Shown: piece by piece, positions 1 to 64,000 of the stretch | Numbering within the stretch: position 1 is the first letter of the stretch | How the letters are laid out: every line of letters begins with the position of its first letter | The notes under the pieces: model-generated | Told to the model about the DNA's origin: nothing | What the model saw: only the letters and a program-made list of their open reading frames with translations | Databases searched by the model: none | Source: Candidatus Micrarchaeota archaeon | Lineage (GTDB): Archaea; Micrarchaeota; Micrarchaeia; Anstonellales; Bilamarchaeaceae | Assembly (NCBI GenBank): GCA_018812625.1 | Contig: JAHJDH010000033.1 | Coordinates: 3,622 to 67,621 of the forward strand | Direction: 5' to 3' | Length of the DNA: 64,000 nt | Made by a program: the position numbers and the translations under genes

Positions 1-30
1 CCAGAAATTGCAAAGAGGTTTGAAGCATGA
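1..30 (+). CDS. C-terminal fragment of an ORF cut by the window edge (probably ribosomal protein uL4)
   Basis: Frame is open from base 1 (..PEIAKRFEA*) and its TGA overlaps the uL23 ATG (ATGA at 27-30). Identity is inferred only from the conserved L4-L23-L2 order. Confidence 0.3.
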   Translation, partial: PEIAKRFEA

Positions 31-278
31 TATTAATCGCACCAATTAAAACAGAAAAAGCAATTGGAAAGATTGAATACGAGAATGCCTTAACTTTCCA
101 TGTAAATCTTAGATCATCCAAAAAAGAGATCCAGGATGAAGTGGAAAAATTATTTAGTGTTAAGGTATACTCAGTCAATACTTTTGTTACTGCAAAAGGT
201 CACAAACACGCTCTAGTTCGACTCAATAAAGAGTTTAAGGCAGATGATGTTGCAATCAAACTCAAAATGATCGCATGA
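27..278 (+). CDS. rpl23: ribosomal protein uL23
   Basis: 83 aa with a typical short archaeal L23 sequence (..TAKGHKHALVRL..DDVAIKL). It sits immediately upstream of uL2 in the conserved order. Confidence 0.93.
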   Translation: MILIAPIKTEKAIGKIEYENALTFHVNLRSSKKEIQDEVEKLFSVKVYSVNTFVTAKGHKHALVRLNKEFKADDVAIKLKMIA

Positions 279-288
279 GGTAATATTT

Positions 289-1044
289 ATGGGTAATCGA
301 TTAAAACAACAAAAAAGAGGCGCTGGAAGGCCAAGGTATCTTTCTCCAGGTCATAGATTCAAAACTAATCTTCAATATCGACGCTATGATGATATTGAAA
401 AAACAGGAGTTTTGACTGGGACTGTAATGAGCTTTATTGATGATCCTGGGCGAACATCATTATTGATGAAAGTCAAGTATGATAATAACGAAACAGGAAT
501 TCTACTTGCTCCTGAAGGAATTTCTATTGGAGATCCAGTTGACGTTGGTGTCCAGGGAAGATTAATCCTTGGAAGCGTTCTTCCATTATATAGAATTCCA
601 GATGGTGCATACATTTTCAACATTGAAAGAAACCCTGGAGATGGCGGTTCACTAGTAAAAGCATCTGGTAATTCTGCAAACATTGTTGCAAAAGAAGGAG
701 GTATTGTTTATATCAAGCTTCCAAGCAAGACAACAATTGTTTTGTCGAGCGAATGCCGGGCGCAGCTTGGTGTCATTGCAGGAGGCGGCAGACTTGAAAA
801 ACCAATGCTCAAAGCAGGTAATAATCATTATAAGAAAAAGGCTCAGAACAGACTTTGGCCAGTAGTTCGAGGTGTTCATCAGTCAGCCTACAGCCACCCC
901 CACGGTGGTAAGCAGCACCACGTTGGTAAGCCAACAACAGTTGCAAGATCATCTCCACCTGGTTCTAAGGTTGGACATATTGCAGCAAGACAAACCGGAC
1001 GCCGTAAAGGTAAGAGAACAGTGAGTCCAACTAAGAAGAAATAG
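289..1044 (+). CDS. rpl2: ribosomal protein uL2
   Basis: 251 aa with the diagnostic C-terminal HPHGGKQHHVGKP motif. A GAGGT Shine-Dalgarno-like element lies upstream. Confidence 0.97.
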   Translation: MGNRLKQQKRGAGRPRYLSPGHRFKTNLQYRRYDDIEKTGVLTGTVMSFIDDPGRTSLLMKVKYDNNETGILLAPEGISIGDPVDVGVQGRLILGSVLPLYRIPDGAYIFNIERNPGDGGSLVKASGNSANIVAKEGGIVYIKLPSKTTIVLSSECRAQLGVIAGGGRLEKPMLKAGNNHYKKKAQNRLWPVVRGVHQSAYSHPHGGKQHHVGKPTTVARSSPPGSKVGHIAARQTGRRKGKRTVSPTKKK

Positions 1045-1052
1045 GTGAAATT

Positions 1053-1457
1053 ATGGTTAAGAAAGACGTATGGAAAGGTGTTGATGAAGATCATATAGAG
1101 AAACTATCTTTTGATGATTTTCTCAAGAAAGCAACATCCAGAGAAAGAAGGACACTCCAAAGAGCTTTGAAAAACAAAAACAAAAGACTCAAGGAATTTA
1201 TGGAAGAAGTTCGCACTATCAAAGCTGAAAATCCAAAAAAGCTAATCCGAACTCATGTAAGAGAGGCAGTAATTTTGCCTGAATGGGTTGGATTGACATT
1301 TGGAATTCATAATGGAAAAGAGTTCAAGAAGGTTGAGATAACTGTTGGCAAAGTAGGCAAACGCCTTGGAGATTTCTCTCATACAACTGGAAGAGTTGCA
1401 CACTCTGGTCCTGGTGTCGGAGCAACTAGAGGTTCCAAGTTCGTACCACTGAAGTGA
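1053..1457 (+). CDS. rps19: ribosomal protein uS19
   Basis: 134 aa with the GKEFKKVEIT..GDFSHTTGRVAHSGPG core. A GGTGA SD lies 5 nt upstream. Confidence 0.95.
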   Translation: MVKKDVWKGVDEDHIEKLSFDDFLKKATSRERRTLQRALKNKNKRLKEFMEEVRTIKAENPKKLIRTHVREAVILPEWVGLTFGIHNGKEFKKVEITVGKVGKRLGDFSHTTGRVAHSGPGVGATRGSKFVPLK

Positions 1458-1461
1458 TCTT

Positions 1462-2196
1462 ATGAAAGGTTATTCATCAAACATTCCAGAAAATTGTACG
1501 ACTGCGCGAGTTGAGGGAGTAAATGCTTCCTACAAAGACCTTTCACAGGTTTGCAGATCCATCAGATCAAAGAAATCTGATTGGGCAGTTTCTTTCCTTG
1601 AAAAGGCCGCAGAAGGCGAAGTAGCCGTACGCTACAAGACAAACAACAAAAGACTTGGGCACAGAAGAGAACTTGGCGGAAAGAAAGGAAGATATCCAAA
1701 AAAGGCTGCTAAGATTGTTCTCAAAGCACTTTTGAGTGCAATTGCCAATGGCAAAATCAAAGGTCTTGGTGATGTTTATACTGTTTTGATTGCAACTGCA
1801 AATAAGAAAAACAGGTATCCAAGAATTGCATCAAAGGGTAGATGGGCAAGGTCTTTCCTTGAAACATCCAGAGTAGAACTCGTTCTTCAAGGTCCAGAGG
1901 TTCCAAAAGGTGTTGAAGTAACTCCTCCAAAGAAAGCTGATAAACCAGTAGCAAAGAAAGAGGAAAAAGTAGACTCCAAGAAAATAACGCCCGAGCCTAA
2001 TAAAAAGGCAGAGTCTGCAAAAGAAACTACCGAGCCTAAAAAGAAAGCAGAGGATAAAAAGGAAGCTCCAAAACAACCTCTAAAACAAGAAGGTGCTACT
2101 TACAGCAAACACAATGATGTGGAGGAACCTCCACTTGATACTGAAAAGAGGAGAAAAGAAAAACCTCATCAACATGGAGAAAATAGTAAAAGGTGA
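1462..2196 (+). CDS. rpl22: ribosomal protein uL22 with a ~90-aa K/E/P-rich C-terminal extension
   Basis: The N-terminal ~150 aa look like L22 (ARVEGVNASYKDLSQVCRSIR..). The position between uS19 and uS3 fits. The tail is PPKKADKPVAKKEEK.. and low complexity. Confidence 0.9.
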   Translation: MKGYSSNIPENCTTARVEGVNASYKDLSQVCRSIRSKKSDWAVSFLEKAAEGEVAVRYKTNNKRLGHRRELGGKKGRYPKKAAKIVLKALLSAIANGKIKGLGDVYTVLIATANKKNRYPRIASKGRWARSFLETSRVELVLQGPEVPKGVEVTPPKKADKPVAKKEEKVDSKKITPEPNKKAESAKETTEPKKKAEDKKEAPKQPLKQEGATYSKHNDVEEPPLDTEKRRKEKPHQHGENSKR

Positions 2197-2202
2197 TTCA
2201 TA

Positions 2203-3036
2203 ATGCTTTATCAAGAAAAACTAATCGAAGAACCATTTGCCAAATATCAGGTTATGAAGTATTTGGAGAAAAGACTTGACCGCGCTGGTCTTGCCAGTGT
2301 GGATATTCAGAGAACTCCGCTTGTAACTAGGATTACTCTTGAAGTTGCAAATCCTGCCCGAATTATCGGTAAAAAAGGAAGACTCATCAATGAACTTACA
2401 GCTGATATCAAAAATGAATTTAATATCGAGAATCCACAGATCAGTGTTATTGAAGTTCGCAACCAGTTCCTAGAGCCAAGGATGGTTGGAAAAAGAGCTA
2501 CCAAATACATTGAAATGGGTAAAAAAGTCCGTGCTGTTTTGCACTATATGCTTCGTGAAATTATCCGTGCTGGTGCTCTTGGTGCTGAAATTGTAGCATC
2601 TGGAAAAATCGGAGCAAAAGGAGCTCGTGCAAAAAGCCTTCGTGTAAGTGCTGGTTATATTCCAAAAGCAGGAGAGCCATGCAGACAGATCAAAGTTGCA
2701 CATATTAACGCAAATACAAGATCTGGTGTTATTGGAATTCTTGTTAGAATTGTTCCTCCAGGAACCGTGTTCCCTGATAAAAAATCGACTCAGGCAGTTG
2801 TACTTCCAAAAGTGATTGCAGCTGCAACTGGAGTTGGAACTCGTGCTGGAGCAGATGGCGATCAAGGATCTGGTGGAAAACCTAGAAGTACTGGGCCTAA
2901 AAGAAACAGTTATGGCAACCGAGGCGGTGGAAACCGTGGTGGACCACGTGGCGGAAGCAGCGGCGGATATGGCGGTGGAAACCGTGGTGGACCACGTGGC
3001 GGAAGCAGCGGCGGAAACAGAGGTGGAAGGAGATGA
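2203..3036 (+). CDS. rps3: ribosomal protein uS3 with a C-terminal RGG-repeat tail
   Basis: KH-domain signature VTRITLEVANPARIIGKKGRLINEL and a GGTGA SD. The last ~60 aa are GNRGGPRGGSSGG repeats. Confidence 0.95.
   Translation: MLYQEKLIEEPFAKYQVMKYLEKRLDRAGLASVDIQRTPLVTRITLEVANPARIIGKKGRLINELTADIKNEFNIENPQISVIEVRNQFLEPRMVGKRATKYIEMGKKVRAVLHYMLREIIRAGALGAEIVASGKIGAKGARAKSLRVSAGYIPKAGEPCRQIKVAHINANTRSGVIGILVRIVPPGTVFPDKKSTQAVVLPKVIAAATGVGTRAGADGDQGSGGKPRSTGPKRNSYGNRGGGNRGGPRGGSSGGYGGGNRGGPRGGSSGGNRGGRR
2923..3015 (+). repeat. perfect 45-bp tandem duplication (period 48) encoding the RGG tail of uS3
   Basis: ggcggtggaaaccgtggtggaccacgtggcggaagcagcggcgga occurs at 2923-2967 and again at 2971-3015, separated by tat. 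Confidence 0.95.
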
Positions 3037-3200
3037 AGAAATACGAAATCCAAAAACTCACTCCAAAAGAATGTGGAGCCAAAATTGCCGAGATTGAAAA
3101 GGCAATTCTTGAACTTCGTGGAGAAGGCAGAACTGAAAAAATCAAACCTTTGAAGAAAACCATTGCAAAACTAAAAATGCAAAAAATGCAAAAAGCTTAA
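3033..3200 (+). CDS. rpl29: ribosomal protein uL29 (55 aa, below the ORF-track cut-off)
   Basis: Hand translation gives MKKYEIQKLTPKECGAKIAEIEKAILELRGEGRTEKIKPLKKTIAKLKMQKMQKA*. The ATG overlaps the uS3 stop (ATGA). It has the L29-like helical hairpin pattern and the conserved position after uS3. Confidence 0.85.
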   Translation: MKKYEIQKLTPKECGAKIAEIEKAILELRGEGRTEKIKPLKKTIAKLKMQKMQKA

Positions 3201-3225
3201 AAATTAACGAAGGAGAAGAATAATT

Positions 3226-3540
3226 GTGAATGCATTAATGGACAGAGATCCCATAACTGGGCTACCCAAGGAACTCGGGATTACCGAGGCCCTTGACAAA
3301 CAAGGAGCAACGAAGATCAAGGTATATACCACCAAGAAAAAATTCCGAAAACTAGTCACTATAATTGAAGGCGTTGATAAGTCTCAGCTAAACAAAACAA
3401 CAAAAGAGCTGAAGACTAAATTCGCCTGCGGTGGAACCTCAAAAGACGGAATTATAATTCTCCAAGGAAACCATAAAACAAGAGTAAAAGATGCTCTTAA
3501 ATCACTTGGTTATCCTGAAGACAATATCGAAGTGTCTTAG
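3226..3540 (+). CDS. sui1: translation initiation factor SUI1 / aIF1
   Basis: 104 aa with KLVTIIEG..FACGGTSKDGIIILQGNHK typical of the SUI1 family. GTG start, with AGGAG 10 nt upstream. Confidence 0.9.
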   Translation: MNALMDRDPITGLPKELGITEALDKQGATKIKVYTTKKKFRKLVTIIEGVDKSQLNKTTKELKTKFACGGTSKDGIIILQGNHKTRVKDALKSLGYPEDNIEVS

Positions 3541-4591
3541 CAACTTCTTCAATTTCTTTTTTTGTTATTCCAGGAAATATTGGCAGCGATAGCGTTGAAT
3601 CTGCAAACTTCTCTGCAACTGGATATTTTTCATTTCTGTCTTTGTATGGCGGCTGATGATGTATTGGAATTGGATAATGTGCATCACAATCAATCCCGCT
3701 ACCAAAAAGCTGTTCTTTTACTATATCCCTGTTCTTCAGTTTTATCGCATACTTGTTGAATACTGGTTTTATATCTGCAGTTTCAGCTGGTGGCAATAGA
3801 ATTTCATCAAACTCCTTGAGAATCTTATTGTAATGCCTTGCAGCCTCTCTTCGCTGTTCATTCCAGGATTCAATATGCTGAAGCTGCACTCTCCCAATTG
3901 CAGCATTTACGCTATTTATTCGCGAACTATAGCCTATGATCTTGTGCTCATGGGTGTAGATGCTCTCTCTTCCAGAATCAGCAATCATACGAACTTTTTT
4001 TGCCAGAGCCTCATCATTAGTAACTACCATCCCGCCGCTGCCGCCTACTGTCATATTCTTGAATGGATTAAACGAAAAACATCCGAGTTTTCCGATTGTC
4101 CCTACTCTGTTTTCATAGTAAAGCGCGCCATGCGCTTGAGCAGCATCCTCAATAACTGGAATATCTCCGGCAGCTTCCATGATTTCATCCATTTTTGCCG
4201 GATACCCGTGCAAATGAACTGGAATTATTGCCTTGATTTTTTTGTCGCGCTTTAGTGTTTTTTTGATTTGCTCTGGGTCAATGTTATTATCCTCTCCAAT
4301 ATCGCAGAATACTGGTTTTCCACGAGCAAGATAGGCAACATTTGCAGTTGCAACGTAGGAAATTGGAGTGGTAAGAACATGCTGATCTTTTACTCCTATT
4401 GCCAGAAGTGAAAAAAGAAGGGCATCAGTTCCAGAAGCTACTGAAATTGCATGGTCCGCGCCGCAGTATGCTGCAAACTCCTCTTCAAACAGCTTCACAC
4501 TTTCTCCAAAGAGCAGATCCTCATTTGCAAGAGCATCTGCTGCAGCATCAATCATTTGCTGAGTAATAATAATTTTCTCAAGAGGAATCAT
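3497..4591 (-). CDS. DegT/DnrJ/EryC1/StrS-family PLP-dependent sugar aminotransferase
   Basis: 364 aa with SGTDALLFSLLAIG, IIPVHLHGYPA, DAAQAHGA and the lysine region FSFNPFKNMTVGGSGGMVVTND. It is antisense to the flanking ribosomal genes. Confidence 0.85.
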   Translation of the reverse strand: MIPLEKIIITQQMIDAAADALANEDLLFGESVKLFEEEFAAYCGADHAISVASGTDALLFSLLAIGVKDQHVLTTPISYVATANVAYLARGKPVFCDIGEDNNIDPEQIKKTLKRDKKIKAIIPVHLHGYPAKMDEIMEAAGDIPVIEDAAQAHGALYYENRVGTIGKLGCFSFNPFKNMTVGGSGGMVVTNDEALAKKVRMIADSGRESIYTHEHKIIGYSSRINSVNAAIGRVQLQHIESWNEQRREAARHYNKILKEFDEILLPPAETADIKPVFNKYAIKLKNRDIVKEQLFGSGIDCDAHYPIPIHHQPPYKDRNEKYPVAEKFADSTLSLPIFPGITKKEIEEVAKTLRYCLQDNQVI

Positions 4592-4625
4592 GGTTTTAAT
4601 TCAGTCTGTTTATATTAAAACCCTG

Positions 4626-4895
4626 ATGATCACAAAAAAAAATCTTGTCTATTCAAGTTTCATTGGCCTTATGGTCGAGATAGTTAATAGCAGTCAGAGG
4701 GAACTTATTGGAGTTTGCGGAAAAATCGTTGATGAAACCAAAAATCTTATTGTGATTGAAAAAAAATCTGGAGATGAAGTTCGGATTCCCAAAGTTTCGT
4801 CTGTCTTCAGGTTTAATCTTGATAATGATGAATTTGTGGATATTGATGGAAGGATGATTGCATTTAGGCCTCATGAGAGGCCCAAGAAAGTATAG
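4626..4895 (+). CDS. rnp1: RNase P protein component 1 (Rpp29/Pop4)
   Basis: Core LIGVCGKIVDETKNLIVIEKK..IPKVSSVFRF..IDGRMIAFRPHERPKK matches the Rpp29 barrel pattern. The conserved position before uS17 fits. The track ORF begins at 4590; I prefer the internal ATG at 4626, so the start is uncertain. Confidence 0.8.
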   Translation: MITKKNLVYSSFIGLMVEIVNSSQRELIGVCGKIVDETKNLIVIEKKSGDEVRIPKVSSVFRFNLDNDEFVDIDGRMIAFRPHERPKKV

Positions 4896-5067
4896 TCCGT
4901 CGTATGGTTTATAAAGTCTTGTATCTGTAATATTGTAATCCGTATTGGATAAAGCTGATAAACACCTTTTCCTCATTAGAAAAGATTTATTTAGCATTAT
5001 ATAATTTCCTGCTCTAGCACTCGAATTTCCCGAGCAGGAATGATGAATTTAATAGCGGTGAAGCTAG

Positions 5068-5367
5068 ATGGCAGAACAAGATGTAAAATTCCAAAAAATT
5101 GATGGCATTGCTACGCGTGGTGGTATCCTTACTGGCATAGTCGTTAGCGATAAAATGAAAAAGACAGTCGTAATCGAGAGAGATGTTACTAAATACTTTT
5201 CAAAATACAAAAAGTATGCAAAAACAAATTCTCGAATTGTTGCTCATAATCCAGATTCTATTGGTGCAAAGGTAGGCGATCTTGTCACAATTGCAGAGAC
5301 AAGAAAACTTAGCAAAACCAAGGCTTGGATGGTAGTTGAAATTATCAAAAAAGGTGAATCATCATGA
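5068..5367 (+). CDS. rps17: ribosomal protein uS17
   Basis: 99 aa with GILTGIVVSDKMKKTVVIERD..VGDLVTIAETRKLSKTK. A GGTGA SD lies upstream. Confidence 0.95.
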   Translation: MAEQDVKFQKIDGIATRGGILTGIVVSDKMKKTVVIERDVTKYFSKYKKYAKTNSRIVAHNPDSIGAKVGDLVTIAETRKLSKTKAWMVVEIIKKGESS

Positions 5368-5762
5368 AGGGCGTAACAAGTAAGATTACAAAGACATTGA
5401 CTCTTGGAGCACTTATTCCATGTACTGACAACAGCGGCGCTAAAATCGTCAAGCTTGTTGGTGCTCTTAAATATAAGGGTACACGAAGAAGGAATCCAAC
5501 TGGCGGAGTTGGAGACGTTATTATTGCTTCAGTTCGAAAAGGAAAGCCCGATCTTGTGAAAAAGGTTATAAAAGCACTTATCGTAAGGCAGAAAAAAGAA
5601 TTCAGAAGACCAAACGGAATGAGAATTATGTTTGAAGACAATGCAGTTGTTCTTGTCAATGATGATTTTCTTCCAGTTGGAACCGAGATTAAAGGTGTAG
5701 TTGCAAGGGAAATTGCAGAGCGTTTCCCAAAAGTAGCAGCAATTTCAGCAGGTGTTGTTTAA
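5364..5762 (+). CDS. rpl14: ribosomal protein uL14
   Basis: 132 aa with CTDNSGAK..GDVIIASVRKG. The start overlaps the uS17 stop, and a GGTGA SD is present. Confidence 0.96.
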   Translation: MKGVTSKITKTLTLGALIPCTDNSGAKIVKLVGALKYKGTRRRNPTGGVGDVIIASVRKGKPDLVKKVIKALIVRQKKEFRRPNGMRIMFEDNAVVLVNDDFLPVGTEIKGVVAREIAERFPKVAAISAGVV

Positions 5763-6275
5763 ATGAAACCCGACACAGAAAGAAAAAAATATTATAGTGA
5801 AAAGCTTCACAAGAGAAAAAACAGGCTTCACTGTCATCTTTCAAAGGAACTTCGATCAAAACTCAAGGCAAAAAAGAGATCTCTACTTATTCACAAGGGA
5901 GACTCGATAAAAGTTTTGAGAGGCCCTGGAAAAGGAAAGACTGCAAAAGTGAGCAAAGTCAGTACACTCAATAGGAAAGTATATGTTGAAGGAGTCGTTG
6001 CCAAGACTGCCCGTGGAAAAGAAGTTCAAATGGCACTTGAAGTCTCTAACCTCATGTTGGTCGGACTTGAACCAACCAAAGAGAGGAAAGCAATCTTTTC
6101 TGAAGACATATTCATGAAAAAGGAGAAGCCAAAAAAAGCAGTGGCGCCAAAGCCAGATGCTAAAGCTGATGCGCCAAAAGCCGAGCCTTCAAAGACTGCT
6201 CCGGTTCTAAAGGCCGAAGCACCAAAGAAAGAGCCAAATATGGCAGACCCAAAGAAGAGTCAAAAAATGATGTAG
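5763..6275 (+). CDS. rpl24: ribosomal protein uL24 with a K/A/P-rich C-terminal extension
   Basis: KOW region IHKGDSIKVLRGPGKGKTAKV. The tail is KKEKPKKAVAPKPDAKADAPKAEP... Confidence 0.92.
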   Translation: MKPDTERKKYYSEKLHKRKNRLHCHLSKELRSKLKAKKRSLLIHKGDSIKVLRGPGKGKTAKVSKVSTLNRKVYVEGVVAKTARGKEVQMALEVSNLMLVGLEPTKERKAIFSEDIFMKKEKPKKAVAPKPDAKADAPKAEPSKTAPVLKAEAPKKEPNMADPKKSQKMM

Positions 6276-6298
6276 AAGATCAATAAGGTGATGTTACT

Positions 6299-7006
6299 AT
6301 GGGAAAAAGAGGAGCACCAAAACACATGAAGAGGATCGCTGTACCAAAATCAGTTCCAATTCATGACAAAAAAAGTAGAGAATGGATGATTAAATCATCT
6401 CCAGGACCACATTCAGGCGATTATTCAATTCCGCTTGGGGTCTTGATCAGGGATGTTCTAAAACTTGTCAGAACTTCAAGAGAAGTTGGAAGAATTCTCT
6501 CTAGCAGACTTGTTCGTGTAGATGGAACAGTTCGTGTTGATGAGAAATTCCCAGTTGGTCTTATGGATGTCGTTTCATTTGAAAAGAATGAAACACACTA
6601 CAGAATCATTCTGGATAAAAAAGGAAGACTTGTTCCAGCAGAGCTCAAGAAGGGCGATATCTCAACCAAGGTTGTTCGTATAGTAAAAAAACACATTCAA
6701 CCAAAAGGAAAGATTACACTTACTTCTAATGATGGAAGAACCATAATTGCAGACAATCATATCATGGTTGGAGACAGTGTTGTTGTTTCAATTCCAAAGG
6801 TCAAAATCAAAACTCATCTAAAGAGAGAATCTGGTGCAACATGCCTCATCATGGATGGAAAGCACGCTGGATTTATTGTTTCTCTAAAAGAAATAATCCA
6901 AAGAAAAGGTGGACAGGCTTCAGAGGCTTTGGTTTCACAGGGCGATAATGAGTTCATTACAGTTGCAAAGTATCTCTTTGTTATTAATGACGAGGTGTAT
7001 GCGTGA
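6299..7006 (+). CDS. rps4e: ribosomal protein eS4
   Basis: 235 aa starting MGKRGAPKHMKRIAVPK (S4e N-terminus). An AGGTGAT SD lies upstream. This protein is an archaeal/eukaryotic marker. Confidence 0.95.
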   Translation: MGKRGAPKHMKRIAVPKSVPIHDKKSREWMIKSSPGPHSGDYSIPLGVLIRDVLKLVRTSREVGRILSSRLVRVDGTVRVDEKFPVGLMDVVSFEKNETHYRIILDKKGRLVPAELKKGDISTKVVRIVKKHIQPKGKITLTSNDGRTIIADNHIMVGDSVVVSIPKVKIKTHLKRESGATCLIMDGKHAGFIVSLKEIIQRKGGQASEALVSQGDNEFITVAKYLFVINDEVYA

Positions 7007-7503
7007 GAAATATACTTATTGAAAAAGTTACTGTAAACATTGGTGTTGGAGAACCCGGCCAGACACTTGATCAGGCACGAGACCTTCTAGGCAGACTTGC
7101 TGGTGGAAGAAAAACTCTTGAGACAAGGGCAAAGAGAAGAGAGCCAACATTCAAACTCCGAAAAGACCTTCCAATTGGATGCAAAGTAACTATCAGGGGC
7201 AAGAGCGCTCAGGAATTTTTGGACAAAGCACTTATAGCAAAGAGGAAAGTCATAAAATCCTCTAATTTCGACAAGCAGGGAAACCTCTCATTCGGAATAG
7301 CAGAGTACATAGATTTTCCAGGAATCAAATACGATCCATCTATGCCAATGTTTGGTTTTGATGTTTGTGTTTCATTGACAAGACCAGGAAGGCGTGTACA
7401 GTTGAGAAAACTTGAATCTGCGAAAATCGGGAAATCGCACAAGATCACCAAAGAAGAGGCAATGGAATTTGTCAAGACAACATTTGGTGTAACTCTAGAG
7501 TGA
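7003..7503 (+). CDS. rpl5: ribosomal protein uL5
   Basis: 166 aa with KVTVNIGVGE..FGIAEYIDFPG. The GTG start overlaps the eS4 stop (GTGA), and a GAGGTG SD is present. Confidence 0.94.
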   Translation: MRNILIEKVTVNIGVGEPGQTLDQARDLLGRLAGGRKTLETRAKRREPTFKLRKDLPIGCKVTIRGKSAQEFLDKALIAKRKVIKSSNFDKQGNLSFGIAEYIDFPGIKYDPSMPMFGFDVCVSLTRPGRRVQLRKLESAKIGKSHKITKEEAMEFVKTTFGVTLE

Positions 7504-7508
7504 TGTTT

Positions 7509-7670
7509 ATGAAGATCTCAAAAGAAGAAAAAATGAAAGGAAGAGGAAAAAGAAAATGCAGAATCTGTGAAACTGCAAGGGGCCTCATTAGGAAATACGA
7601 CCTGATTATCTGCAGAAGATGCTTCAGGGAAGTTGGGGAATATATGGGCTTCAGAAAATACGGAAAGTGA
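7509..7670 (+). CDS. rps14: ribosomal protein uS14 (zinc-ribbon type, 53 aa, below the ORF-track cut-off)
   Basis: Hand translation gives MKISKEEKMKGRGKRKCRICETARGLIRKYDLIICRRCFREVGEYMGFRKYGK* with CxxC..CxxC. AGTGAT SD precedes it. An alternative ATG lies at 7503. Confidence 0.88.
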   Translation: MKISKEEKMKGRGKRKCRICETARGLIRKYDLIICRRCFREVGEYMGFRKYGK

Positions 7671-7674
7671 TATT

Positions 7675-8058
7675 ATGACCGATCATTTAGCTAACGCTCT
7701 CAATACAATAAAAACCCATGAAATCGTGGGTCAGGATAAGTGTACTGTACAAGCAACCAAGCTTATAGGCCAGGTCCTCGAGGTTCTAAAACAACACAAA
7801 TATCTAAAGGACTACAAAAAAATCAAAGATGGAAGGTATAATCTCTTTGAGGTCGAGCTTCAGGGAACCATTAATGACTGTGGGGTTATAAAGCCAAGAA
7901 TTCCGGTTAGAAGGCATGATTGGAACAAGACTGAGGAAGAGTTTATTCCTGCATATAATGTTGGTCTTTTAATCATCTCAACTCCTGGCGGAATAATGAC
8001 CAATGCAGATGCACGGGAAAACCGTACAGGCGGAAGACTCCTGGCATATGTATTCTAG
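7675..8058 (+). CDS. rps8: ribosomal protein uS8
   Basis: MTDHLANALNTIKTHE.. is a canonical S8 N-terminus. The track ORF (7633) extends upstream into uS14. The ATG at 7675 is preceded by AGTGAT. Confidence 0.93.
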   Translation: MTDHLANALNTIKTHEIVGQDKCTVQATKLIGQVLEVLKQHKYLKDYKKIKDGRYNLFEVELQGTINDCGVIKPRIPVRRHDWNKTEEEFIPAYNVGLLIISTPGGIMTNADARENRTGGRLLAYVF

Positions 8059-8064
8059 GTGATT

Positions 8065-8553
8065 ATGATGATCGAAATTCCAGACGGAGTAACATTCCAA
8101 GTTGATGGATCAAAAGTGTCTGCAAAAGGACCTCAAGGAGAAGTCGTAAAAGTATTCTCAAAGAACGCAACAGTCAAACTTGAGGGAAACAAACTCAGTG
8201 TTACTGCTGACAAAGCACTCAAAGGAACTATCGAGTCTCTTTTGAACAGCATGGCAATTGGAGTAAACGTTGGTTTTACCAAAAAACTCAAGGTTCTATA
8301 TGCGCACTTTCCAATTTCAATTGAAGTAAAAGGACAGAATATTACAATAAAGAACTTTCTTGGAGAAAGACAACCTAGAAAAACAGTTCTTGTTGGAAGC
8401 ACTAAGCTAGAGATCAAGGGGCAGAATCTAACTGTATCCGGTCCAGATAAGGAAGCTGTTGGTCAAACTGCAGCAAACCTTAGAACCAAAACCAAGATCA
8501 AAGATAAGGATGGAAGGATATTCCAGGATGGCATCTACCTTTCAGGTGAGTAA
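8065..8553 (+). CDS. rpl6: ribosomal protein uL6
   Basis: IEIPDGVTFQVDGSKVSAKGPQGE.. with the two-domain L6 pattern. Start is ambiguous (8059 GTG, 8065 or 8068 ATG) after a GGTGAT SD. Confidence 0.92.
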   Translation: MMIEIPDGVTFQVDGSKVSAKGPQGEVVKVFSKNATVKLEGNKLSVTADKALKGTIESLLNSMAIGVNVGFTKKLKVLYAHFPISIEVKGQNITIKNFLGERQPRKTVLVGSTKLEIKGQNLTVSGPDKEAVGQTAANLRTKTKIKDKDGRIFQDGIYLSGE

Positions 8554-8554
8554 T

Positions 8555-8950
8555 ATGGAAAAGAAAAACAAGCCAAAATTTAATGTTCTCAATGATGGTC
8601 ACCGTACGAAGGTAAAATCCAGATGGAGAAAGCCACGCGGTACCCACAACAAAAAACGAATGGGGATGGAATGGGCCGGAGCATCTCCTGCAATTGGATA
8701 TAAGAATCCAGCTGCAATAAGGGGGCTTCATCCAAACGGAACCAGAGAAGTTCTTGTAAATAACGTTTCAGAGCTTGATGGTCTTGATGGAGTTTCAGTA
8801 AGAATTGCTGCTGCAGTTGGTGCAAAGAAAAAGCAAGAAATTGAAACCAAGGCAAAAACAATGAAACTAAAGGTTCTCAATCCAAAGGAGAAAAAGCCAT
8901 TTGTAAAGGCGGCTAAAAAACCCTCAAAAAAGGGAGGTGAAAGTTCATGA
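8555..8950 (+). CDS. rpl32e: ribosomal protein eL32
   Basis: The internal ATG at 8555, preceded by GGTGA, gives MEKKNKPKFNVLNDGHRTKVKSRWRKPRGTHNKKR, typical of L32e. The upstream part of track ORF 8459 overlaps uL6. Confidence 0.92.
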   Translation: MEKKNKPKFNVLNDGHRTKVKSRWRKPRGTHNKKRMGMEWAGASPAIGYKNPAAIRGLHPNGTREVLVNNVSELDGLDGVSVRIAAAVGAKKKQEIETKAKTMKLKVLNPKEKKPFVKAAKKPSKKGGESS

Positions 8951-9468
8951 CTCTTGCAACAGTAAGAAGACTTGCAGCTGATATTCTTAATATTGGAAAG
9001 AGTAGAGTCAGATTCAGCCCAGATGGTCTTAAGGAAGCAGAAGGAGCACTTACAAGATCTGATGTAAAAGGTCTTATAGATAAAGGAGTAGTCAAAAAAA
9101 TCAAGGTTCTAGGAAGAGACAGCACCGCAAGAAAAAAGAGACGCGGAAAAGGAAGAAAGAAGGGAAGCCTTGGAGACCGGAAAAAACTCTGGATGCAAAA
9201 AGTAAGATCCCAGAGGAAACTACTGGTAATTCTTACTGAGTCAGGCACTCTTGCCAAAGAACACAAGAGATCCATATACGGCAAGGTAAAAGGAGGAATT
9301 TTCAAAAGCAAAAGAGCAATGCTTCTTTATCTAAAGGATAACGAACTGATTGCAAAAGATTATGAAATTCCAAAAAAAGAAATGCCTCCAAAAAAAGAAG
9401 TAAAGAAGACTCCGGCAAAAAAAGCACCGGAGAAAAAAGAATCCAAGAAGGAGGGTGAGCAAAAATGA
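8947..9468 (+). CDS. rpl19e: ribosomal protein eL19
   Basis: MTLATVRRLAADILNIGKSRVRF is a canonical L19e N-terminus. A GAGGTGA SD is present and the tail is K-rich. Confidence 0.95.
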   Translation: MTLATVRRLAADILNIGKSRVRFSPDGLKEAEGALTRSDVKGLIDKGVVKKIKVLGRDSTARKKRRGKGRKKGSLGDRKKLWMQKVRSQRKLLVILTESGTLAKEHKRSIYGKVKGGIFKSKRAMLLYLKDNELIAKDYEIPKKEMPPKKEVKKTPAKKAPEKKESKKEGEQK

Positions 9469-9953
9469 CAAGAGCAAAAGGCCCAAGTTATGTTGTTTAT
9501 TACAGAAGACGAAGAGAAGGGAAAACTGACTATAAAAAGAGGTTAGCCCTTGTTAAAAGCGGCAAAACCAGAATGGTTATTCGCAGAAGCAATAAAGCTC
9601 TTGTAATTCAGTTTGTTGATTTCTATCCAGAAGGAGATAAAACCTTGCTTACTATGAGTAGCAATCAGCTTTCAAAAGATTACAAATGGCCCGCAAAGAG
9701 AAATATCTGGACTGGATATCTCGCAGGTCTTATGGCAGGCAAGCTAGCACAGAAAAAGGGAGTTAAAGAATTTGTCTTGGACGTTGGAATGTATGGTTCA
9801 TCAAAAGGTTCAGTTATATATGCAGCGCTTCAGGGTGCAACTGATTCTGGCCTCAAATCCAATTTTGATTCCAAAATGATTCCTGATTTTTCAACTGTGC
9901 CTGACAAATACAAAAAAGCTTTTGAAGAGGTTAAATCCAAGCTCAACGGGTGA
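9465..9953 (+). CDS. rpl18: ribosomal protein uL18
   Basis: YRRRREGKTDYKKRLALVKSGKTRMVIRRSNK matches the archaeal L18/L5e N-terminus. A GGGTGA SD is present. Confidence 0.95.
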   Translation: MTRAKGPSYVVYYRRRREGKTDYKKRLALVKSGKTRMVIRRSNKALVIQFVDFYPEGDKTLLTMSSNQLSKDYKWPAKRNIWTGYLAGLMAGKLAQKKGVKEFVLDVGMYGSSKGSVIYAALQGATDSGLKSNFDSKMIPDFSTVPDKYKKAFEEVKSKLNG

Positions 9954-9958
9954 TTTTT

Positions 9959-10582
9959 ATGGTAGAGAAAGTTAGAAGTGTTAACATAGATAATTGGGAA
10001 CCGAAAACAGTTATCGGTAAAAAAGTTAAGGAAGGAGAAATCACTACTCTCGAGGAAATCAGGAAATCTGGCAAACCAATTTTGGAGTCAGAAATTATTG
10101 ATACTATTTTCCAAGACCTAGAATCTGAGACATTGGAAGTAAAGATAACTCAGAGAGTTACTGACTCTGGTAAAAGAATTAAGTTCAGAGTTGTCAAAAT
10201 CATTGGAGACCGAAAAGGCCATGTTGGTATTGGCGTTGGTAAAAGCGATGAGATCAAGCCTGCTATGGACTATGCAGTCAAAAATGCAAAAAAGAACATG
10301 ATTTCAATTACATTGGGTTGTGGAAGTTGGGAGTGTAGATGTCCAAACAAACACTCTGCAACAATTAAAACTCATGCTAGAGAAGGAAGTACAGTTGTAA
10401 CCCTCAGGCCAGCTCCAAGAGGACTTGGTCTTGCAGGAAACGACGTTGTGCGCAAAGTTCTTCTGCTTGCTGGAGTCAAAGATATTTGGAGCAATTGTGT
10501 TGGTGGAAAAAATGTTTACAACATGGCTTCTGCTACAACAAAAGCACTGAATAATCTAAATACATTCAAGAGGGCTGAGTAA
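9959..10582 (+). CDS. rps5: ribosomal protein uS5
   Basis: GKRIKFRVVKIIGDRKGHVGIGVGKSDE..VTLRPAPRGLGLAG. The ATG at 9959 lies 5 nt after GGTGA; the track start 9950 is a GTG. Confidence 0.94.
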   Translation: MVEKVRSVNIDNWEPKTVIGKKVKEGEITTLEEIRKSGKPILESEIIDTIFQDLESETLEVKITQRVTDSGKRIKFRVVKIIGDRKGHVGIGVGKSDEIKPAMDYAVKNAKKNMISITLGCGSWECRCPNKHSATIKTHAREGSTVVTLRPAPRGLGLAGNDVVRKVLLLAGVKDIWSNCVGGKNVYNMASATTKALNNLNTFKRAE

Positions 10583-10583
10583 A

Positions 10584-11015
10584 ATGAAATTAGCAATTTT
10601 ACGAGTTAGAGGTCGCAGGAAAATCAATTATAAAATTGAAGATACACTCAAAATGCTTAGGTTAATTCGACCAAACAATTGTGTTATTGTGGATGATACT
10701 CCACAAAACCTCGGCATGATCATGAAGGTAAAAGATTATGTTGCATACGGTCAGGTTGACGAGCTTACAATCTTCAAATTACTTTCAAAAAGAGGCAAAA
10801 AAGGAAGAATTGATCTTTCTACAGTCATGAAAGAAGACGAAATCAAGAAAGCAGCCTCTGAAATTTTCGGAGGAGCAAAACTTAAAGATTTTGTGAACCC
10901 TGTTTTCAAATTAAGGCCACCTTCAAAAGGTTATAAAAATACCAAGAAAAATTATCCAGAAGGAGATCTTGGTAAGAGAGGAGATATGACAATGCTTCTC
11001 TCAAGAATGATGTGA
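10584..11015 (+). CDS. rpl30: ribosomal protein uL30
   Basis: 143 aa starting MKLAILRVRGRRKINYKIEDTLKMLRL, with the conserved position after uS5. Confidence 0.92.
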   Translation: MKLAILRVRGRRKINYKIEDTLKMLRLIRPNNCVIVDDTPQNLGMIMKVKDYVAYGQVDELTIFKLLSKRGKKGRIDLSTVMKEDEIKKAASEIFGGAKLKDFVNPVFKLRPPSKGYKNTKKNYPEGDLGKRGDMTMLLSRMM

Positions 11016-11020
11016 TATTT

Positions 11021-11437
11021 ATGAAGAGACAAAAGAAACAAAAAGGTAAATTCCTCGCCCAAAGAACTCATGGAAGAGGAAATACAAAAAACCGCAGAGG
11101 AGGCGGTAACCGCGGTGGTCGTGGTATGGCAGGTGTTGACAAGCACAAGTGGAGCTGGGCAATGAATATTGATTCATTATACTTCAGCAAATGTGGTTTT
11201 GCATCTCCAAACAAAAAGAATGTCAAAAAAGTTAATCTTTATGAAATAAACCAAAAAGCAGTTACAGAAAAGCTTGAAAAGAAGGGCGACAAATTCCAGT
11301 TTGCATTTAAGGGCAAGATCCTTGGAATTGGAAACGTTACTGTCCCTCTTTCGATCAAAGCAATTTCCTGGAGCAAATCAGTTGAGAAAAAACTTAGTGA
11401 AACCGGCGGAGAAATCTCGAAACTAGAGGGCTCCTGA
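11021..11437 (+). CDS. rpl15: ribosomal protein uL15
   Basis: GRGNTKNRRGGGNRGGRGMAGVDKHKW is the L15 glycine-rich N-terminus. The ATG at 11021 follows GTGAT. Confidence 0.93.
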   Translation: MKRQKKQKGKFLAQRTHGRGNTKNRRGGGNRGGRGMAGVDKHKWSWAMNIDSLYFSKCGFASPNKKNVKKVNLYEINQKAVTEKLEKKGDKFQFAFKGKILGIGNVTVPLSIKAISWSKSVEKKLSETGGEISKLEGS

Positions 11438-11449
11438 AGGTGTTAACTA

Positions 11450-12943
11450 ATGGCTGGAATAATTGATATAATCCATTCGTTTCACAAGGTTCTTCCTACT
11501 GTAAAAGGCCCTGATAAGCCGCTTGGATCCAATGACAAATTACTTTGGACAGGACTTGCTCTTGTTCTTTATTTCATGATGTACCAGACCACAGTGTTTG
11601 GTGTTCCTCATACTACTGGCGGAGTTGATTTCCTGCAGACTATTACTGCAGCAAGAATCGGAAGTCTTCTTACTACTGGTATTGGTCCTCTTGTTCTATC
11701 GAGCATTTTCCTGCAGCTTTTCGTAGGTGCAGGTCTTATTAATTTGAATCTCAAAGACAAGAATGATAAAATAAAATTTGCAGAGACTCAAAAAGTTCTT
11801 GCAATTCTTTTGGCACTTGCAGAAGCTTTGATCTTCGTTGTGTTTACGCAGATAGTTCCTCTTGCTCCTGTTGCCGGGCTATCGCCAATGGTGGTCATGG
11901 TGCTTGTAGTGCTGCAGATTACCTTAGGTTCCATTCTTATCCTATTCTTGGATGAGATTGTAACCAAGTACGGAATTGGCAGTGGTATCAGTCTTTTCAT
12001 TGCAGCCGGTGTTTCCTTTGCAGTGTTTGCAGGAGTAATATCTCTTATATTCGGCGCGCAGGGAGTAATTGAAACAATATCAGGAGGAGGTGCTGAAGCG
12101 CTTCCAAACGCACTGCTTGTGCTCCTTCCATTTGCATTTACAATGCTGGTTTTCCTGGCAGTTGTATATGCAGAGGGTGTAAAAGTTGAAATTCCGATTG
12201 CATTTCAGCGTGTTCGTGGAATGGTTCCAAAACTTCCACTCAAATTCTTCTATGTTTCTAATATCCCGGTCATATTTGCCAGCGCTCTTATTATGAATAT
12301 CCAGCTGTTTTCTGGAGGAGTTCTTGCCGGACAATACTGGGCAGACCAGACAACAGGAGAAGCTATTGATCAATTCAATGATATTGGAGCTGGATATGAT
12401 TTTGACAAGCACGGATTCCTTCCTTTGGTTGGATATGTTGATCAAAATGGTCAGCTTCGAGACGGGCTCTTATACTTCTTTACTCCGCTTTATGCCGGCA
12501 GTGGCGGCACTGTTGCACAGTGGAACTTAGTTTCTGGAGGACACACTCCCATTTTAGGAATTCCAGAATGGATTCATGCTTTTTCATATGTAATCCTCCT
12601 GTCTCTTGTTTCCATAATATTCGGTTTGTTCTGGGTTGAAACATCTAACATGGATGCAAAAAGTGTTGCAGGCCAGCTCTCAGATTCAGGTATCCAGATT
12701 CCTGGTTTCAGGAGAGACCCGAGAATGCTTGAGACAATACTAAACAAGCACATATTCCCGCTTACTGTTATGGGTTCATTTGCTGTTGGTCTTCTTGCAG
12801 GAGTTGCTGATCTGACAGGAGCACTTGGTACTGGAACTGGTATATTGCTTACTGTAGGTATACTGCACAGAATGTATGAACAGCTAGAGCAAATGAAGGC
12901 TATTGACAGCAATCCGATGCTAAGTAAATTATTTGGAGGATAG
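11450..12943 (+). CDS. secY: preprotein translocase subunit SecY
   Basis: 497 aa, polytopic (about 10 hydrophobic spans), with the conserved position after uL15 and an AGGTG SD. Confidence 0.95.
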   Translation: MAGIIDIIHSFHKVLPTVKGPDKPLGSNDKLLWTGLALVLYFMMYQTTVFGVPHTTGGVDFLQTITAARIGSLLTTGIGPLVLSSIFLQLFVGAGLINLNLKDKNDKIKFAETQKVLAILLALAEALIFVVFTQIVPLAPVAGLSPMVVMVLVVLQITLGSILILFLDEIVTKYGIGSGISLFIAAGVSFAVFAGVISLIFGAQGVIETISGGGAEALPNALLVLLPFAFTMLVFLAVVYAEGVKVEIPIAFQRVRGMVPKLPLKFFYVSNIPVIFASALIMNIQLFSGGVLAGQYWADQTTGEAIDQFNDIGAGYDFDKHGFLPLVGYVDQNGQLRDGLLYFFTPLYAGSGGTVAQWNLVSGGHTPILGIPEWIHAFSYVILLSLVSIIFGLFWVETSNMDAKSVAGQLSDSGIQIPGFRRDPRMLETILNKHIFPLTVMGSFAVGLLAGVADLTGALGTGTGILLTVGILHRMYEQLEQMKAIDSNPMLSKLFGG

Positions 12944-12945
12944 CA

Positions 12946-14208
12946 GTGGTCCGGGTTTTTATTGAGACTTATGGCTGCACTTTGAATCAGGCTGATAGTG
13001 ACATACTCAAAGCCTTAGTACAAGAGCGGCACGAGATTGTCCTGAATGAGGATGAGTGCGAGCTTATAATTCTCAATACATGTACAGTAAAAGGCACAAC
13101 TGAGAATAAAATTTTTTCAAGACTTGAAACATTATCCAAAAAGTTTGTTGTATGCGGATGCATGGATGCAGAGCGAATTAGAAAATTTGCACCAAATGCT
13201 CCGATTGTCGGAACTTCTTCTCTAAATTCAATAAATGATGCAATTGATGATGCTTTAGCTGGAAAATCAACTATTTACAAAAAACCAGAGAGCAAAGATT
13301 ATCTTCCAAAACTTTTATCTGCTCCGATTATGAGAATTCCTATCAATGATGGGTGTCTTTCCTCATGCAATTTTTGCCAGACTAAGCTATCCCGTCCTTA
13401 TCTTCGAAGCTACTTCCCAAAAACAATTGTTAACTGGATCAATAAAAGTGTAGGGGCAGGAGCTCGCGAGATTCAGCTGACTAGTATGGATTCTGGGGCG
13501 TATGGACGCGATATCAAAACTAATCTCATCGAATTGCTTGATCTTATACTAGATGATAATAGCAGCACCAAATCCGAAGAAGAATATCTGATTCGTTTGG
13601 GAATGCTCAATCCAAATCATGCAAAAGAAATGCTTCCAGAGCTGATCCGGATTTTCAAAAACAGGAAATTCTATAAATTCCTTCATGTTCCTGTGCAAGC
13701 AGGATCTGAAAAAGTGGTCAAAGAAATGAACCGCGACCATAGTGTTGCTGATTTTGTTGAGATTGCAAATGCCTTTAGAAGAGAAATTCCTGAATTTGTT
13801 ATTTCAACAGATATTATTGTAGGCTATCCAACTGAAACTGAGGATGATTTTGAAAAGACTTTGGACCTGCTTCGAAATGTTCGCCCTGACATAATAAACA
13901 TCTCAAGATTCAGTCCAAGGCCAGGAACCAAAGCTCAAAAGCTCAAACAACTTCCAACGCAGGAACTGAAGCGAAGAAGCAGGGAAACAACTCTCCTCTC
14001 TAGCGAGATAAGGTCTCAAAGCAGAAGAAATTTAATAGGTAAAGAATATACTATACTGATCACTGAAAGCTACCCTGATTTTCGAGGAAGAAATGTCAAC
14101 TACCAGCAGGTGGTTGTAAAAGAATTTGGGGGCAAGCTTGGTGAAAGAGCAAAAGTAAAAATTATTGATGCGGACCAAAATTCGCTATTTGGAGAAATTA
14201 TAATATAA
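12946..14208 (+). CDS. MiaB-like radical-SAM tRNA methylthiotransferase (archaeal/eukaryotic CDKAL1-type)
   Basis: UPF0004 N-terminus FIETYGCTLNQADS, radical-SAM cluster motif CLSSCNFCQTK, and a C-terminal TRAM-like barrel (GERAKVKIIDADQNSLFGEI). Confidence 0.85.
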   Translation: MVRVFIETYGCTLNQADSDILKALVQERHEIVLNEDECELIILNTCTVKGTTENKIFSRLETLSKKFVVCGCMDAERIRKFAPNAPIVGTSSLNSINDAIDDALAGKSTIYKKPESKDYLPKLLSAPIMRIPINDGCLSSCNFCQTKLSRPYLRSYFPKTIVNWINKSVGAGAREIQLTSMDSGAYGRDIKTNLIELLDLILDDNSSTKSEEEYLIRLGMLNPNHAKEMLPELIRIFKNRKFYKFLHVPVQAGSEKVVKEMNRDHSVADFVEIANAFRREIPEFVISTDIIVGYPTETEDDFEKTLDLLRNVRPDIINISRFSPRPGTKAQKLKQLPTQELKRRSRETTLLSSEIRSQSRRNLIGKEYTILITESYPDFRGRNVNYQQVVVKEFGGKLGERAKVKIIDADQNSLFGEIII

Positions 14209-14221
14209 AGAGGATTTTGAT

Positions 14222-14752
14222 ATGATAATTGCAATGGGTCTTCCTGGAGCTGGAAAAACTACGGTTTTGAAGAATGTTAAGTCTGACTATGTGCTTGTTA
14301 ATTATGGGGATCTTATGTTTGAGATCGAGCAAGAGCATTTTGGAATCAAAGATCGGGATGATATGAGAAAGCTTCCAATTGAAAAACAAAAACAAGCACA
14401 AAAAATGGTTTATGAAAGGCTTGCTAAGATGGATGGAAAAGTGATTCTTGATACTCACTGCTCAGTAAATACTCCATCAGGTTTTTTCCCAGGCCTTCCA
14501 CTTGATTACCTTAAGATGCTCAAAGTAGATTCACTTGTTCTTATTACTGCAGATGTTGAGGAAGTAGCAAAGAGAAGAGCAGAAGATCCTACTCGAAAAA
14601 GGGATTCTGATGACGTGGCACTTCATGATAATATGAATAGAGCATTTCTTGCTGCTTACAGTGCTGCAACTGGCGCTCCTGCTGTGATCATCTTTAACAG
14701 GCAAGGAAAACTGGAAGAAGCAGTTGCACAATTTGAAAAAATACTTGGATGA
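14222..14752 (+). CDS. adkA: adenylate kinase, archaeal type
   Basis: 176 aa with P-loop GLPGAGKTT and ..LDTHCSVNTPSGFFPGLP.. typical of archaeal AdkA. The location near secY is usual. Confidence 0.9.
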   Translation: MIIAMGLPGAGKTTVLKNVKSDYVLVNYGDLMFEIEQEHFGIKDRDDMRKLPIEKQKQAQKMVYERLAKMDGKVILDTHCSVNTPSGFFPGLPLDYLKMLKVDSLVLITADVEEVAKRRAEDPTRKRDSDDVALHDNMNRAFLAAYSAATGAPAVIIFNRQGKLEEAVAQFEKILG

Positions 14753-14756
14753 TTAT

Positions 14757-16028
14757 ATGCTAGACATTCGCTTAATCCGTGACAATATTGAAAAAGTCGA
14801 AGAATCACTGCGCATCAGGCATTATGAAGGCGATGCAACAGATGCACTAGCTCGAATCAAGGATCATGATCTATCATGGCGCAAAGTAAAAAAAGAAGAT
14901 GATGAGCTTAGAGCAGAGCGCAATAAGCTCGGCCCAGAGATTGCAAAAGCGAAAAAAGCAGGAGAACCTGCGGATGATCTACTCAAGCGATCAACAGAAA
15001 TCAGCAACAAAATAAAAAATCTGACTCTTGAAACAAATACTCTTGAAGAAAAGATCAAAGATGAACTACTTTATCTGCCAAACATTCCCGATGATTCGGT
15101 TCCACATGGGAAAACCGAGGCAGACAATCCCGAGATTCGAAAGTGGGGCGAGATCAAGAAAACATCAAAGGATGTTCTCTCTCATTTTGATTTGGGTCAG
15201 AAAACCGGTTTAATCGATCATGAGAGGGGAGTAAAACTTGCATGCCACAGGTTTTGCGTTTTATATGGAGATATTGCCAAACTTGAGCGCGCTCTTATCA
15301 ACTTCATGCTTTCTGTACAAACTTCCCGTGGCTATCTTGAAGTTGCGCCACCGTATATTGTAAATACAAAAACAATGACAGGAACAGGCCAGCTTCCAAA
15401 ATTTGCCAGTGACCTCTACAAATGTGATGAGGATCTCTGGCTTATTCCAACTGCCGAAGTTCCACTAACCAACCTTTATTCAGGCGAGGTTCTTGAAGAG
15501 AAAAATCTTCCGATCAAGCTCGCTGCATATACTCCATGCTTTAGAAAAGAAGCTGGGGCATATGGAAAAGATATCAAAGGTTTGATCCGTCAGCATCAGT
15601 TTGACAAAGTGGAGCTTGTTAAGTTTTCTCATCCAAATACAAGCTTCCAGGAACTCGAAGCTTTGACAAAAGATGCAGAGAGGATTCTTGAACTCCTTGA
15701 AATTCCATACAGGGTAATTGAATTATGCACTGGAGACCTTGGCTTTGGAGCTGCAAAAACATATGATATCGAAGCATGGATTCCGTCACAAGATCGTTAT
15801 AGGGAAATCTCATCATGTTCAAACTGCACTGATTTCCAGGCAAGACGCGCCAATATAAAATTCCGAACTGGAGATCATCTTGAATATGTCCACACATTAA
15901 ATGGAAGCGGACTTGCAGTTGGAAGGACTTTGATTGCACTTCTTGAAAATCATCAGGAAGATGGACAAATTCTAATTCCAAAAGTTCTTCAGGACTTTAT
16001 GGGCAAGGAACTTATTGATATTCGGTAA
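14757..16028 (+). CDS. serS: seryl-tRNA synthetase
   Basis: N-terminal coiled-coil arm, then class II motifs FRKEAGAYGKDIKGLIRQHQFDKVE and TLNGSGLAVGRTLIALLEN. The internal ATG at 14757 is preferred over the track start 14724, which overlaps adkA. Confidence 0.93.
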   Translation: MLDIRLIRDNIEKVEESLRIRHYEGDATDALARIKDHDLSWRKVKKEDDELRAERNKLGPEIAKAKKAGEPADDLLKRSTEISNKIKNLTLETNTLEEKIKDELLYLPNIPDDSVPHGKTEADNPEIRKWGEIKKTSKDVLSHFDLGQKTGLIDHERGVKLACHRFCVLYGDIAKLERALINFMLSVQTSRGYLEVAPPYIVNTKTMTGTGQLPKFASDLYKCDEDLWLIPTAEVPLTNLYSGEVLEEKNLPIKLAAYTPCFRKEAGAYGKDIKGLIRQHQFDKVELVKFSHPNTSFQELEALTKDAERILELLEIPYRVIELCTGDLGFGAAKTYDIEAWIPSQDRYREISSCSNCTDFQARRANIKFRTGDHLEYVHTLNGSGLAVGRTLIALLENHQEDGQILIPKVLQDFMGKELIDIR

Positions 16029-16033
16029 TCCAA

Positions 16034-16759
16034 ATGGAAAAAAAGAAGAAGTTCTATTGCAAAAGCAGCGATGGGAATATCACTTATACTACTGACGGTA
16101 ATTTTATTTATGCAGAAGTTGGAAGCGACAGTATGAAGCTTGGCCTTTTTGATGGTCACTACTACAAGCTTAAGATTTACAAAAAGGTTCCAATTCTTGA
16201 AGTTGATGGGGTGCGGATGCATCTTATCAAAGATTTTGACAGCCCTCTTGATTATTCAAGAGAAGTTGTCAAAGAACTAAATATTCCATCAAAAGGTGAA
16301 CATTCTATTCTTGATACATGTATGGGACTTGGATACACTGCAATTGCCGCTGCAAAAAAGAAATATGTCAAGTCAGTTATAACATGCGAAATTTCTGAAG
16401 CTGTAATCAACCTTGCGCAATGGAATCCTCTTGGAGAATTACTATTCAAGGATAAAAAAATAGTTATTATGCGCGGAAGCGCGGCAGAGCTGATAACAAC
16501 TTTTTCTGCATCTACTTTCTCATTTATCATCCATGATCCGCCCAGGTTTTCGCATGCGCCTGAGTTATATTCAACTGAATTTTACAAAGAACTATTCCGT
16601 GTTTGCAAAAAAGGCGCTCGGATTTTCCATTATGTAGGTTCTGTTGGCAAGAAAAAAGGCCGCAACATAGAAAAAGAGGTTGAAAAAAGACTTCTCGAGG
16701 TCGGGTTTAAATCTATTAAATATTCAAAAAGGCTCCAGGGGCTTTTTGCCAGTAAGTAG
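16034..16759 (+). CDS. putative class I SAM-dependent methyltransferase
   Basis: ILDTCMGLGYTAIAAA (motif I-like) and FIIHDPPRF (motif IV-like DPPx). The substrate is unknown. Confidence 0.6.
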   Translation: MEKKKKFYCKSSDGNITYTTDGNFIYAEVGSDSMKLGLFDGHYYKLKIYKKVPILEVDGVRMHLIKDFDSPLDYSREVVKELNIPSKGEHSILDTCMGLGYTAIAAAKKKYVKSVITCEISEAVINLAQWNPLGELLFKDKKIVIMRGSAAELITTFSASTFSFIIHDPPRFSHAPELYSTEFYKELFRVCKKGARIFHYVGSVGKKKGRNIEKEVEKRLLEVGFKSIKYSKRLQGLFASK

Positions 16760-16793
16760 TCTTTTATAATATTCCTCATACTAACACATTATT

Positions 16794-17207
16794 ATGAAAA
16801 GAAAAACTCGCGGCAGTCCAACTGGTAGCAAAATTCTAGATCATATATCTGGCAAGAAGCTAGGCCCAGATCATCTCCAGACCGAAGATTCTTCTGCAAT
16901 GCTAATCTTTGCTCTTGATAATGATAAATCTGATGTTCGCATCATGGCAGTAAGAGGCCTTAGTGTAATTGCTCTTGCTTCTTCAAATGATGCTGTTCTC
17001 TCAAAAAGGTTGCTTGATCTACTGGAATTCCATGCAGTTTCTTCTGAACATGAAGATGTTAGGAAAGAATGCATTGATGCTCTTGCGCTTATAGAAGGAC
17101 CAGGGAGAATAAGCAAACTTAGTTTTGAAATTGGTTGTTTTGCAACTAAATGTTATCGCGATAAAGTGCTTCTTGAATTAGAAAAAGAAAGAGAAATGCC
17201 TAATTGA
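16794..17207 (+). CDS. hypothetical HEAT-repeat-like protein
   Basis: Repeated helical units with ..SDVRIMAVRGLSVIA.. and ..HEDVRKECIDALALI.., resembling PBS-lyase HEAT repeats. Confidence 0.45.
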   Translation: MKRKTRGSPTGSKILDHISGKKLGPDHLQTEDSSAMLIFALDNDKSDVRIMAVRGLSVIALASSNDAVLSKRLLDLLEFHAVSSEHEDVRKECIDALALIEGPGRISKLSFEIGCFATKCYRDKVLLELEKEREMPN

Positions 17208-17208
17208 T

Positions 17209-18771
17209 TTATTTTTTAATTAGAATCTTATCTTGCGATTGTATCATTCCGCCATAAATACTGCCAACTGTTCCATATCCAGATTCCAGGTAAATATCTC
17301 CAGATTTCATGCTTTGGCCTATATTGTTTCCTGATGTTCCAAGCACATCAATATACCCGCCATTCATACCAAGACCAAGGAAATCGCCCGTATCTCCAGT
17401 AATTATTATGGAACCTCCTTGTTTCCATGCGCCAGTACCATAACCTGCAGAACCCTCAACAATCATAAGTCCATTATCCTGCATCTCACAACCAGTATGT
17501 GATCCAAGGTTTCCAAATACTCTGATAATTCCATCATTTCTATATCCGAGCAAACTGACTTTTTTGCCAAGGCCCGTAAAATCAAAAGTGTGGAACATGC
17601 TTTCTCCGCCATTTACTAGCGCGCTGAGAAATATTCCTGCCTTTCTGCCAAACATGTGATCATTTTGGAAACACTCAATTGCTTTGCTGAATCGAAGCAG
17701 GTCTCTTCCACTATATTCGAGTGCGGTTGCCATTCCCAATATTTCATCATAGCTTCTCTCAATGTCAAAATTATCAAATCTAAAGAGCATCCATGCATCT
17801 ATCAAGTCCTTTAGTGTTTCATCCTCGCCATTTTTTACAAATGGATAAAGCTGCCGGTCTCCAATAAATGTTTCACCGCCCTTGCCTGGTTTGCCAAGTG
17901 TGTTCTCGAGGTCTTCTCTTACAATTATCACTCCTCCAGATCTTCTTGGGCCTACATAGCTTCCTCCGTATCCAACAGTGATAACCCCTCCTTTCTGAAA
18001 CAGGCCAATCAGAGAGCCTCCAAATCCATCAACATGGATTGTGCCTCCTTTCATTCTGCCTCCAACAATCATGGAGACATCTCCAATCAAAATCTTTTGC
18101 TGTGGGGTGCCTTGATGGACTACGCATATATGTGCCAAGCTGCCAACGTTTCCAAAGATGCGGATCATTCCTCCTTCCATGTCTGCTCCAACATGCCCGA
18201 AAACATTTTCATTAATGTAAATTTCTCCCCCGCTCATCCCATCTCCGACATTGCCATGTACGCTGCCTTCAACAGTAATGGATCCATCTTCCATCAAACT
18301 TGCAAGTCCGTCACCAACATCTCCTATTACTCTGACATTTTTGACGTTCTTGTACCCTAGCAATGTTAATTTTTTATTGTAAAGCGTAGTATTAACAGTA
18401 TATCCATCATCCATTCCAGAATTAATCATTGCACTGATAATCAAACCTGCCTTGTAGCTGAAATTCTCGTCTCTTTGGAACTGTTTGATCTGTTGGCAAA
18501 AATTTTCAACATCATGAACTGAATAATTGCTGCCACTACACAATTCATTTGCCTTACCATAAATTTCTGATAGTTCTGAGGATTCTACTTTTTTCCAGAT
18601 TGTAGCTGCACTAAGTTTTGGGGATTTAACCTCTCTAATATGACTTACTAGTCTGATGCCCTCTTCTTCTGGCCTTTTTCCGTTAAGTGGTTTTTTTCCA
18701 TCAAAACCATTAACCTTAGGGATACCCTTCTCTACCTTCTTCGCAACTTGTTGTGTTTCCATGATCGCCAC
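17209..18771 (-). CDS. tandem GXGXG-motif protein (GltB domain 3 / FwdC-like beta-helix, duplicated)
   Basis: Two halves, each a helical module followed by glycine-ladder repeats. The repeats read VIGDVGDGLASLMEDGSITVEGSVHGNVGDGMSGGEI and VFGNLGSHTGCEMQDNGLMIVEGSAGYGTGAWKQGGSI. Confidence 0.7.
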   Translation of the reverse strand: MAIMETQQVAKKVEKGIPKVNGFDGKKPLNGKRPEEEGIRLVSHIREVKSPKLSAATIWKKVESSELSEIYGKANELCSGSNYSVHDVENFCQQIKQFQRDENFSYKAGLIISAMINSGMDDGYTVNTTLYNKKLTLLGYKNVKNVRVIGDVGDGLASLMEDGSITVEGSVHGNVGDGMSGGEIYINENVFGHVGADMEGGMIRIFGNVGSLAHICVVHQGTPQQKILIGDVSMIVGGRMKGGTIHVDGFGGSLIGLFQKGGVITVGYGGSYVGPRRSGGVIIVREDLENTLGKPGKGGETFIGDRQLYPFVKNGEDETLKDLIDAWMLFRFDNFDIERSYDEILGMATALEYSGRDLLRFSKAIECFQNDHMFGRKAGIFLSALVNGGESMFHTFDFTGLGKKVSLLGYRNDGIIRVFGNLGSHTGCEMQDNGLMIVEGSAGYGTGAWKQGGSIIITGDTGDFLGLGMNGGYIDVLGTSGNNIGQSMKSGDIYLESGYGTVGSIYGGMIQSQDKILIKK

Positions 18772-18875
18772 ATTTTACTTTATTAACCCACTTTTATCTA
18801 GATGTGTTTATAAAGGTAACCTAGTGTGCATGAAATCTAGGCCGTGGAAGAAAAAAGAAGAGAAAATTTAAAAAC

Positions 18876-21068
18876 TTAATCCATAAAGAAGGTTACATCC
18901 GGAGCGTCTGGTTTTTCGCCTTTCCTCTCTCTGATTTGTCTGATTATCTTCTCTGTAAGATCTCTTGGAACCTGATGGTATCCAGCATATTCCTGATACC
19001 AAATGGCTCTACCTTGTGTTGCTCCTCGAAGGTCATTTGCAAATCCAAACATCTCGGCAACTGGAAGAACTGTTGTAATAACTGCATTTTCTCCTTCCTG
19101 TTCCATTGCCTCAAGAACACCGCGTCTTCCGTTTGTCATGTTAATGACATCTCCAGAATATTCTCCAAGAGTGTTGATCAGAACTTTTTGCTTTGGCTCA
19201 AGTAGTGCAATTTCTGCCTGGATCATACATGCATAGATTGGTCTTCTGATTGTTGGAAGCATCTGTGCAGGGCCTCTGTGGATGTTGTCTTCATGCAAAG
19301 TAGCATCAACAAGCCTTACAAGAACTCCAGTGACCTTTTCCTTTGCCTTTGGTCCCTGGTTCATACATTCTCTGAACCCCTGAATCATAAGCTCCTCAAC
19401 TTCATTTAGGTACTGAATACCCTTGGTTGCATTGATGAACATATTTCCATGATAGATGTCGTAGACTTTTCTAGCCTCGTCACGCTCAAGGCCAAGTTCA
19501 ATGAGTTTTTCATAATCCTCTCTGACCTTTGGCTTTCCATCTGCAATCTCTCCCTTCTGAAGTGCTTCCAGTAGTTCTGGATTAATTGCCTCAACAGTAA
19601 CCTTGAGTCTGTTGTGCTTGTTTGGAGATTTTCCTTCAACCGGGCCTCCCTTTCCTTTGATTGTTTCAGAATAAAGGACAATCGGAGGTGATGTGATGAT
19701 TGGAATTTTCTTCTCCTTCTCGATCTTGTACTCAATAATCTCAAGATGAAGTTCTCCATTTCCGCTTACAAGGTGTTCTCCAGTATCCTGGTTGAGTGAA
19801 ACCTTGATTGTAGGGTCTTCCTTTGAAATGCTTCGAAGCGCTTCAATAAGCTTTGGAAGGTCTTTCTGTTCTTTTACTTCAATGGATTTTGTAATGACTG
19901 GCTCTGAATAGTGCTTGATTTGTTCAAATGGAGTAATTTGTCTAGAAGAAACAGTTTCTCCTACATATACATCCTTAAGGCCAACAAGCGCTCCAATGTT
20001 TCCAGCTCTAATTCTCTCTGCAGCAACTCTGTCCTGCCCCATGAAGATACCAACTTGCTGAACCTTTGCAGTTTTTTTAAGTGATGCAATATACAGCTCA
20101 GTTCCTTTTTGTATGGTTCCAGAAAAGATACGGGCAACAGCAACTTCTCCAGCATGTTCATCGTAAACAACCCCGAAAACAACAGCTACTGGGTTTCCTT
20201 CAGGGTCACAGGCAAGCATGCTTTTTCCTTCATCAGTTTCAAGATCTCCGCCTTTCCAAAGAACTGGAGTTCTGTATGCCTGAGCAACTTTGGGGCTTGG
20301 AAGATGTTTGATTACCATCTCAAGAAGAACATCGTCAAGAGGACTCTTTTCAACCAGGAATTTGTGGTCTTCTTCTCTGCATTTGTCATAAATGTCCTTG
20401 AACGAGATATTGAATCTTTTCATTGAAGTAATTGAAAGTGCCCATTTGTTGTATGCAGTACCAAATGCAACATTTCCTTTTTCTACGCCGATAAGCCAAT
20501 CATCTTTTTTATCTGCAGGTGCATTTGCCGAAATGATTTTGTTAACCTGCGTAATGATTTTTATAAATTTTTCCTGCATTGCAGCAGAATCAAGTTTCAA
20601 TTCATTGATAAGTCTGTCAACTTTGTTAATGAACAAAATTGGTTTTGCTCTTTCTTTAAGTGCCTGTCTAAGGTTTGTTTCTGTTTGTGGCATAACTCCT
20701 TCAACAGCATCAATAACAAGACAAACACCATCAACTGCTCTCATAGCTCGAACAACGTGGAAACCAAAGTCAACGTGTCCTGGAGTATCAATAAGGTTAA
20801 TCAAATAATCCTGGCCTTCAAATTTAAATCCAAGAGAAATGTTAGCTGATTTGATTGTAATTCCTCTGGCTGCTTCCTGCTCATCAAAATCCATAACTCT
20901 CTGAGCACCGGCAAGTTCTTTGCTGATAAGTCCTGCACGTGCAACAAGACTGTCTGTTAGGGTTGTTTTACCATGATCAACGTGGGCAACAATTGCAACA
21001 TTTCTGATGTTGACTGAATTTTCCATCAACTTCTGTACTTCTTCGACTACAACTTCCTTTCGTGCCAT
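18876..21068 (-). CDS. fusA: translation elongation factor aEF-2
   Basis: 730 aa with GTPase motifs AHVDHGKTT, DTPGHVDF and NKVDR, plus the diphthamide-region HEDNIHRGPAQ. Confidence 0.97.
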   Translation of the reverse strand: MARKEVVVEEVQKLMENSVNIRNVAIVAHVDHGKTTLTDSLVARAGLISKELAGAQRVMDFDEQEAARGITIKSANISLGFKFEGQDYLINLIDTPGHVDFGFHVVRAMRAVDGVCLVIDAVEGVMPQTETNLRQALKERAKPILFINKVDRLINELKLDSAAMQEKFIKIITQVNKIISANAPADKKDDWLIGVEKGNVAFGTAYNKWALSITSMKRFNISFKDIYDKCREEDHKFLVEKSPLDDVLLEMVIKHLPSPKVAQAYRTPVLWKGGDLETDEGKSMLACDPEGNPVAVVFGVVYDEHAGEVAVARIFSGTIQKGTELYIASLKKTAKVQQVGIFMGQDRVAAERIRAGNIGALVGLKDVYVGETVSSRQITPFEQIKHYSEPVITKSIEVKEQKDLPKLIEALRSISKEDPTIKVSLNQDTGEHLVSGNGELHLEIIEYKIEKEKKIPIITSPPIVLYSETIKGKGGPVEGKSPNKHNRLKVTVEAINPELLEALQKGEIADGKPKVREDYEKLIELGLERDEARKVYDIYHGNMFINATKGIQYLNEVEELMIQGFRECMNQGPKAKEKVTGVLVRLVDATLHEDNIHRGPAQMLPTIRRPIYACMIQAEIALLEPKQKVLINTLGEYSGDVINMTNGRRGVLEAMEQEGENAVITTVLPVAEMFGFANDLRGATQGRAIWYQEYAGYHQVPRDLTEKIIRQIRERKGEKPDAPDVTFFMD

Positions 21069-21361
21069 AAAATTTCACCGATTTTACCATTATGTATATA
21101 TTACAGTGTCTATCCGACAATTAGTTGTTGTAATGGTAGTAGGAAAAGAATATAAAACCTGCTTTTGGTCCCTATCTGCGTGGTATGACTTGTTGAAAAT
21201 CGATTTTTGTATTTTTCTGATTCGATTATTTGATTTTTATTGGCTTTATTGTGAATTTCACTATTTTTCTCTCTTTTTTTATCTTATTTTTTGTGATTTT
21301 TTGTCTCATATTGTGTTCTGAGCATCTGTTTAAAAATCTTTATTACAAGAAGTGTATATAT

Positions 21362-22705
21362 ATGAGCAGAAAGTTGAGGGTGGCAGTATATGATTTAGCC
21401 AGAGCGCCCATGGAAACGCTCACAAAAAGGCTGAATTTATCTGGGTTATCTGTGTTATCAGATGAACCTATGCGTTTAACTGCTCAAAGCGCCAGGCCAG
21501 ATGCGGATGTCTGGCTAAATAAGTGGTCATTCAATCTAAAAGCTCCTTTTCTTGAATGTCACAAACCCAAGCTTGGAATTTTGACTATGACTGTTGGCAC
21601 TGACCATATTGATATGGATGCAGTTTCAAAACACGGCCTTCAAATAGAGACCTGTCCATCTTATTGTTCAAATTCAGTTGCTGAGCATGCTATTGCACTG
21701 GCACTTCGCGGGTCCTATAAGGATTCTGCTCTTCCACAACTTTCGCCATCTCAATTATTATTTACTAATCTTTCAGATTCCTTAGTTGAAGCTGCAGTTG
21801 CACAAATTCTCTTTAGAATTCGCCAGCTTGATAAAAGCATTGAACGTGCAAAAGCGTATGATTATGGTCCCTCTGAAATTGGTAGATATGCTGCTCCCTG
21901 GTCTAATCAGGAGCTGCTTGATAAGAGAATAGGAATTGTTGGTACAAATGGTTCTGCAAAAAAACTTATCAAAATACTAAAATCTGGTTTTGGTTCTCAC
22001 GTTCTTCTTCATCATTCCGATATTGCGCTTGAGTCACTTGGAGCAGTTCCTTTCACATGCTATGAAATTGGCAAGTCTTGCGCTTATGTCTTTCTTAATG
22101 ATGAAAATATTCACTTTTCTGACCTGCTGAAAATCGATGCACGACGTTTAGAGCCTTCTTCATATGTACTATCAGGTTCAAAAGTAGCAGTTCTTGGAGC
22201 AGGAAAAATCGGCTCAAGAATTGCTGAAATTGCAAAGCTTGGCTTTGACTGTGATGTAACTGTATTTAGCAGAACTGAAAAGCCAGAACTTTCTGAAATC
22301 GGAATAAATTTTGCTGCCAAGCTGCAAACTGCAATTTCAGATGCTCAGTTTATTTTTGTCGCACTTCCACTTACTGCAGAAACAACCAATATCATCAATG
22401 CTTCTGTGATTGCAGGCTTAGATCCATCAATTCCAAGAGTAATGGTTAATGTTACTCGAGATAAAATCATTGACAGCGAAGCACTTTATTCTGCTATTGA
22501 GAGCGGAGTTATTTCTGTTTATGCAACTGATGTTCTTCCAAATGACACTTCACTTTGGGTTGGAAATGAACCTGATGAGATTACAAGCAGATTTGCAGTC
22601 CATCCAAGAGTAATTGCAACTCCTCATGAAGCTGACAGTTCTGTTGATTCAGCAGAGCGACTTGCTTCTGAAGTTATTGAAAAATTAAAGACGTTTAAAA
22701 TGTGA
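21362..22705 (+). CDS. D-isomer-specific 2-hydroxyacid dehydrogenase family protein (atypical, with a central insertion)
   Basis: GTDHIDMDAVSKHGLQIE..VAEHAIALAL, NAD-binding VAVLGAGKIGSRIAEIAKLGF, NVTRDKIID and catalytic-His region ATPHEA. The track start 21230 adds a T-rich hydrophobic leader that I regard as promoter read-through. Confidence 0.7.
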   Translation: MSRKLRVAVYDLARAPMETLTKRLNLSGLSVLSDEPMRLTAQSARPDADVWLNKWSFNLKAPFLECHKPKLGILTMTVGTDHIDMDAVSKHGLQIETCPSYCSNSVAEHAIALALRGSYKDSALPQLSPSQLLFTNLSDSLVEAAVAQILFRIRQLDKSIERAKAYDYGPSEIGRYAAPWSNQELLDKRIGIVGTNGSAKKLIKILKSGFGSHVLLHHSDIALESLGAVPFTCYEIGKSCAYVFLNDENIHFSDLLKIDARRLEPSSYVLSGSKVAVLGAGKIGSRIAEIAKLGFDCDVTVFSRTEKPELSEIGINFAAKLQTAISDAQFIFVALPLTAETTNIINASVIAGLDPSIPRVMVNVTRDKIIDSEALYSAIESGVISVYATDVLPNDTSLWVGNEPDEITSRFAVHPRVIATPHEADSSVDSAERLASEVIEKLKTFKM

Positions 22706-22710
22706 TATAT

Positions 22711-25491
22711 ATGGCAGAAAAATTAATCAAGCCTCAAAATGTTCCAAAGAAACCAGAGCGGGCAGCACCAAAAGTTTTCCATGCTGGTAGGTATAAAGAT
22801 CGCGGAGAAGACGCTGCACAAATGTCAATTACAAATATTGGCGGAACTGATGTTGATAAAGTAATAGCTCCATACAAAGGAGACTCATCCAGAAGAATTT
22901 TGTATGGCAACTGGGGAGATCCTGTTCGCTATGGCCTTGGTCCATATGAAGGTTTTTTCCGCCACAAGGGTCGTATATTCTCTCTTGAAAAAGATCCAAC
23001 AACATTTACTAGTTACTGTCTTTCTGGAGATACTGATTTGAAAGAAATCCTGGCAGCTGGTTGGAGGGGCTCACCAAATCCATTTGCAGTTGACAAAGTC
23101 CAGGTTTATATCACTCCAGGAGTTGCAGGAGCACTTAAGCTGATTTGCCAGTCATTCCTCTTGCCTCCATCCCAGCCAAATCTCTCTCCTGCTTTAGATC
23201 TTCTCAGATCTTCTCTTGAGGGCATTTCAAATGGTCCTTCTGATTCATCGCTAGTAATGCCTGCACTTTTATCTATTCAAAAGATCGTACAAACTGAATA
23301 TGATCGCTGTTCTGTACGCGATAATGTGGTTGTTCCTCTTTGGACATATGTTTCGCATATGGCAAGCGTTTATGGTGCGCAGGGCCGTGTTAATGTCTGC
23401 GATATCCAAGAGGATGGACAGGTCGATCTTGATAGTTTTGAGAAAAGCATTGATAGAAACACCCGCGCTGTAATTTTTGCAACTGTTGGAAACCCTCTTC
23501 CAGTTGCCATGCATCCAGAAAAATTTGATGAAATCCTTCGAATTGTTGATCGGAAGATGAACCAATATGGCCATCCAATTCTTGTTGTTGCAGATACTAT
23601 CTATGAGCATTTTAGAAATCAAAAAATGAATCGTATTGATCCGATCCAAAGAGCAATGGTGCTTCAGAGACGTGAGGATGTGTTTGTTCCAATAATCGAT
23701 ATGTGCAGTTTCTCCAAAATGCTCGCTATGCCAGGTCAGCGTGTTGGATATGCAAGAATCCGCTGGGAAGATCGGCTTTTTCCGGAAGAGAGGCATGACT
23801 TTTTCCTTTTGATGAATGCGATCGAAGGAATTGCTCTTGGTACTGTGCCAATGGATACTCAAAGAGCTCTTGCTAAACTTTACACTTCAATCAATTTGCA
23901 CAGTCCTGTTGAGGAGGAGCTTGCACCTATTGCAACTGTGCTAAAAGTTCTTCAGGATTTGCCTTCTTCATCTCATGAACATACTGATGGCTATTATTCT
24001 GTAAAGAGAGTTACCAAAATGGTTGAAGATTTAGCAGTTAATACTCTCTCTGCTTACAAATTTGCAGTAACCAGGGGAAATATCCAAGAAATAGCAGAAC
24101 GTCTTGAAAAAGCAGGCATAATCGACATGCGATATATTGAGGACAGTTCTGGAAAATCAGTTCCTCATTTCAAACTAAGTATAGAATCTCTTCCAAAAAT
24201 TCCACAATCATCATCAGGAAAAATAGAGCTTGCTGATATTTCAAATGATCTTGCCTGGAGGGAGTTTGCAGAAATTACATATCCAGGCTTGATTGAGCGG
24301 GAAGACCTTCGCTACGATGCACACAAAGCCTTTATGCGAAGAGAATCATCCTCAAGAACAGTCGCATTTGCAGAAGGTGTTCTGTCCTTGCAGTCCATGG
24401 GCCGTCCAGTACACCTGCATCCAGCTTTGCTAGATGGCTCTCAACTTAACAGGGATAATCTCAGTGCATTCTATGTCCTGTTTAGTTTTGATCATTATCA
24501 GAGCTATCATGGTCCGGACTTCCCATCACAAGCAGCGCAAATTGCAAGCGAATGTATCAAATATAAGTTTCCGATTCCATATTGGGTTCCAGCAGAATTA
24601 TTCATTCCGCCAGACCTTAGAAGCGATGAGACTTCATATATACGAAACGTATCATTGCAAGGGTCAGATGAGATGGCAGAAATGCTTAATGTCATGGATC
24701 GACTGACCAGGCTTCCGACAAAAGGAATCCGTTCTGATCGTCTTCGTCAAATCAATGAACCTTCAAGGAAACTGCTCGAATCAATTTCCCCAGAAGTTCC
24801 AGCTATAATCTCCAGACTTTCAGATGCTTTGACTTATGAAGGAACTAGGCAGTCAGAGGCATTATCTCATGCTAAGGAAGAGCTGAGCGTATTATTTGGC
24901 CAGATACAGGAGGATTCTCTTAAAAGTCCAATTTCATCAGAAGTATCGCAGATGAGGGATTTGCTCTCTGCTGCTATCTCTAATCTTGAGCTTGCTGATG
25001 ATCTTTCAAATGCATCTGAGACCAGGGAAACAGTTGGTTCTGCAATAAGCACTTTGGAGAAAATTGCAGTATTTGAACCTAAACCAGATTCTGCTCCAGG
25101 CAAAATTGAGGAACATAACCGGGTTTTGATTATGGACGATTCTGTGGATGTAAGCACTGTGATGGGGAAGATATTCACAAAACTCGGATTGCGTGTTACT
25201 AAGGTTGCAAATGGTGAAGATGCAATTATTGCAGTCCAAGATGCAATAGCCAAGGGCAACCCTATAAGTACTATATTCCTTGATTTGAATATTCCAGATG
25301 AGCATATGGGAGGTAAGCAGGCTGCTCTGGAAATCCGGGCAATTGATCCGAATGTTCGGATATTTGCAGTTAGCGGCGAATCTGACCACGAGGTTATGAA
25401 GAATCCGACTGATCATGGGTTTACCGGCGCTCTTGGAAAACCATTTGTATATTCTGATGCACAGAAAGTTTTGGAACCAGATAAAAAATAA
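22711..25491 (+). CDS. fusion protein: class I/II PLP aminotransferase-like domain, long helical linker and C-terminal response-regulator receiver (REC) domain
   Basis: PLP-lysine motif CSFSKMLAMPGQRVGY. The C-terminus reads VLIMDDS..TIFLDLNIPDEHMGG..FAVSG..GALGKPF, which carries all the REC hallmark positions (DD, phospho-acceptor D, S/T, K). Confidence 0.75.
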   Translation: MAEKLIKPQNVPKKPERAAPKVFHAGRYKDRGEDAAQMSITNIGGTDVDKVIAPYKGDSSRRILYGNWGDPVRYGLGPYEGFFRHKGRIFSLEKDPTTFTSYCLSGDTDLKEILAAGWRGSPNPFAVDKVQVYITPGVAGALKLICQSFLLPPSQPNLSPALDLLRSSLEGISNGPSDSSLVMPALLSIQKIVQTEYDRCSVRDNVVVPLWTYVSHMASVYGAQGRVNVCDIQEDGQVDLDSFEKSIDRNTRAVIFATVGNPLPVAMHPEKFDEILRIVDRKMNQYGHPILVVADTIYEHFRNQKMNRIDPIQRAMVLQRREDVFVPIIDMCSFSKMLAMPGQRVGYARIRWEDRLFPEERHDFFLLMNAIEGIALGTVPMDTQRALAKLYTSINLHSPVEEELAPIATVLKVLQDLPSSSHEHTDGYYSVKRVTKMVEDLAVNTLSAYKFAVTRGNIQEIAERLEKAGIIDMRYIEDSSGKSVPHFKLSIESLPKIPQSSSGKIELADISNDLAWREFAEITYPGLIEREDLRYDAHKAFMRRESSSRTVAFAEGVLSLQSMGRPVHLHPALLDGSQLNRDNLSAFYVLFSFDHYQSYHGPDFPSQAAQIASECIKYKFPIPYWVPAELFIPPDLRSDETSYIRNVSLQGSDEMAEMLNVMDRLTRLPTKGIRSDRLRQINEPSRKLLESISPEVPAIISRLSDALTYEGTRQSEALSHAKEELSVLFGQIQEDSLKSPISSEVSQMRDLLSAAISNLELADDLSNASETRETVGSAISTLEKIAVFEPKPDSAPGKIEEHNRVLIMDDSVDVSTVMGKIFTKLGLRVTKVANGEDAIIAVQDAIAKGNPISTIFLDLNIPDEHMGGKQAALEIRAIDPNVRIFAVSGESDHEVMKNPTDHGFTGALGKPFVYSDAQKVLEPDKK

Positions 25492-25651
25492 GGTCCTCGC
25501 AATTGTTTTTCAATAGTGTTTTCCAAAAATGAAAAGGTTTTAGCTTGGAAAACGCTGGGCCCAAATACCGAATCGGTTTAAGGGCGACCACTCTCATGGT
25601 CCCGAAGGACAATAGTTGAGAATAACCATTTTGAACATGTTTGCGAGGATC
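25492..25651 (+). ncRNA. candidate structured non-coding RNA (~160 nt), family unknown
   Basis: Closing helix GGTCCTCGCAA (25492-25502) / TTGCGAGGATC (25641-25651). Inner helix 25516-25526 / 25545-25555. Each helix has one position that is a G-U wobble on the + strand but an A-C mismatch on the - strand. It lies between convergent genes. Confidence 0.4.
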
Positions 25652-25686
25652 AGGTAGCTAATTGCAACAATCATTTATTTACTTTT

Positions 25687-27084
25687 CTATGCTGCGCTAA
25701 AAGCTTCCTTGATCAGTTCATTCATTTTTTCAGGCGGATCAGTCTTGACATGTATAATAAAACTGAGGATATTTCCAACTGTGATATTGTCTGCATTGTT
25801 GAATATGTTCAGCGCATCCTCCAGTGGCATTGTCAATGTGAAATCTGCATCTGAGTATGATCCTTCTTTTACATTTACTATGTAGCCATCATCAAGCTTT
25901 GCCTTTAGTTTTATGTTCTCATCCCCTTCGATCCTAAGGTTTACCTTATCATATTTTTTCATTACTTTAACAAAAATCGGGTTGCTGTTGAAGAAAGAAA
26001 CAACTGCTTCTGCATTTATTCCATATTCAAGTCCAACATCTGTTTCAACAATTCTCTCTTCCTCTGGTATTTCTTCTGCCTCTTCAACTTTTACTATATC
26101 GGGGGCAATAGAATATTCTTTTGCGCATTCCGGAGAATCCAGTATGTATTCAAGTATCTCTGCATTGTCCTTGAAATATCCATCTTCGCATATTGTTATC
26201 ATACTGTATGACTGGAAATTGCAGTAAGTAATCTTTGATTCTATATGAAGTGTAAAGTTTTCATTATGCATCTGGTATGATATTTTCTTCTTGCTGGAGC
26301 TTTTCGAATCAAGCTCCAGGCTGTCATTTTCCTCTATGTACTTTTCTGTCCAGTCGTAAAGGGTTTCAGATGGTGCATTATACTTATTCAGCAGAACTGT
26401 GCATGCACCTTGACTTAGACTAATTATTGTTTCATTTTCTGCTTTGCCCTGGTTCCATTCCGGTATTTTGGCTGAATAATCCTCATCAATGAATGTGCCG
26501 TATTTTGTATCATCCAGATTCGGCATGCCGGGCTTTGCACTGTAGTCTGGCTCAGCATATTCTCTTGCGCATGCTACACTTGAAGTAAAATGTTCAAGAT
26601 CTTCTTCATATTCGTTCCAGTAGTCCTTTGCGCATGTTGCCAGAACTACATATGTTTTGTGATTGCAATAATGCATGCTTGTTACTGCCTTGAAAGTTAT
26701 ATTGTCAAAATCTGCAGCAAATCCCATTGAGTGCTTATCAATATCAACTTCATCCAAGCTCACATTTTCGTTTGCTGCTGTTGCATTTACTATCCAGTTG
26801 AAAAGCGGGGTTATTGGGGCATCATGCCGATCTACATTCAGGACACATAATGCATTTCCAATTGCAAGGATACTGGTATTCGTCTGATCTCTTGATTCCC
26901 ACTCCGGATATTCAAGAGAAAAATCATCATCAGTAAATTTTGAGAATTCTGTTTCATTGACTTCTGGCGTCGGTTCTTCTAATTTCTGCTCTTCTTCTGT
27001 TACTTTCTGCTCTACAGTCTGATTAGTACAGCCAAAGAGAATACTAAATACTAGTAATACTGCCAATATCCTTGAAATTTCCAT
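25687..27084 (-). CDS. hypothetical secreted lipoprotein with an internal domain duplication
   Basis: Signal peptide plus lipobox (..LVFSILFGC). Two homologous modules share PEW.., C.VL.N...AP....W and ..YCN..Y....C....CA.EY. Confidence 0.7.
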   Translation of the reverse strand: MEISRILAVLLVFSILFGCTNQTVEQKVTEEEQKLEEPTPEVNETEFSKFTDDDFSLEYPEWESRDQTNTSILAIGNALCVLNVDRHDAPITPLFNWIVNATAANENVSLDEVDIDKHSMGFAADFDNITFKAVTSMHYCNHKTYVVLATCAKDYWNEYEEDLEHFTSSVACAREYAEPDYSAKPGMPNLDDTKYGTFIDEDYSAKIPEWNQGKAENETIISLSQGACTVLLNKYNAPSETLYDWTEKYIEENDSLELDSKSSSKKKISYQMHNENFTLHIESKITYCNFQSYSMITICEDGYFKDNAEILEYILDSPECAKEYSIAPDIVKVEEAEEIPEEERIVETDVGLEYGINAEAVVSFFNSNPIFVKVMKKYDKVNLRIEGDENIKLKAKLDDGYIVNVKEGSYSDADFTLTMPLEDALNIFNNADNITVGNILSFIIHVKTDPPEKMNELIKEAFSAA

Positions 27085-27131
27085 AATTAGAATTCGAAAG
27101 AAATAATTAAATGAATATATAAAAAATAAAA

Positions 27132-27746
27132 TTATCTTGCGCTTCTAGCCATACGCTCTGTTTCGTCACGTTTTTTGATAGAGTAACTGGTTTGAACGTC
27201 TCCCTTTGCAGTTGAGATGATTTCGCTAGCAAGAGACTGTGCAAGTGATTTTGGCTTGTTGAATGCCCCCATAAGAGCAGAAAGTGAAATGTTTCTAAGT
27301 GCCATGTCAAGTCTTCTTGTTGCTGAAACATCTACTGCAATCTGGTAGCTAACTCCACCATGTGAAACACGTGTTACGTCCTCTCTTGGAGCTGAATTTT
27401 CAAGAGCTCTGATAAGAACCTGAATCGGATTCTCCTTGGTCTCTTTTTCAACTATGCCAAATGCCTCGTCAACTATTCGAAGTGATTTGAGCTTTTTCCC
27501 CTGCATTCTTCCCTTTGTTCGGATGACTTTTCCTGATGTTTTTTCACCAGTTCCTCCTCTCATCAGTTTGTTTGCAAGTCTCTCAACAATATTGACTTCC
27601 ATCTTACCAAGATTTTTTCTTGCATTTCTTCCAAAAGTGTGTGGAACTGCAATTGGTTTGAGGGAAATAGTTTGAGCAAGACTCAAATCTTTTATCTCAA
27701 GCTTTTCAAGTGAATATTTGCCAAATAGTTTGTCCATTAAAATCAT
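27132..27746 (-). CDS. rps7: ribosomal protein uS7
   Basis: 204 aa with ..[45 protein letters not shown]... Confidence 0.95.
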
Positions 27747-28180
27747 CTCTTAGGCTTTTCTTTCCTGCCCTTTCGAAGCATTTGAAGATCTGCTCCATTT
27801 ACAGCAACGACCTTGTACCTAACTCCTGGCATAGATCCCATCTGACCTCGTTGAGATCCTCCAAGACCTGCCAAAGTGACCTGGTCGTGCTCATCAATGT
27901 AAGTAATTGCCTTGTTTCTAGGTGCATGTGCACTGACAACTTTTCCATTTTTTAGAAGCTGGACCTTTACACATTTGATAAGTCCAGAGTGAGGCTGTTT
28001 CTGCTCGAGAACAATTTTTTCAAGTACAATCGCATCTGCTTGCGGAGCACCTTCTAGTGGATCATGCTTTTCTTTAAGCCTGAGTGTTCTTCGTTTCCAT
28101 TTCTTAGAGAGCCAGCGCTGACCTTTTCGGCGCCTTTTCATATTTCTTCCGGCGAATTCGCCATTTCCTCCTTTTCCCAT
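27743..28180 (-). CDS. rps12: ribosomal protein uS12
   Basis: 145 aa with ..[52 protein letters not shown]... Confidence 0.95.
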
Positions 28181-28268
28181 TAATACACCTAGTAATAAAA
28201 CTCAAATATGAGTAGAGACTATTGTAGTACTGAGAAGGTTTTATAAAGTTTATGACAGGGGTTCATTT

Positions 28269-29144
28269 ATGGTTTCCAAGTTTCTCTATTCGTTTTCGCT
28301 ATCGGATATGGCTCCGATTATTGAAATGCAACGTCTTGCGGCAAGCCAGATGGCAATTACTGCATTCAATGACAGAAGCACCATGCATGAGACTCTGATG
28401 AAACTGCAGGATGGCGCTCGGCAGGCATCTGTTATGGCCCAGGCTGAAACAGCATCAGTCTCATCTGATCTTCATAAGAATGCCGAAAACCAGTCAATTC
28501 GAACTTATAGCCTTACCTATTACAATCCAGAAACACAGGAAACAGAAGTCATCCAGGAACATGCAGATATACATGTTAAGGATTATGCCAAGGCAATGAT
28601 TGAAGAGTCTATGGGATCTGCCTCAGCAATTCCACTGTATCAATATATAGGAAGTCCAATTGTCCGGGAAGAAATAGTTCCATGGAAGCTTGAGAAGATT
28701 CTCTCTGAGCGTGAATATGGAACTCCTCCTTCTGCAGGAGGCGGGGCAGCAGTTGTTCCAATGCGCGTTATTATTCAAAAAACAGCTGAGCGCAAAATAG
28801 CAAAAGCCAGGGATGAAGAGATCAAGGCAGCAGTTGCCGAGGCAATTTTGAGAAAGGAATCCAGCGAATTAAAGATTGTCGAGGAGATCCTTCTTCTTGA
28901 AGATGCCATTGAAGCTCTTCGCAATGGCGAGGATATTGACAAAATTCTTGAAAAGCTGCCTGCACTTTCCCGAGCAAGGTATCTTATTGCACTAAAGAAA
29001 AAGCATTTTACAAGAAGACAAATAATCAATATGCTTCTTCGCGATGCTCTTTTCTTAAAGAAAATAAAGAAAAAACTAGAGTTATTTACCTTAGATGATC
29101 TTCTTGATATGGTAAAAATCTTAAGAAAAATGACTACTTCTTAG
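28269..29144 (+). CDS. hypothetical protein
   Basis: 291-aa ORF with coding-like composition and a TTTTATAAAG TATA-like box about 25 nt upstream of the ATG, suggesting a leaderless transcript. No motif recognised. Confidence 0.55.
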   Translation: MVSKFLYSFSLSDMAPIIEMQRLAASQMAITAFNDRSTMHETLMKLQDGARQASVMAQAETASVSSDLHKNAENQSIRTYSLTYYNPETQETEVIQEHADIHVKDYAKAMIEESMGSASAIPLYQYIGSPIVREEIVPWKLEKILSEREYGTPPSAGGGAAVVPMRVIIQKTAERKIAKARDEEIKAAVAEAILRKESSELKIVEEILLLEDAIEALRNGEDIDKILEKLPALSRARYLIALKKKHFTRRQIINMLLRDALFLKKIKKKLELFTLDDLLDMVKILRKMTTS

Positions 29145-29286
29145 ACCGAATTTCCTTTCTCTTTGGTCTGAGGTATTTTGAACCACAGCTTCGGCACTGT
29201 TTTACGCTTTTCTTATTCCTTGTTTTGCACCTGAGGCAAATCTGTGTTTGAGCAATTTCTAAATCAGCTTCTGGAAACTTTCCCAT
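29134..29286 (-). CDS. rpl40e: ribosomal protein eL40 (50 aa zinc ribbon, below the ORF-track cut-off)
   Basis: Hand translation of the minus strand gives MGKFPEADLEIAQTQICLRCKTRNKKSVKQCRSCGSKYLRPKRKEIRSKK*. It has CxxC..CxxC and the L40e-like PEA..ICxRC..C.KCG...LRPK pattern. Confidence 0.8.
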   Translation of the reverse strand: MGKFPEADLEIAQTQICLRCKTRNKKSVKQCRSCGSKYLRPKRKEIRSKK

Positions 29287-29373
29287 TGTGTACACCTAAT
29301 TAGTAGGTTGATAATTGTTATATATTGTTTTTAAACTTGCCCATTGCCATTAATTATTAGTTTTGGTGCAAAA

Positions 29374-29979
29374 ATGGAAGTAATTATACGAGGTTATCTC
29401 CCAGAAGATGGGGCTGGAATTGTCCGCATTTACAAAAATGCCCTTGAAACTTTGAGGAAAAGCAAGGGTGGAGATCATGATGATTATTCCATAGACAAAA
29501 TTCTTAGTGGATCAGATAAAAAGATATTATCTGATCTTTTTTGCAGAAATGATATTGTTCTTGTTGCTGATGCAGAGGGTATTCCAGTTGGCTTTACAAG
29601 CTTTTCAAATCGTTTGATTGACAAAATTCTCAAGAGTACTTATGGTTCCAATATCTATGTTGCCAAAGAGTTTCAAAGAGGGAAAATCGGAGTCAATGTC
29701 GGCAGAATGCTAGTTAGTGAAAGAAAGAGACTAATGAGTAAAATGAACTATCGGAAGTACTACTCATACTCAACTCCTGAATCTGTTGCATTTGGAAAGA
29801 AATGCGGAGTTAAATACTATCCAGCACACAATACATATTCATTGAACAGTTCCTTGGCACTGCACTATTATGAGTTTATATTGCGTCCAAGTTTTCTCAA
29901 TAAGATAAGAATTGAGCCTTATCTCTTTGAGCTTAGCATTTTGTTTGGGAAAGCACTTGGCAAACTTAAAGGAAGATGA
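29374..29979 (+). CDS. GNAT-family N-acetyltransferase
   Basis: Motif A-like YVAKEFQRGKIGVNVGRMLV. The ATG at 29374 follows GGTG; the track start 29344 is a TTG. Confidence 0.65.
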   Translation: MEVIIRGYLPEDGAGIVRIYKNALETLRKSKGGDHDDYSIDKILSGSDKKILSDLFCRNDIVLVADAEGIPVGFTSFSNRLIDKILKSTYGSNIYVAKEFQRGKIGVNVGRMLVSERKRLMSKMNYRKYYSYSTPESVAFGKKCGVKYYPAHNTYSLNSSLALHYYEFILRPSFLNKIRIEPYLFELSILFGKALGKLKGR

Positions 29980-29980
29980 C

Positions 29981-31249
29981 ATGAATCCTCTTGAAGTACT
30001 CTGGCAGTTTTTTATTCTTCGATCTGAACAGTGGAAAACTCCGGATGAGCTTGAGGTGATTCAGGCAAAAAAACTCAATCAAATCCTATTATCTGCATCC
30101 AAAACAGAATTTTACAAAAATCTGCTTTCTGGCGTTTCCCTAGATAATTTCCATGGGCTTCCCTTGACCTCCAAAGAAGATATTCAAAAAAATCCCAAAT
30201 CATTTCTCAATCCTGAAATTCCAATTGCAGCATGTACCAAAACCTCAGGCTCAACTGGAACTCCGATGAGTATATCCCTGGATAATGCCTCTGTAGTTCA
30301 TGCCATTGCAATGCGCGCTCTATCTACAACTGAATTTGGTTTTGGCCCTCTTGATAAATTTGCAATTTTTGGAGTTGACAGAAAGCCTGCTCCAATTTAT
30401 CGTTCTTTTCTCGGAACTTATCAGCCTCTTTTCTTCTCAATTTTTGATGATCCATCAAAGAACTACGAATATCTTCAAAAATCAAAAGCCAACATAATCG
30501 GCTGGTATCCTTCGACAATAACAAGCCTTGCCAGAATCAATGCCGAGTCTGAGAATCCGATCAAGCTCAAGGCAGCATTCTGCGGTGGCGAGCCTTTGAC
30601 TAATGCTGCCCGTAAATTCATCTCTGATTCATTTTCCTGCGAAGTGTTTGATCACTATGGACTTGCTGAATTTTCAACAGTGGCCTTTGAATGCCCGAAG
30701 CATAATCTTCATGTCAATACAAGTTTGCTGGTTGAAATTGCAGATCAAAATGGAAAACCAATCCAAAGCGGTGTTGGGCAAGTCGTGATCACTTCTCTTC
30801 ATAACAAGGCAATGCCTCTTCTTCGCTATGCAACAGGTGATTTTGCCAGCTTTGGAACTTGTTCCTGTGGCAGAGGCTCCAAAGTACTGAAATCTGTTCA
30901 TGGCAGAAAGGATGATCTGATTGTTCTTCCAAGCGGCAGGGTCTGCTCTGCTCTTAACATCAACAGGATGGATGATCTTACATATCTCCTTGAATTCAAA
31001 ATAATTCAGGAAAAGGAGGACCTCTTTGTCTTTCATTATGTTCCAAATGGTGAAGATATTTCTGCTTCCCAGAAAAAAGAAATCACTGATCTGATACAAA
31101 AAGGATGTTTGGGCGAAACAGTCTCTGTAGAATTTGAAAAATATATTTCTCTCAAAAAAGACAAATCCGGCAAACTGAGTACAGTTGTTTCCAAGATCGT
31201 TCCAAAGGAAAATGTTGAGTATAAAATATGGAATTCTGATGATCATTAG
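29981..31249 (+). CDS. PaaK/coenzyme-F390-synthetase-like adenylate-forming ligase, paralogue 1
   Basis: Phosphate loop TSGSTGTPM, CSCGRGS motif, and C-terminal DKSGKLSTV (ANL catalytic lysine region). It is closest to the copy at 52755-54014. Confidence 0.8.
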   Translation: MNPLEVLWQFFILRSEQWKTPDELEVIQAKKLNQILLSASKTEFYKNLLSGVSLDNFHGLPLTSKEDIQKNPKSFLNPEIPIAACTKTSGSTGTPMSISLDNASVVHAIAMRALSTTEFGFGPLDKFAIFGVDRKPAPIYRSFLGTYQPLFFSIFDDPSKNYEYLQKSKANIIGWYPSTITSLARINAESENPIKLKAAFCGGEPLTNAARKFISDSFSCEVFDHYGLAEFSTVAFECPKHNLHVNTSLLVEIADQNGKPIQSGVGQVVITSLHNKAMPLLRYATGDFASFGTCSCGRGSKVLKSVHGRKDDLIVLPSGRVCSALNINRMDDLTYLLEFKIIQEKEDLFVFHYVPNGEDISASQKKEITDLIQKGCLGETVSVEFEKYISLKKDKSGKLSTVVSKIVPKENVEYKIWNSDDH

Positions 31250-31304
31250 TGTTTTTAATTTTGTTATATTAACTCTGGTTAGACTATTTTTAATGGTGAA
31301 ATCT

Positions 31305-31796
31305 ATGGGAACAAAAGGAATTGAAATTGTTGGAATGGATGTTGGTGAGCTTATTGACATGCTCAACAAAGCTTTAGCAGATGAATGGCTTGCATATTAC
31401 CAGTACTGGGTTGGCTCTAAGGTAGTACAAGGACCAATGAGACCTCAAGTTGAAGCTGAACTTGTTGAACATGCTGAGGAAGAACTTAAGCATGCAAACA
31501 TGCTTGCAGAGAGGATAGTTCAATTGGGCGGAACTCCACTGCTTAGTCCTGATGAATGGAAAAAGAACTCAGGTTGCGGTTATGCAGCTCCAAGTGACCC
31601 TAATGTGAAAAAGATCCTTGAGCAGAACATAAAAGGCGAGCAATGCGCAATTGTTACTTATCACAAGATTCTTGAAGAAGTAAAATCAGGCAATGATCCA
31701 ATCACTTTCAATATGGTTCGAAAGATCATGGAAGATGAAGTTAAACATGAGCATGATCTACAAAGCATTCAGCAGGATATGAAAATATCCAGATAA
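31305..31796 (+). CDS. Dps-like / ferritin-like four-helix-bundle protein
   Basis: LNKALADEWLAYYQYW..EHAEEELKHANMLAERI..GEQCAIVTY..MEDEVKHEHDL carry di-iron ExxH-type ligands. The ATG at 31305 lies 5 nt after GGTGA. Confidence 0.85.
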   Translation: MGTKGIEIVGMDVGELIDMLNKALADEWLAYYQYWVGSKVVQGPMRPQVEAELVEHAEEELKHANMLAERIVQLGGTPLLSPDEWKKNSGCGYAAPSDPNVKKILEQNIKGEQCAIVTYHKILEEVKSGNDPITFNMVRKIMEDEVKHEHDLQSIQQDMKISR

Positions 31797-31815
31797 TTTT
31801 TTTTATTTATTTTTT
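31797..31815 (+). terminator. oligo-T tract, putative archaeal intrinsic terminator
   Basis: A T8 run directly after the Dps-like stop codon, followed by a T5 run. Confidence 0.35.
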
Positions 31816-31818
31816 AAT

Positions 31819-31902
31819 TGCAGGAAGAAGGATTCGAACCTTCGAAGGCACTAAGCCAATGGGTCCTAAACCCATCACATTTGACCGCTTTGTTATTCCT
31901 GC
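31819..31902 (-). tRNA. tRNA-Leu (anticodon UAG), class II with long variable arm, no intron
   Basis: The reverse complement folds as GCAGGAA-TA-ACA..TGT-G-ATGGG-TTTAGGA-CCCAT-(TGGCTTAGTGCCTTC)-GAAGG-TTCGAAT-CCTTC-TTCCTGC-A. Confidence 0.9.
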
Positions 31903-31917
31903 ATAGGAAACTCTTCT

Positions 31918-33021
31918 TTACTTGGAATCCTTTTTATATTGTTTCTCAAGGAACTCGTGAGCCTCATCACTTCCCTCAAGGAGTTTTTCAAAAAGTTCTG
32001 AGCTGTCAAAGCTGACTTTTCCTGAGGTTTTTGCACTGAGCTCTGCAAGCGCAATTTCTCTTATCGACAGGTTTTCTGCCCTTATGTTTCTTATTCTCTC
32101 TAACTTTGCACTAAGATCTTGGCTGTTTAGTTTGTTGTCTATGTATACATTTGAATATTCACTGAACCTAAGATCTGAACTAGTCAGTCCTTCTTTTAAT
32201 TTTCCTTCAACTTTTATTGAGATGATTGCAGCAGGATCATTGATTTCTTTGATCTTGTTTTCAATCGCCTCTCTAACCTGCATTTCTGTTGCATCCTCAA
32301 ATTCCAGTTTTTCATAAAAGAATTTTCTGGAGTTTATTGGAACAAATTCTGCTTTTTTTGAAGCAGTATCATATAGATAATATCCTTTTGGTGCTGTTTC
32401 TTCTTTTCTAAGCTGTGTTATTACTGTGCTTCCAGGTATTATGAATTTTCCCCCGAGTTTTGTTGTTGTCTCATGTATGTGTCCGTTTATTATCAGGTCA
32501 AATGGCAGCCTCTCTAAAAATTCAAGGGAAATCTCTTCATCTGAGCCTACCATTAATTCCTTGATTGACTGATGAAGCATAAGGATGCTGAAAGTTCCAT
32601 CTTCTTTTTGGAAATTTTCAAGTGATTTTTTGAGTGCAGTCTCAGCATACTCTTCCGGCACACTTCCCATTCCAAAGATTTGTACTTTTTCTCCGTTTTT
32701 CTCAAATGTTGCACTGTTTCCATGAAGAAGCCTGATACTGCTGCTTGCAGCAAGAAGGTGAACTGGGTTTACCATGTCCTTTGCCCGCCTCTCATGATTT
32801 CCAAAAATAGCAAAGATCGGAATGTTTGGTTTATTGAAAATATCAACTGCCCTCTTTAGAGTTTCCAGCTTTGGAATTTTAGTATCAAAAATATCTCCAG
32901 CACAAAGCAGCAGGTCTGCCTGCTCTCCTGCCTGGTTTACAATCATCTCTGCCTGTTTGTAGGAATCCTCTTCGAATCTTGGATAGCCCAGATGATTATC
33001 TGAAAAAATAGCAATTTTCAT
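31918..33021 (-). CDS. mre11: Mre11-type DNA repair metallophosphoesterase
   Basis: Phosphoesterase motifs I-V: SDNHLG, GDIFD, GNHE, MLHQS, GHIHE. Confidence 0.85.
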   Translation of the reverse strand: MKIAIFSDNHLGYPRFEEDSYKQAEMIVNQAGEQADLLLCAGDIFDTKIPKLETLKRAVDIFNKPNIPIFAIFGNHERRAKDMVNPVHLLAASSSIRLLHGNSATFEKNGEKVQIFGMGSVPEEYAETALKKSLENFQKEDGTFSILMLHQSIKELMVGSDEEISLEFLERLPFDLIINGHIHETTTKLGGKFIIPGSTVITQLRKEETAPKGYYLYDTASKKAEFVPINSRKFFYEKLEFEDATEMQVREAIENKIKEINDPAAIISIKVEGKLKEGLTSSDLRFSEYSNVYIDNKLNSQDLSAKLERIRNIRAENLSIREIALAELSAKTSGKVSFDSSELFEKLLEGSDEAHEFLEKQYKKDSK

Positions 33022-33055
33022 AGTATATACTAATTAGAAAAGAAAAAATAAAAAA

Positions 33056-33664
33056 TCAGTTGCAATCAAATGCCCGGTCAGAAGCCAAGGTTGCTGTACA
33101 GTTTTGGTCTCCTGAGCCATCATGGCTGCAAGGTTCTGGAGTTGTATGGCAAAGCTCAAATTTTGTCGGTCCAGTATCAGCAACTTCATGAGTTATCTGC
33201 TCTCCTACTTTTAAGAATATGAACTCTGGATTTACTGGCCAGTCATTCCAATAGTATCCGAATCTTGCTGTAAGCTCGCTATTTTGTGTAAGATCAGCAA
33301 GCATTAATGAAAATCCGCTGCAATCTGCAACATCTTCAGCCTCTTCAAGTGCAAATGTGTGCCTGTTTTCATGTCCTTCCGGATATTCCTCACATAAGCT
33401 TGGGCCTGGAGTATCACTGTCTGTGCCGCTATCAGTTGTTACATCAGAATCAGTTCCTGCATCTGTTGTAGTATCAGCATCATGTCCCCCATCATGCGTT
33501 TCACTTCCATTGCCGCAATTCATTGCTCCAAACGTTACTACTGCTGCAGTGATTGTAGCAATTACTGGAATCTTTAGCTTATCAATCATCCCCTTCAGCT
33601 TTGGAAATCGTCTTTCCTTTCCTTCTTTTTCCTTTCCTTCACCAACTGTTTTTCTTATTTCCAT
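33056..33664 (-). CDS. hypothetical membrane-anchored protein with a D/T/S-rich linker
   Basis: N-terminal TM (IPVIATITAAVVTFGAM), then the acidic TDS linker (DADTTTDAGTDSDVTTDSGTDSD), then a Cys-containing globular C-terminus. Confidence 0.55.
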   Translation of the reverse strand: MEIRKTVGEGKEKEGKERRFPKLKGMIDKLKIPVIATITAAVVTFGAMNCGNGSETHDGGHDADTTTDAGTDSDVTTDSGTDSDTPGPSLCEEYPEGHENRHTFALEEAEDVADCSGFSLMLADLTQNSELTARFGYYWNDWPVNPEFIFLKVGEQITHEVADTGPTKFELCHTTPEPCSHDGSGDQNCTATLASDRAFDCN

Positions 33665-33814
33665 CCAAACACCCCAATATAATTATGTAAAATAGTTCTT
33701 TTAACCTTACGTTTTAACATAAATTGACATAAATAGTTCCAAACGAGATATGAATAGTTTAAAAACTAACTGTTCAAATATCACTTTACACTTTATTGGG
33801 CCCGTAGCTCAGCA

Positions 33815-33863
33815 AGAAAACTTTTGGAAAAAGTTTTATCAAAACCCAGAAGTTATCCTGAAC
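33815..33863 (+). other. tRNA-Ile intron 1 (non-canonical, D-loop)
   Basis: Central 4-bp helix TCAG (33809-12) / CTGA (33858-61) is flanked by 3-nt bulges CAA and ACC. The inner helix is GAAAACTTTT / AGAAGTTATC. The outer helix is weak (relaxed BHB). Boundaries could shift by 1-2 nt. Confidence 0.65.
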
Positions 33864-33885
33864 CGGTTAGAGCGTTCGACTGATA

Positions 33886-33937
33886 CGAGCTTTTGGAAAA
33901 AGCTCGACCAAAACTTGCTTCCTAAAAGTTCTCGGTC
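33886..33937 (+). other. tRNA-Ile intron 2 (canonical 37/38 position)
   Basis: The anticodon stem TTCGA/TCGAA continues into the central helix CTGA (33880-83) / TCGG (33932-35). It is flanked by bulges TAC and TCA, followed by the helix GAGC / GTTC. This is a full hBHBh' motif. Confidence 0.8.
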
Positions 33938-33960
33938 ATCGAAAGGTCACGAGTTCAAAT

Positions 33961-33983
33961 CTCGCCGGGCCCATTTTCTTATT
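33961..33983. repeat. attL: 23-bp direct repeat covering the 3' end of tRNA-Ile
   Basis: ctcgccgggcccattttcttatt is identical to 47527-47549. Confidence 0.85.
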
Positions 33984-34012
33984 TTAAGGTCCAGTGTTAC
34001 GAGTTTTGTGTT

Positions 34013-34930
34013 GTGAAAAATACGTCAGAGTTCTTACCATACACGGAACCAGTTTTGGAAGTCCAAAACACAATATCTGATTTTGGCGGTCTATGGGCCC
34101 ATCTGAAATCAGATACCAAGCCAACAAGGCGCGAAACAAAACTAATGTGGCCAGAAGCAAAATTAATTTTGGAGTTCCTGGGCCGACATCTCCCCAAACA
34201 AAGATTGATCCGTGCACTGACGGTACTGAGCGACCATCGCAAGCGCAGATTCCTGCGCAGCAGGATTCCAAAATACGGATCTTTGAACAAAGGATTCACG
34301 GAAGATGAGCTTGTAAAGTTCCTGAATTGCGTGGATGATCATAAGGCTCTGCTACTATTCACTTTTCAGGCGGTTTTGGGCCTTCGGATCAGTGAAGCAG
34401 TGCAAATTCACGTCAAAGACATCAATCTCAAAACCAGGGAACTGAAGATCCACAATGTCAAGTGCGATCGTCTTGACGTTCTGCCAATCCCCCCACAACT
34501 TTTTGAACAAACAATAAAATACATCAGCGACTGGGAGGATGAAATCGTCAGGCACGAAGGCTACCTTTTCTACAGCGAGTTCTATCCAAGAAACAACAAG
34601 ACTCCCCATATCCGTACAGACTATGCAAGAGTATACTTCACCAAAGCACTAAACAAAGCCAAGCTTGACGAAACCTACGCAATTTCAACCGGTTCACAGC
34701 CCAAGCTCATGCACCGCCTCACCACTCACAGCTTGCGTCACTATGCCATCACTAACTTCGCAAAGAAAAACAACGGAAATGTCATGCTGACAAGCAAATT
34801 CGCACGCCATAGGAAGATCAATACGACGATGGTTTATGTCTACACCCAAAAAGAAGAACTTTACAGAAGCATAGATCTACTTCAGGATGGAACATTGGAA
34901 AAAATCCGGAAACTACAAGAGATCGAATGA
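34013..34930 (+). CDS. tyrosine recombinase / integrase
   Basis: Box I LGLRISEAVQI, box II HSLRHYAITNF, and catalytic Tyr region TTMVYVYT. GTG start; the true start is uncertain. Confidence 0.88.
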   Translation: MKNTSEFLPYTEPVLEVQNTISDFGGLWAHLKSDTKPTRRETKLMWPEAKLILEFLGRHLPKQRLIRALTVLSDHRKRRFLRSRIPKYGSLNKGFTEDELVKFLNCVDDHKALLLFTFQAVLGLRISEAVQIHVKDINLKTRELKIHNVKCDRLDVLPIPPQLFEQTIKYISDWEDEIVRHEGYLFYSEFYPRNNKTPHIRTDYARVYFTKALNKAKLDETYAISTGSQPKLMHRLTTHSLRHYAITNFAKKNNGNVMLTSKFARHRKINTTMVYVYTQKEELYRSIDLLQDGTLEKIRKLQEIE

Positions 34931-35017
34931 CTATTCTTTTCTTTCTAATAATGTCTTTAGATCTTTTTGATATGGATTCTCATTTAATACTAGAAAAGGT
35001 GAGATTGATTCAAAAGA

Positions 35018-35299
35018 TTACAGTGTGTAAATGATGCGCTTTGTTTCTGAGTCATATTTTTTGTTGACTAGCTGATTCTTTACTAATTTTTCAACAGCTT
35101 TATACGATGATCCTGAATATTTAACTAAACCTTCGCTGTTAAGTATTGAGTAAATTTCCTCATTTGTACGTGGTTTTTCTTCCAATAAGAGTAAAATTTT
35201 TAGGTGCATTCTATTTGACAATACGCAAAATTTTTTATTAAGATCCTCAAGATTGTCATAATTCAATTCAATTTGTGATAATATCATATAATCATCCAC
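35018..35299 (-). CDS. winged-helix (ArsR-like) transcriptional regulator
   Basis: 93 aa with VLSNRMHLKILLLLEEKPRTNEEIYSIL..AVEKLVKNQLV..KRIIYTL, the ArsR/wHTH pattern. Confidence 0.65.
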   Translation of the reverse strand: MDDYMILSQIELNYDNLEDLNKKFCVLSNRMHLKILLLLEEKPRTNEEIYSILNSEGLVKYSGSSYKAVEKLVKNQLVNKKYDSETKRIIYTL

Positions 35300-35317
35300 C
35301 GAGTATAATTTCCATGG

Positions 35318-35335
35318 AAGGAAAATTATTTCCTT
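35318..35335. promoter_or_regulatory. palindrome AAGGAAA-ATTA-TTTCCTT in the divergent intergenic region (putative operator)
   Basis: 7-bp perfect arms, located 19-36 nt upstream of the wHTH gene start and 46-63 nt upstream of the McrB-like gene. Confidence 0.35.
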
Positions 35336-35380
35336 TTATGGAAGAGAACTTTAATATTTTTAAATGTATATGTCTACTCC

Positions 35381-37660
35381 ATGCCCAACAATGATCTTCG
35401 TAAGAAAAAAGAGGAATTTGAACAAGATAATTTAACAATTTATAACGAAACAAAAGAAAAAGCACGAAACGAATGGACGAATTTTGATAAGAAGTTTGGG
35501 AAAGACAGTTTAACAAACTTGACATTATTGAGCTATTCTCTAGGTGATCCTGATTCTGATTCTTTTTCTAACTGGGTCGAAAAAAAGACCTCTTCTGTTG
35601 CAACGATTTCTGGTGGAAGTGCCGCAATGTTCTATGTCTGGTCTGAAAAAAAGCTCTATCCAACCAAATTTAAACAGGGAATGCTCGGGCACCATAACAC
35701 AAGGATTATTGACCGTAGTGTTGCTGAAATTGAATTTCAAAAAATCAAGAATACGATATTGAAAATTATATTGTTGGCCGAAAAAAATGATTTTAAATCA
35801 ATTGACGAATTAGATCTTCTTTCACCAGTTGTTAAGTCAAAAATATTGTACCTTTACTTCCCCGATAAGATTACTAGCATCATGGCTTCCACATACGTGG
35901 CTGAAGCATGTAAAATGATGGGCGTACTTTTTGATGATGATCATCCAATGGATTCGAATCACAGACTTTTAGCGAATATGAAAAAAAATGGAGAGTTTAA
36001 TGATTGGGATTCGCATAAAATCGGTTCTTTCCTTTTGTACTTGCTTGCCTATCGAACCCAGCCGAGCATTTTCATTGCTCCAAGACGGAGAGAACATAAA
36101 GGAGCTATAACAGAATCGACTGATGCGTTAGAAGGATATTCCTGGGTAGATGTCGAACCTTATCTAAACGATGATGAAAAACAGAAGTTAGAAGGAAGAA
36201 GTAGGTATCATATTTGGGGTAATAAAGGCGGAAGAACGCAAAAACAATGGCGAAAAATGCAAAAAGGGGATCTTATCCTTTTTTACGGCGACAACATCTT
36301 TTATGCAGCTGGAAAATTATATCATAAGACGCATAATAAGGCACTTGCTGATCATCTGTGGGACACAGATGAAGATGGGAGATCCTGGGGGTATACTTTT
36401 TTTGTTGAAAATCTAAAAACTATTTCAATCCCACTTCATCTATTGAAGCAACTTGCTCCTGAAGTTTATAGTGAGGGATTTCGACCACAACAATTCGTGG
36501 AGATGAATGAAAAATGTCTTGAAAAAATCCACCAGGAATTTGGATCAGTTGAAGGTTTCTTGGATAAGTACTCTGAGCCTCATATATTAAGAGAACTGAA
36601 AGCTCCAATAACTATTCAAGCTCCACAGAAATCAATGGAACAAGAAAATCCATGGAATATTACTCCGGAAATGTTAAATGCCGAGCTTCAGCACTTATAT
36701 TTTGATGAGCCTGATAGTTTTTTTAAAAACTTGTGTAATCTATTAAATTCTGGAAGTAATATAATTCTTGTAGGGCCTCCGGGAACTGGTAAAACCGAAG
36801 TGGCCCTAGCCGTTTCTAAGCTGGCTAAAAAATATGTGCTAGGAAAAGACGGAATATGTCATGTCTTTTCAACTGCAACTTCTGATTGGACAACTTTTGA
36901 TACGATCGGCGGTTATATGCCGACAAAAAGTAATGAGTTAGAGTTCAAAGAAGGACAGTTTCTTAGGGCAATTCGCGATGACAAAATTCTAGTAATCGAT
37001 GAAATAAACAGGGCAGAAATAGACAAGGCATTTGGACAATTGTTTACTGTACTTTCCGGACAAAGCGTTGAGCTGCAGTTTTTAGATGCTAACAATCTGC
37101 CAATAAAATTAGAATCATCCAAAGAAATCCTAAATAGTTTCAAAAAAGATAATAAATACATCATTGGCTCAAATTGGCGCATCCTTGCTACAATGAACAC
37201 CTTGGATAAAGCTGCTCTTTATCAGATGTCATATGCATTCATGAGAAGGTTTGCATTCGTCCATGTTGATGTCCCGATTAATAAATCTGAATGTCTGAAA
37301 ACAATCAACCGGCAAGACAATTATGATATGGATGATGCACTAATACAAAAAATTGGTATTCTGTGGGATTCAATAAGCAAATCCGAACAGGGAAAAGAAA
37401 ACCCAAGACAAATAGGTCCGGCTGTTTTTTCAAGCATTATCAAACTCGTAAAGAATAGCAATGTAGATCCTGCCGACGAAGATAAGCTGGATAAAATATT
37501 AGCCAGTGCAATAATCGCATTTGTCCTGCCACAATTCGAAGGTGCCACTGTCGAAACTGAACTGAAGCCATTGGCAAAGTCCCTTAAAAAATATGAGAAA
37601 CACCTAGCGAGGTTTTTTGAGGAAATGTTTGGAGAAGATTTTGGAAATCTTACGAGGTAG
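35381..37660 (+). CDS. McrB-like AAA+ (AAA_5) restriction NTPase with N-terminal sensor region including a PUA-like (EVE/ASCH-type) module
   Basis: Walker A LVGPPGTGKTE, Walker B ILVIDEINRAE, and McrB-type WRILATMNTLDKA..MRRF. The middle segment reads YHIWGNKGG..WRKMQKGDLILFYGDNIFYAAGKL, the PUA-like pattern. Confidence 0.8.
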   Translation: MPNNDLRKKKEEFEQDNLTIYNETKEKARNEWTNFDKKFGKDSLTNLTLLSYSLGDPDSDSFSNWVEKKTSSVATISGGSAAMFYVWSEKKLYPTKFKQGMLGHHNTRIIDRSVAEIEFQKIKNTILKIILLAEKNDFKSIDELDLLSPVVKSKILYLYFPDKITSIMASTYVAEACKMMGVLFDDDHPMDSNHRLLANMKKNGEFNDWDSHKIGSFLLYLLAYRTQPSIFIAPRRREHKGAITESTDALEGYSWVDVEPYLNDDEKQKLEGRSRYHIWGNKGGRTQKQWRKMQKGDLILFYGDNIFYAAGKLYHKTHNKALADHLWDTDEDGRSWGYTFFVENLKTISIPLHLLKQLAPEVYSEGFRPQQFVEMNEKCLEKIHQEFGSVEGFLDKYSEPHILRELKAPITIQAPQKSMEQENPWNITPEMLNAELQHLYFDEPDSFFKNLCNLLNSGSNIILVGPPGTGKTEVALAVSKLAKKYVLGKDGICHVFSTATSDWTTFDTIGGYMPTKSNELEFKEGQFLRAIRDDKILVIDEINRAEIDKAFGQLFTVLSGQSVELQFLDANNLPIKLESSKEILNSFKKDNKYIIGSNWRILATMNTLDKAALYQMSYAFMRRFAFVHVDVPINKSECLKTINRQDNYDMDDALIQKIGILWDSISKSEQGKENPRQIGPAVFSSIIKLVKNSNVDPADEDKLDKILASAIIAFVLPQFEGATVETELKPLAKSLKKYEKHLARFFEEMFGEDFGNLTR

Positions 37661-37662
37661 TA

Positions 37663-39039
37663 TTGAATATGGTTGAACTCAGAGAAGAAAGACCACTTAA
37701 AGATTATGACTCCGAATTTCTCGACAAACTTAGAGCAGACATTGGAAATGGAATCCTTCAAATATATCTCCATGAATACTCCGAATTACTACCTGAGCAA
37801 CGGAGATTAAAGGACGCGATAGGATCCAATTTTCTGGAACGCATTTGTGGTGCAGATTTAGAAAAATTAAAAAAAATTCATTATTGTATCCGTCGCTCAT
37901 ATGTCGAAGAGTTCAATAGAGAATTAGAAGCATATTTCAGAAATATTGTACATAAAACATCTAACAGAGTATATCCAAGAAAAGGATTTGTTCGTGGTAA
38001 AATTGAATGGAAACGTACTTTTGAAGGTCGACTCTGCCAGGGCAAAGATATGTCACTATTTTTTTGTAAAGAAATTGAGAAAGATTATGACCTGCCAGAG
38101 AATCTTATTCTAAAATTTTTGCTGTTAAAAATCGACTCATATATCTCAAGTTCTAAATTAGTTAAAGAAGGTGATGAAAATATTGAAGAGTGGAAGGTAG
38201 CACTAGCGAAATTAAAACATTTGATTGATAGGATAAAGAAAAATGTATATTTCAAAGAAATCGGCAAGAACTTATCACTGGGTGAATTGGAGCAAGCGAT
38301 CGGTTCCAGAACAGAATATTTGGCAAAAAATTCACGAAGTAAGTTTATCAGAGAACAACTCATTTCCCGTGCCTACGCCGAATATAAAATGCTCATGGTT
38401 TATAACTATTCCAACACACTTGATGAAGTTATCAAAAAAACAATCCTAAGTCCGAAAAACAATTCCCGTCTTTATGAATTATTCGCATTGAATTGCTTAC
38501 TACTTAATTTTATACAGTATACGAAGAAGGGCGACCTAAAACCTTTCAGAGGAACTGGGGATCAAATAGTTAGTTTTGAATTGCCTAAGTCAAATACTCT
38601 GGTATATATCTACGACAATACGCTTCCAACAAATTTCGTGGGAAAAGTTTACCCTAACTTGAAAAAGAGATATTTCCCAGGTACTGATCTAAATTCAGTT
38701 GACGAACAATCTAGAAGACCAGATATAATCATAGAACTAGTATCTACAAAAAATGGCACCGTTAAACGGGAATATATAATATTAGAAGTAAAATTAACGC
38801 GAGATAAGGGGTATATCAAAGAGTCTTTGTATAAAGTAATGGGGTATCTGTATGACTTTTATTTCAATGAAAAAGATATGTTCGCAAAACAGGCGATTCT
38901 TTTAGTTCATGAATGGGAAGAGCAAAGAAATATTGTAGATTCATCATACCCAATAATTTTGTTGAACTATATGAACTATAATGAGAGCATTAAGGAAATA
39001 GTTTTACATTTAACCCATAAACGTCTTAACATATTGTAA
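37663..39039 (+). CDS. McrC-like PD-(D/E)xK nuclease partner
   Basis: It starts 3 nt after the McrB-like stop. C-terminal RRPDIIIELV..YIILEVKLT forms a PD..ExK motif. Confidence 0.65.
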   Translation: MNMVELREERPLKDYDSEFLDKLRADIGNGILQIYLHEYSELLPEQRRLKDAIGSNFLERICGADLEKLKKIHYCIRRSYVEEFNRELEAYFRNIVHKTSNRVYPRKGFVRGKIEWKRTFEGRLCQGKDMSLFFCKEIEKDYDLPENLILKFLLLKIDSYISSSKLVKEGDENIEEWKVALAKLKHLIDRIKKNVYFKEIGKNLSLGELEQAIGSRTEYLAKNSRSKFIREQLISRAYAEYKMLMVYNYSNTLDEVIKKTILSPKNNSRLYELFALNCLLLNFIQYTKKGDLKPFRGTGDQIVSFELPKSNTLVYIYDNTLPTNFVGKVYPNLKKRYFPGTDLNSVDEQSRRPDIIIELVSTKNGTVKREYIILEVKLTRDKGYIKESLYKVMGYLYDFYFNEKDMFAKQAILLVHEWEEQRNIVDSSYPIILLNYMNYNESIKEIVLHLTHKRLNIL

Positions 39040-39070
39040 TATATTTGACTAGCAACGAATGCATTGTTCA

Positions 39071-40681
39071 CTATTGATTTTCTTCTATCTTTTTTTGAAC
39101 TAATGGTAAAAAGCAACTTTCGTAAATTCTTTTTGAAGCAGTAGATCCATAAGAATCTATTTTTGTCGGAAGTAATGTTTCTTTTTTGCTATAAAGTGCT
39201 TCAATGAATTTACCAAATGAACGTTCAAGATCAGACTGATTATCCTTGTAGAATTGTCGCAATTTTAAAAATACTCCAAATCCAGCATTTGATTTATAAA
39301 AATCTTCGAAATCCTTTTCACAAATATATTTCAAAGTTGCTAGATCAGATGAAAGTCCTTTAGAAAATTCAATTATTTTATTGTCCTCCTCCCCATTGTC
39401 ATTTATTAATTTTCTAAACTGAGGATCTGATTTTAAAGCGGTCACAAGACCAATAATTGTTGGTGTTTCCCTTGTCCTTTTTATGCCTACTGTCTTGTGG
39501 GTGTAAATTTGATTTTTTAGCACTGAGTCATTATTCATGTTCAAGTACAGTATGATTTTCGAAGCAATTTTTTTAGCAAAAAGTCTGTTTTTTCTGCTTA
39601 TCGACATTCCTATAAGAAGAACACAAACGAGATTCGGATCAACAGTTTTCTGAGTCGAATTAATATCAATGAACATTTGCATCTCATCTTCGTCACTCAA
39701 ATTATCAAAAATTACAACTGGTAATCTATTCCCTTCTCTTTGTTCAACTTTTAATTTTGCAAAGCCACAGACCCTATGCTGTCCATCTATTATCTTGAAA
39801 GATAGGTATGATTCTGGGACTCTAATTTTGACTGGAACTACGGGGTCATTTTCCTGTATGTTTTCACTTTCCTTAAGTTTTAAGGTATATCGACTTAATG
39901 CCACGTCAGATTTCAATATTATTGCATTTGGGAAAAGATGGTGGTGGTTGGAATTCTCGACATATTTCCAAATGTCCTTGATTTTTGATTCTTCTAAGAA
40001 TCTTTGATATCCTCCGATTTCATCTTCGAATGCCGATCTACGATGAACATATGCATTTTTTAAAAGGAATTCTGGTGAGAGAGATGCAACATAAAAAACA
40101 TGTCCATATCTATTCCTTATCTTTAATGCAGGTTCTGTGGAATTTTTTTCTTTAATTTTTTTCATTTTCATTGCTTTAAGTAGATTAAACCTGGCAAATT
40201 CCCCTAGAATCTTCTTATAATACATTAATTCATCTAATGATCCTTTGTTGAGTATGTAATTGTCATCATTTTCTAATACTCCTTTGTCGTCAATTTCTTT
40301 GCTTTTTTTCCAATAAATATCATCATACTTTAGGTCGACAAAAAGACGTTTAACCCTTAAAGTTTTTGGTATCTGCGGGTATTTTTCCAATACAGCTTCA
40401 AGGTATTCCTTTTTTGACCATTTTAGAAAAAAATCTTCTGCTTTAGCAAAACATTTTTCTTCCTGGTCTGTTACCTCCACAAGGATAATATAATCATCAT
40501 CACAAATGAAGATAGCGTCTAACTGGCCTACTGTTCTTCCTTTGTGGACAATGCTGCAACCTTTTCCACCGTCTAAGAAACCAAAACCAATTTCAACTAA
40601 AAATTCTGATACTTTGTATTCTGACAAAACATCAAAATCACTTTCAGAAAATTCTTTTTCTAAATACTTAGATCTTACCAT
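39071..40681 (-). CDS. DGQHR-domain (DndB/DpdB-like, ParB-fold) protein with an extra N-terminal domain
   Basis: Literal motif FKIIDGQHRVCGFAKL. The N-terminal ~100 aa (..GQLDAIFICDDDYIILVEVTD..) are weakly reminiscent of a restriction-endonuclease fold. Confidence 0.75.
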   Translation of the reverse strand: MVRSKYLEKEFSESDFDVLSEYKVSEFLVEIGFGFLDGGKGCSIVHKGRTVGQLDAIFICDDDYIILVEVTDQEEKCFAKAEDFFLKWSKKEYLEAVLEKYPQIPKTLRVKRLFVDLKYDDIYWKKSKEIDDKGVLENDDNYILNKGSLDELMYYKKILGEFARFNLLKAMKMKKIKEKNSTEPALKIRNRYGHVFYVASLSPEFLLKNAYVHRRSAFEDEIGGYQRFLEESKIKDIWKYVENSNHHHLFPNAIILKSDVALSRYTLKLKESENIQENDPVVPVKIRVPESYLSFKIIDGQHRVCGFAKLKVEQREGNRLPVVIFDNLSDEDEMQMFIDINSTQKTVDPNLVCVLLIGMSISRKNRLFAKKIASKIILYLNMNNDSVLKNQIYTHKTVGIKRTRETPTIIGLVTALKSDPQFRKLINDNGEEDNKIIEFSKGLSSDLATLKYICEKDFEDFYKSNAGFGVFLKLRQFYKDNQSDLERSFGKFIEALYSKKETLLPTKIDSYGSTASKRIYESCFLPLVQKKIEENQ

Positions 40682-40851
40682 TCTCTTTCCTCAGATGTTT
40701 TACTGTTGCTGATCTGTTATATTAGGCTAATTTCATAATGATTGTAAGGCTATATATAACTTATTATAATCCACTTCTATGACTTGTCAAATATGTTATT
40801 AATCAATGATTTCATGTGAAGTATTATTATCTTTTAGGCTGATTTCCCTCT

Positions 40852-41907
40852 ATGCGTTCTCCTGTCTCCAAATTTGACCATGTACAAGTTGTCAAATATG
40901 CTGGCAACAAGGCAAAATTATTAGGTCACCTGATCCCAATCATCACAAAAATTCTTGCACCAAATCAAACTCTTCTTGATCTTTTTGCCGGAACCCATGC
41001 TGTTGGTTATGCCCTTAAGACTAGAAATCGGATAATCGGCAATGATGTTCAAGCATATGGTTGGGCTATAGGAAAAGGAATATTGGAAAGTAATTATTCG
41101 CTCTCAACCGAATCAGCAAAAGATGAAATCTTAAGTATGTTTGATGATTTTGATTATGAAAAATATCATCTGTTTTCTGAAATATATTCAAATACTTACT
41201 TCGGTAAAAAACAATGTCTTGAGGTAGATAAATTAAAATTTGCGATTGATAACTCCAATATTCCAACCAAGAAGAAGTTTTCCTATTTATGTTGTCTTAT
41301 GTACTCTATGGGTCAAAATGCCTCTACTACTGGTTATTTTGCACAATATCTACCTCGAGAAAAAACAAAACAACAAAAATCTAGAAGTATCATAGACCAC
41401 TTCTTAAAAAAATGCAATTCTTTTAACCTTGTAAAAGGATCGTCCAGAAACATTTCTTTGAAATATGATTACAAAAAATTATTTTCTGATAAAAGACTTA
41501 CTCACTACATTGAAGATAGTGCTGTTATCTATGCAGATCCCCCATACTCTCAGGCGCACTATTCTCGTTATTATCATATTCTTGAAACGTTGGTTGAATA
41601 TGACTATCCAAAAACATCTTACAAGGGACTTTATAGGCCTGGACGTTTTCTGAGTGATTTTTGCAGAAAATCAACTGTTGAGAAAGAATTTCAAAGAATG
41701 TTTTCATCTATTGCAACTCATGACAAAAAACTTGTTTTGTCCTATGTCAATTCTGGAAGTGGTTTGTTGCCTGAGAAAAAACTACTTGAAATTGCATCTA
41801 CTGAATTTAGTAATGTTTCTGAGCCCATAAGATTTAACTATCACCATTCTCGGTTGGGCAATGGAAAACCTCTCAAGGTAGAGGAATATGTGCTTGTTTG
41901 TCATTAA
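40852..41907 (+). CDS. Dam-like (D12 class) N6-adenine DNA methyltransferase
   Basis: VKYAGNKAKLL (Dam N-terminal motif), LLDLFAGTHAVG (FxGxG) and IYADPPYSQAHYSRYYH (DPPY). Confidence 0.85.
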   Translation: MRSPVSKFDHVQVVKYAGNKAKLLGHLIPIITKILAPNQTLLDLFAGTHAVGYALKTRNRIIGNDVQAYGWAIGKGILESNYSLSTESAKDEILSMFDDFDYEKYHLFSEIYSNTYFGKKQCLEVDKLKFAIDNSNIPTKKKFSYLCCLMYSMGQNASTTGYFAQYLPREKTKQQKSRSIIDHFLKKCNSFNLVKGSSRNISLKYDYKKLFSDKRLTHYIEDSAVIYADPPYSQAHYSRYYHILETLVEYDYPKTSYKGLYRPGRFLSDFCRKSTVEKEFQRMFSSIATHDKKLVLSYVNSGSGLLPEKKLLEIASTEFSNVSEPIRFNYHHSRLGNGKPLKVEEYVLVCH

Positions 41908-41986
41908 TCCATAGTACTACTTTTTGACAGTCTAATCTTACACACATATCCAAAAATAGATACTTTTATAAATCATTTGTTGCATA

Positions 41987-42018
41987 TTAATGTCATTAGC
42001 AAAATGTTAATGTGATTA
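41987..42018. promoter_or_regulatory. two operator-like near-palindromic 12-mers spaced 20 bp, between a TATA-like box and the 77-aa gene
   Basis: TTAATGTCATTA (41987-41998) and TTAATGTGATTA (42007-42018). The core TAATG-T-CATTA is palindromic. TTTTATAAAT lies at about 41964-41973. Confidence 0.4.
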
Positions 42019-42019
42019 A

Positions 42020-42253
42020 ATGGTAAAACCAAGAGTTGAAAATGAATCTAAAAGCGATAAATTCAAAAGGATAGCCACTATGAGAACTAGGAAAATTATT
42101 GATGCCATTAGGCTTCTTGGAAATTGTTCGAATACCTCGACCTATGGGTATACTGATGAAGATGTGAAAGCAATCTACAACGCCATTGAAAAAGAGATTA
42201 AACGGACCAAGGTACTTTTTCAAAAGAAAGTTGATGATGATTTTTCATTATAG
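42020..42253 (+). CDS. small hypothetical protein (77 aa), possible controller/regulator of the downstream operon
   Basis: First gene of a tightly spaced operon, basic and helical, preceded by the operator-like repeats. No HTH motif confidently recognised. Confidence 0.5.
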   Translation: MVKPRVENESKSDKFKRIATMRTRKIIDAIRLLGNCSNTSTYGYTDEDVKAIYNAIEKEIKRTKVLFQKKVDDDFSL

Positions 42254-42262
42254 GTGATTTGA

Positions 42263-44032
42263 TTGACTAAAAAAATAAAGATTTTAGAAAAACCTACTGA
42301 TTCCCAAAGACAGGAGATATTGATGAGAATCTCCCAATTATATAATCATCCAGAATATGTCGTTTATGAATACATTCAAAACTCTATTGACAGTGCTTTT
42401 GAAATTAAGGACAAAGAACCTTCATATGATACAAGAAAAATATTAGTGCATATCGATTATTCTAAAAAACAGTTTATCATTCAGGATAACTGTGCTGGTA
42501 TGGATGAAGAAGAGATTGAAAACCTTCCAAATAGCGTCTTTCAATCTAGGAAAAAGAGATCTCCTTGGATAACTGGGGAATTTGGGTATGGAATTCAATC
42601 CTTTAGGGCTTGGTTCGACGAAATCCTTATTGTTTCAAAGGCAAGTGACCAATCAAAGGCAACAGCTATCATCTTTAATCAAAGTGTCGATGCTGAAATA
42701 GATGAAAAAAAGAAATTGCCTGATTTTGGAGCTGTTTACCCAGTTAGGGCTAGTTCAATAAACTACAAAAGACCGACCGGAACTGATGTTTGGATAAAAG
42801 GAATTAGAAAAAAATTACGGAAAAAATCTTTTGACTTTATTGCAAAAAACCTTTTTACATTGATCCCTATCCACTTTGAAGATGCTCTTGAATCTGGATT
42901 GGTAGAAATCCAGATTTATGACTGGAAACGTAGATCTGGAAAATTCTTTCCACGTGTTTACCAATTAAATCCACTGAGACTTTCAGATATCCCAGGAGAA
43001 GACATATCTGGAACTATAAATGATAACTCTGGTAAAAAACTTGCTAGTTATCACTTTAAAATTGTCGAACCTATCTACTTCAACAAAACACCAGAGATCA
43101 AGGATTACAAACCAAGGTTAAGTAGGCTTGGTACTGAACTCGGAAAACTAAGTCGCTTAAAAAGCCTCCAAGATTTTGGTAGATCGAACGATGTAGATCT
43201 ATTGATCTGGGATAGGCCTGAATTAATCGGAAAAATAAATATAGAAAGAAAAATCCCCATCCGCATTGACAGGACTGATTTAGAACCATCATTGGAAAGT
43301 CAAGTATTGTTTGATAAAATTGCAGAATTAACCCTCCAAATCCAAGAAAAATTTGATGAAATGGATAAAAGGAAACTCGAAGAACATGAAGAATCACTTT
43401 CAGAGATAATGTCCGATGTTTTTACTGACCTCTCAAAAGAGTTAGATGCTGATTTATTTGGACGAAAAAGAAAAATACGCAGTTCTAGCGGCTTAATAAC
43501 TTCTATGATAGAAACTGGTGCTGGATTTGTTCTTGGTAACAAAGATTTCCATGGAGACGGATCTCAAAAAGGAGACGTGTCTTCTCAAATTGATGATTCA
43601 GGAAAAGAAGGTATCGAATCAACTATATCTGATGAAAAAACCCCATCTCCTTCAGAAGAAGGTACTGGACAAATGCCATATAAAGATATAAAACAAAGAG
43701 GCATGGGCGTGGAATTCAAACCTCTTGGTACTACTCAACCTCCATCAAATGTTTGGGGAGATAGAATGATAGTAGTCAATACCGAACATCCATTTTACCG
43801 TGAAAGACTTACTGAACATAAGAGCAAAATTATTACAAAAAGACTTATAGCTTACCTAGCTATTGTAACTACTCCATGGTTCCTTGATAAATATTGGAAT
43901 AAAAGAGGTGTAGAGCCTGAAAGTACCGATAAAATTCAAAAAATTGTCGAGACGATAGCGAGAGTAGAAAAAATACTTTGGGATAAAAGAGAACTCATAA
44001 AGAAAAAAGTTGCAGAGGTAGAAGATGTTTGA
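42263..44032 (+). CDS. GHKL-superfamily (MORC/HATPase_c_3-like) ATPase
   Basis: N-box EYIQNSIDSA, G1 box QDNCAGMDEEE and G2 box GEFGYGIQSF. The remaining ~350 aa have no recognised motif. Confidence 0.8.
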   Translation: MTKKIKILEKPTDSQRQEILMRISQLYNHPEYVVYEYIQNSIDSAFEIKDKEPSYDTRKILVHIDYSKKQFIIQDNCAGMDEEEIENLPNSVFQSRKKRSPWITGEFGYGIQSFRAWFDEILIVSKASDQSKATAIIFNQSVDAEIDEKKKLPDFGAVYPVRASSINYKRPTGTDVWIKGIRKKLRKKSFDFIAKNLFTLIPIHFEDALESGLVEIQIYDWKRRSGKFFPRVYQLNPLRLSDIPGEDISGTINDNSGKKLASYHFKIVEPIYFNKTPEIKDYKPRLSRLGTELGKLSRLKSLQDFGRSNDVDLLIWDRPELIGKINIERKIPIRIDRTDLEPSLESQVLFDKIAELTLQIQEKFDEMDKRKLEEHEESLSEIMSDVFTDLSKELDADLFGRKRKIRSSSGLITSMIETGAGFVLGNKDFHGDGSQKGDVSSQIDDSGKEGIESTISDEKTPSPSEEGTGQMPYKDIKQRGMGVEFKPLGTTQPPSNVWGDRMIVVNTEHPFYRERLTEHKSKIITKRLIAYLAIVTTPWFLDKYWNKRGVEPESTDKIQKIVETIARVEKILWDKRELIKKKVAEVEDV

Positions 44033-44777
44033 TAAAACAGTTCTCGTAAAACTCCAAAAACTTGCAAGTGAATATAAAAGGGCGGATCTGCCAAATACTA
44101 AAATTAGCAAACTATGGGAAATTGGAGATTATCTTATAAAAATTGGTTTAACCTCACAAGGGGATTTTTGGAAAATTCAGAAACAAGACGTTTTTGTTAG
44201 TAGGGCCATCCTGCTTAGATCATATTGGGTCCGAAAAGCATTTACTAAGTCCGAAGTGGAAAAAATAAATCTAAATATCTCAAAAATTTTACCAGTCCTT
44301 CCTTATCTTGCTCCAAAATCAAAAAAATTATCTCCAAAGGAAAAACAAGTGATCAAGAAGAAAATATTACATAATGAAATCCCCACTGGAATAAAATTAG
44401 CCAAAAAATCTAAACAAAGAAAAATAGAAACTCTGGAACTTGTAAAAAGACTTAATCTCTTGATAAAAACTATTGAATCTGAAAAAATTAGTCTCTTTAA
44501 GAAACAATATCCAAAACAAAATTTTGAACATTTGAAGAGGCAAATTATTGATCTACTTCAGGGCGCTTTACCAACCGAAAAACACACAGATTCCTTAGAG
44601 CATGCAAAAAGCTTTGCCTTAAATATCGATCCTCAACTCTCTGAAATATTCGATATCTTATACATTGCAGCAAAAAAAACAAGGACGGACTCAAGACGCA
44701 TGCAAAAAAGAGTTTTTGACCCATATCTGATTTCTCCTTTTGTGGATCAACTCTTCTTCAAAAAGAAAGAAATCTGA
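44025..44777 (+). CDS. hypothetical helical protein, translationally coupled to the GHKL ATPase
   Basis: The ATG lies 8 nt inside the end of the ATPase gene. 250 aa, K-rich and helical, with no recognised motif. Confidence 0.55.
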   Translation: MFDKTVLVKLQKLASEYKRADLPNTKISKLWEIGDYLIKIGLTSQGDFWKIQKQDVFVSRAILLRSYWVRKAFTKSEVEKINLNISKILPVLPYLAPKSKKLSPKEKQVIKKKILHNEIPTGIKLAKKSKQRKIETLELVKRLNLLIKTIESEKISLFKKQYPKQNFEHLKRQIIDLLQGALPTEKHTDSLEHAKSFALNIDPQLSEIFDILYIAAKKTRTDSRRMQKRVFDPYLISPFVDQLFFKKKEI

Positions 44778-44834
44778 GAATCTTTCTCATCAATATGACT
44801 AAAAATTGTGACTTCTTTCATTTATTGTGATAAC

Positions 44835-45728
44835 ATGAATAACTATTGGATATTTGTGGTAAATGACTGGAAAGATTCATCTGGTCACAAGCACAAGGCA
44901 AATGAAATTTTTGATACTCTGAAAGTAGATAAAGTTTGGGGTATTGGAGAGCGTACTCCAAATAGAAAGAATTTGTCTTCTGGAGATAAAGTTGTTTTTT
45001 ATCAAGCAGGTTCAAATGGACAAAGATTTCTTGGTCATGGAACCTTATCATCTAAATGTAAACATTTTTCTAAAGATTCTCATTATTCTGAAAAAACTAA
45101 TAATATCATTTACGAATGGGGTAACATTGTTACATTCGAAGATTTTGATGCTTTTGAACAATCAAAACCTCTTTCAGATCTGGCCGAAAACTTGGATTTC
45201 ATTGTAAAAAAGGAAATGGCTGCGGCTTATTTTCAAAGTGGTGTCAGATCAATAACAAAGACTGATTTTGACATGATTGTTTCTGAAGATCTTGTTAAAA
45301 TATCTCAAAAAGGCCAAGAAGAAGGTATTGAAGATAAAGGTTTGTTCGTTCTTGAGAAATATCTCCAAGATTTTATTGTTAGTAATTGGGATAACATCGA
45401 TTTTGGTCAAAAACTTCGTATTTATCAAGATGATGATGGAAATCCTGGTCCGCAATATACTACTGATGTGGGTTATATAGATATCTTAGCAATTGATGAA
45501 AAAAATAATTTTGTTGTAATCGAACTGAAAAAAGGACGTGAGAGCGACAAAGTTGTAGGTCAGTTACTCAGATATATCGGCTGGGTAAAAAAGAATTTGG
45601 CAACCAAAGACCAAGGTGTTCAAGGAATTATAATCTGTAAAGATCTTGATGAAAAACTTGAATATGCCGTATCTGCAGTTTCAAACATTTCGATAAAACG
45701 GTATAGTATGAGCTTTAAATTACTCTAA
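44835..45728 (+). CDS. PUA-like (EVE-type) domain fused to a NucS/DUF91-type PD-(D/E)xK endonuclease domain
   Basis: N-terminus YWIFVVNDW..VWGIGE..LSSGDKVVFYQAGSNGQRFLGHGTL. C-terminus DVGYIDILAIDEKNNFVVIELKKGRESDKVVGQLLRYIGW, the NucS C-terminal signature. Confidence 0.75.
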   Translation: MNNYWIFVVNDWKDSSGHKHKANEIFDTLKVDKVWGIGERTPNRKNLSSGDKVVFYQAGSNGQRFLGHGTLSSKCKHFSKDSHYSEKTNNIIYEWGNIVTFEDFDAFEQSKPLSDLAENLDFIVKKEMAAAYFQSGVRSITKTDFDMIVSEDLVKISQKGQEEGIEDKGLFVLEKYLQDFIVSNWDNIDFGQKLRIYQDDDGNPGPQYTTDVGYIDILAIDEKNNFVVIELKKGRESDKVVGQLLRYIGWVKKNLATKDQGVQGIIICKDLDEKLEYAVSAVSNISIKRYSMSFKLL

Positions 45729-45736
45729 TCTCTCTC

Positions 45737-45809
45737 GGCAAAACGGATTTAATGCCCAAGCCTTGCCAGTTCGGTGCTTTGCACACGAAGACAATAAAAC
45801 CGTTTTGCC
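45737..45809. other. GC-enriched structured element A (long hairpin)
   Basis: A perfect 10-bp closing helix GGCAAAACGG / CCGTTTTGCC encloses the inner hairpin TTCGGTGC-TTT-GCACACGAA. It starts 9 nt after the nuclease stop codon. Confidence 0.4.
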
Positions 45810-45863
45810 TTGGTTTCCTGTCTTTCTTCAATTCTAATTTTCTAAATGCCTAGTTGAAACCTC

Positions 45864-45935
45864 GGAAGTTTACTCGCTTCATCATCAGCCCTGTAATGGT
45901 GCGGGCTTCGAGTGAAGCTCGCTTGAATAACTTCC
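45864..45935. other. GC-enriched structured element B (three stacked helices)
   Basis: Helices GGAAGTT/AACTTCC (45864-70 / 45929-35), GCTTCA/TGAAGC (45876-81 / 45913-18) and AGCCC/GGGCT (45887-91 / 45903-07). An alternative pairing is ACTCG/CGAGT. Confidence 0.4.
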
Positions 45936-46046
45936 TCGACAGGAGAGTTCGGGGAAGAGCAGGTGATGAAAAATGAATGTAGGAAATTTCGAAGGAGTTT
46001 GGGAAGGAGAATGTTATCGGTGCTGGTTTGAAAAGAAGGTGGAAGA

Positions 46047-46400
46047 ATGACGCAAAATTTCAAGAATCTGAAAGTATATGGAGAATCATTTAGATTATCT
46101 AAAGATCTCTACCTTTTCTTTCATGATAAAAAAATGTCTTTTAGAACAAAAGAGCAAGTGTTAGCCTCAGCTTCTTCAATCTGTGCAAATCTAGCTGAAA
46201 TGGCTGCATTTGACTCAAAAGGAGCAATCAAGCAGAAGGTTACAACTTGCATTGGAGAATGCAATGAAACTGAATATTGGCTTGATTTGATGCACGAGTT
46301 AAAGATTCTGCCTCAAAGAGAGCATATTGATTTTCTTGGGAGACTTGTGAAAATCCGGAGTATGCTCTTCAATTTGAAAAGAAGTGTGGAAGGTGGTTGA
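46047..46400 (+). CDS. four-helix-bundle protein (23S rRNA intervening-sequence protein / DGR Avd-like family)
   Basis: 117 aa starting NLKVYGESFRLSKDLY..RTKEQVLASASSICANLAEMAA..GECNETEYWLDL.., the characteristic pattern of this family. Confidence 0.7.
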   Translation: MTQNFKNLKVYGESFRLSKDLYLFFHDKKMSFRTKEQVLASASSICANLAEMAAFDSKGAIKQKVTTCIGECNETEYWLDLMHELKILPQREHIDFLGRLVKIRSMLFNLKRSVEGG

Positions 46401-46475
46401 ATGTAATAATCTGGAAATAATGAATGAAAACTCCCAAGGTTGCTCCTATGCTTTGCATAGCTGGTCAGGAAGATA

Positions 46476-47195
46476 CTATCGCTTCACTAGTGTTTTTGAT
46501 TCATCCTTGATGATCTTGTTCATTTTTCCTATCATTATGTCAATAATACTAATAGCTTCATCAAAGCCTTTATCATGACTGCTCAGAAAAGAAAGCTCTG
46601 CATCATTGATTATTTTATCTAATGATTTGTATCTTAGAAGTACTCTATCTAATATGGGTTCATCATATTTTACTCTGCGTCCAATTTTTTCATCCTTCAA
46701 CAATATATCCTGGAGTTCTCCATATTCTTGAGTAAGCTTTTCATTTACTTTTGAAAATTTCTTTCTCTCCTCCTCATTTATCTTTATGAACTTTCTTTGT
46801 TTTGCTATTGCTTTATCAACCATTTTTCTTAATTTAATTAAATTTTTCTTAAATGCAAGTAATTTCGCCCTATTAGATTTTGCTTCTTCAGGCGTGTACC
46901 CTCTATTAACCGCATTATTTTTTTCTTTGACAGTTGTTTTTTCTGTAAATTTCTTTTTAGGCTGCCCTTTTGTTTGTTCTCTTGTTTGACCTTTGAAAAA
47001 TGAAGGTATCTCTATTTTTTCAAACTTTTCTAGGTGTAAAGTTATCCCGCCGAAAATTATTAGTACGATCGAATAAATGCCATTTACTCCCAACTTACCT
47101 TCCACGAGTGATACTAGTAAAACTGCCACTCCCACAAGGAAGGTAATTATTGAAATTAGTACTTGCGACCATTCCTTAATTATTTCCAAATCCAT
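46476..47195 (-). CDS. hypothetical membrane protein with a long coiled-coil tail
   Basis: Two N-terminal TM helices, then a K/E-rich helical region. Confidence 0.55.
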   Translation of the reverse strand: MDLEIIKEWSQVLISIITFLVGVAVLLVSLVEGKLGVNGIYSIVLIIFGGITLHLEKFEKIEIPSFFKGQTREQTKGQPKKKFTEKTTVKEKNNAVNRGYTPEEAKSNRAKLLAFKKNLIKLRKMVDKAIAKQRKFIKINEEERKKFSKVNEKLTQEYGELQDILLKDEKIGRRVKYDEPILDRVLLRYKSLDKIINDAELSFLSSHDKGFDEAISIIDIMIGKMNKIIKDESKTLVKR

Positions 47196-47200
47196 TTACT

Positions 47201-47335
47201 CTACCTTGCAACCAATAAATAAAGTCCAATAAGCACAAGGCCTAATGGTACAACTGGCTCTTGTGTTTGTATATATACGACAATTCCACTTGTAACTATT
47301 AAGGCACCAATCACATGAATTGTAATTCTTCTCAT
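47201..47335 (-). CDS. possible small membrane protein (44 aa, below the track cut-off)
   Basis: Hand translation gives MRRITIHVIGALIVTSGIVVYIQTQEPVVPLGLVLIGLYLLVAR*. Its stop is 5 nt from the start of the downstream membrane-protein gene. Confidence 0.3.
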   Translation of the reverse strand: MRRITIHVIGALIVTSGIVVYIQTQEPVVPLGLVLIGLYLLVAR

Positions 47336-47442
47336 GCTTAACGAATTAGAGAAACTCTTTTTTAAATAGAATCAAATAACCTAATGTCATAAGGTGAAAA
47401 GAAATGAAATCTGCAAAAAAGAAGTTCAGAAAGCAGCAAAAC

Positions 47443-47526
47443 AAAACTGCAAAACTCGGAACAGAAAACTGCAGAACTCACGACGTAAAACCCACAACTC
47501 TAAACCCTAAACTCAAAACTGAATTG
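47443..47526. repeat. about four imperfect 22-nt tandem units (AAAAC..AACTC..) abutting attR
   Basis: Units start at 47443, 47465, 47487 and 47509. The first two share 16 of 22 positions (AAAACTGCA-AACTC--AC). Confidence 0.5.
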
Positions 47527-47549
47527 CTCGCCGGGCCCATTTTCTTATT
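47527..47549. repeat. attR: second copy of the 23-bp direct repeat (displaced tRNA-Ile 3' fragment)
   Basis: ctcgccgggcccattttcttatt is identical to 33961-33983. Confidence 0.85.
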
Positions 47550-47581
47550 ATCGGTTTGCAGTTTTGAGTATTGAAAAAACT

Positions 47582-48073
47582 TCAATGATCTTGTGCCAGA
47601 GCATCCATATCATATCGTATCCCATTAGATATCCTAATCTTACGTAAATCTATGATGATTTCTCTAACATATCTTTTCATAAGCTGAATCTCCTTTTCGC
47701 TAATTTCAATAGTATGACCTGGTTTAGAAAATACTTTTTTCGACAATATCTGAATTTCTCCATCAACTGACCGTGGTTCGCAGTGTGCAATCTCATTTCG
47801 AAATTCGACTATCTTTTTCAGTTTTTTATAAACATTATCACCTAACTTTTTATTTACTTTTTCTGTTTTGCAAATGGATGAGAAAATGGGGAGTTTTGGT
47901 CCAAAAGTCAACCTCTCAAAAAATGTTTCTCTAAATAACTGTCTTTTTTTATAATTTGATTGAGAAAAATAATCAAGAATGAAATTTTCTATTTCAGTTT
48001 CAGCAATGATTGAATATTGAATTATTTTTCCACATCTTATAAAAAATTCAGTATGTTTTTTAGGTTCCATCAT
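47582..48073 (-). CDS. hypothetical protein with a HEPN-like Rx4H motif
   Basis: 163 aa, helical, with ..IVEFRNEIAHCEP.. (R-x4-H). The assignment rests on this motif only. Confidence 0.4.
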   Translation of the reverse strand: MMEPKKHTEFFIRCGKIIQYSIIAETEIENFILDYFSQSNYKKRQLFRETFFERLTFGPKLPIFSSICKTEKVNKKLGDNVYKKLKKIVEFRNEIAHCEPRSVDGEIQILSKKVFSKPGHTIEISEKEIQLMKRYVREIIIDLRKIRISNGIRYDMDALAQDH

Positions 48074-48184
48074 TCCTAATTGTTTAGATATGAATAAAAA
48101 ACGGGTCTGGAAATAATTGATCTCGTATATTTATGATAATGTTAAATCTTTGATGATCCTAACATATTACGAGAGGTATAATCA

Positions 48185-48577
48185 ATGGACATGGACAAGA
48201 TTCTTTCTATCAAAAATGTTCCAACTGGCTGTATGATAATTGCAGCCCTAGCTATAACTGGCGGACTCTCACAACCAGAAAATCTTTTCATTTGGCTTTC
48301 AGTTGGAGGGGTTTCATTTGTTTTTGGGCTAATTACATTTGCGTTAAATTACCTAATTAGAAAACACGAAGCCGACCAAAAACTCAAAACAGAAAAAATT
48401 AAATCAAAAAGGCAAAAAGACCAATCAAGACACAGAGAAACTCAACTTAATAAAAAACTCACAGCCGAATCTCAAAAAACACAGAGAGAATACTTACGTA
48501 GAGAAAGGGCGCAGATGAATATTCAATCTACTAATACTGATAATGCTTGGAAAACAATAAGAGGTTTATTTAGATGA
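48185..48577 (+). CDS. hypothetical membrane protein with a basic coiled-coil tail
   Basis: Two TM helices, then a K/R/Q-rich tail. Confidence 0.5.
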   Translation: MDMDKILSIKNVPTGCMIIAALAITGGLSQPENLFIWLSVGGVSFVFGLITFALNYLIRKHEADQKLKTEKIKSKRQKDQSRHRETQLNKKLTAESQKTQREYLRRERAQMNIQSTNTDNAWKTIRGLFR

Positions 48578-48695
48578 AAAACATGGGAACTCCCAGAAAG
48601 AAGTTCAAAAAGCAGCAAGGTTCCTTGTATTTTTCCTAACTCGAAGCAGCTAAAAGTTAATAGCTATTGATGAAATTATCTATCAAGGTGAAAAT

Positions 48696-49103
48696 ATGAA
48701 ATATTTGATCATGTTTGCAGTTCTTTTGTTTGCAGGATGCCTGGGTGAGGCTTCAGAAGACAATACGAATGCTGATGCAAATGACAATACCCTGAGCGTG
48801 GGATCTGACAAAACAACCGAACCCGAGGATAAGAGCGGAACAATAACAACAGGAAGCTTTGAGCAGTGCATTGACCAATGCTCATCCGGAATTGGCAGTG
48901 GTGAATACTGCGAGGATGGCTGCAGATTCGAAAAAGCAGAAAATACCAAGGATGTATCCGTCTGCCATGAGCTTGATCAAAAAGACAGTATTCCAGAGTG
49001 CTATGGTACTGTTGCAATTGCAGCTGGAGACATTAAAATCTGTGATCAGTTAGCTGAGCAGGAAGATCGAAACCACTGCGTTGCAGCATTTTCCCCAAGA
49101 TAA
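48696..49103 (+). CDS. hypothetical Cys-rich lipoprotein
   Basis: Signal peptide plus lipobox MKYLIMFAVLLFAGC, with 9 further cysteines. Confidence 0.6.
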   Translation: MKYLIMFAVLLFAGCLGEASEDNTNADANDNTLSVGSDKTTEPEDKSGTITTGSFEQCIDQCSSGIGSGEYCEDGCRFEKAENTKDVSVCHELDQKDSIPECYGTVAIAAGDIKICDQLAEQEDRNHCVAAFSPR

Positions 49104-49129
49104 TTATTTTTTTCAATTTTTTCAGAATA

Positions 49130-49819
49130 TTACCAGTGTTTTAACTTGAATTTAATCAGACTAATACCCATCATAAATCCATCTCTAAGAAGATTGAATT
49201 TGGATGTTCCAGCTTCATTCCATTCAATTGGGATTTCTTTTATTTTCAGTTTCTTCCATTGGGCTCTAACTAAAAATTCAGCATCAAAGAACCATCTTTG
49301 ATCATCTATTTTTTCAAAAATACCAACTGCTTCTTTTCTCCTGAATGCCTTGAACCCGCACTGGTGATCTGAGATTTTTGACCCCAAAAGAAGGCGCACC
49401 AGCCAGTTGAAGCATTTGCTTGCAACATGCCTAAAAAAATCTCTTGATGTTTTTGATCCTTTAAGATATCTGGATGCAACTACAATGTCTGCTCCTTCTT
49501 TGATGGGAGCAATGAGTTTTTCCAGGAATTTAGGTTCTGATGCAAGATCTGCATCCATAAAGATTATGATATCTCCAGTTGCAAATTTTGCTGATCTGAT
49601 AATTGATGCTCCTTTTCCTAATCTTTTTTTACTATGAAGAAGCCTGATTTGCGAATTCTCGAGTCTTTTTGCAATCTCAACTGTTTTATCCGTGCTTCCG
49701 TCTTCACTGATAATTATCTCTGTTTTTTCAGGTATTTTGGCAAGTATCCGCTCAATCTGTTTAACTGTAGCCTCTAGTATTTTCTCTTCATTGTAAACTG
49801 GGAGGATTACAGAGATCAT
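49130..49819 (-). CDS. family 2 glycosyltransferase (dolichyl-phosphate sugar synthase-like)
   Basis: ISVILPVYNEE..IIISEDGSTDKT..FMDADL..QCGFKAF, the typical GT2/DPM1-like pattern. Confidence 0.85.
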   Translation of the reverse strand: MISVILPVYNEEKILEATVKQIERILAKIPEKTEIIISEDGSTDKTVEIAKRLENSQIRLLHSKKRLGKGASIIRSAKFATGDIIIFMDADLASEPKFLEKLIAPIKEGADIVVASRYLKGSKTSRDFFRHVASKCFNWLVRLLLGSKISDHQCGFKAFRRKEAVGIFEKIDDQRWFFDAEFLVRAQWKKLKIKEIPIEWNEAGTSKFNLLRDGFMMGISLIKFKLKHW

Positions 49820-49877
49820 ATGGTTATATCATTTGATTAGCCCTTAATAAATTGTCCGTATGCCATACCTCTCAAAA

Positions 49878-50645
49878 TCAGCTTATTTTTCCAAGAACTG
49901 TCGCAATGGTCTCCAAAGTCTTGAGAATCAAAATCCCTATCATAAGAATTGGCTTGCTATAGAATCTCTTATTTGCAAAAAACAATTTCAATCTATAAAA
50001 AACGCTTGTGTGTTTGGATCTTGTTGCAGTTTTTCCATAATAGTACTTTTTCTTGAGCCATTTTCCAAGTTTAAATCCTTCTTCGTGATGCAGTATTCTG
50101 GATTTAATTCTGGTTCTAACATCAAATCCAAGTTTTTCTATTTTATCAGGTAGGGCTGCTTCTTCAAAAAATATCACTTCCTCATCGAATCCGCCGGCTT
50201 TCCTTGCTGTTTCCAATCTGAAAAATCTTGCTGATTCAATTGTGCTTCCAGAATAAAAACTGCGTTCATAGTCTCTGACTTTGACCCAGAATGTTTTTCC
50301 AATACTTCTCTCTGGGATAACCACGCCTCCAGTTTTTGGGCTCATCCTCTCTACACATTCACTGATTACATGTTTCTCAAGTTCCATATCCGAGTCAATA
50401 AAAAAAATATATTCTCCTTTGGCATTAGCTATTCCAATATTCTTTGCCTTGGCTCTCTCTCCTTTATCCAGAATTAGTTTGGCAGAATATTTTTTTGCAA
50501 TTTTTCCTGTTTTATCATGGGAAAACTTATCAACAACAATAATTTCTATTTTATCATAACTTTGTCCTTTGATGGACTCTAGACATCTGGAAATTTCCTT
50601 CTCACTATTGAATGTAGGAATAACTACAGAGACAAGCTCTCCCAT
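49878..50645 (-). CDS. family 2 glycosyltransferase
   Basis: VSVVIPTFNSE..IIVVDKFSHDKT..FFIDSDMELE. Confidence 0.85.
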   Translation of the reverse strand: MGELVSVVIPTFNSEKEISRCLESIKGQSYDKIEIIVVDKFSHDKTGKIAKKYSAKLILDKGERAKAKNIGIANAKGEYIFFIDSDMELEKHVISECVERMSPKTGGVVIPERSIGKTFWVKVRDYERSFYSGSTIESARFFRLETARKAGGFDEEVIFFEEAALPDKIEKLGFDVRTRIKSRILHHEEGFKLGKWLKKKYYYGKTATRSKHTSVFYRLKLFFANKRFYSKPILMIGILILKTLETIATVLGKIS

Positions 50646-50696
50646 GATCAGACTTATGCTCCTGTTCTTTTAAAACTAATCTTGAATTATTACCCC

Positions 50697-51455
50697 ATGC
50701 CTAAAACTGATGAGGAAGCAATAACATTGTTTCTCAATGATTTTGTTAATCAGCTGACCTCTATCTATCCTTCTGAAATCCAATATATAATATTAGCTGG
50801 AAGCGCATCCAGGGGAGATTTTGTCTTAGGCAAAAGCGATCTTGATATGGGCATAATCATCAAGGAAACAAAAAATGTTGCTAAGGTGAAGAAGTCTGCC
50901 CTTGAAATCTTTTGGAAGCTTGATGCGAAGCAAAATATGAAATTTAAACAGTCTCTTAGTGTTCCAAATGGGCAGTATAAGCCTCCATTTGATGTTGTTG
51001 GGCCAGAAGGAAACCCAAAAAAAAGAGATCTGTTTGCACTAATCTCTCCATTTTTCGGGTATCAAAGGGCAATGCTCCAACATACGGTTCGCTATGGAAA
51101 AATTCTCTATGGGGATGATTCCGTGCTCAAGCTCTTCAAAAAAAGATATTCGAAATGGGGCCTATTCAAGATCCTCTTCTCATATGACTTGTTTCTCTCA
51201 ATATTTTCTGTTTTTTCTTTTTTCATAGATCCAGATCAATCACTAAGAAGATCAACGCGTGCTCTTCTCTATACTTTCGAGGATGATCTCTCCCACCCAT
51301 TATTCAAGAAAGCAAGTCTAACAAGGCTTAATTTTGACAAGATCATCAAGGAATGGTCTGTTTGGAGAAAGTTCTCATTTTGTCTATCTGTCCCGTTTAG
51401 TGTTCTCTCAAAAATAATCTCAGAAGTGTGGAAAAGGTTTAAAATTATTTTTTAG
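50697..51455 (+). CDS. nucleotidyltransferase-domain (Pol-beta superfamily) protein
   Basis: ILAGSASRGDFVLGKSDLDMGIII is the GS..x..DxD motif. A TATA-like TTTTAAAACT lies about 25 nt upstream of ATG 50697. Confidence 0.65.
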   Translation: MPKTDEEAITLFLNDFVNQLTSIYPSEIQYIILAGSASRGDFVLGKSDLDMGIIIKETKNVAKVKKSALEIFWKLDAKQNMKFKQSLSVPNGQYKPPFDVVGPEGNPKKRDLFALISPFFGYQRAMLQHTVRYGKILYGDDSVLKLFKKRYSKWGLFKILFSYDLFLSIFSVFSFFIDPDQSLRRSTRALLYTFEDDLSHPLFKKASLTRLNFDKIIKEWSVWRKFSFCLSVPFSVLSKIISEVWKRFKIIF

Positions 51456-51495
51456 GGTAGACTTTTATTAATCGTTTTCTCCTATTTTATCACTT

Positions 51496-52707
51496 ATGCG
51501 AATTCCTCATACTCTCTGGCGGATTCTTGAACTTAAAAGAAACCAGTGGAAAAGCCAGGATGAATTTGAAGAAATGCAGCAGGAGCAATTAGTAAAGCTT
51601 GCAGATCACGCTTCACTAAATGTCCCATACTACAAGAATTTGAAAATCCGGGATATTGATGATCTTGCAGATCTTCCATCTCTAACCAGATCTGATTTTC
51701 TCAAAAATAAAGACTCTCTTATCAGCAGGACTGCCAATATGAATGACCTGATTGTAAGAAAAACTTCCGGATCATCCGGAACACCAATGAAGGTTCTTAT
51801 TGATTCAAAAGAGAATACGTATAGAAGCGCAAATAGCTATTATGCATTTTCTGAAGCTGGCATGAACCTATTAGATGATGTGGTGTTTATCTCCCATGCA
51901 TTAAGTTCGCCGCCAAGGTCTGCTTTTGTCAATTATCATTTCTTTGATATTCTGGAAACTGAAAGGGATCTGCTGCGCCAAATAAAAAAAATCAATCCAA
52001 ATATCCTTTGGGCGTATCCAAGTATTTTGGTTCTTCTTGCAAACAGAAATCAGAAGGAATCTTTCAATATCTCAATACCTCGGATATTTACTCAGGCCGA
52101 AATTCTCTCAGCTCCTGCAAGAGAGCTGCTAAAGCGTTCCTTTAATTCAGAAATCAGCGATTTTTATGCTTCTATGGAATTTGGAAGAATTGCATGGGAA
52201 TGCGAAGAAGGAAGCATGCATCTTTTATCCGATTCAATGATTGCAGAGGTTCTGGATCCTAGCGGAAAACCAATAAAAAATGGAAAACCTGGGAGGCTGG
52301 TCCTGACCCAGCTCTTCAAATATGCCATGCCGCTAATTCGCTATGAAATTGGAGATGAAGTTTCTATTGGAACAAAATGCAAATGCGGAAGAGGATCTCA
52401 CATCATATCATCAATCAAAGGCAGGCTCAATGTTCATGTAGTTCTGCCCAGTGGAAATCTTTATCCAGCAACATTCGTAGATACACTTCTTCGAAACCTG
52501 CCAAACCTTCTTGAATTTCAAATAGTTCAAAAGTCCAGGGACCTTCTGCTCATAAATGTAATTGAATCAAAACCAATGGATCCCAGCCAAATTGCAAAAG
52601 CAATCAATCTCGCAATGCCAGAGCCCATGGATATAGAAGTTGCTTTTGTTGATTCAATCAAAAGGGACAGATCCGGGAAATTCACTCATCTTATCTCTGA
52701 ATTATAA
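51496..52707 (+). CDS. PaaK/F390-synthetase-like adenylate-forming ligase, paralogue 2
   Basis: TSGSSGTPM, WECEEGSMHLLSD, CKCGRGS and DRSGKFTHL. It is closest to paralogue 4. Confidence 0.8.
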   Translation: MRIPHTLWRILELKRNQWKSQDEFEEMQQEQLVKLADHASLNVPYYKNLKIRDIDDLADLPSLTRSDFLKNKDSLISRTANMNDLIVRKTSGSSGTPMKVLIDSKENTYRSANSYYAFSEAGMNLLDDVVFISHALSSPPRSAFVNYHFFDILETERDLLRQIKKINPNILWAYPSILVLLANRNQKESFNISIPRIFTQAEILSAPARELLKRSFNSEISDFYASMEFGRIAWECEEGSMHLLSDSMIAEVLDPSGKPIKNGKPGRLVLTQLFKYAMPLIRYEIGDEVSIGTKCKCGRGSHIISSIKGRLNVHVVLPSGNLYPATFVDTLLRNLPNLLEFQIVQKSRDLLLINVIESKPMDPSQIAKAINLAMPEPMDIEVAFVDSIKRDRSGKFTHLISEL

Positions 52708-52754
52708 TGCTCGGGCACGTCAGCGTTTTAAATTTCATCATTCATAGCCTAATT

Positions 52755-54014
52755 ATGGACTCCTCCTTTTTTCAAAGGCTGAAAATCTTTCTTTCTATAA
52801 GGCAGCAGCAATGGCAGTCCAAAGAAGATCTTGAAAAGATACAAATGAAAAAATTGCTTGAAACTCTGAATTCAGCTAGAAAAACCAAATTTTATGGAGG
52901 TGCTCTGGCCAAGTTCAAAAATAACGATCTTCTTGATGATTTATCTCACTTTCCAATAACCAGCAAAACAGATCTCTCAGCAGCACCAGAGGATTTCCTA
53001 AGAAGCAGTCTCGACAAATCAAAACTCATAGTAGAAACCACATCCGGCTCAACAGGAATTCCAAAAAAACTTTTTTTTGATTCGTATACTACTAATTATC
53101 GTGCTGCCCTTCTTGCCATGATACAGCTTGAATTCGGCAGAAGTCCATTTGATCTTTATGCAGAAGTCTCGCTAAAGACTCCGCCTCCATTTCCTCTTTC
53201 ATCACTAGGTCTTTATAGAAAATTATATCTTCCTCTTCTTGATGATGAAGAAAAGACATTTTCAACACTAAATGAAAAAAAGCCGGATATTCTTGCCTGG
53301 TACCCCTCAATGCTCACAATGATGGCAAAGATAAACGATGACAATGGAAATCCACTCAAGCTCAAAAAAGCATTTTCTGGCGGGGAACTACTAACAGGCC
53401 CATCAAGAAAGCTCATTGAAGATTCTTTTTCCTGCCAGGTGTTCAACCAATATGCTGCAACTGAAGTTGGTGCAATAGCATTTGAATGTCCGGAAGAGCA
53501 CAGTTTTCATATAAACTCAAATTCAGCTCTTGTTGAAATTGTGGATGATCAGGGAAATCCCAAAGAACAAGGGGTAGGTAGAATCATTATTACAAGCCTC
53601 ATTAATCAGTCCATGCCACTAATTCGCTATGATATTGGAGACCTTGGCAGCTGGGGAGGGGAATGTTCCTGTGGACGTGGTTTGCCAACTCTGGAATCAA
53701 TATCAGGGAGGGCCGATGACCTTGTTGTCCTTCCAAGTGGCAAAGTCAGATCAGCGCGTCACATCATTCCGCTGGATTTTCTGGACTCAGTAAAACAATA
53801 TCAGATTATTCAGGAATCTGAAGATCGCTTCACATTCAGGTATGTGCCAGCCAAATCTTCACTTTCACAGAAAGCACAGGAATATTTTGAAAATCAGATT
53901 CGTACCGGATGCCTTGGCGAGGATATTCATGTGGATTTTGAATCTGTGGATTCTATCAAACGCGGTAAAAGCGGAAAGCTGAGGAAAGTTATTTCTAAGC
54001 TCACAAAGAAATAA
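52755..54014 (+). CDS. PaaK/F390-synthetase-like adenylate-forming ligase, paralogue 3
   Basis: TSGSTGIPK, CSCGRGL and GKSGKLRKV. It is closest to paralogue 1. An alternative start at 52707 overlaps the previous stop (TAATG). Confidence 0.8.
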   Translation: MDSSFFQRLKIFLSIRQQQWQSKEDLEKIQMKKLLETLNSARKTKFYGGALAKFKNNDLLDDLSHFPITSKTDLSAAPEDFLRSSLDKSKLIVETTSGSTGIPKKLFFDSYTTNYRAALLAMIQLEFGRSPFDLYAEVSLKTPPPFPLSSLGLYRKLYLPLLDDEEKTFSTLNEKKPDILAWYPSMLTMMAKINDDNGNPLKLKKAFSGGELLTGPSRKLIEDSFSCQVFNQYAATEVGAIAFECPEEHSFHINSNSALVEIVDDQGNPKEQGVGRIIITSLINQSMPLIRYDIGDLGSWGGECSCGRGLPTLESISGRADDLVVLPSGKVRSARHIIPLDFLDSVKQYQIIQESEDRFTFRYVPAKSSLSQKAQEYFENQIRTGCLGEDIHVDFESVDSIKRGKSGKLRKVISKLTKK

Positions 54015-54060
54015 TATTATAATAAGGAAACCAGATAGTCTAGTTATCGAAGGTGGGCGA

Positions 54061-55269
54061 ATGCTGGAATTATCAATGATGCTTGCGAAGTTAAAGCTGA
54101 ATCAATGGAAAAGCGAGGATGAATTCAAGCAGATCCAGGAGCAGAAATTCAAGCAGCTTTTTTCCTATGCTAAAGAATATTCGCCTTACTACCGAAAAAC
54201 TCTGAAAGATTGCACGTTTTCTAATCTTGAGGATCTTCCTAATCTTCCACTAACTATGAAAAAATCACTACAGAGCGCTCCAGATGATTTTCTCAGCTCA
54301 AAATTTACTAAAAAATCTCTTATAAAATCATCGAGCTCAGGATCTACAGGAGTTCCAGTAGATATCTATCATGATAGGAGCGAGGCTCATTTTGGTCCTG
54401 GCTTTGAGCTTCATCAATTTACTGAAGCAGGAGTCAATCCCTTTGACAGCCAAATCCGCATAACCCACAATGACTACAAACAAAATTTCATCCAGAAACT
54501 TGGCATCTTCAGAAGAAAACACCTTCCGTTTTCCAATTCTCCGCAAAAAAATCTCCAAATCATAAAGCACGGACCGCAGAAAGTTCTGATTGGCTTTACA
54601 TCTGTTTTAGTTCCTCTTGCAAGAGCAAATCTGGAGACTCGCGCAAAAGCAAAAATAATCTTTACTTCTGGGGAAGTGCTCTCTGAATCTGATCGTAAAT
54701 TAATCAGCGAATCTTTCTCCTGCCCTGTCCGTGATATGTATGGATGCGTTGAAACTTCCTGGATCGCATGGGAATGCGAAGAAGGCAGCATGCATCTGTT
54801 TTCTGATTATCTGATTGCTGAAATTGTTGATGATGACTATCGTCCCACAAAAGGCTCTGGAAACATAGTAATCACTCCCCTCTGGAAACGATCAATGCCT
54901 CTTATCCGCTATTTCCTGACTGATCAGACTGCTATAGCAAAAAGGTGCAAATGCGGAAGGGGCTCTACTGTTATCAAACCAGTAATCGGAAGGGATGATG
55001 ATTTCATTGTTCTAAAAAACGGTTCAAAACTTTCTCCTGCTGTCATCTCATGCGCATTGAATGATGTTAATGTTAAGGAATACCAAATAGTGCAAAATGC
55101 AATTGATGATTTTGTCTTTAAGTATGTCCCGGCCAAGGGACTTGACCTTGTCAATCTCAAGAAAATTTTCAAAGATCAAATAGGCGATGCAAATATAGAA
55201 TTTGAGGAATTGGATAAAATTAGCTGTACCAGGACAGGGAAAAGGAAAAAAATCATTACCAGGATCTAA
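54061..55269 (+). CDS. PaaK/F390-synthetase-like adenylate-forming ligase, paralogue 4
   Basis: SSGSTGVPV, WECEEGSMHLFSD, CKCGRGS and TRTGKRKKI. An AGGTGG SD is present. Confidence 0.8.
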   Translation: MLELSMMLAKLKLNQWKSEDEFKQIQEQKFKQLFSYAKEYSPYYRKTLKDCTFSNLEDLPNLPLTMKKSLQSAPDDFLSSKFTKKSLIKSSSSGSTGVPVDIYHDRSEAHFGPGFELHQFTEAGVNPFDSQIRITHNDYKQNFIQKLGIFRRKHLPFSNSPQKNLQIIKHGPQKVLIGFTSVLVPLARANLETRAKAKIIFTSGEVLSESDRKLISESFSCPVRDMYGCVETSWIAWECEEGSMHLFSDYLIAEIVDDDYRPTKGSGNIVITPLWKRSMPLIRYFLTDQTAIAKRCKCGRGSTVIKPVIGRDDDFIVLKNGSKLSPAVISCALNDVNVKEYQIVQNAIDDFVFKYVPAKGLDLVNLKKIFKDQIGDANIEFEELDKISCTRTGKRKKIITRI

Positions 55270-56398
55270 TTTCTTCTCTTATCATTTCTTTTGTTTTTTC
55301 TGATCTTTTCCTCACCATCTTAAAATTTTCAGAGATCAAAATGCCAATTTCATTTCGCTTTTCTATTTTGCCCATTATTTTCTCAATATCTATTTCATCC
55401 ACTTTGCTCCAGCTATCTTTAGCAAAATCTCCAAGAACTTCTTTGAACTTGAATGTATTTCCAATTGCAAAGAAGGGCGTTGCGGAAAGTGTTCCAAGAA
55501 CAAGAGGATGCATCCTGCTGGATATTATGAATTCTGACCCTGCAACTAGTGCAGCAACCTCATCTGGATTCTGAACTATTCCAATTGACTTTGCATTGCT
55601 TTTTTCTGCAAGAATCTTGTTTATTTCAACATCTGCCCCGTTTGCAGGCATAAATACAACCTGAAATCCGGATTTTGCCACTTTTTTGCTAAGTTCTATC
55701 ATACTGCTGGCATATCTCTTGGACTTCACATTCTCAGCGCAAAATATCACTCTTTTTTCTCTTTTTGTTTTTTCTGGCTGTTTATATGTGAAAACAATAT
55801 CAGCTGTCAGTTTTGCTTTTTTCACTCCAATTTGTCTTAGAAGCCTGGCACTTTTCTCCTCACGAACAAAGATCAGATCAGCCATGTTCAAAAATAATGA
55901 AGCAAAGTTCCCATTCAAAAGCCCTTCGAAAGGCCCGAATGTTTGAGGAAGTATGATGATCTTCTTTTTTAGTATTTTTGCAAATAAAAACTCGCTAAAT
56001 GTTGTAACAAATCCGTATTTGGGACTTATAAAATCCCCTCCAGGACTGATCAAAACATCACAATTGAAAAATTCAATCAATGGTTTTTCAAATTCCCTGT
56101 TGAATAAAAAAAACTTTTTTCCGATGAAGCGGAAAACCAGTACTGATAGGATGTGAGATCCATATATGAACGGATAATTTAGTATGTCCAATCTGCTTTT
56201 CTTTTTAACTGGCCATGGCCATCTTTCAAGTTTTACATCCACTTCAGGGCATTTTTTTCTAGTGAATTTTGGATCTGATACCAATGCAGTTATTTCTGAT
56301 TTTGGAACAATCTCTCTCATCCATCTAATCGAAGTCTTGAGCAGTGCCATATCTCCGACATTTGGACTCCAAGAATGAGGTATGAGTATCTTCATCAC
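55256..56398 (-). CDS. polysaccharide pyruvyl transferase family protein
   Basis: N-terminus HSWSPNVGDMALL and C-terminus FIISSRMHPLVLG resemble the CsaB/WcaK family. It sits in glycan-locus context. Confidence 0.65.
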   Translation of the reverse strand: MMKILIPHSWSPNVGDMALLKTSIRWMREIVPKSEITALVSDPKFTRKKCPEVDVKLERWPWPVKKKSRLDILNYPFIYGSHILSVLVFRFIGKKFFLFNREFEKPLIEFFNCDVLISPGGDFISPKYGFVTTFSEFLFAKILKKKIIILPQTFGPFEGLLNGNFASLFLNMADLIFVREEKSARLLRQIGVKKAKLTADIVFTYKQPEKTKREKRVIFCAENVKSKRYASSMIELSKKVAKSGFQVVFMPANGADVEINKILAEKSNAKSIGIVQNPDEVAALVAGSEFIISSRMHPLVLGTLSATPFFAIGNTFKFKEVLGDFAKDSWSKVDEIDIEKIMGKIEKRNEIGILISENFKMVRKRSEKTKEMIREEIRSW

Positions 56399-56455
56399 TC
56401 GGTATTCTGGTTGCAGCTTTTAAATATCTTCGATGATAGTCTTTTCTGAAAATTT

Positions 56456-58090
56456 ATGGATGATCTATCTCACTACTCAAAAGAAGTTGCCAAGGGCAGC
56501 CTTTGGAGTATGGCTGGAAGTGTTGTTTTCTACACATCTTCATTCTTTTATGTCATTTTGATAGCTCATGCACTGTCCCAAAATGATATTGGTCTTTTCT
56601 TTCTTGCACTAAGTATTGTTTCGCTTGGAGCAACATTCGATAATTTTGGCCTGGGCACTGCACTCTCTCGTTATGTGCCTTATTTTGAAGGGAAAGACGA
56701 GAAAGGAAAAATCAAGCCTCTTCTGAAACTAAGCTATTTGGTAGTTACCTTATCATCCATTGTTCTCCTGGTCATCTTCTGGTTTCTTGCAGATTTCATT
56801 GCATCAATTTATTCAAATCCAGCACTTGCAGGAACGATCCAGACACTTTCCATATTCTTTCTCTTTAGCAATATTTTCAATATTAATATCTCTTATTTGC
56901 GCGGAAGAACCAACATTCGTGCCATGCAATATTCAGCCAATCTTCAAAATCTTTCAAAGCTTATCCTAACTGCGTTTCTCTTCTATTTCTATGAAGCATC
57001 TCTTCTCACTCTTATTGCTGGTTTCCTTTCATCTTATGTAGTGAGCATCATCCTCTCATCCTTTTTTGTAATCAAAGATACATTTACTCTTCCAAAGAAT
57101 GAAACTCATTTTTCCGTTTCCAATTTTATATCAGAAATTGTTCCATTTGGTCTGATGCTGAGTTTAATTCATTCTGTCGGAACAATCTTTTCTTCTGCTA
57201 ATCGTATGCTCCTTGGATATATGGTAGATCCAATAGAATCTACTCAGGTAATTGCAATATATGCTGTGGCATTCACACTTGCGAATGTTCTGATGGCACT
57301 GCCTAAATCAATAGGGGATATTTTCCTTCCACTAATATCCCGTTTGTACGGTAAAAAGGAACTTGGTAAGATTTGTTCAATTACAACTACTGCTCAGCGA
57401 TGGTCTCTTTTCCTGACTATTCCATTCGGTATAATCATGATATTGTTCTCAGGAGACATACTTTCCTTGATGTATGGAGAGTCATATCGAAGCGGAGAAT
57501 TAGTTATGTCCATTCTCACTCTTGGAATACTTTTGAGTGTCGTCTCCTATGTGTTCTCTCTTTCCCTGGCAGCGATGAAGCTTGTAAAAATTCAGCTTTT
57601 AATTGCAGTTGTCTCAGGTGCTATAAATCTTACTTCAAGTGCCATACTCATCATGATGTTTGGCATGGTTGGCTCAGCAATTGGTTCGTTTATTGGTTTT
57701 ATCATAAGTATCCTTTTGCTAAGTTATTATGCAAAGAAATACTTCAACTTCAAATTCTCTTCAAAAGTACTCAAATTGGCTGTTTCGGGAGTTTTGGTCA
57801 TGGTCATCATGCTCCTAATCCGTCCCTATTTGCTCTCATTCTTTGGCATTTTTCCAGAAACTGAGGCAATGGGAGTTGGTCTTTATATTTCAAAAATAAT
57901 CCTGATGGGCTATATGGCTGTTTTGGCAAGCATCTCAATGTTCTTCTTTTTGATTTTTGCTCTTATTCTGAAATGCGTTTCACAAGAAGACGTTTCTCTT
58001 TTAGGACAAGCAATGATGAAAGCAAGGGTGCCAAAACCACTTATCAAATTCACAAAAGATCTTGCATCCTATGGCGTCGGGGCGGACTAA
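56456..58090 (+). CDS. Wzx-like oligosaccharide flippase (MOP superfamily)
   Basis: 544 aa with about 14 predicted TM helices and a KGSLWSMAGSVV N-terminus typical of polysaccharide-biosynthesis (Wzx) proteins. Confidence 0.75.
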   Translation: MDDLSHYSKEVAKGSLWSMAGSVVFYTSSFFYVILIAHALSQNDIGLFFLALSIVSLGATFDNFGLGTALSRYVPYFEGKDEKGKIKPLLKLSYLVVTLSSIVLLVIFWFLADFIASIYSNPALAGTIQTLSIFFLFSNIFNINISYLRGRTNIRAMQYSANLQNLSKLILTAFLFYFYEASLLTLIAGFLSSYVVSIILSSFFVIKDTFTLPKNETHFSVSNFISEIVPFGLMLSLIHSVGTIFSSANRMLLGYMVDPIESTQVIAIYAVAFTLANVLMALPKSIGDIFLPLISRLYGKKELGKICSITTTAQRWSLFLTIPFGIIMILFSGDILSLMYGESYRSGELVMSILTLGILLSVVSYVFSLSLAAMKLVKIQLLIAVVSGAINLTSSAILIMMFGMVGSAIGSFIGFIISILLLSYYAKKYFNFKFSSKVLKLAVSGVLVMVIMLLIRPYLLSFFGIFPETEAMGVGLYISKIILMGYMAVLASISMFFFLIFALILKCVSQEDVSLLGQAMMKARVPKPLIKFTKDLASYGVGAD

Positions 58091-59349
58091 TCAATTCCAT
58101 ATCCTAATGTTTTTATGTTTCTACTTGAGATTATTCCAATGACAACCAGAAACAATGATGAAACTACAACTGATGGAACCAGAATCAGCATGATTAACAT
58201 TCCAAAAATTATGCCAATTTTTCCTCTGTCCTTGTATAGCTCATAAGTTTTTTCATCGCCCTGAAGATATGCGCTTTTTGCCATTAACATAATTGGCAAA
58301 TGAATCCTTTCATATCTCTTGACAAAGACTACTGTTTTCCCAAAATATTTTTTGAAGTCCTGGAAAAATAATAATGATTTCATGGGCCATCTTATTAGTC
58401 TTGGAAAACCTGCAAAAATTGAACCGTAGCGCAATTTGCTTGGATCTGAGGATTTATCGACAACTACATCCAAGCTTTTTTTCTTGTACTCTACTACTAT
58501 AACATCATCAGCAGCTGGGATTTTTTTATTGCCAAATTCCATCAGCGATCCATTTATCATTGCACTTACGATTCCCTTTGCACGTTCATTCTTCCTAAAT
58601 ATTAAGAAGGAAGTAGCGCCAGTCAGATGAAAAAAACAAAACAAAAATGCTCTTGCATAATTTCCAAGAAGCAGCCATGCTTCAAAACCACCGCGTGAAT
58701 ACAGATATCTTTTTTGTGTATTGTCTGTCAAGGGCATTTCCAATAGTTCATGGTATGTTGTTGCTTCAGTGTGCTCAACATTAATCCCCATCTTCTTTAT
58801 CCTTTCAATCATCTCTACATCGTCCCCTCCGAAAAAAAGAGGGTAGAATGGCAAGCCTGATTTTCTCAATATTTTTTGTGGGATGCAAGAATAATGGAAT
58901 ACATATTCATGTTGAATTTTTTCCTTGTCACGTCTCCATTTAGGTATGGCAATAGTATTTTCTTTTTGTACTCTGCGAACGAGTTCCTCAACAAGTGTTT
59001 CTGAAACAGGAAAACAATCATCGTCTGCAGAAATGATATTCTCATAGCCTTCATCAAGTGCAGTTTTCTGTCCAATGTAAAAAGCTCCTGCACACCCATT
59101 TCTCCCCTTTTCTTTTATGTGCAAAATATCCTCTGGAGCCCCGTCCAAAAAATTGTCATTTTCACCATAAACAATGATTATGTCGAAATCTTTGAATGAT
59201 TGTTTTTCAAGAAGATCAAGATGTTTTTTCAAAACTTCTGGATTCTGATAAGTAGCAATGACTATGGCTGTTTTTGCATGATTCCCCTTTCTCCTGTCAA
59301 TTTTTTTCGAGATGATGCTCTCCAGTTTTGGGGCTGATAAATCTTTCAT
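58087..59349 (-). CDS. family 2-like glycosyltransferase with a C-terminal membrane anchor
   Basis: AIVIATYQNPE..FDIIIVYGEND..ISADDDCFP, with a C-terminal TM. Confidence 0.7.
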   Translation of the reverse strand: MKDLSAPKLESIISKKIDRRKGNHAKTAIVIATYQNPEVLKKHLDLLEKQSFKDFDIIIVYGENDNFLDGAPEDILHIKEKGRNGCAGAFYIGQKTALDEGYENIISADDDCFPVSETLVEELVRRVQKENTIAIPKWRRDKEKIQHEYVFHYSCIPQKILRKSGLPFYPLFFGGDDVEMIERIKKMGINVEHTEATTYHELLEMPLTDNTQKRYLYSRGGFEAWLLLGNYARAFLFCFFHLTGATSFLIFRKNERAKGIVSAMINGSLMEFGNKKIPAADDVIVVEYKKKSLDVVVDKSSDPSKLRYGSIFAGFPRLIRWPMKSLLFFQDFKKYFGKTVVFVKRYERIHLPIMLMAKSAYLQGDEKTYELYKDRGKIGIIFGMLIMLILVPSVVVSSLFLVVIGIISSRNIKTLGYGID

Positions 59350-59664
59350 TTATTCCCTCTTTTGAATCAGTTCAATAAATAAACTTGCTATTCCAGCGAG
59401 CATGATCCAGTATGTTGCTATTGCAAATTCTTTGTTGTCTGTTATTACTGCAATTAAAAAAATCATAATTCCGATCCAAACTGGCTTTTTTCCATCCAGA
59501 TTTCTTTTATAAAAAATGAAAACAAGAACTGCAGATATGATGGCACTTATAATTTCGCTTTGAAACAAATTGATCATGAACCAGGCAATAGCTGGCCAGA
59601 TGTACTGTTCGTTTTTGTAAATCAAATCACGTATCTTTTTCTCTTCTATGATCATTTGTCCCAT
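59350..59664 (-). CDS. small hypothetical membrane protein
   Basis: 104 aa with three hydrophobic spans, abutting the flanking genes in the same operon. Confidence 0.5.
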   Translation of the reverse strand: MGQMIIEEKKIRDLIYKNEQYIWPAIAWFMINLFQSEIISAIISAVLVFIFYKRNLDGKKPVWIGIMIFLIAVITDNKEFAIATYWIMLAGIASLFIELIQKRE

Positions 59665-62027
59665 CTCTTCAGAACATAAATACTGCCAAGTATGACTGTC
59701 AGGATACTTATGCCCATTCCCATCTCAAATGAATCCTGGGAAGCGTATCTCATAGTGATCTCAAGCTCTCCAGTCTCATCTATCCAGTACCCATTCATCT
59801 GTCCGTATAATTTAATCGGCTTTATCACTTTGCCATTCATTCTAAGCTCCCAAAACTTTGAATATTTTTCCGCAAATCCAAGAAGGAATGGCTTTGACGA
59901 ATCAATTTTTACTGTCCAAAGTGTTGGGTTTATTCTTTCATACTCAATTATCCTGGCAATGCCAGTATTGTTTTGGAACTCTGGTTTTTCAGATAGGCTG
60001 ACAAAATCCAAAACAGAATGGTTTCCAATACTGATACTGAGGTTGTATTCTCCTTTTTCTAGCTGTATCTCTCCTCCATCAATATTTGCTAGGGATTCCG
60101 ATTCAAGATTCATGCTCCTATTAGATATGTCAACTTCGAAAGAACCCTTTCCATGTACCACAAGCTCATATGTGCCATTTCGCTCTATCTGAACTGTTCT
60201 TGAGATTATTATTGTTCTATTTGAACTCTCAATATAACTAGTATTTTTTCTATGTTTATTGTAATTAAAATCATATTCTGCTTCGAATAGGAAAATGGAA
60301 TATTGACTATCATTAGCTGATTTTGTTTTATCGCTAACTATGAATTTTGTGTGATTTTCTTCACTGGAAGTTATTGCAAAATTCTCTGGTTGGATCTTTA
60401 CAGCAGAATATATCTCTTCATCTGCTGCAAGGACAGTTCCTTCGTAAACTGAAAATGGCATTGTTTCTTTTCCGTCAGTACAAATTACAATGTCCTTATC
60501 AGCTTTACAATCCCAACCTTCATTCTTTGCATCATTGCCGAATCTTAAAATCTGATGAATATTCAATACATCGAGCAATTCATGCGGAGCATCTCTAAGC
60601 TCTTTAATGCTACCATATGTAGAGACCGTTCCTTCAAAATTTGGACGTGTTATCTGTTTTTTCTGGCCAAAAATATCTATTACAGGTACTTCTAAGTCTC
60701 CTCCCAGATAAAATACTACCTTGTTCTCTTTTGGTATCTCATCTATCATTTTCCAGTTTTCATCCAGATATGCTGCTGCATAATTTTCTCTAAGATATAC
60801 TGTACCAGGAGACAAAAGGATATTTACAAGCAGCATTACTAAGAATCCTCCAATCAAGATCTGTTTTTTTGGTCTTTGGATTTTGTTTAATCCGATTGTA
60901 ATTATAACTATCAAAAATGCCGGTATGATGATACTTATCCTTGCCCATTCTCTCATGGGTCCAAGAAGTTGTGCTAACCCAATCCCAGCAATAATATCAA
61001 TCATATATGATAAAATTTCATTATGGTGGCCTCTAGCTAGAAAAATCACGGCAAAAATCCCCATCATGAAAATCACCGATAATTGTTTCTCCTTACTGCC
61101 TAACTTTTGGTATGAAAGAACGAAAATTATGAAGCTGATTGCAAACAATCCAAATCCAGAATATCTAAATAATATATTTCTAAAAATCAAATAATCCGGT
61201 ACCTGCGGCCACCAATTATTTGAAAAAGCAAATAAATTCAGTATCTCTCCATGTTTTGATAGATATTCAAAACTGTCTTTTGTTACTGTTCTTGGGTATC
61301 CCAATTCCAGATCCTTAGCCAGTAAAAATGAGGGGGCATTTAGAAGTACAAAAATTACAAGAGGCACAAAAAAGAATTTTATTGTCTCTTTTTTATCTCT
61401 AAAATATGCATAGATGGTAATGCCAACGTGGAATACTAACATGTACAAAAACGAGTGCGGTAAAAATCCGAACACTCCAAATAACAAACAATACCCAAAC
61501 AGATGAACCATCTTCCTATTAGTCAGATACTGAAGGCCCAATTGGATAAACATAGGAAAAATTGCATATGTGTACCATATCCATATGTGGCTAATTCGCT
61601 CTACTGACCAGAGATTAAGGAAATAAAAAGGTATTAGCAAAATGATCATTATTGCAGACTGTCTATCATTTTTTTCAAAATGTCTTACTAATCGATATAT
61701 CCCAACACTTCCTATTATCATTGAAATCAGGATAAGTGCGCTTGTAAACTGCGCGTCTGAAAATTCAATAAATTCCGAGAGGATGCTCCACCCTCCAAGC
61801 AGCACAAATCTGTTTGTTGTCTGCCTTGTTCCCCCACCAAAAAAAGAGTATATGCTTATGTCCTTTCTTATCTCTCCTGATCCAGAGCCAACAATGGTGT
61901 TGATATCTCCATAAATGATCAAAAGTTCTGAATCCATTATCGGTGCTAGAACTGGATAAAAGTTGTAAATTACAAACATAAGTCCAAGAAAAAAAGCTAT
62001 GTAGCTAGCTTTATTCGAAAGTTGCAC
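59652..62027 (-). CDS. large polytopic membrane protein with an extracytoplasmic C-terminal domain (GT-C-like glycosyltransferase/polymerase candidate)
   Basis: 791 aa with about 12 N-terminal TM helices, a ~380-aa soluble domain and a terminal TM. No WWDYG AglB motif was found. Confidence 0.6.
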   Translation of the reverse strand: MQLSNKASYIAFFLGLMFVIYNFYPVLAPIMDSELLIIYGDINTIVGSGSGEIRKDISIYSFFGGGTRQTTNRFVLLGGWSILSEFIEFSDAQFTSALILISMIIGSVGIYRLVRHFEKNDRQSAIMIILLIPFYFLNLWSVERISHIWIWYTYAIFPMFIQLGLQYLTNRKMVHLFGYCLLFGVFGFLPHSFLYMLVFHVGITIYAYFRDKKETIKFFFVPLVIFVLLNAPSFLLAKDLELGYPRTVTKDSFEYLSKHGEILNLFAFSNNWWPQVPDYLIFRNILFRYSGFGLFAISFIIFVLSYQKLGSKEKQLSVIFMMGIFAVIFLARGHHNEILSYMIDIIAGIGLAQLLGPMREWARISIIIPAFLIVIITIGLNKIQRPKKQILIGGFLVMLLVNILLSPGTVYLRENYAAAYLDENWKMIDEIPKENKVVFYLGGDLEVPVIDIFGQKKQITRPNFEGTVSTYGSIKELRDAPHELLDVLNIHQILRFGNDAKNEGWDCKADKDIVICTDGKETMPFSVYEGTVLAADEEIYSAVKIQPENFAITSSEENHTKFIVSDKTKSANDSQYSIFLFEAEYDFNYNKHRKNTSYIESSNRTIIISRTVQIERNGTYELVVHGKGSFEVDISNRSMNLESESLANIDGGEIQLEKGEYNLSISIGNHSVLDFVSLSEKPEFQNNTGIARIIEYERINPTLWTVKIDSSKPFLLGFAEKYSKFWELRMNGKVIKPIKLYGQMNGYWIDETGELEITMRYASQDSFEMGMGISILTVILGSIYVLKRWDK

Positions 62028-62081
62028 ATCAGACTTCTTACAAATTCTTTTTTTTAAGCTTTAGTTATATATCAGTGTCAC

Positions 62082-63164
62082 ATGAAAATTGCTTTTTTTA
62101 ACTGGCGCGACATCAAAAATCCTTTTGCAGGCGGAGCAGAGGTTTATGTTCATCAGGTTATGAAGCATTTAACAGCACTTGGCCATGACGTTACTTTATT
62201 TACTTCCACTTTTCCAGGATCACCGGAGAAAGAAATTATTGATGGAGTTGTGCACGTTCGTTATGCAGGCAAATATCAGATTTTTTCCAATTCTTACTTT
62301 TGCTATAACAAATATATCAAAGGAAAATTTGATCTGATTGTTGAAAGCATAAATGCAATGCCTTTTTTCACTCCATTATTTGCTAAGGAGAAAGTAATTC
62401 CATTTATCCACCAGCTGACCAGGGAAAATTGGTATTCTGGAATCTGCTTTCCGATTGCTTTTTTTGGGTATCATTCAGAAGATCATCTTCTTCGTTTATA
62501 CAAAAAACTTCCAACAGTTGTTCCATCTGAATCTACCAGGGATGATCTTCGTTCGCTCGGGTTTCAAAATATTTCAGTAATTAAAGGGGCTGCAGATGTG
62601 CTGCCACATAAAGATTCCAAAGAAACCAATCCAACTCTTCTTTACCTTGGAAGACTTACATCATCCAAGCAAGTGGATCACGTTCTTCAAACATTCCGCA
62701 ATGTTCTAAATGATATCCCAAATGCAAAATTATGGATTGCCGGAAGAGGTCCAGAAGAATCCAAACTCAAGAAACTGGCAATTGATCTCAAAATTAATGA
62801 TTCTGTTAAATTTTTTGGATATGTCGATACGAAAAAAAAACCAGAACTTCTATCAAGAGCCCATATCATGCTTTTTCCTGCTGTTCGTGAAGGGTGGGGA
62901 CTTGTTGTTCTTGAAGCAAATGCATGCGGCACCCCGGTGATAGGTTATAATACATATGGGTTGAGAGATAGTATTATTGATGGAGTTAATGGTTTTCTGG
63001 TTGACAATGTCAAGTCCATGTCTGCCAAAGCAATTGAACTGCTCTCTGATACTAATAAAATAAATTCATTGTGCGAAAGTTCTTTGGAACACTCCAAAAA
63101 ATTTAATTGGGAAAAAACAACAGATGAATTTCGTTCTTTATTTGAAAGAGTGATTGCGAAGTGA
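62082..63164 (+). CDS. family 4 (GT-B, Glycos_transf_1) glycosyltransferase
   Basis: FFNWRDIKNPFAGGAEVY.. and the C-terminal FPAVREGWGLVVLEANACGTPVIG (E-x7-E region). Confidence 0.85.
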   Translation: MKIAFFNWRDIKNPFAGGAEVYVHQVMKHLTALGHDVTLFTSTFPGSPEKEIIDGVVHVRYAGKYQIFSNSYFCYNKYIKGKFDLIVESINAMPFFTPLFAKEKVIPFIHQLTRENWYSGICFPIAFFGYHSEDHLLRLYKKLPTVVPSESTRDDLRSLGFQNISVIKGAADVLPHKDSKETNPTLLYLGRLTSSKQVDHVLQTFRNVLNDIPNAKLWIAGRGPEESKLKKLAIDLKINDSVKFFGYVDTKKKPELLSRAHIMLFPAVREGWGLVVLEANACGTPVIGYNTYGLRDSIIDGVNGFLVDNVKSMSAKAIELLSDTNKINSLCESSLEHSKKFNWEKTTDEFRSLFERVIAK

Positions 63165-64000
63165 TTTTTTTGATAAAAAAGATTATAACATTGTCAATAT
63201 ATCTCATACTTTCTCTTCTGATAATATTCCCGATTCTGGGTCCGGGGTATTATCTTACTCTTGATATGCAATGGGGTCCTGAAACCTTTTCTCCTGATCA
63301 TTTTGGTAGCTTGTATGGCGAAGTATCCAACCCATATGGTGCATATCTCCCGTTTGAACTTGTTTTTGCAGCACTTGCTCAATTCGTCTCAGTTGAAGTT
63401 GTTCAAAAGCTATTGCTGTTATTTATCCTTTTTTTCTCTGGAGTTTCTGCTCACTATTCTTTGCCCTCGAAACTCGGAAACAATAGGTTTGTTGCTGGAT
63501 TTTTCTATTTATTGAATTCTTTTGTATTTGTCAGATTTCTTGCAGGGCATTGGAGTGTTCTATTATCATATGCATTTTGGCCATTTGCAATAAAGTACTT
63601 CTATGAATTTCTGGAAAAGCCTGGCGATAGATCTTCATTGGTAAAATGCGCACTTCTAACTTTCATTGCTTCAGTAAGCAGCCATGCACTTGCAATTCTT
63701 CTACTTGCATATGCCATTCTTTTCATTTTATACTATGTCATGAAAACAAAAGAACCTCAATTACTAATCAAAAGAACTGCGGCTCTTGGATTGATTATAG
63801 TTACACTAAACCTTTTCTGGATACTCCCAACCATCTTAACTTTTGATGAAACCTATTCTCTAACCAGCTCATCCTCTGATTATCTTGAAGATTTTGGCGC
63901 CCGTGCTAATGACATGTCTCTTGAACAATCTGTATTTTCGTTACATGGCTTTTGGAGAGGTGGATTTAGGCTTACAAAAGATTTTTTCGACCTTTGGTAT
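63161..64000 (+). CDS. 5' part of a polytopic membrane protein gene running off the window (second GT-C-like candidate)
   Basis: An open frame of 280 codons runs from GTG 63161 (overlapping the GT4 stop, GTGA) to the window end. It has multiple hydrophobic spans. It is absent from the ORF track because no stop codon is reached. Confidence 0.6.
   Translation, partial: MIFLIKKIITLSIYLILSLLIIFPILGPGYYLTLDMQWGPETFSPDHFGSLYGEVSNPYGAYLPFELVFAALAQFVSVEVVQKLLLLFILFFSGVSAHYSLPSKLGNNRFVAGFFYLLNSFVFVRFLAGHWSVLLSYAFWPFAIKYFYEFLEKPGDRSSLVKCALLTFIASVSSHALAILLLAYAILFILYYVMKTKEPQLLIKRTAALGLIIVTLNLFWILPTILTFDETYSLTSSSSDYLEDFGARANDMSLEQSVFSLHGFWRGGFRLTKDFFDLWY

What the first reader, a model, noticed from the sequence alone, without database searches (positions are those of the whole stretch)
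39071..41907. Divergent pair: DGQHR (DndB/DpdB-like) protein with an extra N-terminal domain, and a Dam-like methylase
The DGQHR motif is literal (IIDGQHRVCGF). In the known Dnd and Dpd systems this domain accompanies sulfur or deazaguanine DNA-modification genes, none of which is present here. Instead it shares a 170-bp divergent promoter region with a D12-class N6-adenine methylase (DPPY, FAGTHAVG). That suggests an R-M-like module in which the ParB-fold DGQHR protein is the sensing or cleaving partner. Its N-terminal ~100 aa (..DAIFICDDDYIILVEVTD..) might be a degenerate nuclease fold. A 13-nt repeat, TTAGGCT(A/G)ATTTC at 40722 and 40834, lies upstream of both genes.
Basis: partly seen in the sequence, partly recalled or inferred. 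Interest (0 to 1): 0.65.

Follow-up and report, generated by a model that had tools for sequence, protein, structure and literature searches.

The report
Nuclease-ParB (DGQHR) protein paired with methylase
An archaeal mobile defence island carries an adenine DNA methylase back-to-back with an uncharacterised protein that joins a restriction-nuclease-like domain to a ParB-like nucleotide switch; relatives of this protein sit next to DNA methylases in many unrelated microbes, so it is probably a little-studied kind of restriction-modification partner.

Summary
A 536-aa DGQHR protein (39071-40681, -) and a D12-class N6-adenine methylase (40852-41907, +) diverge from a 170-bp spacer that holds the reported 13-nt repeat.

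The DGQHR protein has three parts:
- an N-terminal PD-(D/E)XK nuclease-fold domain, with D55 and E69 conserved but the canonical Lys replaced by Ser/Thr
- an intact ParB/Srx-type DGQHR domain
- a helical C-terminus

It belongs to a widespread, apparently uncharacterised family.

In 52 non-redundant loci, 33 have a DNA methylase or a Type I R-M system within three genes. The hits peak at the immediate neighbours. They include 4-nt-overlap operons, two-gene cassettes and DpnII-type cassettes. The N-terminal domain was found on no viral contig.

The window's methylase belongs to a different D12 clade. That clade also recurs beside ParB-fold proteins, and its closest relative travels with the downstream small-protein/GHKL-ATPase/250-aa genes.

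The R-M-like reading is therefore supported at family level. Cleavage, methylation sensitivity and NTP dependence remain inferred.

All of this is cargo of a 13.6-kb element integrated into a two-intron tRNA-Ile gene. I rate it a new variant of a known kind, of moderate interest.

The parts
39071..40681 (-). Gene for the 536-aa three-domain DGQHR protein
   Evidence: ORF. TIGR03187 DGQHR scores 111.3 bits. The AF2 model built with a 24-sequence alignment has pLDDT 81.5 and pTM 0.69.
40166..40648 (-). N-terminal PD-(D/E)XK nuclease-fold domain (residues ~12-172). The motif is G52-Q-L-D55 ... L-V-E69-V-T71 ... K80 ... K87-W88.
   Evidence: Top Foldseek PDB hits are all PD-(D/E)XK nucleases: NucS/EndoMS, Nt.BspD6I, Card1, Can2, FokI, XisH (prob 0.9-1.0, E 0.02-0.3). 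Isolated domains of family members hit UPF0102 (8/30) and NERD (5/30). hhalign lines GEID..IEV(S/T) up with GYID..IELK of a NucS-like nuclease. Conservation in 72 members: D55 70/72, E/D69 70/72, S/T71 56/72, K80 58/72, K/R87 65/72.
39482..40144 (-). DGQHR (ParB/Srx-fold) domain, residues ~180-400. It carries GGYQR (223-227), FPN (250-252), DGQHR (299-303), E333 and FIDIN (337-341).
   Evidence: Family models. All of these residues are invariant or nearly so in A1 and in every context class. The ParB-like PadC appears among the Foldseek hits.
39074..39481 (-). Helical C-terminal domain (residues ~401-536), function unknown
   Evidence: The AF2 secondary structure is all-helical. There is no Pfam hit. 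The domain is present in same-architecture relatives.
40682..40851 (.). 170-bp divergent intergenic region that holds the repeats and candidate promoters
   Evidence: Sequence. There is a palindromic TATA-like/-10-like core at 40752-40770. A 12/12 TTGACA-16-TATAAT match lies on the - strand (40790->40763) and a 10/12 match on the + strand (40742-40770).
40722..40734 (+). Copy 1 of the 13-nt direct repeat, TTAGGCTAATTTC
40834..40846 (+). Copy 2 of the 13-nt direct repeat, TTAGGCTGATTTC, 5 nt before the methylase ATG
40784..40900 (.). Cluster of three GTCAAAT(A/T)TG copies: 40786 (+), 40869-40878 (-) and 40891 (+). It includes an exact 12-nt repeat, TTGTCAAATATG, at 40784 and 40889.
   Evidence: These are the only three matches in 64 kb, against 0.72 expected. 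Repeats are listed.
40852..41907 (+). D12-class (alpha-type) N6-adenine DNA methyltransferase, 351 aa. Motifs: KYAGNK (15-20), FAGTHAVG (45-52), DPPY (229-232).
   Evidence: It belongs to a distinct clade and falls below the Dam TIGR00571 cutoff (23.7 vs 114.85).
42020..42253 (+). 77-aa conserved small protein (s77), co-inherited with the methylase
   Evidence: 62% identical in L007. A 48%-identical homologue lies divergent to a DGQHR-family gene in L021.
42263..44032 (+). GHKL (HATPase_c_3, paraMORC-like) ATPase, 589 aa
   Evidence: Pfam PF13589. 61% identical in L007. An HATPase_c_3 gene also follows the 62%-identical methylase in L010-L013.
44025..44777 (+). 250-aa protein with no known domain, the last member of the conserved methylase unit
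   Evidence: 53% identical in L007. No family hit.
44808..45728 (+). EVE + NucS-like PD-(D/E)XK nuclease (PADLOC PDC-S02). It may belong to the same operon.
   Evidence: A homologue follows the DGQHR gene in L087.
33961..47549 (.). The 13.6-kb integrated element that carries all of the above. It is bounded by an exact 23-nt direct repeat (33961-33983 and 47527-47549) and has a tyrosine integrase at 34013-34930.
   Evidence: repeat; integrase; GC 0.32-0.35 inside vs 0.39-0.41 outside.

Best explanation
The pair is the core of a restriction-modification-like self/non-self module, carried on a 13.6-kb integrative defence island in an archaeon.

Proposed mechanism:
- The D12-class enzyme methylates adenine at its target sites in host DNA.
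- The 536-aa protein is the effector or sensor. Its ParB/Srx-type DGQHR domain binds a nucleotide triphosphate and DNA, as a loading, clamping or switching module. Its N-terminal PD-(D/E)XK domain cuts DNA that lacks the mark.
- The two genes are transcribed divergently from one 170-bp control region whose local repeats could couple their expression.
- The methylase also heads a conserved operon (77-aa protein, GHKL ATPase, 250-aa protein, then an EVE-nuclease). That operon probably works with the pair or alongside it.

Shown: the domain identities, conservation of the motif residues, family-level linkage to methylases, and the mobile-island context.

Inferred: nuclease activity, blockage by m6A, NTP dependence, the regulatory role of the repeats, and cooperation with the GHKL operon.
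For: 1. Architecture. The DGQHR domain is above its curated cutoff. The AF2 model has pLDDT 81.5. The N-terminal domain matches only PD-(D/E)XK nucleases in Foldseek and matches UPF0102/NERD in Pfam.

2. Conservation. D55 and E/D69 are kept in 70/72 members, K80 in 58/72 and K/R87 in 65/72. All ParB-fold motifs are invariant, in every genomic context class.

3. The family is real and widespread. There are 484 cluster representatives at E <= 1e-10 and 16 at E <= 1e-30. Full-length matches come from Woesearchaeota, Heimdallarchaeota, Nitrososphaerota, Ignavibacteria, Bacteroidota, Planctomycetota and others.

4. Linkage to methylases.
- 33 of 52 non-redundant loci have a D12, N6_N4 or window-type methylase, or a Type I R-M system, within 3 genes (21 of 29 with both flanks present).
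- Methylase density is 22/92 at distance 1, 12/80 at distance 2 and 0/146 at distances 6-12.
- Arrangements include 1-nt gaps and 4-nt overlaps, and HTH-controller + methylase + DGQHR operons.
- Seven two-gene DGQHR + D12 cassettes sit between housekeeping genes.
- Two loci have the window's divergent layout.

5. From the methylase side. The window-type clade sits beside ParB-fold proteins in 7 of 13 contexts: the window, L007 (ParB_N), L014 (two GmrSD-like genes), L046 and L083 (DndB-like), L133 (ParB_N) and L134 (AIPR).

6. The architecture is cellular, not viral. None of the 17 IMG/VR relatives carries the N-terminal domain.

7. General precedent. ParB-like DUF262/DGQHR domains fused to HNH, PD-(D/E)xK or HEPN domains and linked to R-M systems were noted in comparative genomics (PMC3632139). 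A DndB-like protein binds ATP/GTP (bioRxiv 10.1101/2025.10.10.680097).
Against: - No activity has been measured for any member.
- The canonical Lys of the (D/E)xK motif is Ser/Thr in 56/72 members, so the domain could be inactive or non-canonical.
- Foldseek E-values are weak (0.02-0.3), although the probabilities are high and the hits are consistent.
- In 4 loci a DpnII endonuclease lies between the methylase and the DGQHR gene, and in one locus a DUF6996/6997 protein does. There the DGQHR protein is not needed as the nuclease.
- The window's methylase is not of the clade that usually accompanies this family. Its nearest relative keeps the GHKL operon but not the DGQHR gene.
- 19 of 52 loci show no methylase nearby, though many of these are short contigs.
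- Some loci are phylogenetically non-independent. The seven class-B cassettes share the same flanking genes.
Confidence: 0.5

Rival explanations
1. DndB-like controller. The DGQHR protein is an NTP-modulated DNA-binding regulator. It binds the repeats in the shared 170-bp region, or the methylase's substrate DNA, and throttles methylase expression or activity. DndB does this for phosphorothioation. The nuclease-fold domain would serve DNA binding only.
For: - DndB is a DGQHR protein that represses the divergent dnd operon through direct repeats in the promoter (PMC4507180, listed; summarised in PMC10853773).
- The window has a divergent layout with two sets of local repeats found nowhere else in 64 kb.
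- The canonical Lys is missing.
- The family coexists with a genuine REase (DpnII) in 4 loci.
Against: - Several loci already carry a dedicated HTH controller upstream of the methylase: L065, L066, L075, L085.
- D55 and E69 are about 97% conserved, which is unexpected for a purely structural domain.
- Many relatives are co-directional with the methylase, with overlapping stop and start codons rather than a shared promoter.
- The protein scores far below the DndB equivalog cutoff (16.4 vs 328 bits).
Confidence: 0.2
2. The methylase's functional partners are the downstream 77-aa/GHKL-ATPase/250-aa genes (plus perhaps the EVE-NucS nuclease), forming a paraMORC-type R-M-like system. The DGQHR gene is an exchangeable accessory or back-up effector docked next to it, not the primary restriction component.
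For: - L007 conserves the methylase (62%), s77 (62%), GHKL (61%) and p250 (53%) but has a ParB_N protein in place of the DGQHR gene.
- L010-L013 have an HATPase_c_3 gene overlapping the end of a 62%-identical methylase.
- paraMORC GHKL ATPases are known to sit in R-M neighbourhoods (Iyer et al. 2008, as cited in PMC8011034).
- The s77 homologue also appears next to a DGQHR-family gene in L021.
Against: - The DGQHR family forms self-sufficient two-gene cassettes with methylases elsewhere, without any GHKL gene.
- A ParB-fold gene is present next to the methylase in both the window and L007, which suggests it fills a required slot rather than being incidental.
- No nuclease domain was detected in the GHKL or 250-aa proteins.
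Confidence: 0.2
3. Independent Type IV-like or abortive-infection nuclease. The DGQHR protein acts on modified or foreign DNA, or on nucleotides, independently of the neighbouring methylase, as GmrSD/BrxU/SspE do. The adjacency would reflect only defence-island clustering.
For: - ParB-like NTPase + nuclease fusions (GmrSD, SspE) are modification-dependent enzymes (PMC4619093; PMC12839542).
- The island also holds McrBC-like and EVE-nuclease Type IV-like genes.
- Some relatives sit next to Mrr, HEPN or Type I systems rather than a solitary methylase.
Against: - Methylase hits peak sharply at the adjacent gene.
- There are 4-nt overlaps and two-gene cassettes flanked by housekeeping genes.
- The association is reciprocal from the methylase side.
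- There is no match to GmrSD_N/GmrSD_C models.
Confidence: 0.1

Closest known systems
DndB (regulator of the Dnd phosphorothioation system)
   Same: Both have a DGQHR ParB/Srx-fold domain with the QR pair, DGQHR and FxxxN motifs. Both are encoded next to DNA-modification genes. Both are divergently transcribed, with direct repeats in the shared control region.
   Different: There are no dndA/C/D/E genes nearby. The protein scores 16.4 bits against the 328-bit equivalog cutoff. It has an extra N-terminal PD-(D/E)XK domain. Its partner is an m6A methylase.
DpdB (ParB-like ATPase of the 7-deazaguanine Dpd system)
   Same: It is the best PADLOC match (1e-21). It is also a DGQHR protein that works with a DNA-modifying enzyme.
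   Different: The protein scores 67.8 bits against a 300-bit cutoff. There is no DpdA/TGT or DpdC nearby. The nuclease-fold domain is absent from DpdB-type models, and the match covers only residues 181-396.
GmrSD / BrxU / SspE (DUF262 ParB-like NTPase fused to a DUF1524 HNH nuclease)
   Same: Both follow the same logic: a ParB/Srx-type NTP-binding domain fused to a DNA nuclease domain in a defence context. A relative of the window's methylase is sandwiched between two GmrSD-like genes (L014).
   Different: Here the nuclease is a PD-(D/E)XK domain at the N-terminus, not an HNH at the C-terminus. The motif is DGQHR, not DGQQR. There is no Pfam GmrSD_N/C hit. GmrSD-type enzymes attack modified DNA, whereas the tight operons with methylases suggest the opposite polarity here.
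DpnII / MboI-type Type II R-M cassettes (Dam-like D12 methylase, REase, second N6_N4 methylase)
   Same: Relatives of the DGQHR protein lie inside exactly such cassettes: HTH-D12-DpnII-DGQHR-N6_N4 in L065, L081, L085 and L109. In L017 a relative occupies the REase position between the two methylases.
   Different: The DGQHR protein is unrelated to the DpnII endonuclease family. The window has a different D12 clade, no second methylase and no DpnII gene.
paraMORC / GHKL-ATPase-associated R-M-like systems (Iyer, Abhiman & Aravind 2008)
   Same: An HATPase_c_3 ATPase is encoded in the same operon as the methylase, and the association is conserved in L007 and L010.
   Different: Those descriptions are neighbourhood-level only. 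The specific 77-aa/GHKL/250-aa triad and its link to a DGQHR-nuclease protein were not found in the papers I could search.
YraN/UPF0102, NERD and NucS-type PD-(D/E)XK nucleases
   Same: The fold is shared, as is the G-E-I-D ... h-h-h-h-E-V-x signature of the N-terminal domain.
   Different: The third-motif Lys is Ser/Thr. Conserved Lys residues (K80, K87) lie in the following helix instead. The domain is fused to a ParB-fold domain.

Membership tests
DGQHR domain proteins (TIGR03187 / Pfam DndB PF14072) | HMM score above the curated cutoff | tested here: met
   TIGR03187 scores 111.3 bits against 58.85. PF14072 scores 44.2 bits against 29.1.
DGQHR domain proteins (TIGR03187 / Pfam DndB PF14072) | Nearly invariant DGQHR pentapeptide plus the QR pair and FxxxN motif (as described in PMC4619093) | tested here: met
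   DGQHR at 299-303, GGYQR at 223-227, FIDIN at 337-341. These are invariant in A1.
DndB (TIGR03233 equivalog) | Equivalog-level HMM score | tested here: not met
   16.4 bits against a cutoff of 328.
DndB (TIGR03233 equivalog) | Encoded with dndCDE (and dndA) phosphorothioation genes | tested here: not met
   No such Pfam families among the called genes within 10 kb on either side.
DpdB (NF041060 equivalog) | Equivalog-level HMM score, and a neighbouring dpdA (TGT-like) gene | tested here: not met
   67.8 bits against a cutoff of 300. No TGT-family gene in the neighbourhood.
DNA phosphorothioation-associated DGQHR protein 1 (TIGR04172) | Equivalog-level HMM score | tested here: not met
   90.8 bits against a cutoff of 450.
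D12-class N6-adenine DNA methyltransferases (PF02086) | HMM score above cutoff, with the SAM-binding FxGxG and catalytic DPPY motifs in alpha order | tested here: met
   66.2 bits against 22. FAGTHAVG at 45-52 lies before DPPY at 229-232.
Dam subfamily (TIGR00571, GATC methylases) | Subfamily HMM score | tested here: not met
   23.7 bits against a cutoff of 114.85. Specificity is unknown. GATC is not depleted in the window (O/E 0.93-0.95).
PD-(D/E)XK nuclease superfamily | Restriction-endonuclease-like alpha/beta fold | tested here: met
   In the AF2 model the N-terminal blocks have pLDDT around 90. The top Foldseek hits are exclusively PD-(D/E)XK nucleases (prob 0.9-1.0, but E 0.02-0.3). UPF0102 and NERD hits appear in 8/30 and 5/30 isolated domains.
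PD-(D/E)XK nuclease superfamily | Catalytic D ... (D/E)-x-K triad | tested here: inconclusive
   D55 and E69 are present and about 97% conserved. The K position is T71 (S/T in 56/72 members, K in 2). K80 and K87 in the next helix might substitute. The model coordinates could not be inspected.
Type II restriction-modification system | A methyltransferase gene adjacent to a nuclease gene, with the linkage conserved across genomes | tested here: met
   Family-level linkage in 33/52 loci, peaking at the adjacent gene. Reciprocal linkage holds for the methylase clade.
Type II restriction-modification system | An endonuclease that cuts a defined site and is blocked by the cognate methylation | not testable with these tools
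   This needs biochemistry and methylome data.
GmrSD-type Type IV enzymes | DUF262 (GmrSD_N) plus DUF1524 (GmrSD_C, HNH) domains | tested here: not met
   No PF03235 or PF07510 hit for the window protein.
ParB-CTPase-fold NTP switches | NTP binding and hydrolysis through the box II Arg motif | not testable with these tools
   The motif residues are intact, including R303 of DGQHR. Binding was not tested. A DndB-like protein bound ATP/GTP in vitro.

The most novel reading that the evidence does not exclude
The family is a previously unrecognised class of NTP-gated restriction enzyme. A ParB/Srx-type nucleotide switch (the DGQHR domain) loads or clamps the protein on DNA and licenses a non-canonical (Lys-less) PD-(D/E)XK nuclease to cut DNA that lacks m6A. 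The enzyme would be modular enough to plug into Dam/DpnII-type, Type I and GHKL-ATPase-associated methylation systems in both archaea and bacteria.
Probability: 0.3. Interest if true: 0.7.

Novelty: new variant of a known kind. Interest (0 to 1): 0.55.

Why it matters
DGQHR/ParB-fold proteins are known from exotic DNA-modification systems (phosphorothioate, 7-deazaguanine), and their biochemical role there is still debated: regulator, ATPase helper or nuclease.

This family ties the same fold, fused to a nuclease-like domain, to ordinary adenine methylation. It does so in dozens of lineages and in minimal two-gene cassettes. That gives a much simpler setting in which to ask what a DGQHR domain does.

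If the protein is a methylation-sensitive, NTP-gated nuclease, it would add a new enzyme architecture to restriction-modification. It would also extend the ParB-type nucleotide switch to immunity in archaea.

If it is a regulator, it would show that DndB-like control is a general feature of DNA-modification systems.

Tried and rejected
1. Single-sequence AF2 of the DGQHR protein gave pLDDT 31.6 and was unusable. It was replaced by the alignment-based model.

2. The word-indexed homologue search found only distant, DGQHR-domain-only relatives, both with the single sequence and with the profile. The same-architecture family appeared only in the exhaustive search.

3. Sequence searches of PDB with the full protein, with the methylase and with the N-terminal profile gave nothing meaningful.

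4. Pfam on the window's own N- and C-terminal segments gave no hits.

5. I looked for the other window island genes next to DGQHR relatives by tblastn. Only one methylase homologue (L046) and one s77 homologue (L021) turned up, and no McrBC. McrBC is therefore not part of the unit.

6. L083's 597-aa and 273-aa genes were suspected to be GHKL/p250 homologues. They are an AAA_15/21 ATPase and an HNH nuclease instead.

7. GATC and other 4-mer palindrome depletion as a clue to specificity showed no signal.

8. The idea that 40715-40805 is a decayed duplicate of the methylase 5' end: only the two short repeats align, so it is not supported.

9. Brute-force intron removal around the att site gave ambiguous tRNA identities. 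The manual parse gave a clean tRNA-Ile.

10. Literature searches for a prior description of this exact architecture found only general statements.

11. Sigma-70 promoter matches are of doubtful relevance because the host is an archaeon (aEF-2).


Full report
**1. Observation**

The two ORFs are as described. ORF 39071-40681 (-) encodes a 536-aa protein with a literal DGQHR motif (residues 299-303). ORF 40852-41907 (+) encodes a 351-aa protein with FAGTHAVG and DPPY.

- The DGQHR domain model TIGR03187 scores 111.3 bits against a cutoff of 58.85.
- The DndB, DpdB and 'DGQHR_dnd_1' equivalog models all fall far below their cutoffs.
- The methylase passes Pfam MethyltransfD12 (66.2 vs 22). It matches a PADLOC Type II MTase model end to end (E = 2.6e-31) but fails the Dam subfamily cutoff.
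- The spacer is exactly 170 bp. It contains TTAGGCT(A/G)ATTTC at 40722 and 40834, the only close matches in the 64-kb window.
- No dnd or dpd gene lies within 10 kb.

**2. Setting**

The window comes from an archaeal MAG (GCA_018822695.1). It carries an archaeal EF-2 at 1018 bits and an archaeal-type SecY.

The pair lies in a low-GC stretch, 0.32-0.35 against 0.39-0.41 outside. An exact 23-nt direct repeat at 33961-33983 and 47527-47549 brackets this stretch.

The left copy overlaps the 3' end of an unannotated tRNA-Ile(GAU) gene with two introns. The gene folds into a clean cloverleaf only after in-silico splicing. A tyrosine integrase follows at 34013-34930. So the pair is cargo of a 13.6-kb integrated element.

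The element's gene order is:
- integrase
- a small wHTH protein
- a McrB-like AAA_5 protein
- a McrC-like protein (PD...EVK motif)
- the DGQHR gene (convergent with McrC)
- the methylase
- a 77-aa gene, a GHKL (HATPase_c_3) ATPase and a 250-aa gene
- an EVE + NucS-like nuclease
- a 23S_rRNA_IVP gene and a 239-aa gene

**3. The DGQHR protein**

The word-indexed search found only distant relatives that share the DGQHR domain alone.

The exhaustive search found a real family with the same length and end-to-end matches. There are 16 cluster representatives at E <= 1e-30 and 484 at E <= 1e-10. A second group of roughly 750-800-aa relatives also turned up.

An alignment of 24 members (A1) shows two blocks of conservation:
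- N-terminal block: G52, D55, E69, W88.
- ParB-fold block: R214, G224-Q226-R227, P251-N252, D299-G-Q-H-R303, E333, F337, N341.

With this alignment AF2 gives pLDDT 81.5 and pTM 0.69, and about 90 over the N-terminal domain. The single-sequence model had been useless.

Foldseek against PDB returns only PD-(D/E)XK nucleases for the N-terminal part: NucS/EndoMS, Nt.BspD6I, Card1, Can2, R2 endonuclease, XisH, FokI, Cas4-like, Shedu and HamA. It returns ParB-like PadC for the middle part. Probabilities are 0.9-1.0 but E-values only 0.02-0.3.

Isolated N-terminal domains of 30 members hit UPF0102/YraN (8 of 30) and NERD (5 of 30) in Pfam. hhalign lines the GEID...IEV(S/T) signature up with GYID...IELK of the island's own NucS-like nuclease.

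Across 72 members:

| Position | Conservation |
|---|---|
| D55 | 70/72 |
| E/D69 | 70/72 |
| S/T71 (the canonical Lys position) | 56/72; Lys in only 2 |
| K80 | 58/72 |
| K/R87 | 65/72 |

The domain is thus a PD-(D/E)XK fold that retains its metal-binding acidic residues but has a non-canonical third motif. Activity is plausible but unproven.

**4. Is it linked to methylases elsewhere?**

Scans of GTDB genomes and JGI metagenomes with A1 gave 52 loci, non-redundant at 90% identity, whose protein includes the N-terminal domain. I called ORFs, clustered the neighbours and annotated cluster representatives with Pfam.

- The largest neighbour cluster (25 loci) is a D12 methylase. The second (9 loci) is an N6_N4 methylase. 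Three loci have a divergent Type I hsdRSM set. One has a window-type methylase.
- HMMs built from these clusters give methylase hits of 22/92 ORFs at gene distance 1, 12/80 at distance 2, 2/67 at 3, 2/59 at 4, 1/52 at 5 and 0/146 at distances 6-12.
- Overall 33 of 52 loci are positive, and 21 of 29 when both flanks are at least 1.5 kb.

The arrangements fall into classes:
- A: [HTH controller]-D12-DGQHR co-directional, with gaps of 1-54 nt or a 4-nt overlap.
- B: DGQHR-D12 with 4-nt overlaps, as a two-gene cassette between PepM42 and VTT housekeeping genes (seven loci, probably one lineage).
- C: HTH-D12-DpnII endonuclease-DGQHR-N6_N4, in four loci. One further locus has a DUF6996/6997 protein in the DpnII position.
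- D: divergent D12/DGQHR, as in the window (two loci).
- E: next to Type I systems.

The adjacency occurs in at least seven phylum-level lineages among the named genomes. The motif residues are kept in all classes, including those that also have DpnII. On IMG/VR viral contigs 17 relatives exist, but none carries the N-terminal domain. Only one INPHARED phage has a DGQHR-only hit.

**5. The methylase side**

The window's methylase belongs to a separate D12 clade. The contexts of its relatives are:

| Locus (identity to window methylase) | Context |
|---|---|
| L007 (62%) | Followed by a ParB_N protein; divergent from DUF4357-s77-GHKL-222 aa |
| L010-13 (62%) | Overlapped by an HATPase_c_3 gene |
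| L005/L006 (61%), L008 (53%) | Convergent with a 1767-aa DEAD/Helicase_C/MZB/PLD fusion |
| L014 (45%) | Between two GmrSD_N/C genes |
| L133 (37%) | Two genes after a ParB_N gene, in a dnd-associated-like cluster |
| L134 (41%) | Convergent with an AIPR gene |
| L135, L137 (39-41%) | Paired with an N6_N4 methylase |
| L046, L083 (28-30%) | In operons with DndB-like proteins |

So 7 of 13 contexts contain a ParB-superfamily neighbour.

L007 conserves the methylase, s77, GHKL and the 250-aa protein at 62, 62, 61 and 53% identity. This marks a co-inherited four-gene unit in which the ParB-fold partner is exchangeable.

**6. Control region**

Besides the 13-nt repeat, GTCAAAT(A/T)TG occurs three times in the whole window, all within 40786-40900, against 0.72 expected. 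An exact 12-mer recurs at 40784 and 40889.

A 12/12 bacterial-type promoter match faces the DGQHR gene, and a 10/12 match faces the methylase. They share a palindromic ATTATAAT core next to a TATATATA stretch.

The host is an archaeon, so the TATA-like core may be what matters. The bacterial consensus may be a relic of the cassette's origin or a coincidence. No related intergenic region is available, so conservation cannot be tested. Any regulatory role is inference.

**7. Interpretation**

The most economical reading is an R-M-like module. The methylase marks self DNA, and the nuclease-ParB protein senses and probably cuts unmarked DNA, perhaps in an NTP-gated way. The GHKL operon acts with it or beside it.

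The rivals are:
- a DndB-like controller of methylation
- a system whose primary partners are the GHKL-operon genes, with the DGQHR protein as an accessory
- an independent Type IV-like enzyme

The evidence against each is given in its field. None is excluded without biochemistry.

**8. Relation to what is known**

Comparative-genomics papers already state that ParB-like COG1479/DUF262/DGQHR domains are fused to HNH, PD-(D/E)xK or HEPN nucleases and linked to R-M, Dnd and Pgl/BREX loci (PMC3632139). They also state that DndB may be a regulator, an NTPase or a nuclease (PMC10853773).

A 2025 survey of the ParB-CTPase fold reports ATP/GTP binding by a DndB-like protein.

In the searchable literature I found no description of this particular architecture or of its systematic pairing with Dam/DpnII-type methylases. 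A REBASE entry cannot be excluded. RefSeq names relatives only 'DGQHR domain-containing protein'.

I therefore classify it as a new variant of a known kind, R-M-like defence with an unusual effector. It is of moderate interest, and higher if the NTP-gated nuclease mechanism proves true.

Noticed in passing
window 33961-33983 and 47527-47549: An exact 23-nt direct repeat, CTCGCCGGGCCCATTTTCTTATT, brackets the integrase and the whole low-GC defence island. These are probably the attL/attR sites of a 13.6-kb integrated element.
   Followed up: partly
window 33798-33973 (+): An unannotated tRNA-Ile(GAU) gene with two introns (50 nt in the D-loop, 52 nt after position 37). The two introns share a CTTTTGGAAAAAG hairpin. 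ARAGORN and Rfam miss the gene on genomic DNA, but the spliced sequence gives a clean 74-nt cloverleaf. Its 3' end is the integration site.
   Followed up: yes
window 35981-35988 (in the McrB-like gene 35381-37660): The poly-A tract is A8 in the window and in a Logan contig, but A7 in the GenBank MAG record. In the GenBank record the 759-aa McrB-like ORF is split into 242- and 385-aa pieces. This is either phase variation or an assembly error.
   Followed up: partly
window 35381-37660 (+): The N-terminal 270 residues of the McrB-like protein match the PADLOC PD-T4-1 model (E = 6e-25). A weak EVE-like stretch precedes the AAA_5 motor.
   Followed up: no
window 40852-44777; L007 105-4986: The methylase, the 77-aa protein, the GHKL (HATPase_c_3) ATPase and the 250-aa protein form a co-inherited four-gene unit (62/62/61/53% identity in L007). 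The 77-aa and 250-aa proteins have no known domains.
   Followed up: partly
window 44808-45728 (+); L087 7838-8920: An EVE + NucS-like PD-(D/E)XK nuclease (PADLOC PDC-S02) ends the methylase operon. A homologue lies directly after a DGQHR-family gene and two methylases in L087.
   Followed up: no
window 40742-40790: A perfect bacterial sigma-70 consensus (TTGACA-16-TATAAT, 12/12) faces the DGQHR gene in an archaeal genome. It overlaps a 10/12 match on the other strand. It may be a relic of a bacterial origin of the cassette.
   Followed up: no
L139 (N. aromaticivorans pNL1) 4782-10978; L140 (Agrobacterium plasmid) 4695-10984: The long (770-786-aa) relatives of the DGQHR protein sit next to an operon of a short DGQHR protein, a radical SAM enzyme and an ATP-binding protein. 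This may be a different, uncharacterised DNA-modification system.
   Followed up: no
L005 4053-9356; L008 9054-14354: Close relatives of the window's methylase (61% and 53% identity) are convergent with a 1767-aa DEAD/Helicase_C/MZB/PLD fusion protein plus a 437-aa gene and an HTH gene. The set looks like a fused DISARM-like system.
   Followed up: no
L014 3548-8476: A 45%-identical methylase is sandwiched, with overlapping or closely spaced genes, between two GmrSD_N/GmrSD_C (DUF262-DUF1524) genes, next to an MmeI-like enzyme.
   Followed up: no
L065 3872-8100; L081; L085; L109: Complete DpnII-type cassettes (HTH controller, D12 methylase, DpnII endonuclease, N6_N4 methylase) carry a DGQHR-family gene inserted after the endonuclease.
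   Followed up: partly
L018 5235-6563; L080 2656-3882: An unknown 408-442-aa protein with no Pfam hit recurs next to DGQHR-family genes and methylases in two unrelated loci.
   Followed up: no

Follow-up and report, generated by a model that had tools for sequence, protein, structure and literature searches.

An Hsp90-like GHKL ATPase module beside a DNA methyltransferase in an archaeal integrative defence island: a probable relative of candidate anti-virus systems

Results

The stretch of DNA that we analysed (64,000 nucleotides, in the following called the window) belongs to a Micrarchaeota archaeon and contains a 13.6-kb element which is inserted in a two-intron tRNA-Ile gene and carries a block of genes around a GHKL ATPase. 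The features of the element and of this block are listed here with their positions in the window and their strand.

33798–33976, + strand: tRNA-Ile(GAU) gene, integration target of the element (read from the sequence)
33961–33983, no strand: attL, left copy of the 23-nt repeat, overlapping the 3' end of the tRNA gene (repeat search)
34013–34930, + strand: tyrosine integrase of the 13.6-kb element (Pfam Phage_integrase, E 7.6e-17)
40852–41907, + strand: D12-class N6-adenine DNA methyltransferase (Pfam MethyltransfD12, E 4.9e-18; PADLOC MTase_II, E 2.6e-31)
41964–41972, + strand: TATA-box-like archaeal element TTTTATAAA 5' of the leader gene, putative promoter (sequence reading)
41987–41998, no strand: operator-like site 1, TTAATGTCATTA, imperfect palindrome TAATG-N-CATTA (sequence)
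42007–42018, no strand: operator-like site 2, TTAATGTGATTA, 20 bp from site 1 (sequence)
42020–42253, + strand: 77-aa basic leader (pI 9.5), proposed controller/adaptor (homologous leaders elsewhere)
42263–44032, + strand: 589-aa GHKL ATPase, starting with TTG after the ribosome-binding site GGTGAT
44025–44777, + strand: 250-aa basic all-helical partner (pI 10.0), starting with an ATG that lies 8 nt within the ATPase gene
44808–45728, + strand: 306-aa EVE + PD-(D/E)xK (NucS_C/YhcG_C-type) nuclease (Pfam profiles, PADLOC)
47527–47549, no strand: attR, right copy of the 23-nt repeat (repeat search)

Both introns of the tRNA-Ile(GAU) gene are 52 nt long, one being located in the D-loop and the other at the canonical 37/38 position, and with the D-loop insert taken out ARAGORN returned tRNA-Ile(gat) with a canonical intron. 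The gene is overlooked by the standard tRNA scan. The two copies of the direct repeat CTCGCCGGGCCCATTTTCTTATT are exact, and the G+C content falls from ~0.39–0.41 to 0.32–0.35 between ~38 and ~48 kb of the window. Repeat, tRNA 3' end, integrase gene and G+C drop bear out the integrated element in which an earlier note, made from the window sequence, had placed the ATPase block. Defence-type genes of the window encode a McrB-like ATPase, a DGQHR protein, the EVE-nuclease and a HEPN protein, and the carrier of the ATPase module is an integrative defence island. All four open reading frames of the earlier note (77, 589, 250 and 306 aa) are present as described.

The 589-aa protein matches the Pfam profile HATPase_c_3 with 37.3 bits (cut-off 25, E 3.4e-9) and shows motifs I–IV of the GHKL superfamily, namely E/N/D of the N-box, DxGxG (G1), GxxGxG (G2) and the GT of motif IV. 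Residues E36, N40, D43, D75, G79, G105, G108, G110, G173 and T174 do not vary among 11 homologues whose identity to the window protein is only 22–50%, and together with the profile match they confirm the GHKL boxes reported before. The protein consists of Hsp90-like N-terminal and middle domains (1 to ~340), a long helix (344–398), a low-confidence linker (~400–480, pLDDT < 50) and a conserved C-terminal domain (481–589). Its top 60 PDB profile matches are all from the Hsp90 family, and HtpG is matched with E 1.6e-8 using the profile of the ATPase family. The structure model is of moderate confidence only (pLDDT 65); its top 50 Foldseek matches are Hsp90, TRAP1, HtpG or GyrB, and its fold resembles the N-terminal and middle domains of Hsp90 with E 1e-14 over ~400 residues. 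The chaperones Hsp90, HtpG and TRAP1 with their N-terminal ATPase and middle domains are thus the best match in sequence and fold, but the identity is 12–16% and the query-normalised TM-score only 0.24–0.39, the C-terminal domain is unrelated to theirs, the genomic setting differs, and the scores for NCBIfam HSP90 and HtpG stay far under the cut-offs (31.6 vs 455 bits). With all residues of the Bergerat fold being invariant and the Hsp90 fold match, the ATPase is predicted to be catalytically active.

The designation of this protein as MORC-like could not be kept. A regular-expression scan detected the MORC-specific S5 motif GhXhhpXXRhl (family definition of PMC2292703) in none of the 11 members, the nearest look-alike in the window ATPase (G290...R298) is not conserved, and no MORC-specific Pfam family was matched. 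As the motif is absent in 11/11 and Hsp90, HtpG and TRAP1 are the nearest solved relatives, we reject MORC membership. For paraMORC1–5, which are marked by C-terminal features (ExxxH, a RecB-like nuclease, TIR or HxH) and by linkage to a helicase or nuclease, the profile searches gave no nuclease or TIR family match, and there is no helicase in any locus.

In order to see which genes travel together we compared 11 further archaeal and bacterial loci, 10 loci being available with flanks. In each of the 12 distinct loci the partner gene directly adjoins that of the ATPase, either overlapping it by 8 nt or separated from it by ≤5 nt, and the pairwise identities of the two proteins co-vary (r = 0.88, 55 pairs). 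The 8-nt overlap of the window, proposed before to indicate translational coupling, is therefore part of a coupling that is kept across loci. In loci L003 and L021 the methylases are 87% and the leaders 80% identical whereas the ATPase pairs share only 26% and 25%; the pair is swapped as a cassette. The AF2 model of the partner has a pLDDT of 86.7 and gave no match among PDB or viral structures, and only 20 clusters of its family are found among 1.84 billion representatives; the partner is an orphan family and fold. With these 20 partner clusters and 8 ATPase matches the ATPase family is very rare, and the statistics therefore rest on ~12 loci, several of them from related DPANN genomes.

A DNA methyltransferase, often DpnM/Dam-like, is located beside the ATPase pair in 10 of the 10 loci with flanks, at a distance of up to ~200 nt in nine of them and 2 kb in the tenth. 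The earlier note had left this conserved partner of the pair out of its gene set. The D12 enzymes of five loci are orthologous (32–47% identical), the one from L012 being DpnM/Dam-like (1e-57 and 5e-35), and so are the N6_N4 methylases of three loci; the window methylase belongs to another lineage than the DpnM-like enzymes and is not orthologous to the others. We propose it as the self-marking component of the module. L014 shows a bare three-gene cassette of methylase, ATPase and partner with metabolic genes on either side, on a contig with 62% G+C that also encodes an ECF-type sigma-70 factor. In L005 a gene for the nuclease DpnII lies directly upstream. The sequence GATC is depleted in L001 (25 observed vs 75 expected) and also in L003, L009, L012 and L021; the window, L014, L017 and L015 show no such depletion.

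The small leader precedes the pair in 6 of the 10 loci with flanks; it is missing in L005, L009, L012 and L014, where no hidden open reading frame was found. Its identity to the window leader is 53–62% in L001, L003, L017 and L021 and 39% in L019, so that it is kept better than the enzymes. No Pfam, NCBIfam or PADLOC family was matched, no HTH family of Pfam or NCBIfam and no PDB profile, meaning that the leader is a new protein family with no DNA-binding fold recognisable in these searches. Of the two operator-like sites in front of it, site 2 overlaps the GTGAT ribosome-binding site. They are the only two matches of the pattern TTAATGTNATTA in 64 kb against 0.11 expected, two matches being reached in 0 of 100 shuffles, with the pattern having been picked after the sites had been seen; the paired sites described earlier are real. 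In L001 (17.8 kb) TAAT-N3-ATTA occurs as a single match 10 nt before the homologous small gene, most leader genes are preceded by palindromes whose arms measure 5 bp or more, and in Arthrobacter and Deinococcus perfect AT-rich palindromes stand in 120-nt upstream stretches that are otherwise not AT-rich. The operator sequences of distant loci cannot be aligned.

The 306-aa product of the fourth gene matches EVE (28.1 bits, cut-off 23), NucS_C (40.5 bits, cut-off 24) and YhcG_C (E 1.8e-7), as expected for the EVE and NucS-type nuclease fusion proposed before. Its nuclease half (residues 166–305) corresponds to the PADLOC single-gene candidate PDC-S02 (1e-47), whose models match this half only and leave the EVE half without a match. 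With a PUA/EVE reader at the N-terminus and a PD-(D/E)xK nuclease behind it, the protein has exactly the architecture of the EVE-PD(D/E)XK fusions, for which a putative role in type IV restriction has already been described (PMC7641849). This likeness concerns the EVE-nuclease only, which stands outside the conserved module: it is absent from all 11 other loci of the ATPase pair, and relatives were found as solitary genes on plasmids, the two such loci inspected having no adjoining ATPase-partner operon. In the window it follows the partner gene on the same strand after 30 nt with no terminator-like site in between and is probably co-transcribed with the pair. Judged from its domains, it is a separate single-gene candidate of an already known kind, namely modification-dependent type IV restriction.

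Thus, the four genes of the earlier note do not form a conserved unit. The 250-aa protein accompanies the ATPase in every locus, the 77-aa protein often does so, and the EVE-nuclease does so in no locus outside the window. The conserved set contains an enzyme that writes a modification, and no domain of a nuclease, helicase or reader can be recognised in it; a nuclease-armed machine that senses modification is therefore not what is conserved. The other part of the earlier proposal, that no named system is present, holds for leader, ATPase and partner, for which PADLOC 2.0, NCBIfam 20 and Pfam gave neither a named nor a candidate system, and does not hold for the EVE-nuclease with its PDC-S02-type half. 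No component of the named PADLOC 2.0 systems (including McrBC, BREX, DISARM, Dnd/Ssp/Dpd, Gabija, Septu, Mza and Shedu) was matched by these three proteins, and distant family members likewise had no PADLOC match. At the other loci the neighbours are MNT-HEPN-like, MazE, HicB, Schlafen/AlbA_2, Shedu, or Dcm with Vsr and a nuclease. The slot downstream of the pair varies, with genes for 89, 317 and 243 aa in L003 and for 219 aa plus AlbA_2 in L021.

Discussion

The closest parallel to the module is the PADLOC candidate PDC-M33, which has the same operon plan with a homologous small leader as first gene, followed by a ~620–640-aa protein with GHKL boxes and a tightly coupled protein of ~285–295 aa. 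Seven loci on plasmids or phages have leaders with 35–59% identity to that of the window. In five of these loci the leader heads an operon of PDC-M33 type, which was confirmed as PDC-M33 and consists of a cryptic GHKL ATPase, a partner and DUF6339; such operons lie on plasmids and a phage and mostly follow a palindrome. The two other leader-headed operons are of other types. Both PDC-M33 and the ATPase module are found on mobile elements in the neighbourhood of genes for restriction or DNA methylation. However, the ATPases are kin at the superfamily level only, PDC-M33A aligning to the window ATPase family with an hhalign E of 4e-4 and a probability of 34%, and window ATPase, partner and leader gave no PADLOC match to the PDC-M33A/B/C models at E ≤ 0.1. 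In addition, the partner proteins share no profile similarity, DUF6339, which fills the slot downstream of the pair in PDC-M33, is absent from the ATPase module, and the methylases are of cytosine type (Dcm + Vsr) beside three PDC-M33 loci and of adenine type here. The leader is probably a controller common to both kinds of operon. C proteins of type II restriction-modification systems are small, encoded first in the operon behind palindromic sites and exchangeable between systems. The leader resembles them as first gene of a 'dangerous' operon behind paired palindromic sites, with an adjoining, separately transcribed methylase and with its exchange between systems, and differs in having no HTH_3/Xre-type match or known fold.

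BREX is methylase-guarded, contains ATPases and has no identified nuclease; the likeness to the module is one of logic only, with no protein families in common and no PADLOC BREX matches. Prokaryotic MORC and paraMORC1–5 GHKL ATPases have been predicted to act in restriction-modification systems, with superfamily II helicase and nuclease partners as the main theme (Iyer, Abhiman and Aravind 2008, PMC2292703). Compared by description, the module resembles them in a GHKL ATPase that has a transducer-like domain as its second one, the link to methylases, mobile and patchy operons and a predicted restriction-like conflict, but it has no superfamily II helicase or nuclease, no S5 motif, Hsp90 as nearest relative and two new partner proteins.

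The sequences show the order of the genes, the identity of their domains, their conserved linkage and the homology of the leader to those of PDC-M33 operons; from there we infer a role in defence, control by the leader, binding to DNA, clamping gated by ATP and a discrimination by methylation. We give a probability of about 50% to the reading that the conserved unit is a rare, unnamed, restriction-like GHKL ATPase module guarded by a methyltransferase and parallel to PDC-M33. The adenine methyltransferase would mark the host genome, the Hsp90-like ATPase and its strongly basic all-helical partner would be the coupled restriction-like arm, and the leader behind its palindromic sites would govern expression of the operon in the role of a C protein. 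As there is no nuclease in the conserved set, the pair may block unmarked DNA without cutting it, by BREX- or MORC-like entrapment in an ATP-closed dimer, may hide a cryptic catalytic site or may recruit nucleases encoded nearby. A bolder version remains tentative, in which methylase, leader, ATPase and partner are self-sufficient in archaea and bacteria, exclude unmethylated, often GATC-bearing, DNA nuclease-free by ATP-driven clamping or compaction, and form with PDC-M33 a wider, unrecognised GHKL immune class under one controller family.

The cooperation of all four genes in the element, with the EVE-nuclease as modification-sensing effector gated by an ATPase-partner clamp, fits its probable co-transcription, and swappable effectors would be expected to make the position downstream of the pair as variable as it is. 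Nevertheless we regard it as improbable, as the EVE-nuclease is confined to one locus of the pair, has a nuclease half of single-gene type and solitary relatives on plasmids, and belongs to a class predicted to act autonomously (PMC7641849); a nuclease cutting modified DNA beside a methylase also argues for separate specificities. Alternatively, the pair could be an accessory of GATC restriction-modification which in a MutL/MutH-like way uses ATP to activate a dormant, type II-like nuclease wherever sites are unmethylated, this nuclease being encoded next door or elsewhere. DpnII in L005, the orthologous D12 methylases with the DpnM/Dam-like enzyme of L012, a MutH/Sau3AI-family gene adjoining one PDC-M33 locus, the GATC depletion in five loci and the analogy of GHKL ATPases, nucleases and methylation laid out in PMC2292703 all speak for it, as do genes for 194–203 and 272 aa paired with N6_N4 methylases in L001, L003 and L019. 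These putative nucleases have no family match, however, L009, L012, L014, L017 and L021 have a methylase but no nearby candidate nuclease, and the window is among the loci with no GATC depletion, which makes this explanation unlikely.

A role outside defence, in which the module serves element or chromosome, for instance in DNA compaction or silencing, methyl-directed repair or as chaperone-like helper of the methylase, would agree with chaperones as closest solved relatives, the missing nuclease, two basic partners and some chromosomal loci whose neighbours are housekeeping genes, namely PolD for L001 and L005 and metabolic ones for L014. We hold such a role to be quite unlikely in view of the patchy cross-domain distribution amid defence genes on integrative elements, plasmids and a prophage, the shuffling of cassettes, the leader in common with the defence-island-derived PDC-M33 and a rarity that is unlike a housekeeping function.

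Conclusion

In summary, we regard the methyltransferase-guarded ATPase module as a probable new relative of candidate systems against viruses. GHKL ATPases were reportedly predicted in 2008 to take part in restriction-like systems, and to our knowledge few of them have yet been tested. As the minimal three- or four-gene module has no helicase or nuclease, the contribution of the ATPase itself is directly testable. The module enlarges the small catalogue of defence genes from DPANN archaea, and its defence island lies inside a multi-intron tRNA gene of the kind missed by standard scanning. Furthermore, the leader ties the unstudied candidate PDC-M33 to a second ATPase family and points to a new, widespread family of regulators of defence operons.

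Results and Discussion

The four open reading frames that the earlier note had described on one strand of the window are indeed present, coding for proteins of 77, 589, 250 and 306 aa, and the start of the 250-aa gene lies 8 nt inside the ATPase gene as proposed.

The block and its upstream region (window positions)
40852-41907 (+), D12 adenine methylase
41964-41972, TATA-like TTTTATAAA, upstream of the leader gene
41987-41998 and 42007-42018, sites 1 and 2, paired operator-like sites
42020-42253, 77-aa protein (leader)
42263-44032, 589-aa GHKL ATPase
44025-44777, 250-aa protein (partner)
44808-45728, 306-aa protein (EVE-nuclease)

Profile searches bore out the GHKL assignment of the ATPase (HATPase_c_3, 37.3 bits, cut-off 25) as well as the proposed fusion in the 306-aa protein, which matches EVE (28.1 bits, cut-off 23), NucS_C (40.5 bits, cut-off 24) and also YhcG_C. 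An NCBI 'ATP-binding protein' from Candidatus Micrarchaeota has the same sequence as the window ATPase (100% identity); the neighbour proteins are annotated as hypothetical.

The ATPase is rare, with eight matches in a word-indexed search of 5.8 billion clusters, and as this type of search overlooked clear homologues, an exhaustive search and context look-ups were required. An exhaustive profile search of 1.84 billion representatives gave only 20 partner clusters, 10 close and 10 distant. Scanning for ATPase loci yielded two in species genomes and three in metagenomes, the scan of viral contigs returned no ATPase relatives, and a plasmid search with two partner queries (from the window and from L014, a related locus) gave no matches. 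Genomic context was obtained for 12 distinct loci. In all 12 the partner gene directly neighbours that of the ATPase, the two overlapping by 8 nt or lying no more than 5 nt apart, and their coupling is thus conserved. The EVE-nuclease accompanies them in the window only and in none of the other loci, so that the four genes are not conserved as one unit.

The EVE-nuclease belongs to a wider population: its residues 166-305 match the PADLOC single-gene candidate PDC-S02 (1e-47), and relatives annotated as 'endonuclease NucS domain-containing protein' occur on a range of plasmids from bacteria and haloarchaea. Two of these loci were inspected and showed no adjoining ATPase-partner operon. Fusions of the EVE-PD(D/E)XK type have been described before, as putative type IV restriction enzymes (PMC7641849). 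In the window, the partner and EVE-nuclease genes may share a transcript, since only 30 nt and no terminator-like site lie between them. The protein read from GTG 44808 is absent from the protein collection in which its neighbours are present; the annotated start may be ATG 44835 (MNNYWIF...), and the gap after the partner gene would then be 57 nt. The EVE-nuclease is best treated as an island neighbour and not as a member of the module.

Pairwise identities of ATPase and partner co-vary (r = 0.88, 55 pairs) and the pairs fall into two clades, with 33-50% identity within the clade of the window and 22-32% between clades. L003 and L021, two related loci, share methylases of the N6_N4 type that are 87% and leaders that are 80% identical, yet their ATPases and partners are no more than 26% and 25% identical (L003 7651-10429, L021 1549-4329); the pair has been swapped as a cassette. 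In L007 (2817-4604) a frameshift, an assembly error or a pseudogene accounts for an ATPase split into ORFs of 397 and 172 aa, where L009 (1422-3224), with an otherwise identical neighbourhood, carries an intact 600-aa gene.

A DNA methyltransferase was found beside the pair in 10 of the 10 loci with flanking sequence; in nine it directly adjoins the pair, and in L001 2 kb separate the two. Five loci (L003, L009, L012, L014, L017) have orthologous D12 enzymes (32-47% identical), and three (L001, L003, L021) have orthologous N6_N4 enzymes (51-87%). The L012 D12 enzyme closely resembles DpnM (1e-57) and E. coli Dam (5e-35) and is therefore likely specific for GATC. The window D12 methylase represents a separate lineage without a solved relative. 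L005 encodes a DpnII-family nuclease in addition, and the minimal case is L014, a bare methylase-ATPase-partner cassette with metabolic genes on both sides, on a contig of 62% G+C with a gene for an ECF-type sigma-70 factor.

GATC is under-represented against Markov expectation in L001 (25 observed, 75 expected) and in L003, L009, L012, L019 and L021 (ratios 0.47-0.68), and not in the window (0.95), L014, L015 and L017; with a signal this inconsistent among loci, GATC avoidance was rejected as a uniform signature of the family. Small proteins abut the N6_N4 methylase genes in three loci, namely proteins of 194-203 aa that are 60% identical to each other in L001 (5734-6345, -) and L003 (5990-6574, -) and a 272-aa protein in L019 (9822-10640, -). 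None has a Pfam family, and the 203-aa and 272-aa proteins had no match when scanned against PADLOC. They are plausible candidates for type II restriction nucleases.

The 11 divergent ATPase members share every Bergerat-fold residue without exception, and the enzyme is therefore probably catalytically active. In the AF2 model (moderate confidence, pLDDT 65), an N-terminal ATPase domain is followed by a mixed alpha/beta middle domain, a helix of 55 residues, a low-confidence linker of ~80 residues (pLDDT < 50) and a conserved C-terminal domain. Hsp90, HtpG and TRAP1 are its best relatives in structure and sequence (Foldseek against Hsp90-type folds, E 1e-14 over about 400 residues; family profile against HtpG, E 1.6e-8). 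The S5 motif that defines MORC (PMC2292703) is absent from every family member scanned, and the earlier label 'MORC-like' is thus replaced by Hsp90-like GHKL. A PDB profile search detected no relative of the C-terminal domain; it was considered as a nuclease, and a conserved N-x-x-H pair plus a Glu were too little for this call.

The partner is basic (pI 10.0) and all-helical with a confident model (pLDDT 86.7). Its fold had no match in the PDB or in a viral structure library (best E about 1), a PDB profile search was empty and no family could be assigned. W31, G34, L37, W49 and R60 are invariant and Q52 nearly so; none of these is acidic, and a nuclease site is thus not indicated. A motif resemblance to the N-terminal domain of YhcG/DUF1016 was rejected by hhalign (19-sequence profile against E. 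coli YhcG, probability 0.5%).

The leader, a basic protein (pI 9.5) without a family, is located upstream of the pair in six of the 10 loci with upstream sequence and is the best-conserved component, sharing 53-62% identity with its counterparts in L001, L003, L017 and L021 and 39% with that in L019, whereas the ATPases of these five loci are 25-50% identical to the one in the window. Using tblastn we found further homologues of the 77-aa protein on plasmids and in a Clostridium prophage, each inspected one being the first gene of a compact operon.

Operons behind leader homologues
Phage NatCom_9291 and Arthrobacter, Deinococcus, Priestia and Planococcus plasmids: leader, ~620-640 aa, ~285-295 aa, DUF6339
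Ensifer plasmid (L028 4998-8323): leader, 800 aa, 229 aa
Dinoroseobacter plasmid (L030 4983-10138): leader, 621 aa, 461 aa, 'ATP-binding protein'

PADLOC already contains the first of these gene sets as candidate system PDC-M33: the three loci scanned (phage, Arthrobacter, Deinococcus) match its components A, B and C with up to 5e-205, 6e-98 and 1e-193, and the Priestia and Planococcus loci have genes of the same sizes and an annotated DUF6339 gene. Literature searches gave no name for the gene set of the window and likewise no matches for PDC-M33 and DUF6339. An alignment of five of the large first proteins, including that from Dinoroseobacter (20% identical to the phage protein in the PDC-M33A alignment), shows the GHKL boxes RExxQNxxDA, DxNTxGL and GxFGIGK. 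Compared with the window ATPase family by hhalign, the PDC-M33A-type alignment matches in the stretch that holds G1, G2 and motif IV (E 4e-4, probability 34%); a relationship between partner and PDC-M33B was rejected, as profile comparison gave no similarity. A DNA methylase lies within 5 kb in five of the seven leader-homologue loci, as Dcm with Vsr in three (two with a restriction nuclease) and as an unclassified DNA methyltransferase in the phage and Ensifer loci; in the Priestia locus a gene of the MutH/Sau3AI family takes the place of a methylase. With a homologous leader, a GHKL-type ATPase, a coupled partner and in most cases a methylase nearby, the window module and PDC-M33 have a common plan; their enzyme families differ.

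Most leader genes have palindromes, with arms of 5 bp or more, in the roughly 100 nt upstream of them.

Palindromes upstream of leader genes
Arthrobacter: GACTATATATCAGATATATAGTC
Deinococcus: TATATTTCATATA
Phage: TAATTATGATATAATTA
Priestia: TTAATGTATATTAA, inside a larger palindrome

The paired sites noticed earlier before the window leader hold up as two copies of TTAATGTNATTA, 20 bp apart and the sole ones in the window (0.11 expected, for a pattern defined after the fact); copy 2 overlaps the GTGAT ribosome-binding site. In L001 (17.8 kb) the sole match to TAAT-N3-ATTA sits 10 nt before the leader gene. From the position of the TATA-like TTTTATAAA, transcription would be expected to start near site 1, and sites 1 and 2, once bound, would block both initiation and the ribosome-binding site. 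Higher conservation, occurrence in several operon types, first-gene position and upstream palindromes fit a leader acting as a controller that times expression of the harmful pair relative to the methylase. C proteins of type II systems time expression relative to the methylase in a similar way. Against this reading, family and PDB profile searches recognised no HTH in the leader, and the leader is absent from four loci, where tblastn revealed no hidden leader ORF. Two of these, L009 (485-1435) and L012 (685-1662), encode instead a protein of 316-325 aa, 57% identical between the two loci, which has a CxxC...CxxC zinc ribbon in its N-terminal part and winged-helix-looking regions; hhalign found no relation between it and the leader.

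Taken together we favour, with a probability of about 0.5, a methylase-guarded, ATP-dependent restriction-like module, whose effector step would either not be nuclease-based or proceed through a cryptic or recruited nuclease. Considerably less probable is that the ATPase-partner pair switches on a latent nuclease in the manner of MutL with MutH, which suits those loci where DpnII, MutH/Sau3AI or an unassigned small gene sits beside the methylase, but five loci are without any such gene. We rate slightly lower still the four-gene machine of the earlier note, which would have to include the EVE-nuclease in spite of its restriction to the window, and give a non-defence role for the module the same small chance. 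GHKL ATPases in restriction-like operons are an existing prediction (PMC2292703), and validated systems with GHKL domains exist, e.g. a Shedu variant (PMC12137116).

The proposed integrated element could be delimited by an exact 23-nt direct repeat that bounds 13.6 kb.

The integrated element (window positions)
33798-33976 (+), tRNA-Ile(GAU) with two 52-nt introns (D-loop and canonical 37/38), its 3' end being the left repeat copy and attachment site
33961-33983, attL
34013-34930, integrase gene, after tRNA-Ile(GAU)
47527-47549, attR
Cargo: McrB-like AAA_5 protein and its downstream gene; DGQHR/DpdB-like protein; D12 adenine methylase, leader, ATPase, partner and EVE-nuclease; four-helix-bundle protein; two-transmembrane protein

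Both introns carry the repeat CTTTTGGAAAAAG. Because of them a standard ARAGORN scan missed the tRNA, and with the D-loop insert removed ARAGORN reported tRNA-Ile(GAU) with a canonical intron. The cargo is a defence island. The McrB-like protein (759 aa) has a weak EVE-like stretch (E 0.0099) and is followed by a familyless 458-aa protein (35381-39039, +), which is presumably McrC-like; if so, the element holds a second type IV-like system. The 536-aa DGQHR/DpdB-like protein (39071-40681, -; TIGR03187 E 6.6e-32, PADLOC DpdB E 1e-21) is encoded divergently from the D12 methylase, and its N-terminal region GQLDAIFICDDDYIILVEVTDQEEK looks by eye like a PD-(D/E)xK motif. It might be the restriction partner of this methylase; the related loci have no such protein. 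Directly beyond attR a HEPN-like protein is encoded (47582-48073, -; region 46047-48073).

Conclusion

In summary, the analysis adds a distinct Hsp90-like ATPase with an orphan-fold partner, strictly linked to adenine methylases and present in both DPANN archaea and bacteria, and a leader family that is common to several operon types.

Follow-up and report, generated by a model that had tools for sequence, protein, structure and literature searches.

What does an archaeon with about 1,200 genes do with several paralogous adenylate-forming ligases, three of which stand in tandem next to genes for glycan assembly? The question is raised by the window analysed here, a stretch of 64,000 nucleotides from a Candidatus Micrarchaeota genome (contig JAHJDH010000033.1). 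On its plus strand, the genes of ligase A (51496..52707, 403 aa), ligase B (52755..54014, 419 aa), and ligase C (54061..55269, 402 aa) follow one another, and a fourth gene, encoding ligase D (422 aa), is located at 29981..31249 on the same strand. All four are intact ORFs at these coordinates; the start of ligase B was set at M17 of a longer ORF beginning at 52707, and that of ligase D at 29981, in both cases by homologue lengths. The co-directional run is headed by a gene for a 257-aa protein resembling Pol-beta-type nucleotidyltransferases (NTase; 50682..51455, plus strand), which has a weak, below-cut-off match to Pfam NTP_transf_2.

The genes around ligases A–C are those of a glycan locus. 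Upstream are two GT2 glycosyltransferases (49130-49819 and 49878-50645, minus strand; Pfam Glycos_transf_2). Downstream, a CsaB-like (NCBIfam) polysaccharide pyruvyl transferase (55256..56398, minus strand; Pfam PS_pyruv_trans, E = 1e-40) is convergent with ligase C and overlaps it by 14 nt. It is followed by a Wzx/MATE-type glycan flippase (56456..58090, plus strand; Pfam Polysacc_synt_3, MatE, and MurJ) and by the remainder of the locus core (58087..63164), in which a 420-aa GT2 and a 791-aa multi-pass membrane protein on the minus strand and a GT4 on the plus strand were identified using Pfam. Ligase D has another setting. The slot that it occupies, between rpS12 and Mre11, is variable and contains other genes in the ligase-free G024, and the ATG of ligase D lies 2 nt downstream of the stop codon of a gene encoding a GNAT-like protein (29368..29979, plus strand; sub-threshold Pfam GNAT matches).

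PaaK-like models of NCBIfam match the ligases of the window with E-values of 1e-8 to 1e-46, and this resemblance is not a matter of chance. The AlphaFold model of ligase B (pLDDT 92.9, pTM 0.89) has a two-domain PaaK-type fold, and its best Foldseek matches are BT_0428, PaaK1/2, AjiA1, ClxA, and NatL2 (TM 0.6-0.69), with E = 1e-28 for BT_0428 and 1e-25 for PaaK1 (TM 0.65-0.69). The P-loop (A3) reads TSGSSGTP in ligase A, TSGSTGIP in B, SSGSTGVP in C, and TSGSTGTP in D, and is also found in all four other copies of the genome. The A10 lysine has an SGK or TGK context in seven of the eight copies, the own_C42 copy having GT-K, in which a gap in the alignment precedes the lysine; the (S/T)GK lysine is retained in full-length copies from relatives, and G407 and K408 are invariant across 53 aligned homologues. 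The catalytic motifs are intact in all eight copies, as they are in the full-length sequences taken from relatives. The original prediction, which placed PaaK/F390/CapK-type adenylate-forming ligases in a glycan locus and ascribed to all four a common P-loop, C-terminal lysine, and C-x-CGRG motif, was correct on these points. Its strictly conserved G(R/K).DD motif was not found as such: the A8 hinge GRxDD is present in ligases B, C, and D, but ligase A has GRLNVH, DD is missing in several relatives, and the family as a whole is variable at this position.

The C-terminal domain is CapK_C (PF27533) rather than the PaaK-type PF14535. CapK_C is precomputed, along with PF00501, on the cluster of ligase B (P0001), and it is found on most homologues of B and C, in both clades described below. 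Within the ANL adenylate-forming superfamily, ligases A–D belong to the PaaK-fold branch and are of the CapK type. Some sources annotate such proteins as "phenylacetate-CoA ligase", and the weak NCBIfam matches could be read in the same way, as a sign of catabolic phenylacetate/aryl-CoA ligases (PaaK proper) or of coenzyme F390 synthetases. This is extremely improbable, given the replacement of PF14535 by CapK_C and scores far under the curated cut-offs: 61-67 bits against 646 for TIGR02155 (PaaK), 77-88 against 700 for NF041878 (PaaK), 31-35 against 459 for TIGR03335 (F390 synthetase FtsA), and 52-87 against 252 for TIGR02304 (F390-synthetase-related). In addition, no paa or IOR genes were seen in the gene neighbourhoods of any of the eight copies.

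The cysteine pair of the C-x-CGRG motif belongs to a four-residue set, C...H...CxC, which is invariant in the 53 aligned homologues (C245, H252, C304, and C306 in ligase B). When ligase C is compared with NatL2 using phmmer, WEC-eegsm-H and C-k-CG align onto qC-pegrm-H and C-g-CG. In NatL2 (PDB 6SIW), Cys248, His254, Cys308, and Cys310 form a structural zinc site, and the ligands Cys308 and Cys310 are more than 20 Å away from AMP (PMC7204872). Judging by this alignment, the motif corresponds to the known structural Cys3His zinc site and introduces no new catalysis. The proposal that the cysteine pair may bind metal agrees with the match, whereas a thioester or another catalytic role is rejected because the corresponding NatL2 residues are structural and remote from the nucleotide. 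Nor is the motif special to these genes, since it also occurs in BT_0428, AjiA1, and ClxA, functionally different relatives with solved structures.

The pairing of the first ligase with the third and of the second with the fourth, suggested from the window, was confirmed as a division into clades, but the number of four was too low: the 1.27-Mb genome contains eight paralogues, the sole ANL enzymes detected in it. They form two deep clades, one comprising A and C (clade I), which both contain WECEEGSMHL, and the other comprising B, D, and the four other copies (clade II). Pairwise identity among the eight is 29-47% (33% between A and C), with A being the most diverged copy. The dN/dS values, obtained for ligase A against its G001 and G002 orthologues, are 0.12 for A, 0.11 for B, 0.06-0.12 for C, and 0.11 for D. 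Each copy has its own residues at the positions that correspond to NatL2 substrate contacts 235-239, and several copies keep syntenic positions across distant congeners.

These values, together with the deep divergence, indicate that the copies are neither pseudogenes nor redundant. Being old, diverged, and under purifying selection, and differing in the substrate-side positions, the paralogues are more likely to have distinct jobs than to be redundant, as far as can be judged from comparison of their sequences. Duplication of a single ligase into copies that are redundant or in decay, all with one and the same task, is highly improbable; the orthologue of ligase B in G002, broken by stops and a frame change, speaks for such decay, while the identity range, the two clades, the dN/dS of A–D, the intact catalytic motifs, the differing contact positions, and the conserved synteny all speak against it. 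Of the two observations that were named in advance as damaging to the original prediction, one was made in that the motif is shared with other relatives and has a known role, and the other, redundancy or pseudogenization, was not.

The polysaccharide setting is not limited to the tandem. The own_C19 copy is located beside a GT2 and a sulfotransferase (Pfam), as well as ORFs interpreted by eye as those of APS kinase and ATP sulfurylase. In relatives, ligases are paired with a pyruvyl transferase, a flippase (family F13), and ORFs read by eye as CysN/CysD, and ligase runs adjoin pyruvyl transferase genes. A GT2-CapK_C fusion protein exists (P0172), and an outgroup locus has the order GT2 - CapK-like - Ugd - GTs. 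A glycan locus is found at A–C and own_C19, but four of the eight copies have no obvious one; it is not evident at own_C7 and own_C42, and D and own_C21 neighbour GNAT or BKACE genes.

The distribution of the genes was analysed in 41 genomes, of which 8 bear ligases and 33 do not, including 25 congeners. The ligases are all-or-none, with five to nine copies in 8 of the 25 sampled congeners and none in the other 17, and they are almost absent elsewhere in the phylum. The GNAT-like protein is encoded in exactly the same 8 of the 41 genomes, always adjoining a ligase. The pyruvyl transferase is present in all eight ligase-bearing genomes and in one of the 33 ligase-free ones, BKACE in seven (in each case beside a ligase) and in none, and the NTase in six and in one, respectively; NTase paralogues are also found near other ligase copies, for example, own_C42. 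On the EF-2 tree, the carriers do not form one clade, and a single subclade of carriers is ruled out. In gain and loss the set behaves as one unit, consistent with a common pathway. In the ligase-free sister G020, the glycan locus, including the core at 58087..63164, is syntenic, and NTase-A-B-C is missing from it; congeners of this kind, which keep the locus without the ligases, can be regarded as natural knock-outs.

The GNAT-like protein was placed by its predicted fold, as searches of NCBIfam and PDB sequences with it gave no match. Its AlphaFold model (pLDDT 86.7) resembles ArsN/phosphinothricin/YncA-type amino-acid N-acetyltransferases in Foldseek. AcuA and Pat acetylate AMP-forming CoA synthetases and switch them off, and the GNAT-like partner might likewise inactivate the ligases by acetylating the A10 lysine. 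Its perfect co-distribution with the ligases and constant adjacency to them, the absence of other detected ANL enzymes from the genome, and the P-x4-GK-like A10 context of many copies would be consistent with an AcuA/Pat-like protein acetyltransferase. Such a role is nevertheless quite unlikely because, in structure, the protein comes closest to small-molecule amino-acid N-acetyltransferases and RimI/Ard1 and not to AcuA.

GNAT and BKACE are CoA-dependent types of enzymes, which favours true CoA-ligase chemistry for at least some copies. Some or all of the ligases, chiefly those of clade II near GNAT or BKACE, may be acyl-CoA ligases of a small-molecule pathway, in which an acid would be converted to its CoA ester, BKACE would interconvert beta-keto acid and acyl-CoA, and GNAT would acylate an amine; this would yield a free metabolite, for example, an N-acyl amino acid or a solute, rather than a glycan decoration. 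We consider this a real, albeit rather unlikely, alternative. It draws on the adjacency of GNAT to a ligase in 8/8 carriers and of BKACE in 7/8, on the similarity of the GNAT model to amino-acid N-acetyltransferases, and on the nearest solved homologue, BT_0428, being deposited as a putative acyl-CoA ligase. Furthermore, at four loci of relatives, ligases alternate with ORFs that were taken by eye for proB, proA, and proC; such ORFs and one taken for a Glu-type dehydrogenase are also interspersed with GNAT and BKACE in relatives. However, neither proA nor proB was found in this genome, so a general link with proline biosynthesis was rejected. The shared presence and absence pattern of the pyruvyl transferase and the glycan locus, CapK_C instead of PF14535, and the ratio of one or two GNATs to five to nine ligases also speak against this alternative.

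The reading that we prefer, to which we give about an even chance, is that the ligases are accessory, amide-forming tailoring enzymes of a pyruvylated, probably sulfated surface glycan, accompanied by a small module that makes the substituent. In each ligase, the P-loop would hold ATP and a carboxylate would be adenylated with the assistance of the A10 lysine, after which the acyl group would be passed to an amine or hydroxyl, directly or through CoA. The NTase-A-B-C run, bolted onto a conserved glycan-assembly locus, would decorate the glycan, in its lipid-linked or nascent state, with amino acids or acyl groups; the acid/amine pairs would differ between paralogues, and the GNAT-ligase(-BKACE) modules encoded elsewhere would produce the substituent or N-cap it. 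The amide-on-glycan product, the substrates, and the division of labour are inferred from the folds and gene contexts. What counts against a glycan amide is that the products of solved relatives sharing this zinc site are aryl esters or CoA thioesters.

Amide-linked acyl or amino-acid decoration of a sugar, one of the two chemistries put forward in the original prediction, accords with this reading, but its uronic-acid form is weakened: a UDP-sugar 6-dehydrogenase (PF03721) was detected neither in this genome nor in its two closest relatives, G001 and G002, which makes uronic-acid amidation doubtful as the specific reaction. The classic acceptor would thus be lacking, unless the gene is in the roughly 15% that is unassembled. 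The carboxylate could instead be that of the pyruvate ketal, or a free acid could be joined to an amino sugar; the genome also encodes a DegT aminotransferase. As for the other chemistry, a small non-ribosomal oligomer attached to the glycan, nothing points to it, and neither a carrier protein nor a condensation enzyme was seen. A bolder version of glycan tailoring, which we regard as unlikely, is that one Micrarchaeota genus evolved a thiotemplate-free amide toolkit, in which five to nine stand-alone zinc-containing CapK-type ligases, a dedicated GNAT, and BKACE, passed on or lost together across several loci, build a multi-part N-capped substituent, derived from an amino acid or a beta-keto acid, stepwise on a pyruvylated, sulfated surface glycan; the pyruvate-ketal carboxylate could be its anchor. 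If the toolkit exists, the decoration may shape the host attachment of these episymbiotic cells. More generally, the use of eight ligases with GNAT, BKACE, and a pyruvyl transferase for the tailoring of its surface, in a DPANN archaeon of this gene number, would suggest that the decoration is important to a host-dependent lifestyle.

Among solved proteins, the best matches in sequence (E = 1e-26) and structure are BT_0428 of Bacteroides thetaiotaomicron (4R1L/4R1M/4RVN/4RVO) and PaaK1 and PaaK2 of Burkholderia cenocepacia (2Y27/2Y4N/2Y4O). In BT_0428, the motif has the form CPCGR. PaaK1 and PaaK2 are enzymes of paa catabolism without a CxC pair, and the window ligases score about tenfold under the PaaK equivalog cut-offs. 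NatL2 (6SIW-6SIZ, 6TM4), AjiA1 (6WUQ), and ClxA (9S3L/9S45; 9S3L was assigned to ClxA from Foldseek, and no publication was found for it) have the same fold and the same Cys3His ligands (C...H and CxCG) at about 20-23% identity (Foldseek). They differ in acting on aromatic amino-hydroxy acids in secondary-metabolite clusters with an amidohydrolase partner, and no such partners are present here. As PaaK-type ligases of benzoxazole pathways, the three show the branch to be capable of acyl-adenylate transfer to nucleophiles other than CoA.

The closest known systems, VpsH and the CapK-like proteins of capsule loci, were compared by family and gene setting. To our knowledge, no chemistry of a CapK/VpsH-type ligase has been shown in vitro, VpsH is supported genetically only, and the first genetic assignment dates from 2026. 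AglU of Methanococcus maripaludis, which concerns threonine on ManNAcA, is a possible archaeal precedent; nothing usable on it was found in the literature, and it was not used as evidence. In Vibrio cholerae, genetic evidence shows that VpsH (VC0924), encoded in the VPS cluster, is needed for the glycine amide on GulNAcA, a sugar acid of the lipid-linked VPS repeat unit, and that assembly can proceed in its absence (PMC13463779). This last point parallels the ligase-free syntenic locus of G020. VpsH and CapK-like capsule proteins are, like ligases A–C, PaaK-fold adenylate-forming ligases inside a Wzx/GT glycan locus; however, the loci known so far contain just one such gene, or one for each GT, whereas here there are eight paralogues, three of them in tandem, with a private GNAT-like partner and BKACE, and no Ugd was found. 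Ligases of this type occur in many glycan loci. With its eight paralogues, which are small, diverged, and intact, and with the natural "knock-out" congeners, this genome provides a compact panel for establishing the substrate rules of the family. This is a known kind of enzyme that is unusually expanded in this Micrarchaeote.

The window encodes four ligases of the PaaK/F390/CapK type, all of them intact ORFs. Ligases A (51496–52707, 403 aa), B (419 aa; the long ORF runs from 52707, and homologue lengths place the start at 52755) and C (54061–55269, 402 aa) form a tandem, and ligase D (29981–31249, 422 aa) is located separately. Each of them has the C-x-CGRG motif, a P-loop and (S/T)GK near the C-terminus, which confirms the original prediction of four such enzymes. 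The pairing suggested there was also correct: A and C, which have WECEEGSMHL in common, form clade I despite an identity of 33%, and B and D form clade II. Contrary to what had been supposed, the G(R/K).DD motif is not strictly conserved; ligase A reads GRLNVH in place of GRxDD, and this hinge motif is variable across the ligase family.

The NCBIfam PaaK-like models (the DVU_1553 family, FlxY, PaaK and F390-related) match A–D with E values of 1e-8 to 1e-46; every score is far under the curated cut-off, and the Pfam AMP-binding matches are weak. According to the precomputed Pfam annotation, the CapK_C domain (PF27533) is present in the window's own B protein and in most homologues of both clades, while PF14535 takes its place in the remoter, true PaaK-like matches. 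Given the low NCBIfam scores and the presence of CapK_C rather than PF14535, the identification as PaaK proper or F390 synthetase was rejected. Judging from their sequences, the window ligases are CapK-like enzymes. One relative protein is a fusion of GT2 with CapK_C, and the gene order in an outgroup locus is GT2, CapK-like gene, UDP-glucose dehydrogenase and GTs. The AlphaFold model of ligase B (pLDDT 92.9) has its best structural matches in BT_0428, PaaK1/2, AjiA1, ClxA, NatL2 and 2-hydroxyisobutyryl-CoA ligase (TM 0.6–0.69).

The CxC pair belongs to a set of four residues, namely the Cys of an upstream (W/F)EC, a His located 6–7 residues further on, and CxCG; this set is invariant among 53 aligned homologues. 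In ligase C, it aligns (phmmer) with Cys248, His254, Cys308 and Cys310 of NatL2. In the NatL2 crystal structure, these residues hold a structural zinc in tetrahedral coordination, over 20 Å away from AMP, and the activity of the enzyme is abolished by EDTA and regained with zinc; the catalytic lysine of NatL2 works in trans (PMC7204872). CxCG is found in BT_0428 (4R1L), ClxA (9S3L) and AjiA1 (6WUQ) as well as in NatL2, and is absent in PaaK1; a large branch of the family thus shares the motif, whose structural role is known. C-x-CGRG is predicted to be such a structural zinc motif in the ligases. The original prediction had offered two roles for the Cys pair. Metal binding agrees with the match to the NatL2 zinc residues, and a thioester function is unlikely, as the pair aligns with structural ligands remote from AMP. 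The earlier interpretation holds in part: the assignment to adenylate-forming ligases of the PaaK/F390/CapK type stands, and the thioester is not supported.

The G000 assembly, to which the window belongs (1.27 Mb, 43 contigs, 85% complete), contains eight ligase paralogues: half of them lie in the window, and contigs C19, C7, C21 and C42 have one each. Homologue names put this genome in the Micrarchaeota (DPANN), close to 'Candidatus Bilamarchaeum'. A search of the whole assembly with the family HMM found no other ANL enzymes. Two copies belong to clade I and six to clade II, and their pairwise identity is 29–47%. The positions matching NatL2 residues 235–239, which contact its substrate (PMC7204872), are different in every paralogue. 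Across the eight, the A5 Tyr is preceded by F, M, Q, H, Q, A, R or M, and the canonical Thr position is occupied by M, V, T, A, V, W, I or W. The variation at the 235–239 equivalents fits different substrates. Ligases A, B, C and D are old genes under constraint, with dN/dS of 0.06–0.12 relative to orthologues in two close relatives. In one close relative, G002 (98% EF-2 identity), the orthologue of ligase B (L053, G002:C3:34729–36031) contains stops and a frame change, with the A and C orthologues intact. Either pseudogenisation or faulty assembly would account for this; the disruption indicates that loss of single copies is possible.

In the window, an NTase-like gene is followed by A, B and C on one strand. 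On either side of this run lie two GT2s, a pyruvyl transferase in convergent orientation, a Wzx-type flippase, a further GT2, and large membrane proteins as well as a GT4. Two multi-pass membrane proteins of this glycan locus, one of 791 aa without a Pfam match (59652–62027, minus strand) and one of 712 aa (63161–64000+, plus strand), are retained by G020, a sister genome free of ligases, and could be polymerase or oligosaccharyltransferase-like parts. Outside the window, the C19 copy (C19:1279–6350) adjoins a GT2 and a sulfotransferase (Pfam), and ORFs nearby look by eye like APS kinase and ATP sulfurylase; this neighbourhood suggests that the surface glycan is sulfated. Ahead of the C42 copy (C42:44381–47058, outside the window) come a small SAM methyltransferase, a second NTase-like paralogue and a 379-aa protein without a Pfam match. 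In congeners, runs of ligase genes adjoin a pyruvyl transferase, a flippase and ORFs that look by eye like CysN/CysD.

Other copies have different partners. Ligase D begins 2 nt past the stop of a GNAT-like gene, and the C21 copy sits between a second GNAT-like gene and BKACE (PF05853) in a module outside the window (C21:10644–13431); GNAT–ligase–BKACE modules were found again in congeners. The model of the GNAT-like protein (pLDDT 86.7) shows a GNAT fold, and its nearest matches are the ArsN/phosphinothricin/YncA amino-acid N-acetyltransferases. In four relative loci (L011, L012, L014 and L016 of genomes G006, G021, G022 and G018), ORFs that look by eye like proB, proA and proC stand among the ligase genes, and some of these loci have, likewise interspersed, BKACE, the GNAT-like gene and a Glu-type dehydrogenase-like ORF (by eye); proA and proB are absent in G000. 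In the main rival explanation, the ligases would be true CoA ligases that act with GNAT and BKACE in a small-molecule pathway; for the clade II copies, this fits the evidence nearly as well as a role in glycan tailoring.

Besides ligase D, the interval between rpS12 and Mre11 (28269–31796) contains the GNAT-like gene, a gene for a 291-aa unknown protein and one for a Dps-like ferritin. This interval is a variable slot; in the ligase-free genome G024 (L048), it holds three unrelated genes. Elsewhere in the window, a DegT/DnrJ/EryC1-type sugar aminotransferase gene (3497–4591, minus strand; Pfam E = 3e-98) stands inside a ribosomal-protein run, on the opposite strand, between the S3 and L14 genes.

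Ligases are present in 5–9 copies in 8 of the 25 sampled congeners and absent from the other 17; none were found in 16 genomes of other families of the order, and in a phylum sample of 401 genomes only three outside the genus gave one or two weak matches. Co-distribution was counted over 8 ligase-bearing and 33 ligase-free genomes. The GNAT-like protein is present in 8/8 and 0/33, respectively, the pyruvyl transferase in 8/8 and 1/33 (G020), BKACE in 7/8 and 0/33, and the NTase-like protein in 6/8 and 1/33. Wherever BKACE is present in carriers, it adjoins a ligase. Carriers are not monophyletic on the EF-2 tree: G000 and its close relatives G001 and G002 form a clade sister to G020, and the other carriers are placed elsewhere. 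The syntenic glycan locus of G020 contains the 712-aa membrane protein, GT2, GT4, the 791-aa membrane protein, a 420-aa GT2 and the pyruvyl transferase, and lacks NTase-A-B-C. The ligase set behaves as a single accessory unit on a conserved glycan pathway.

The best-supported reading is that the ligases are accessory tailoring enzymes of a pyruvylated, probably sulfated surface glycan. Their reaction would be the adenylation of a carboxylate and the formation of amide (or ester) bonds on this glycan, and the GNAT/BKACE modules would prepare the substituent or cap it. Uronic-acid amidation is doubtful in this species group, because no UDP-sugar 6-dehydrogenase was found there. Amino-sugar N-acylation or amidation of the pyruvate-ketal carboxylate would be more compatible; a DegT-type sugar aminotransferase is present in G000. 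VpsH offers a parallel to this accessory role: by genetic evidence, the glycine on GulNAcA of lipid-linked VPS depends on it, and assembly can proceed without it (PMC13463779). The enzymes themselves add new members to the CapK-like ligases; their expansion to eight copies, with a GNAT-like partner of their own and all-or-none inheritance in one Micrarchaeota genus, represents a new variant.
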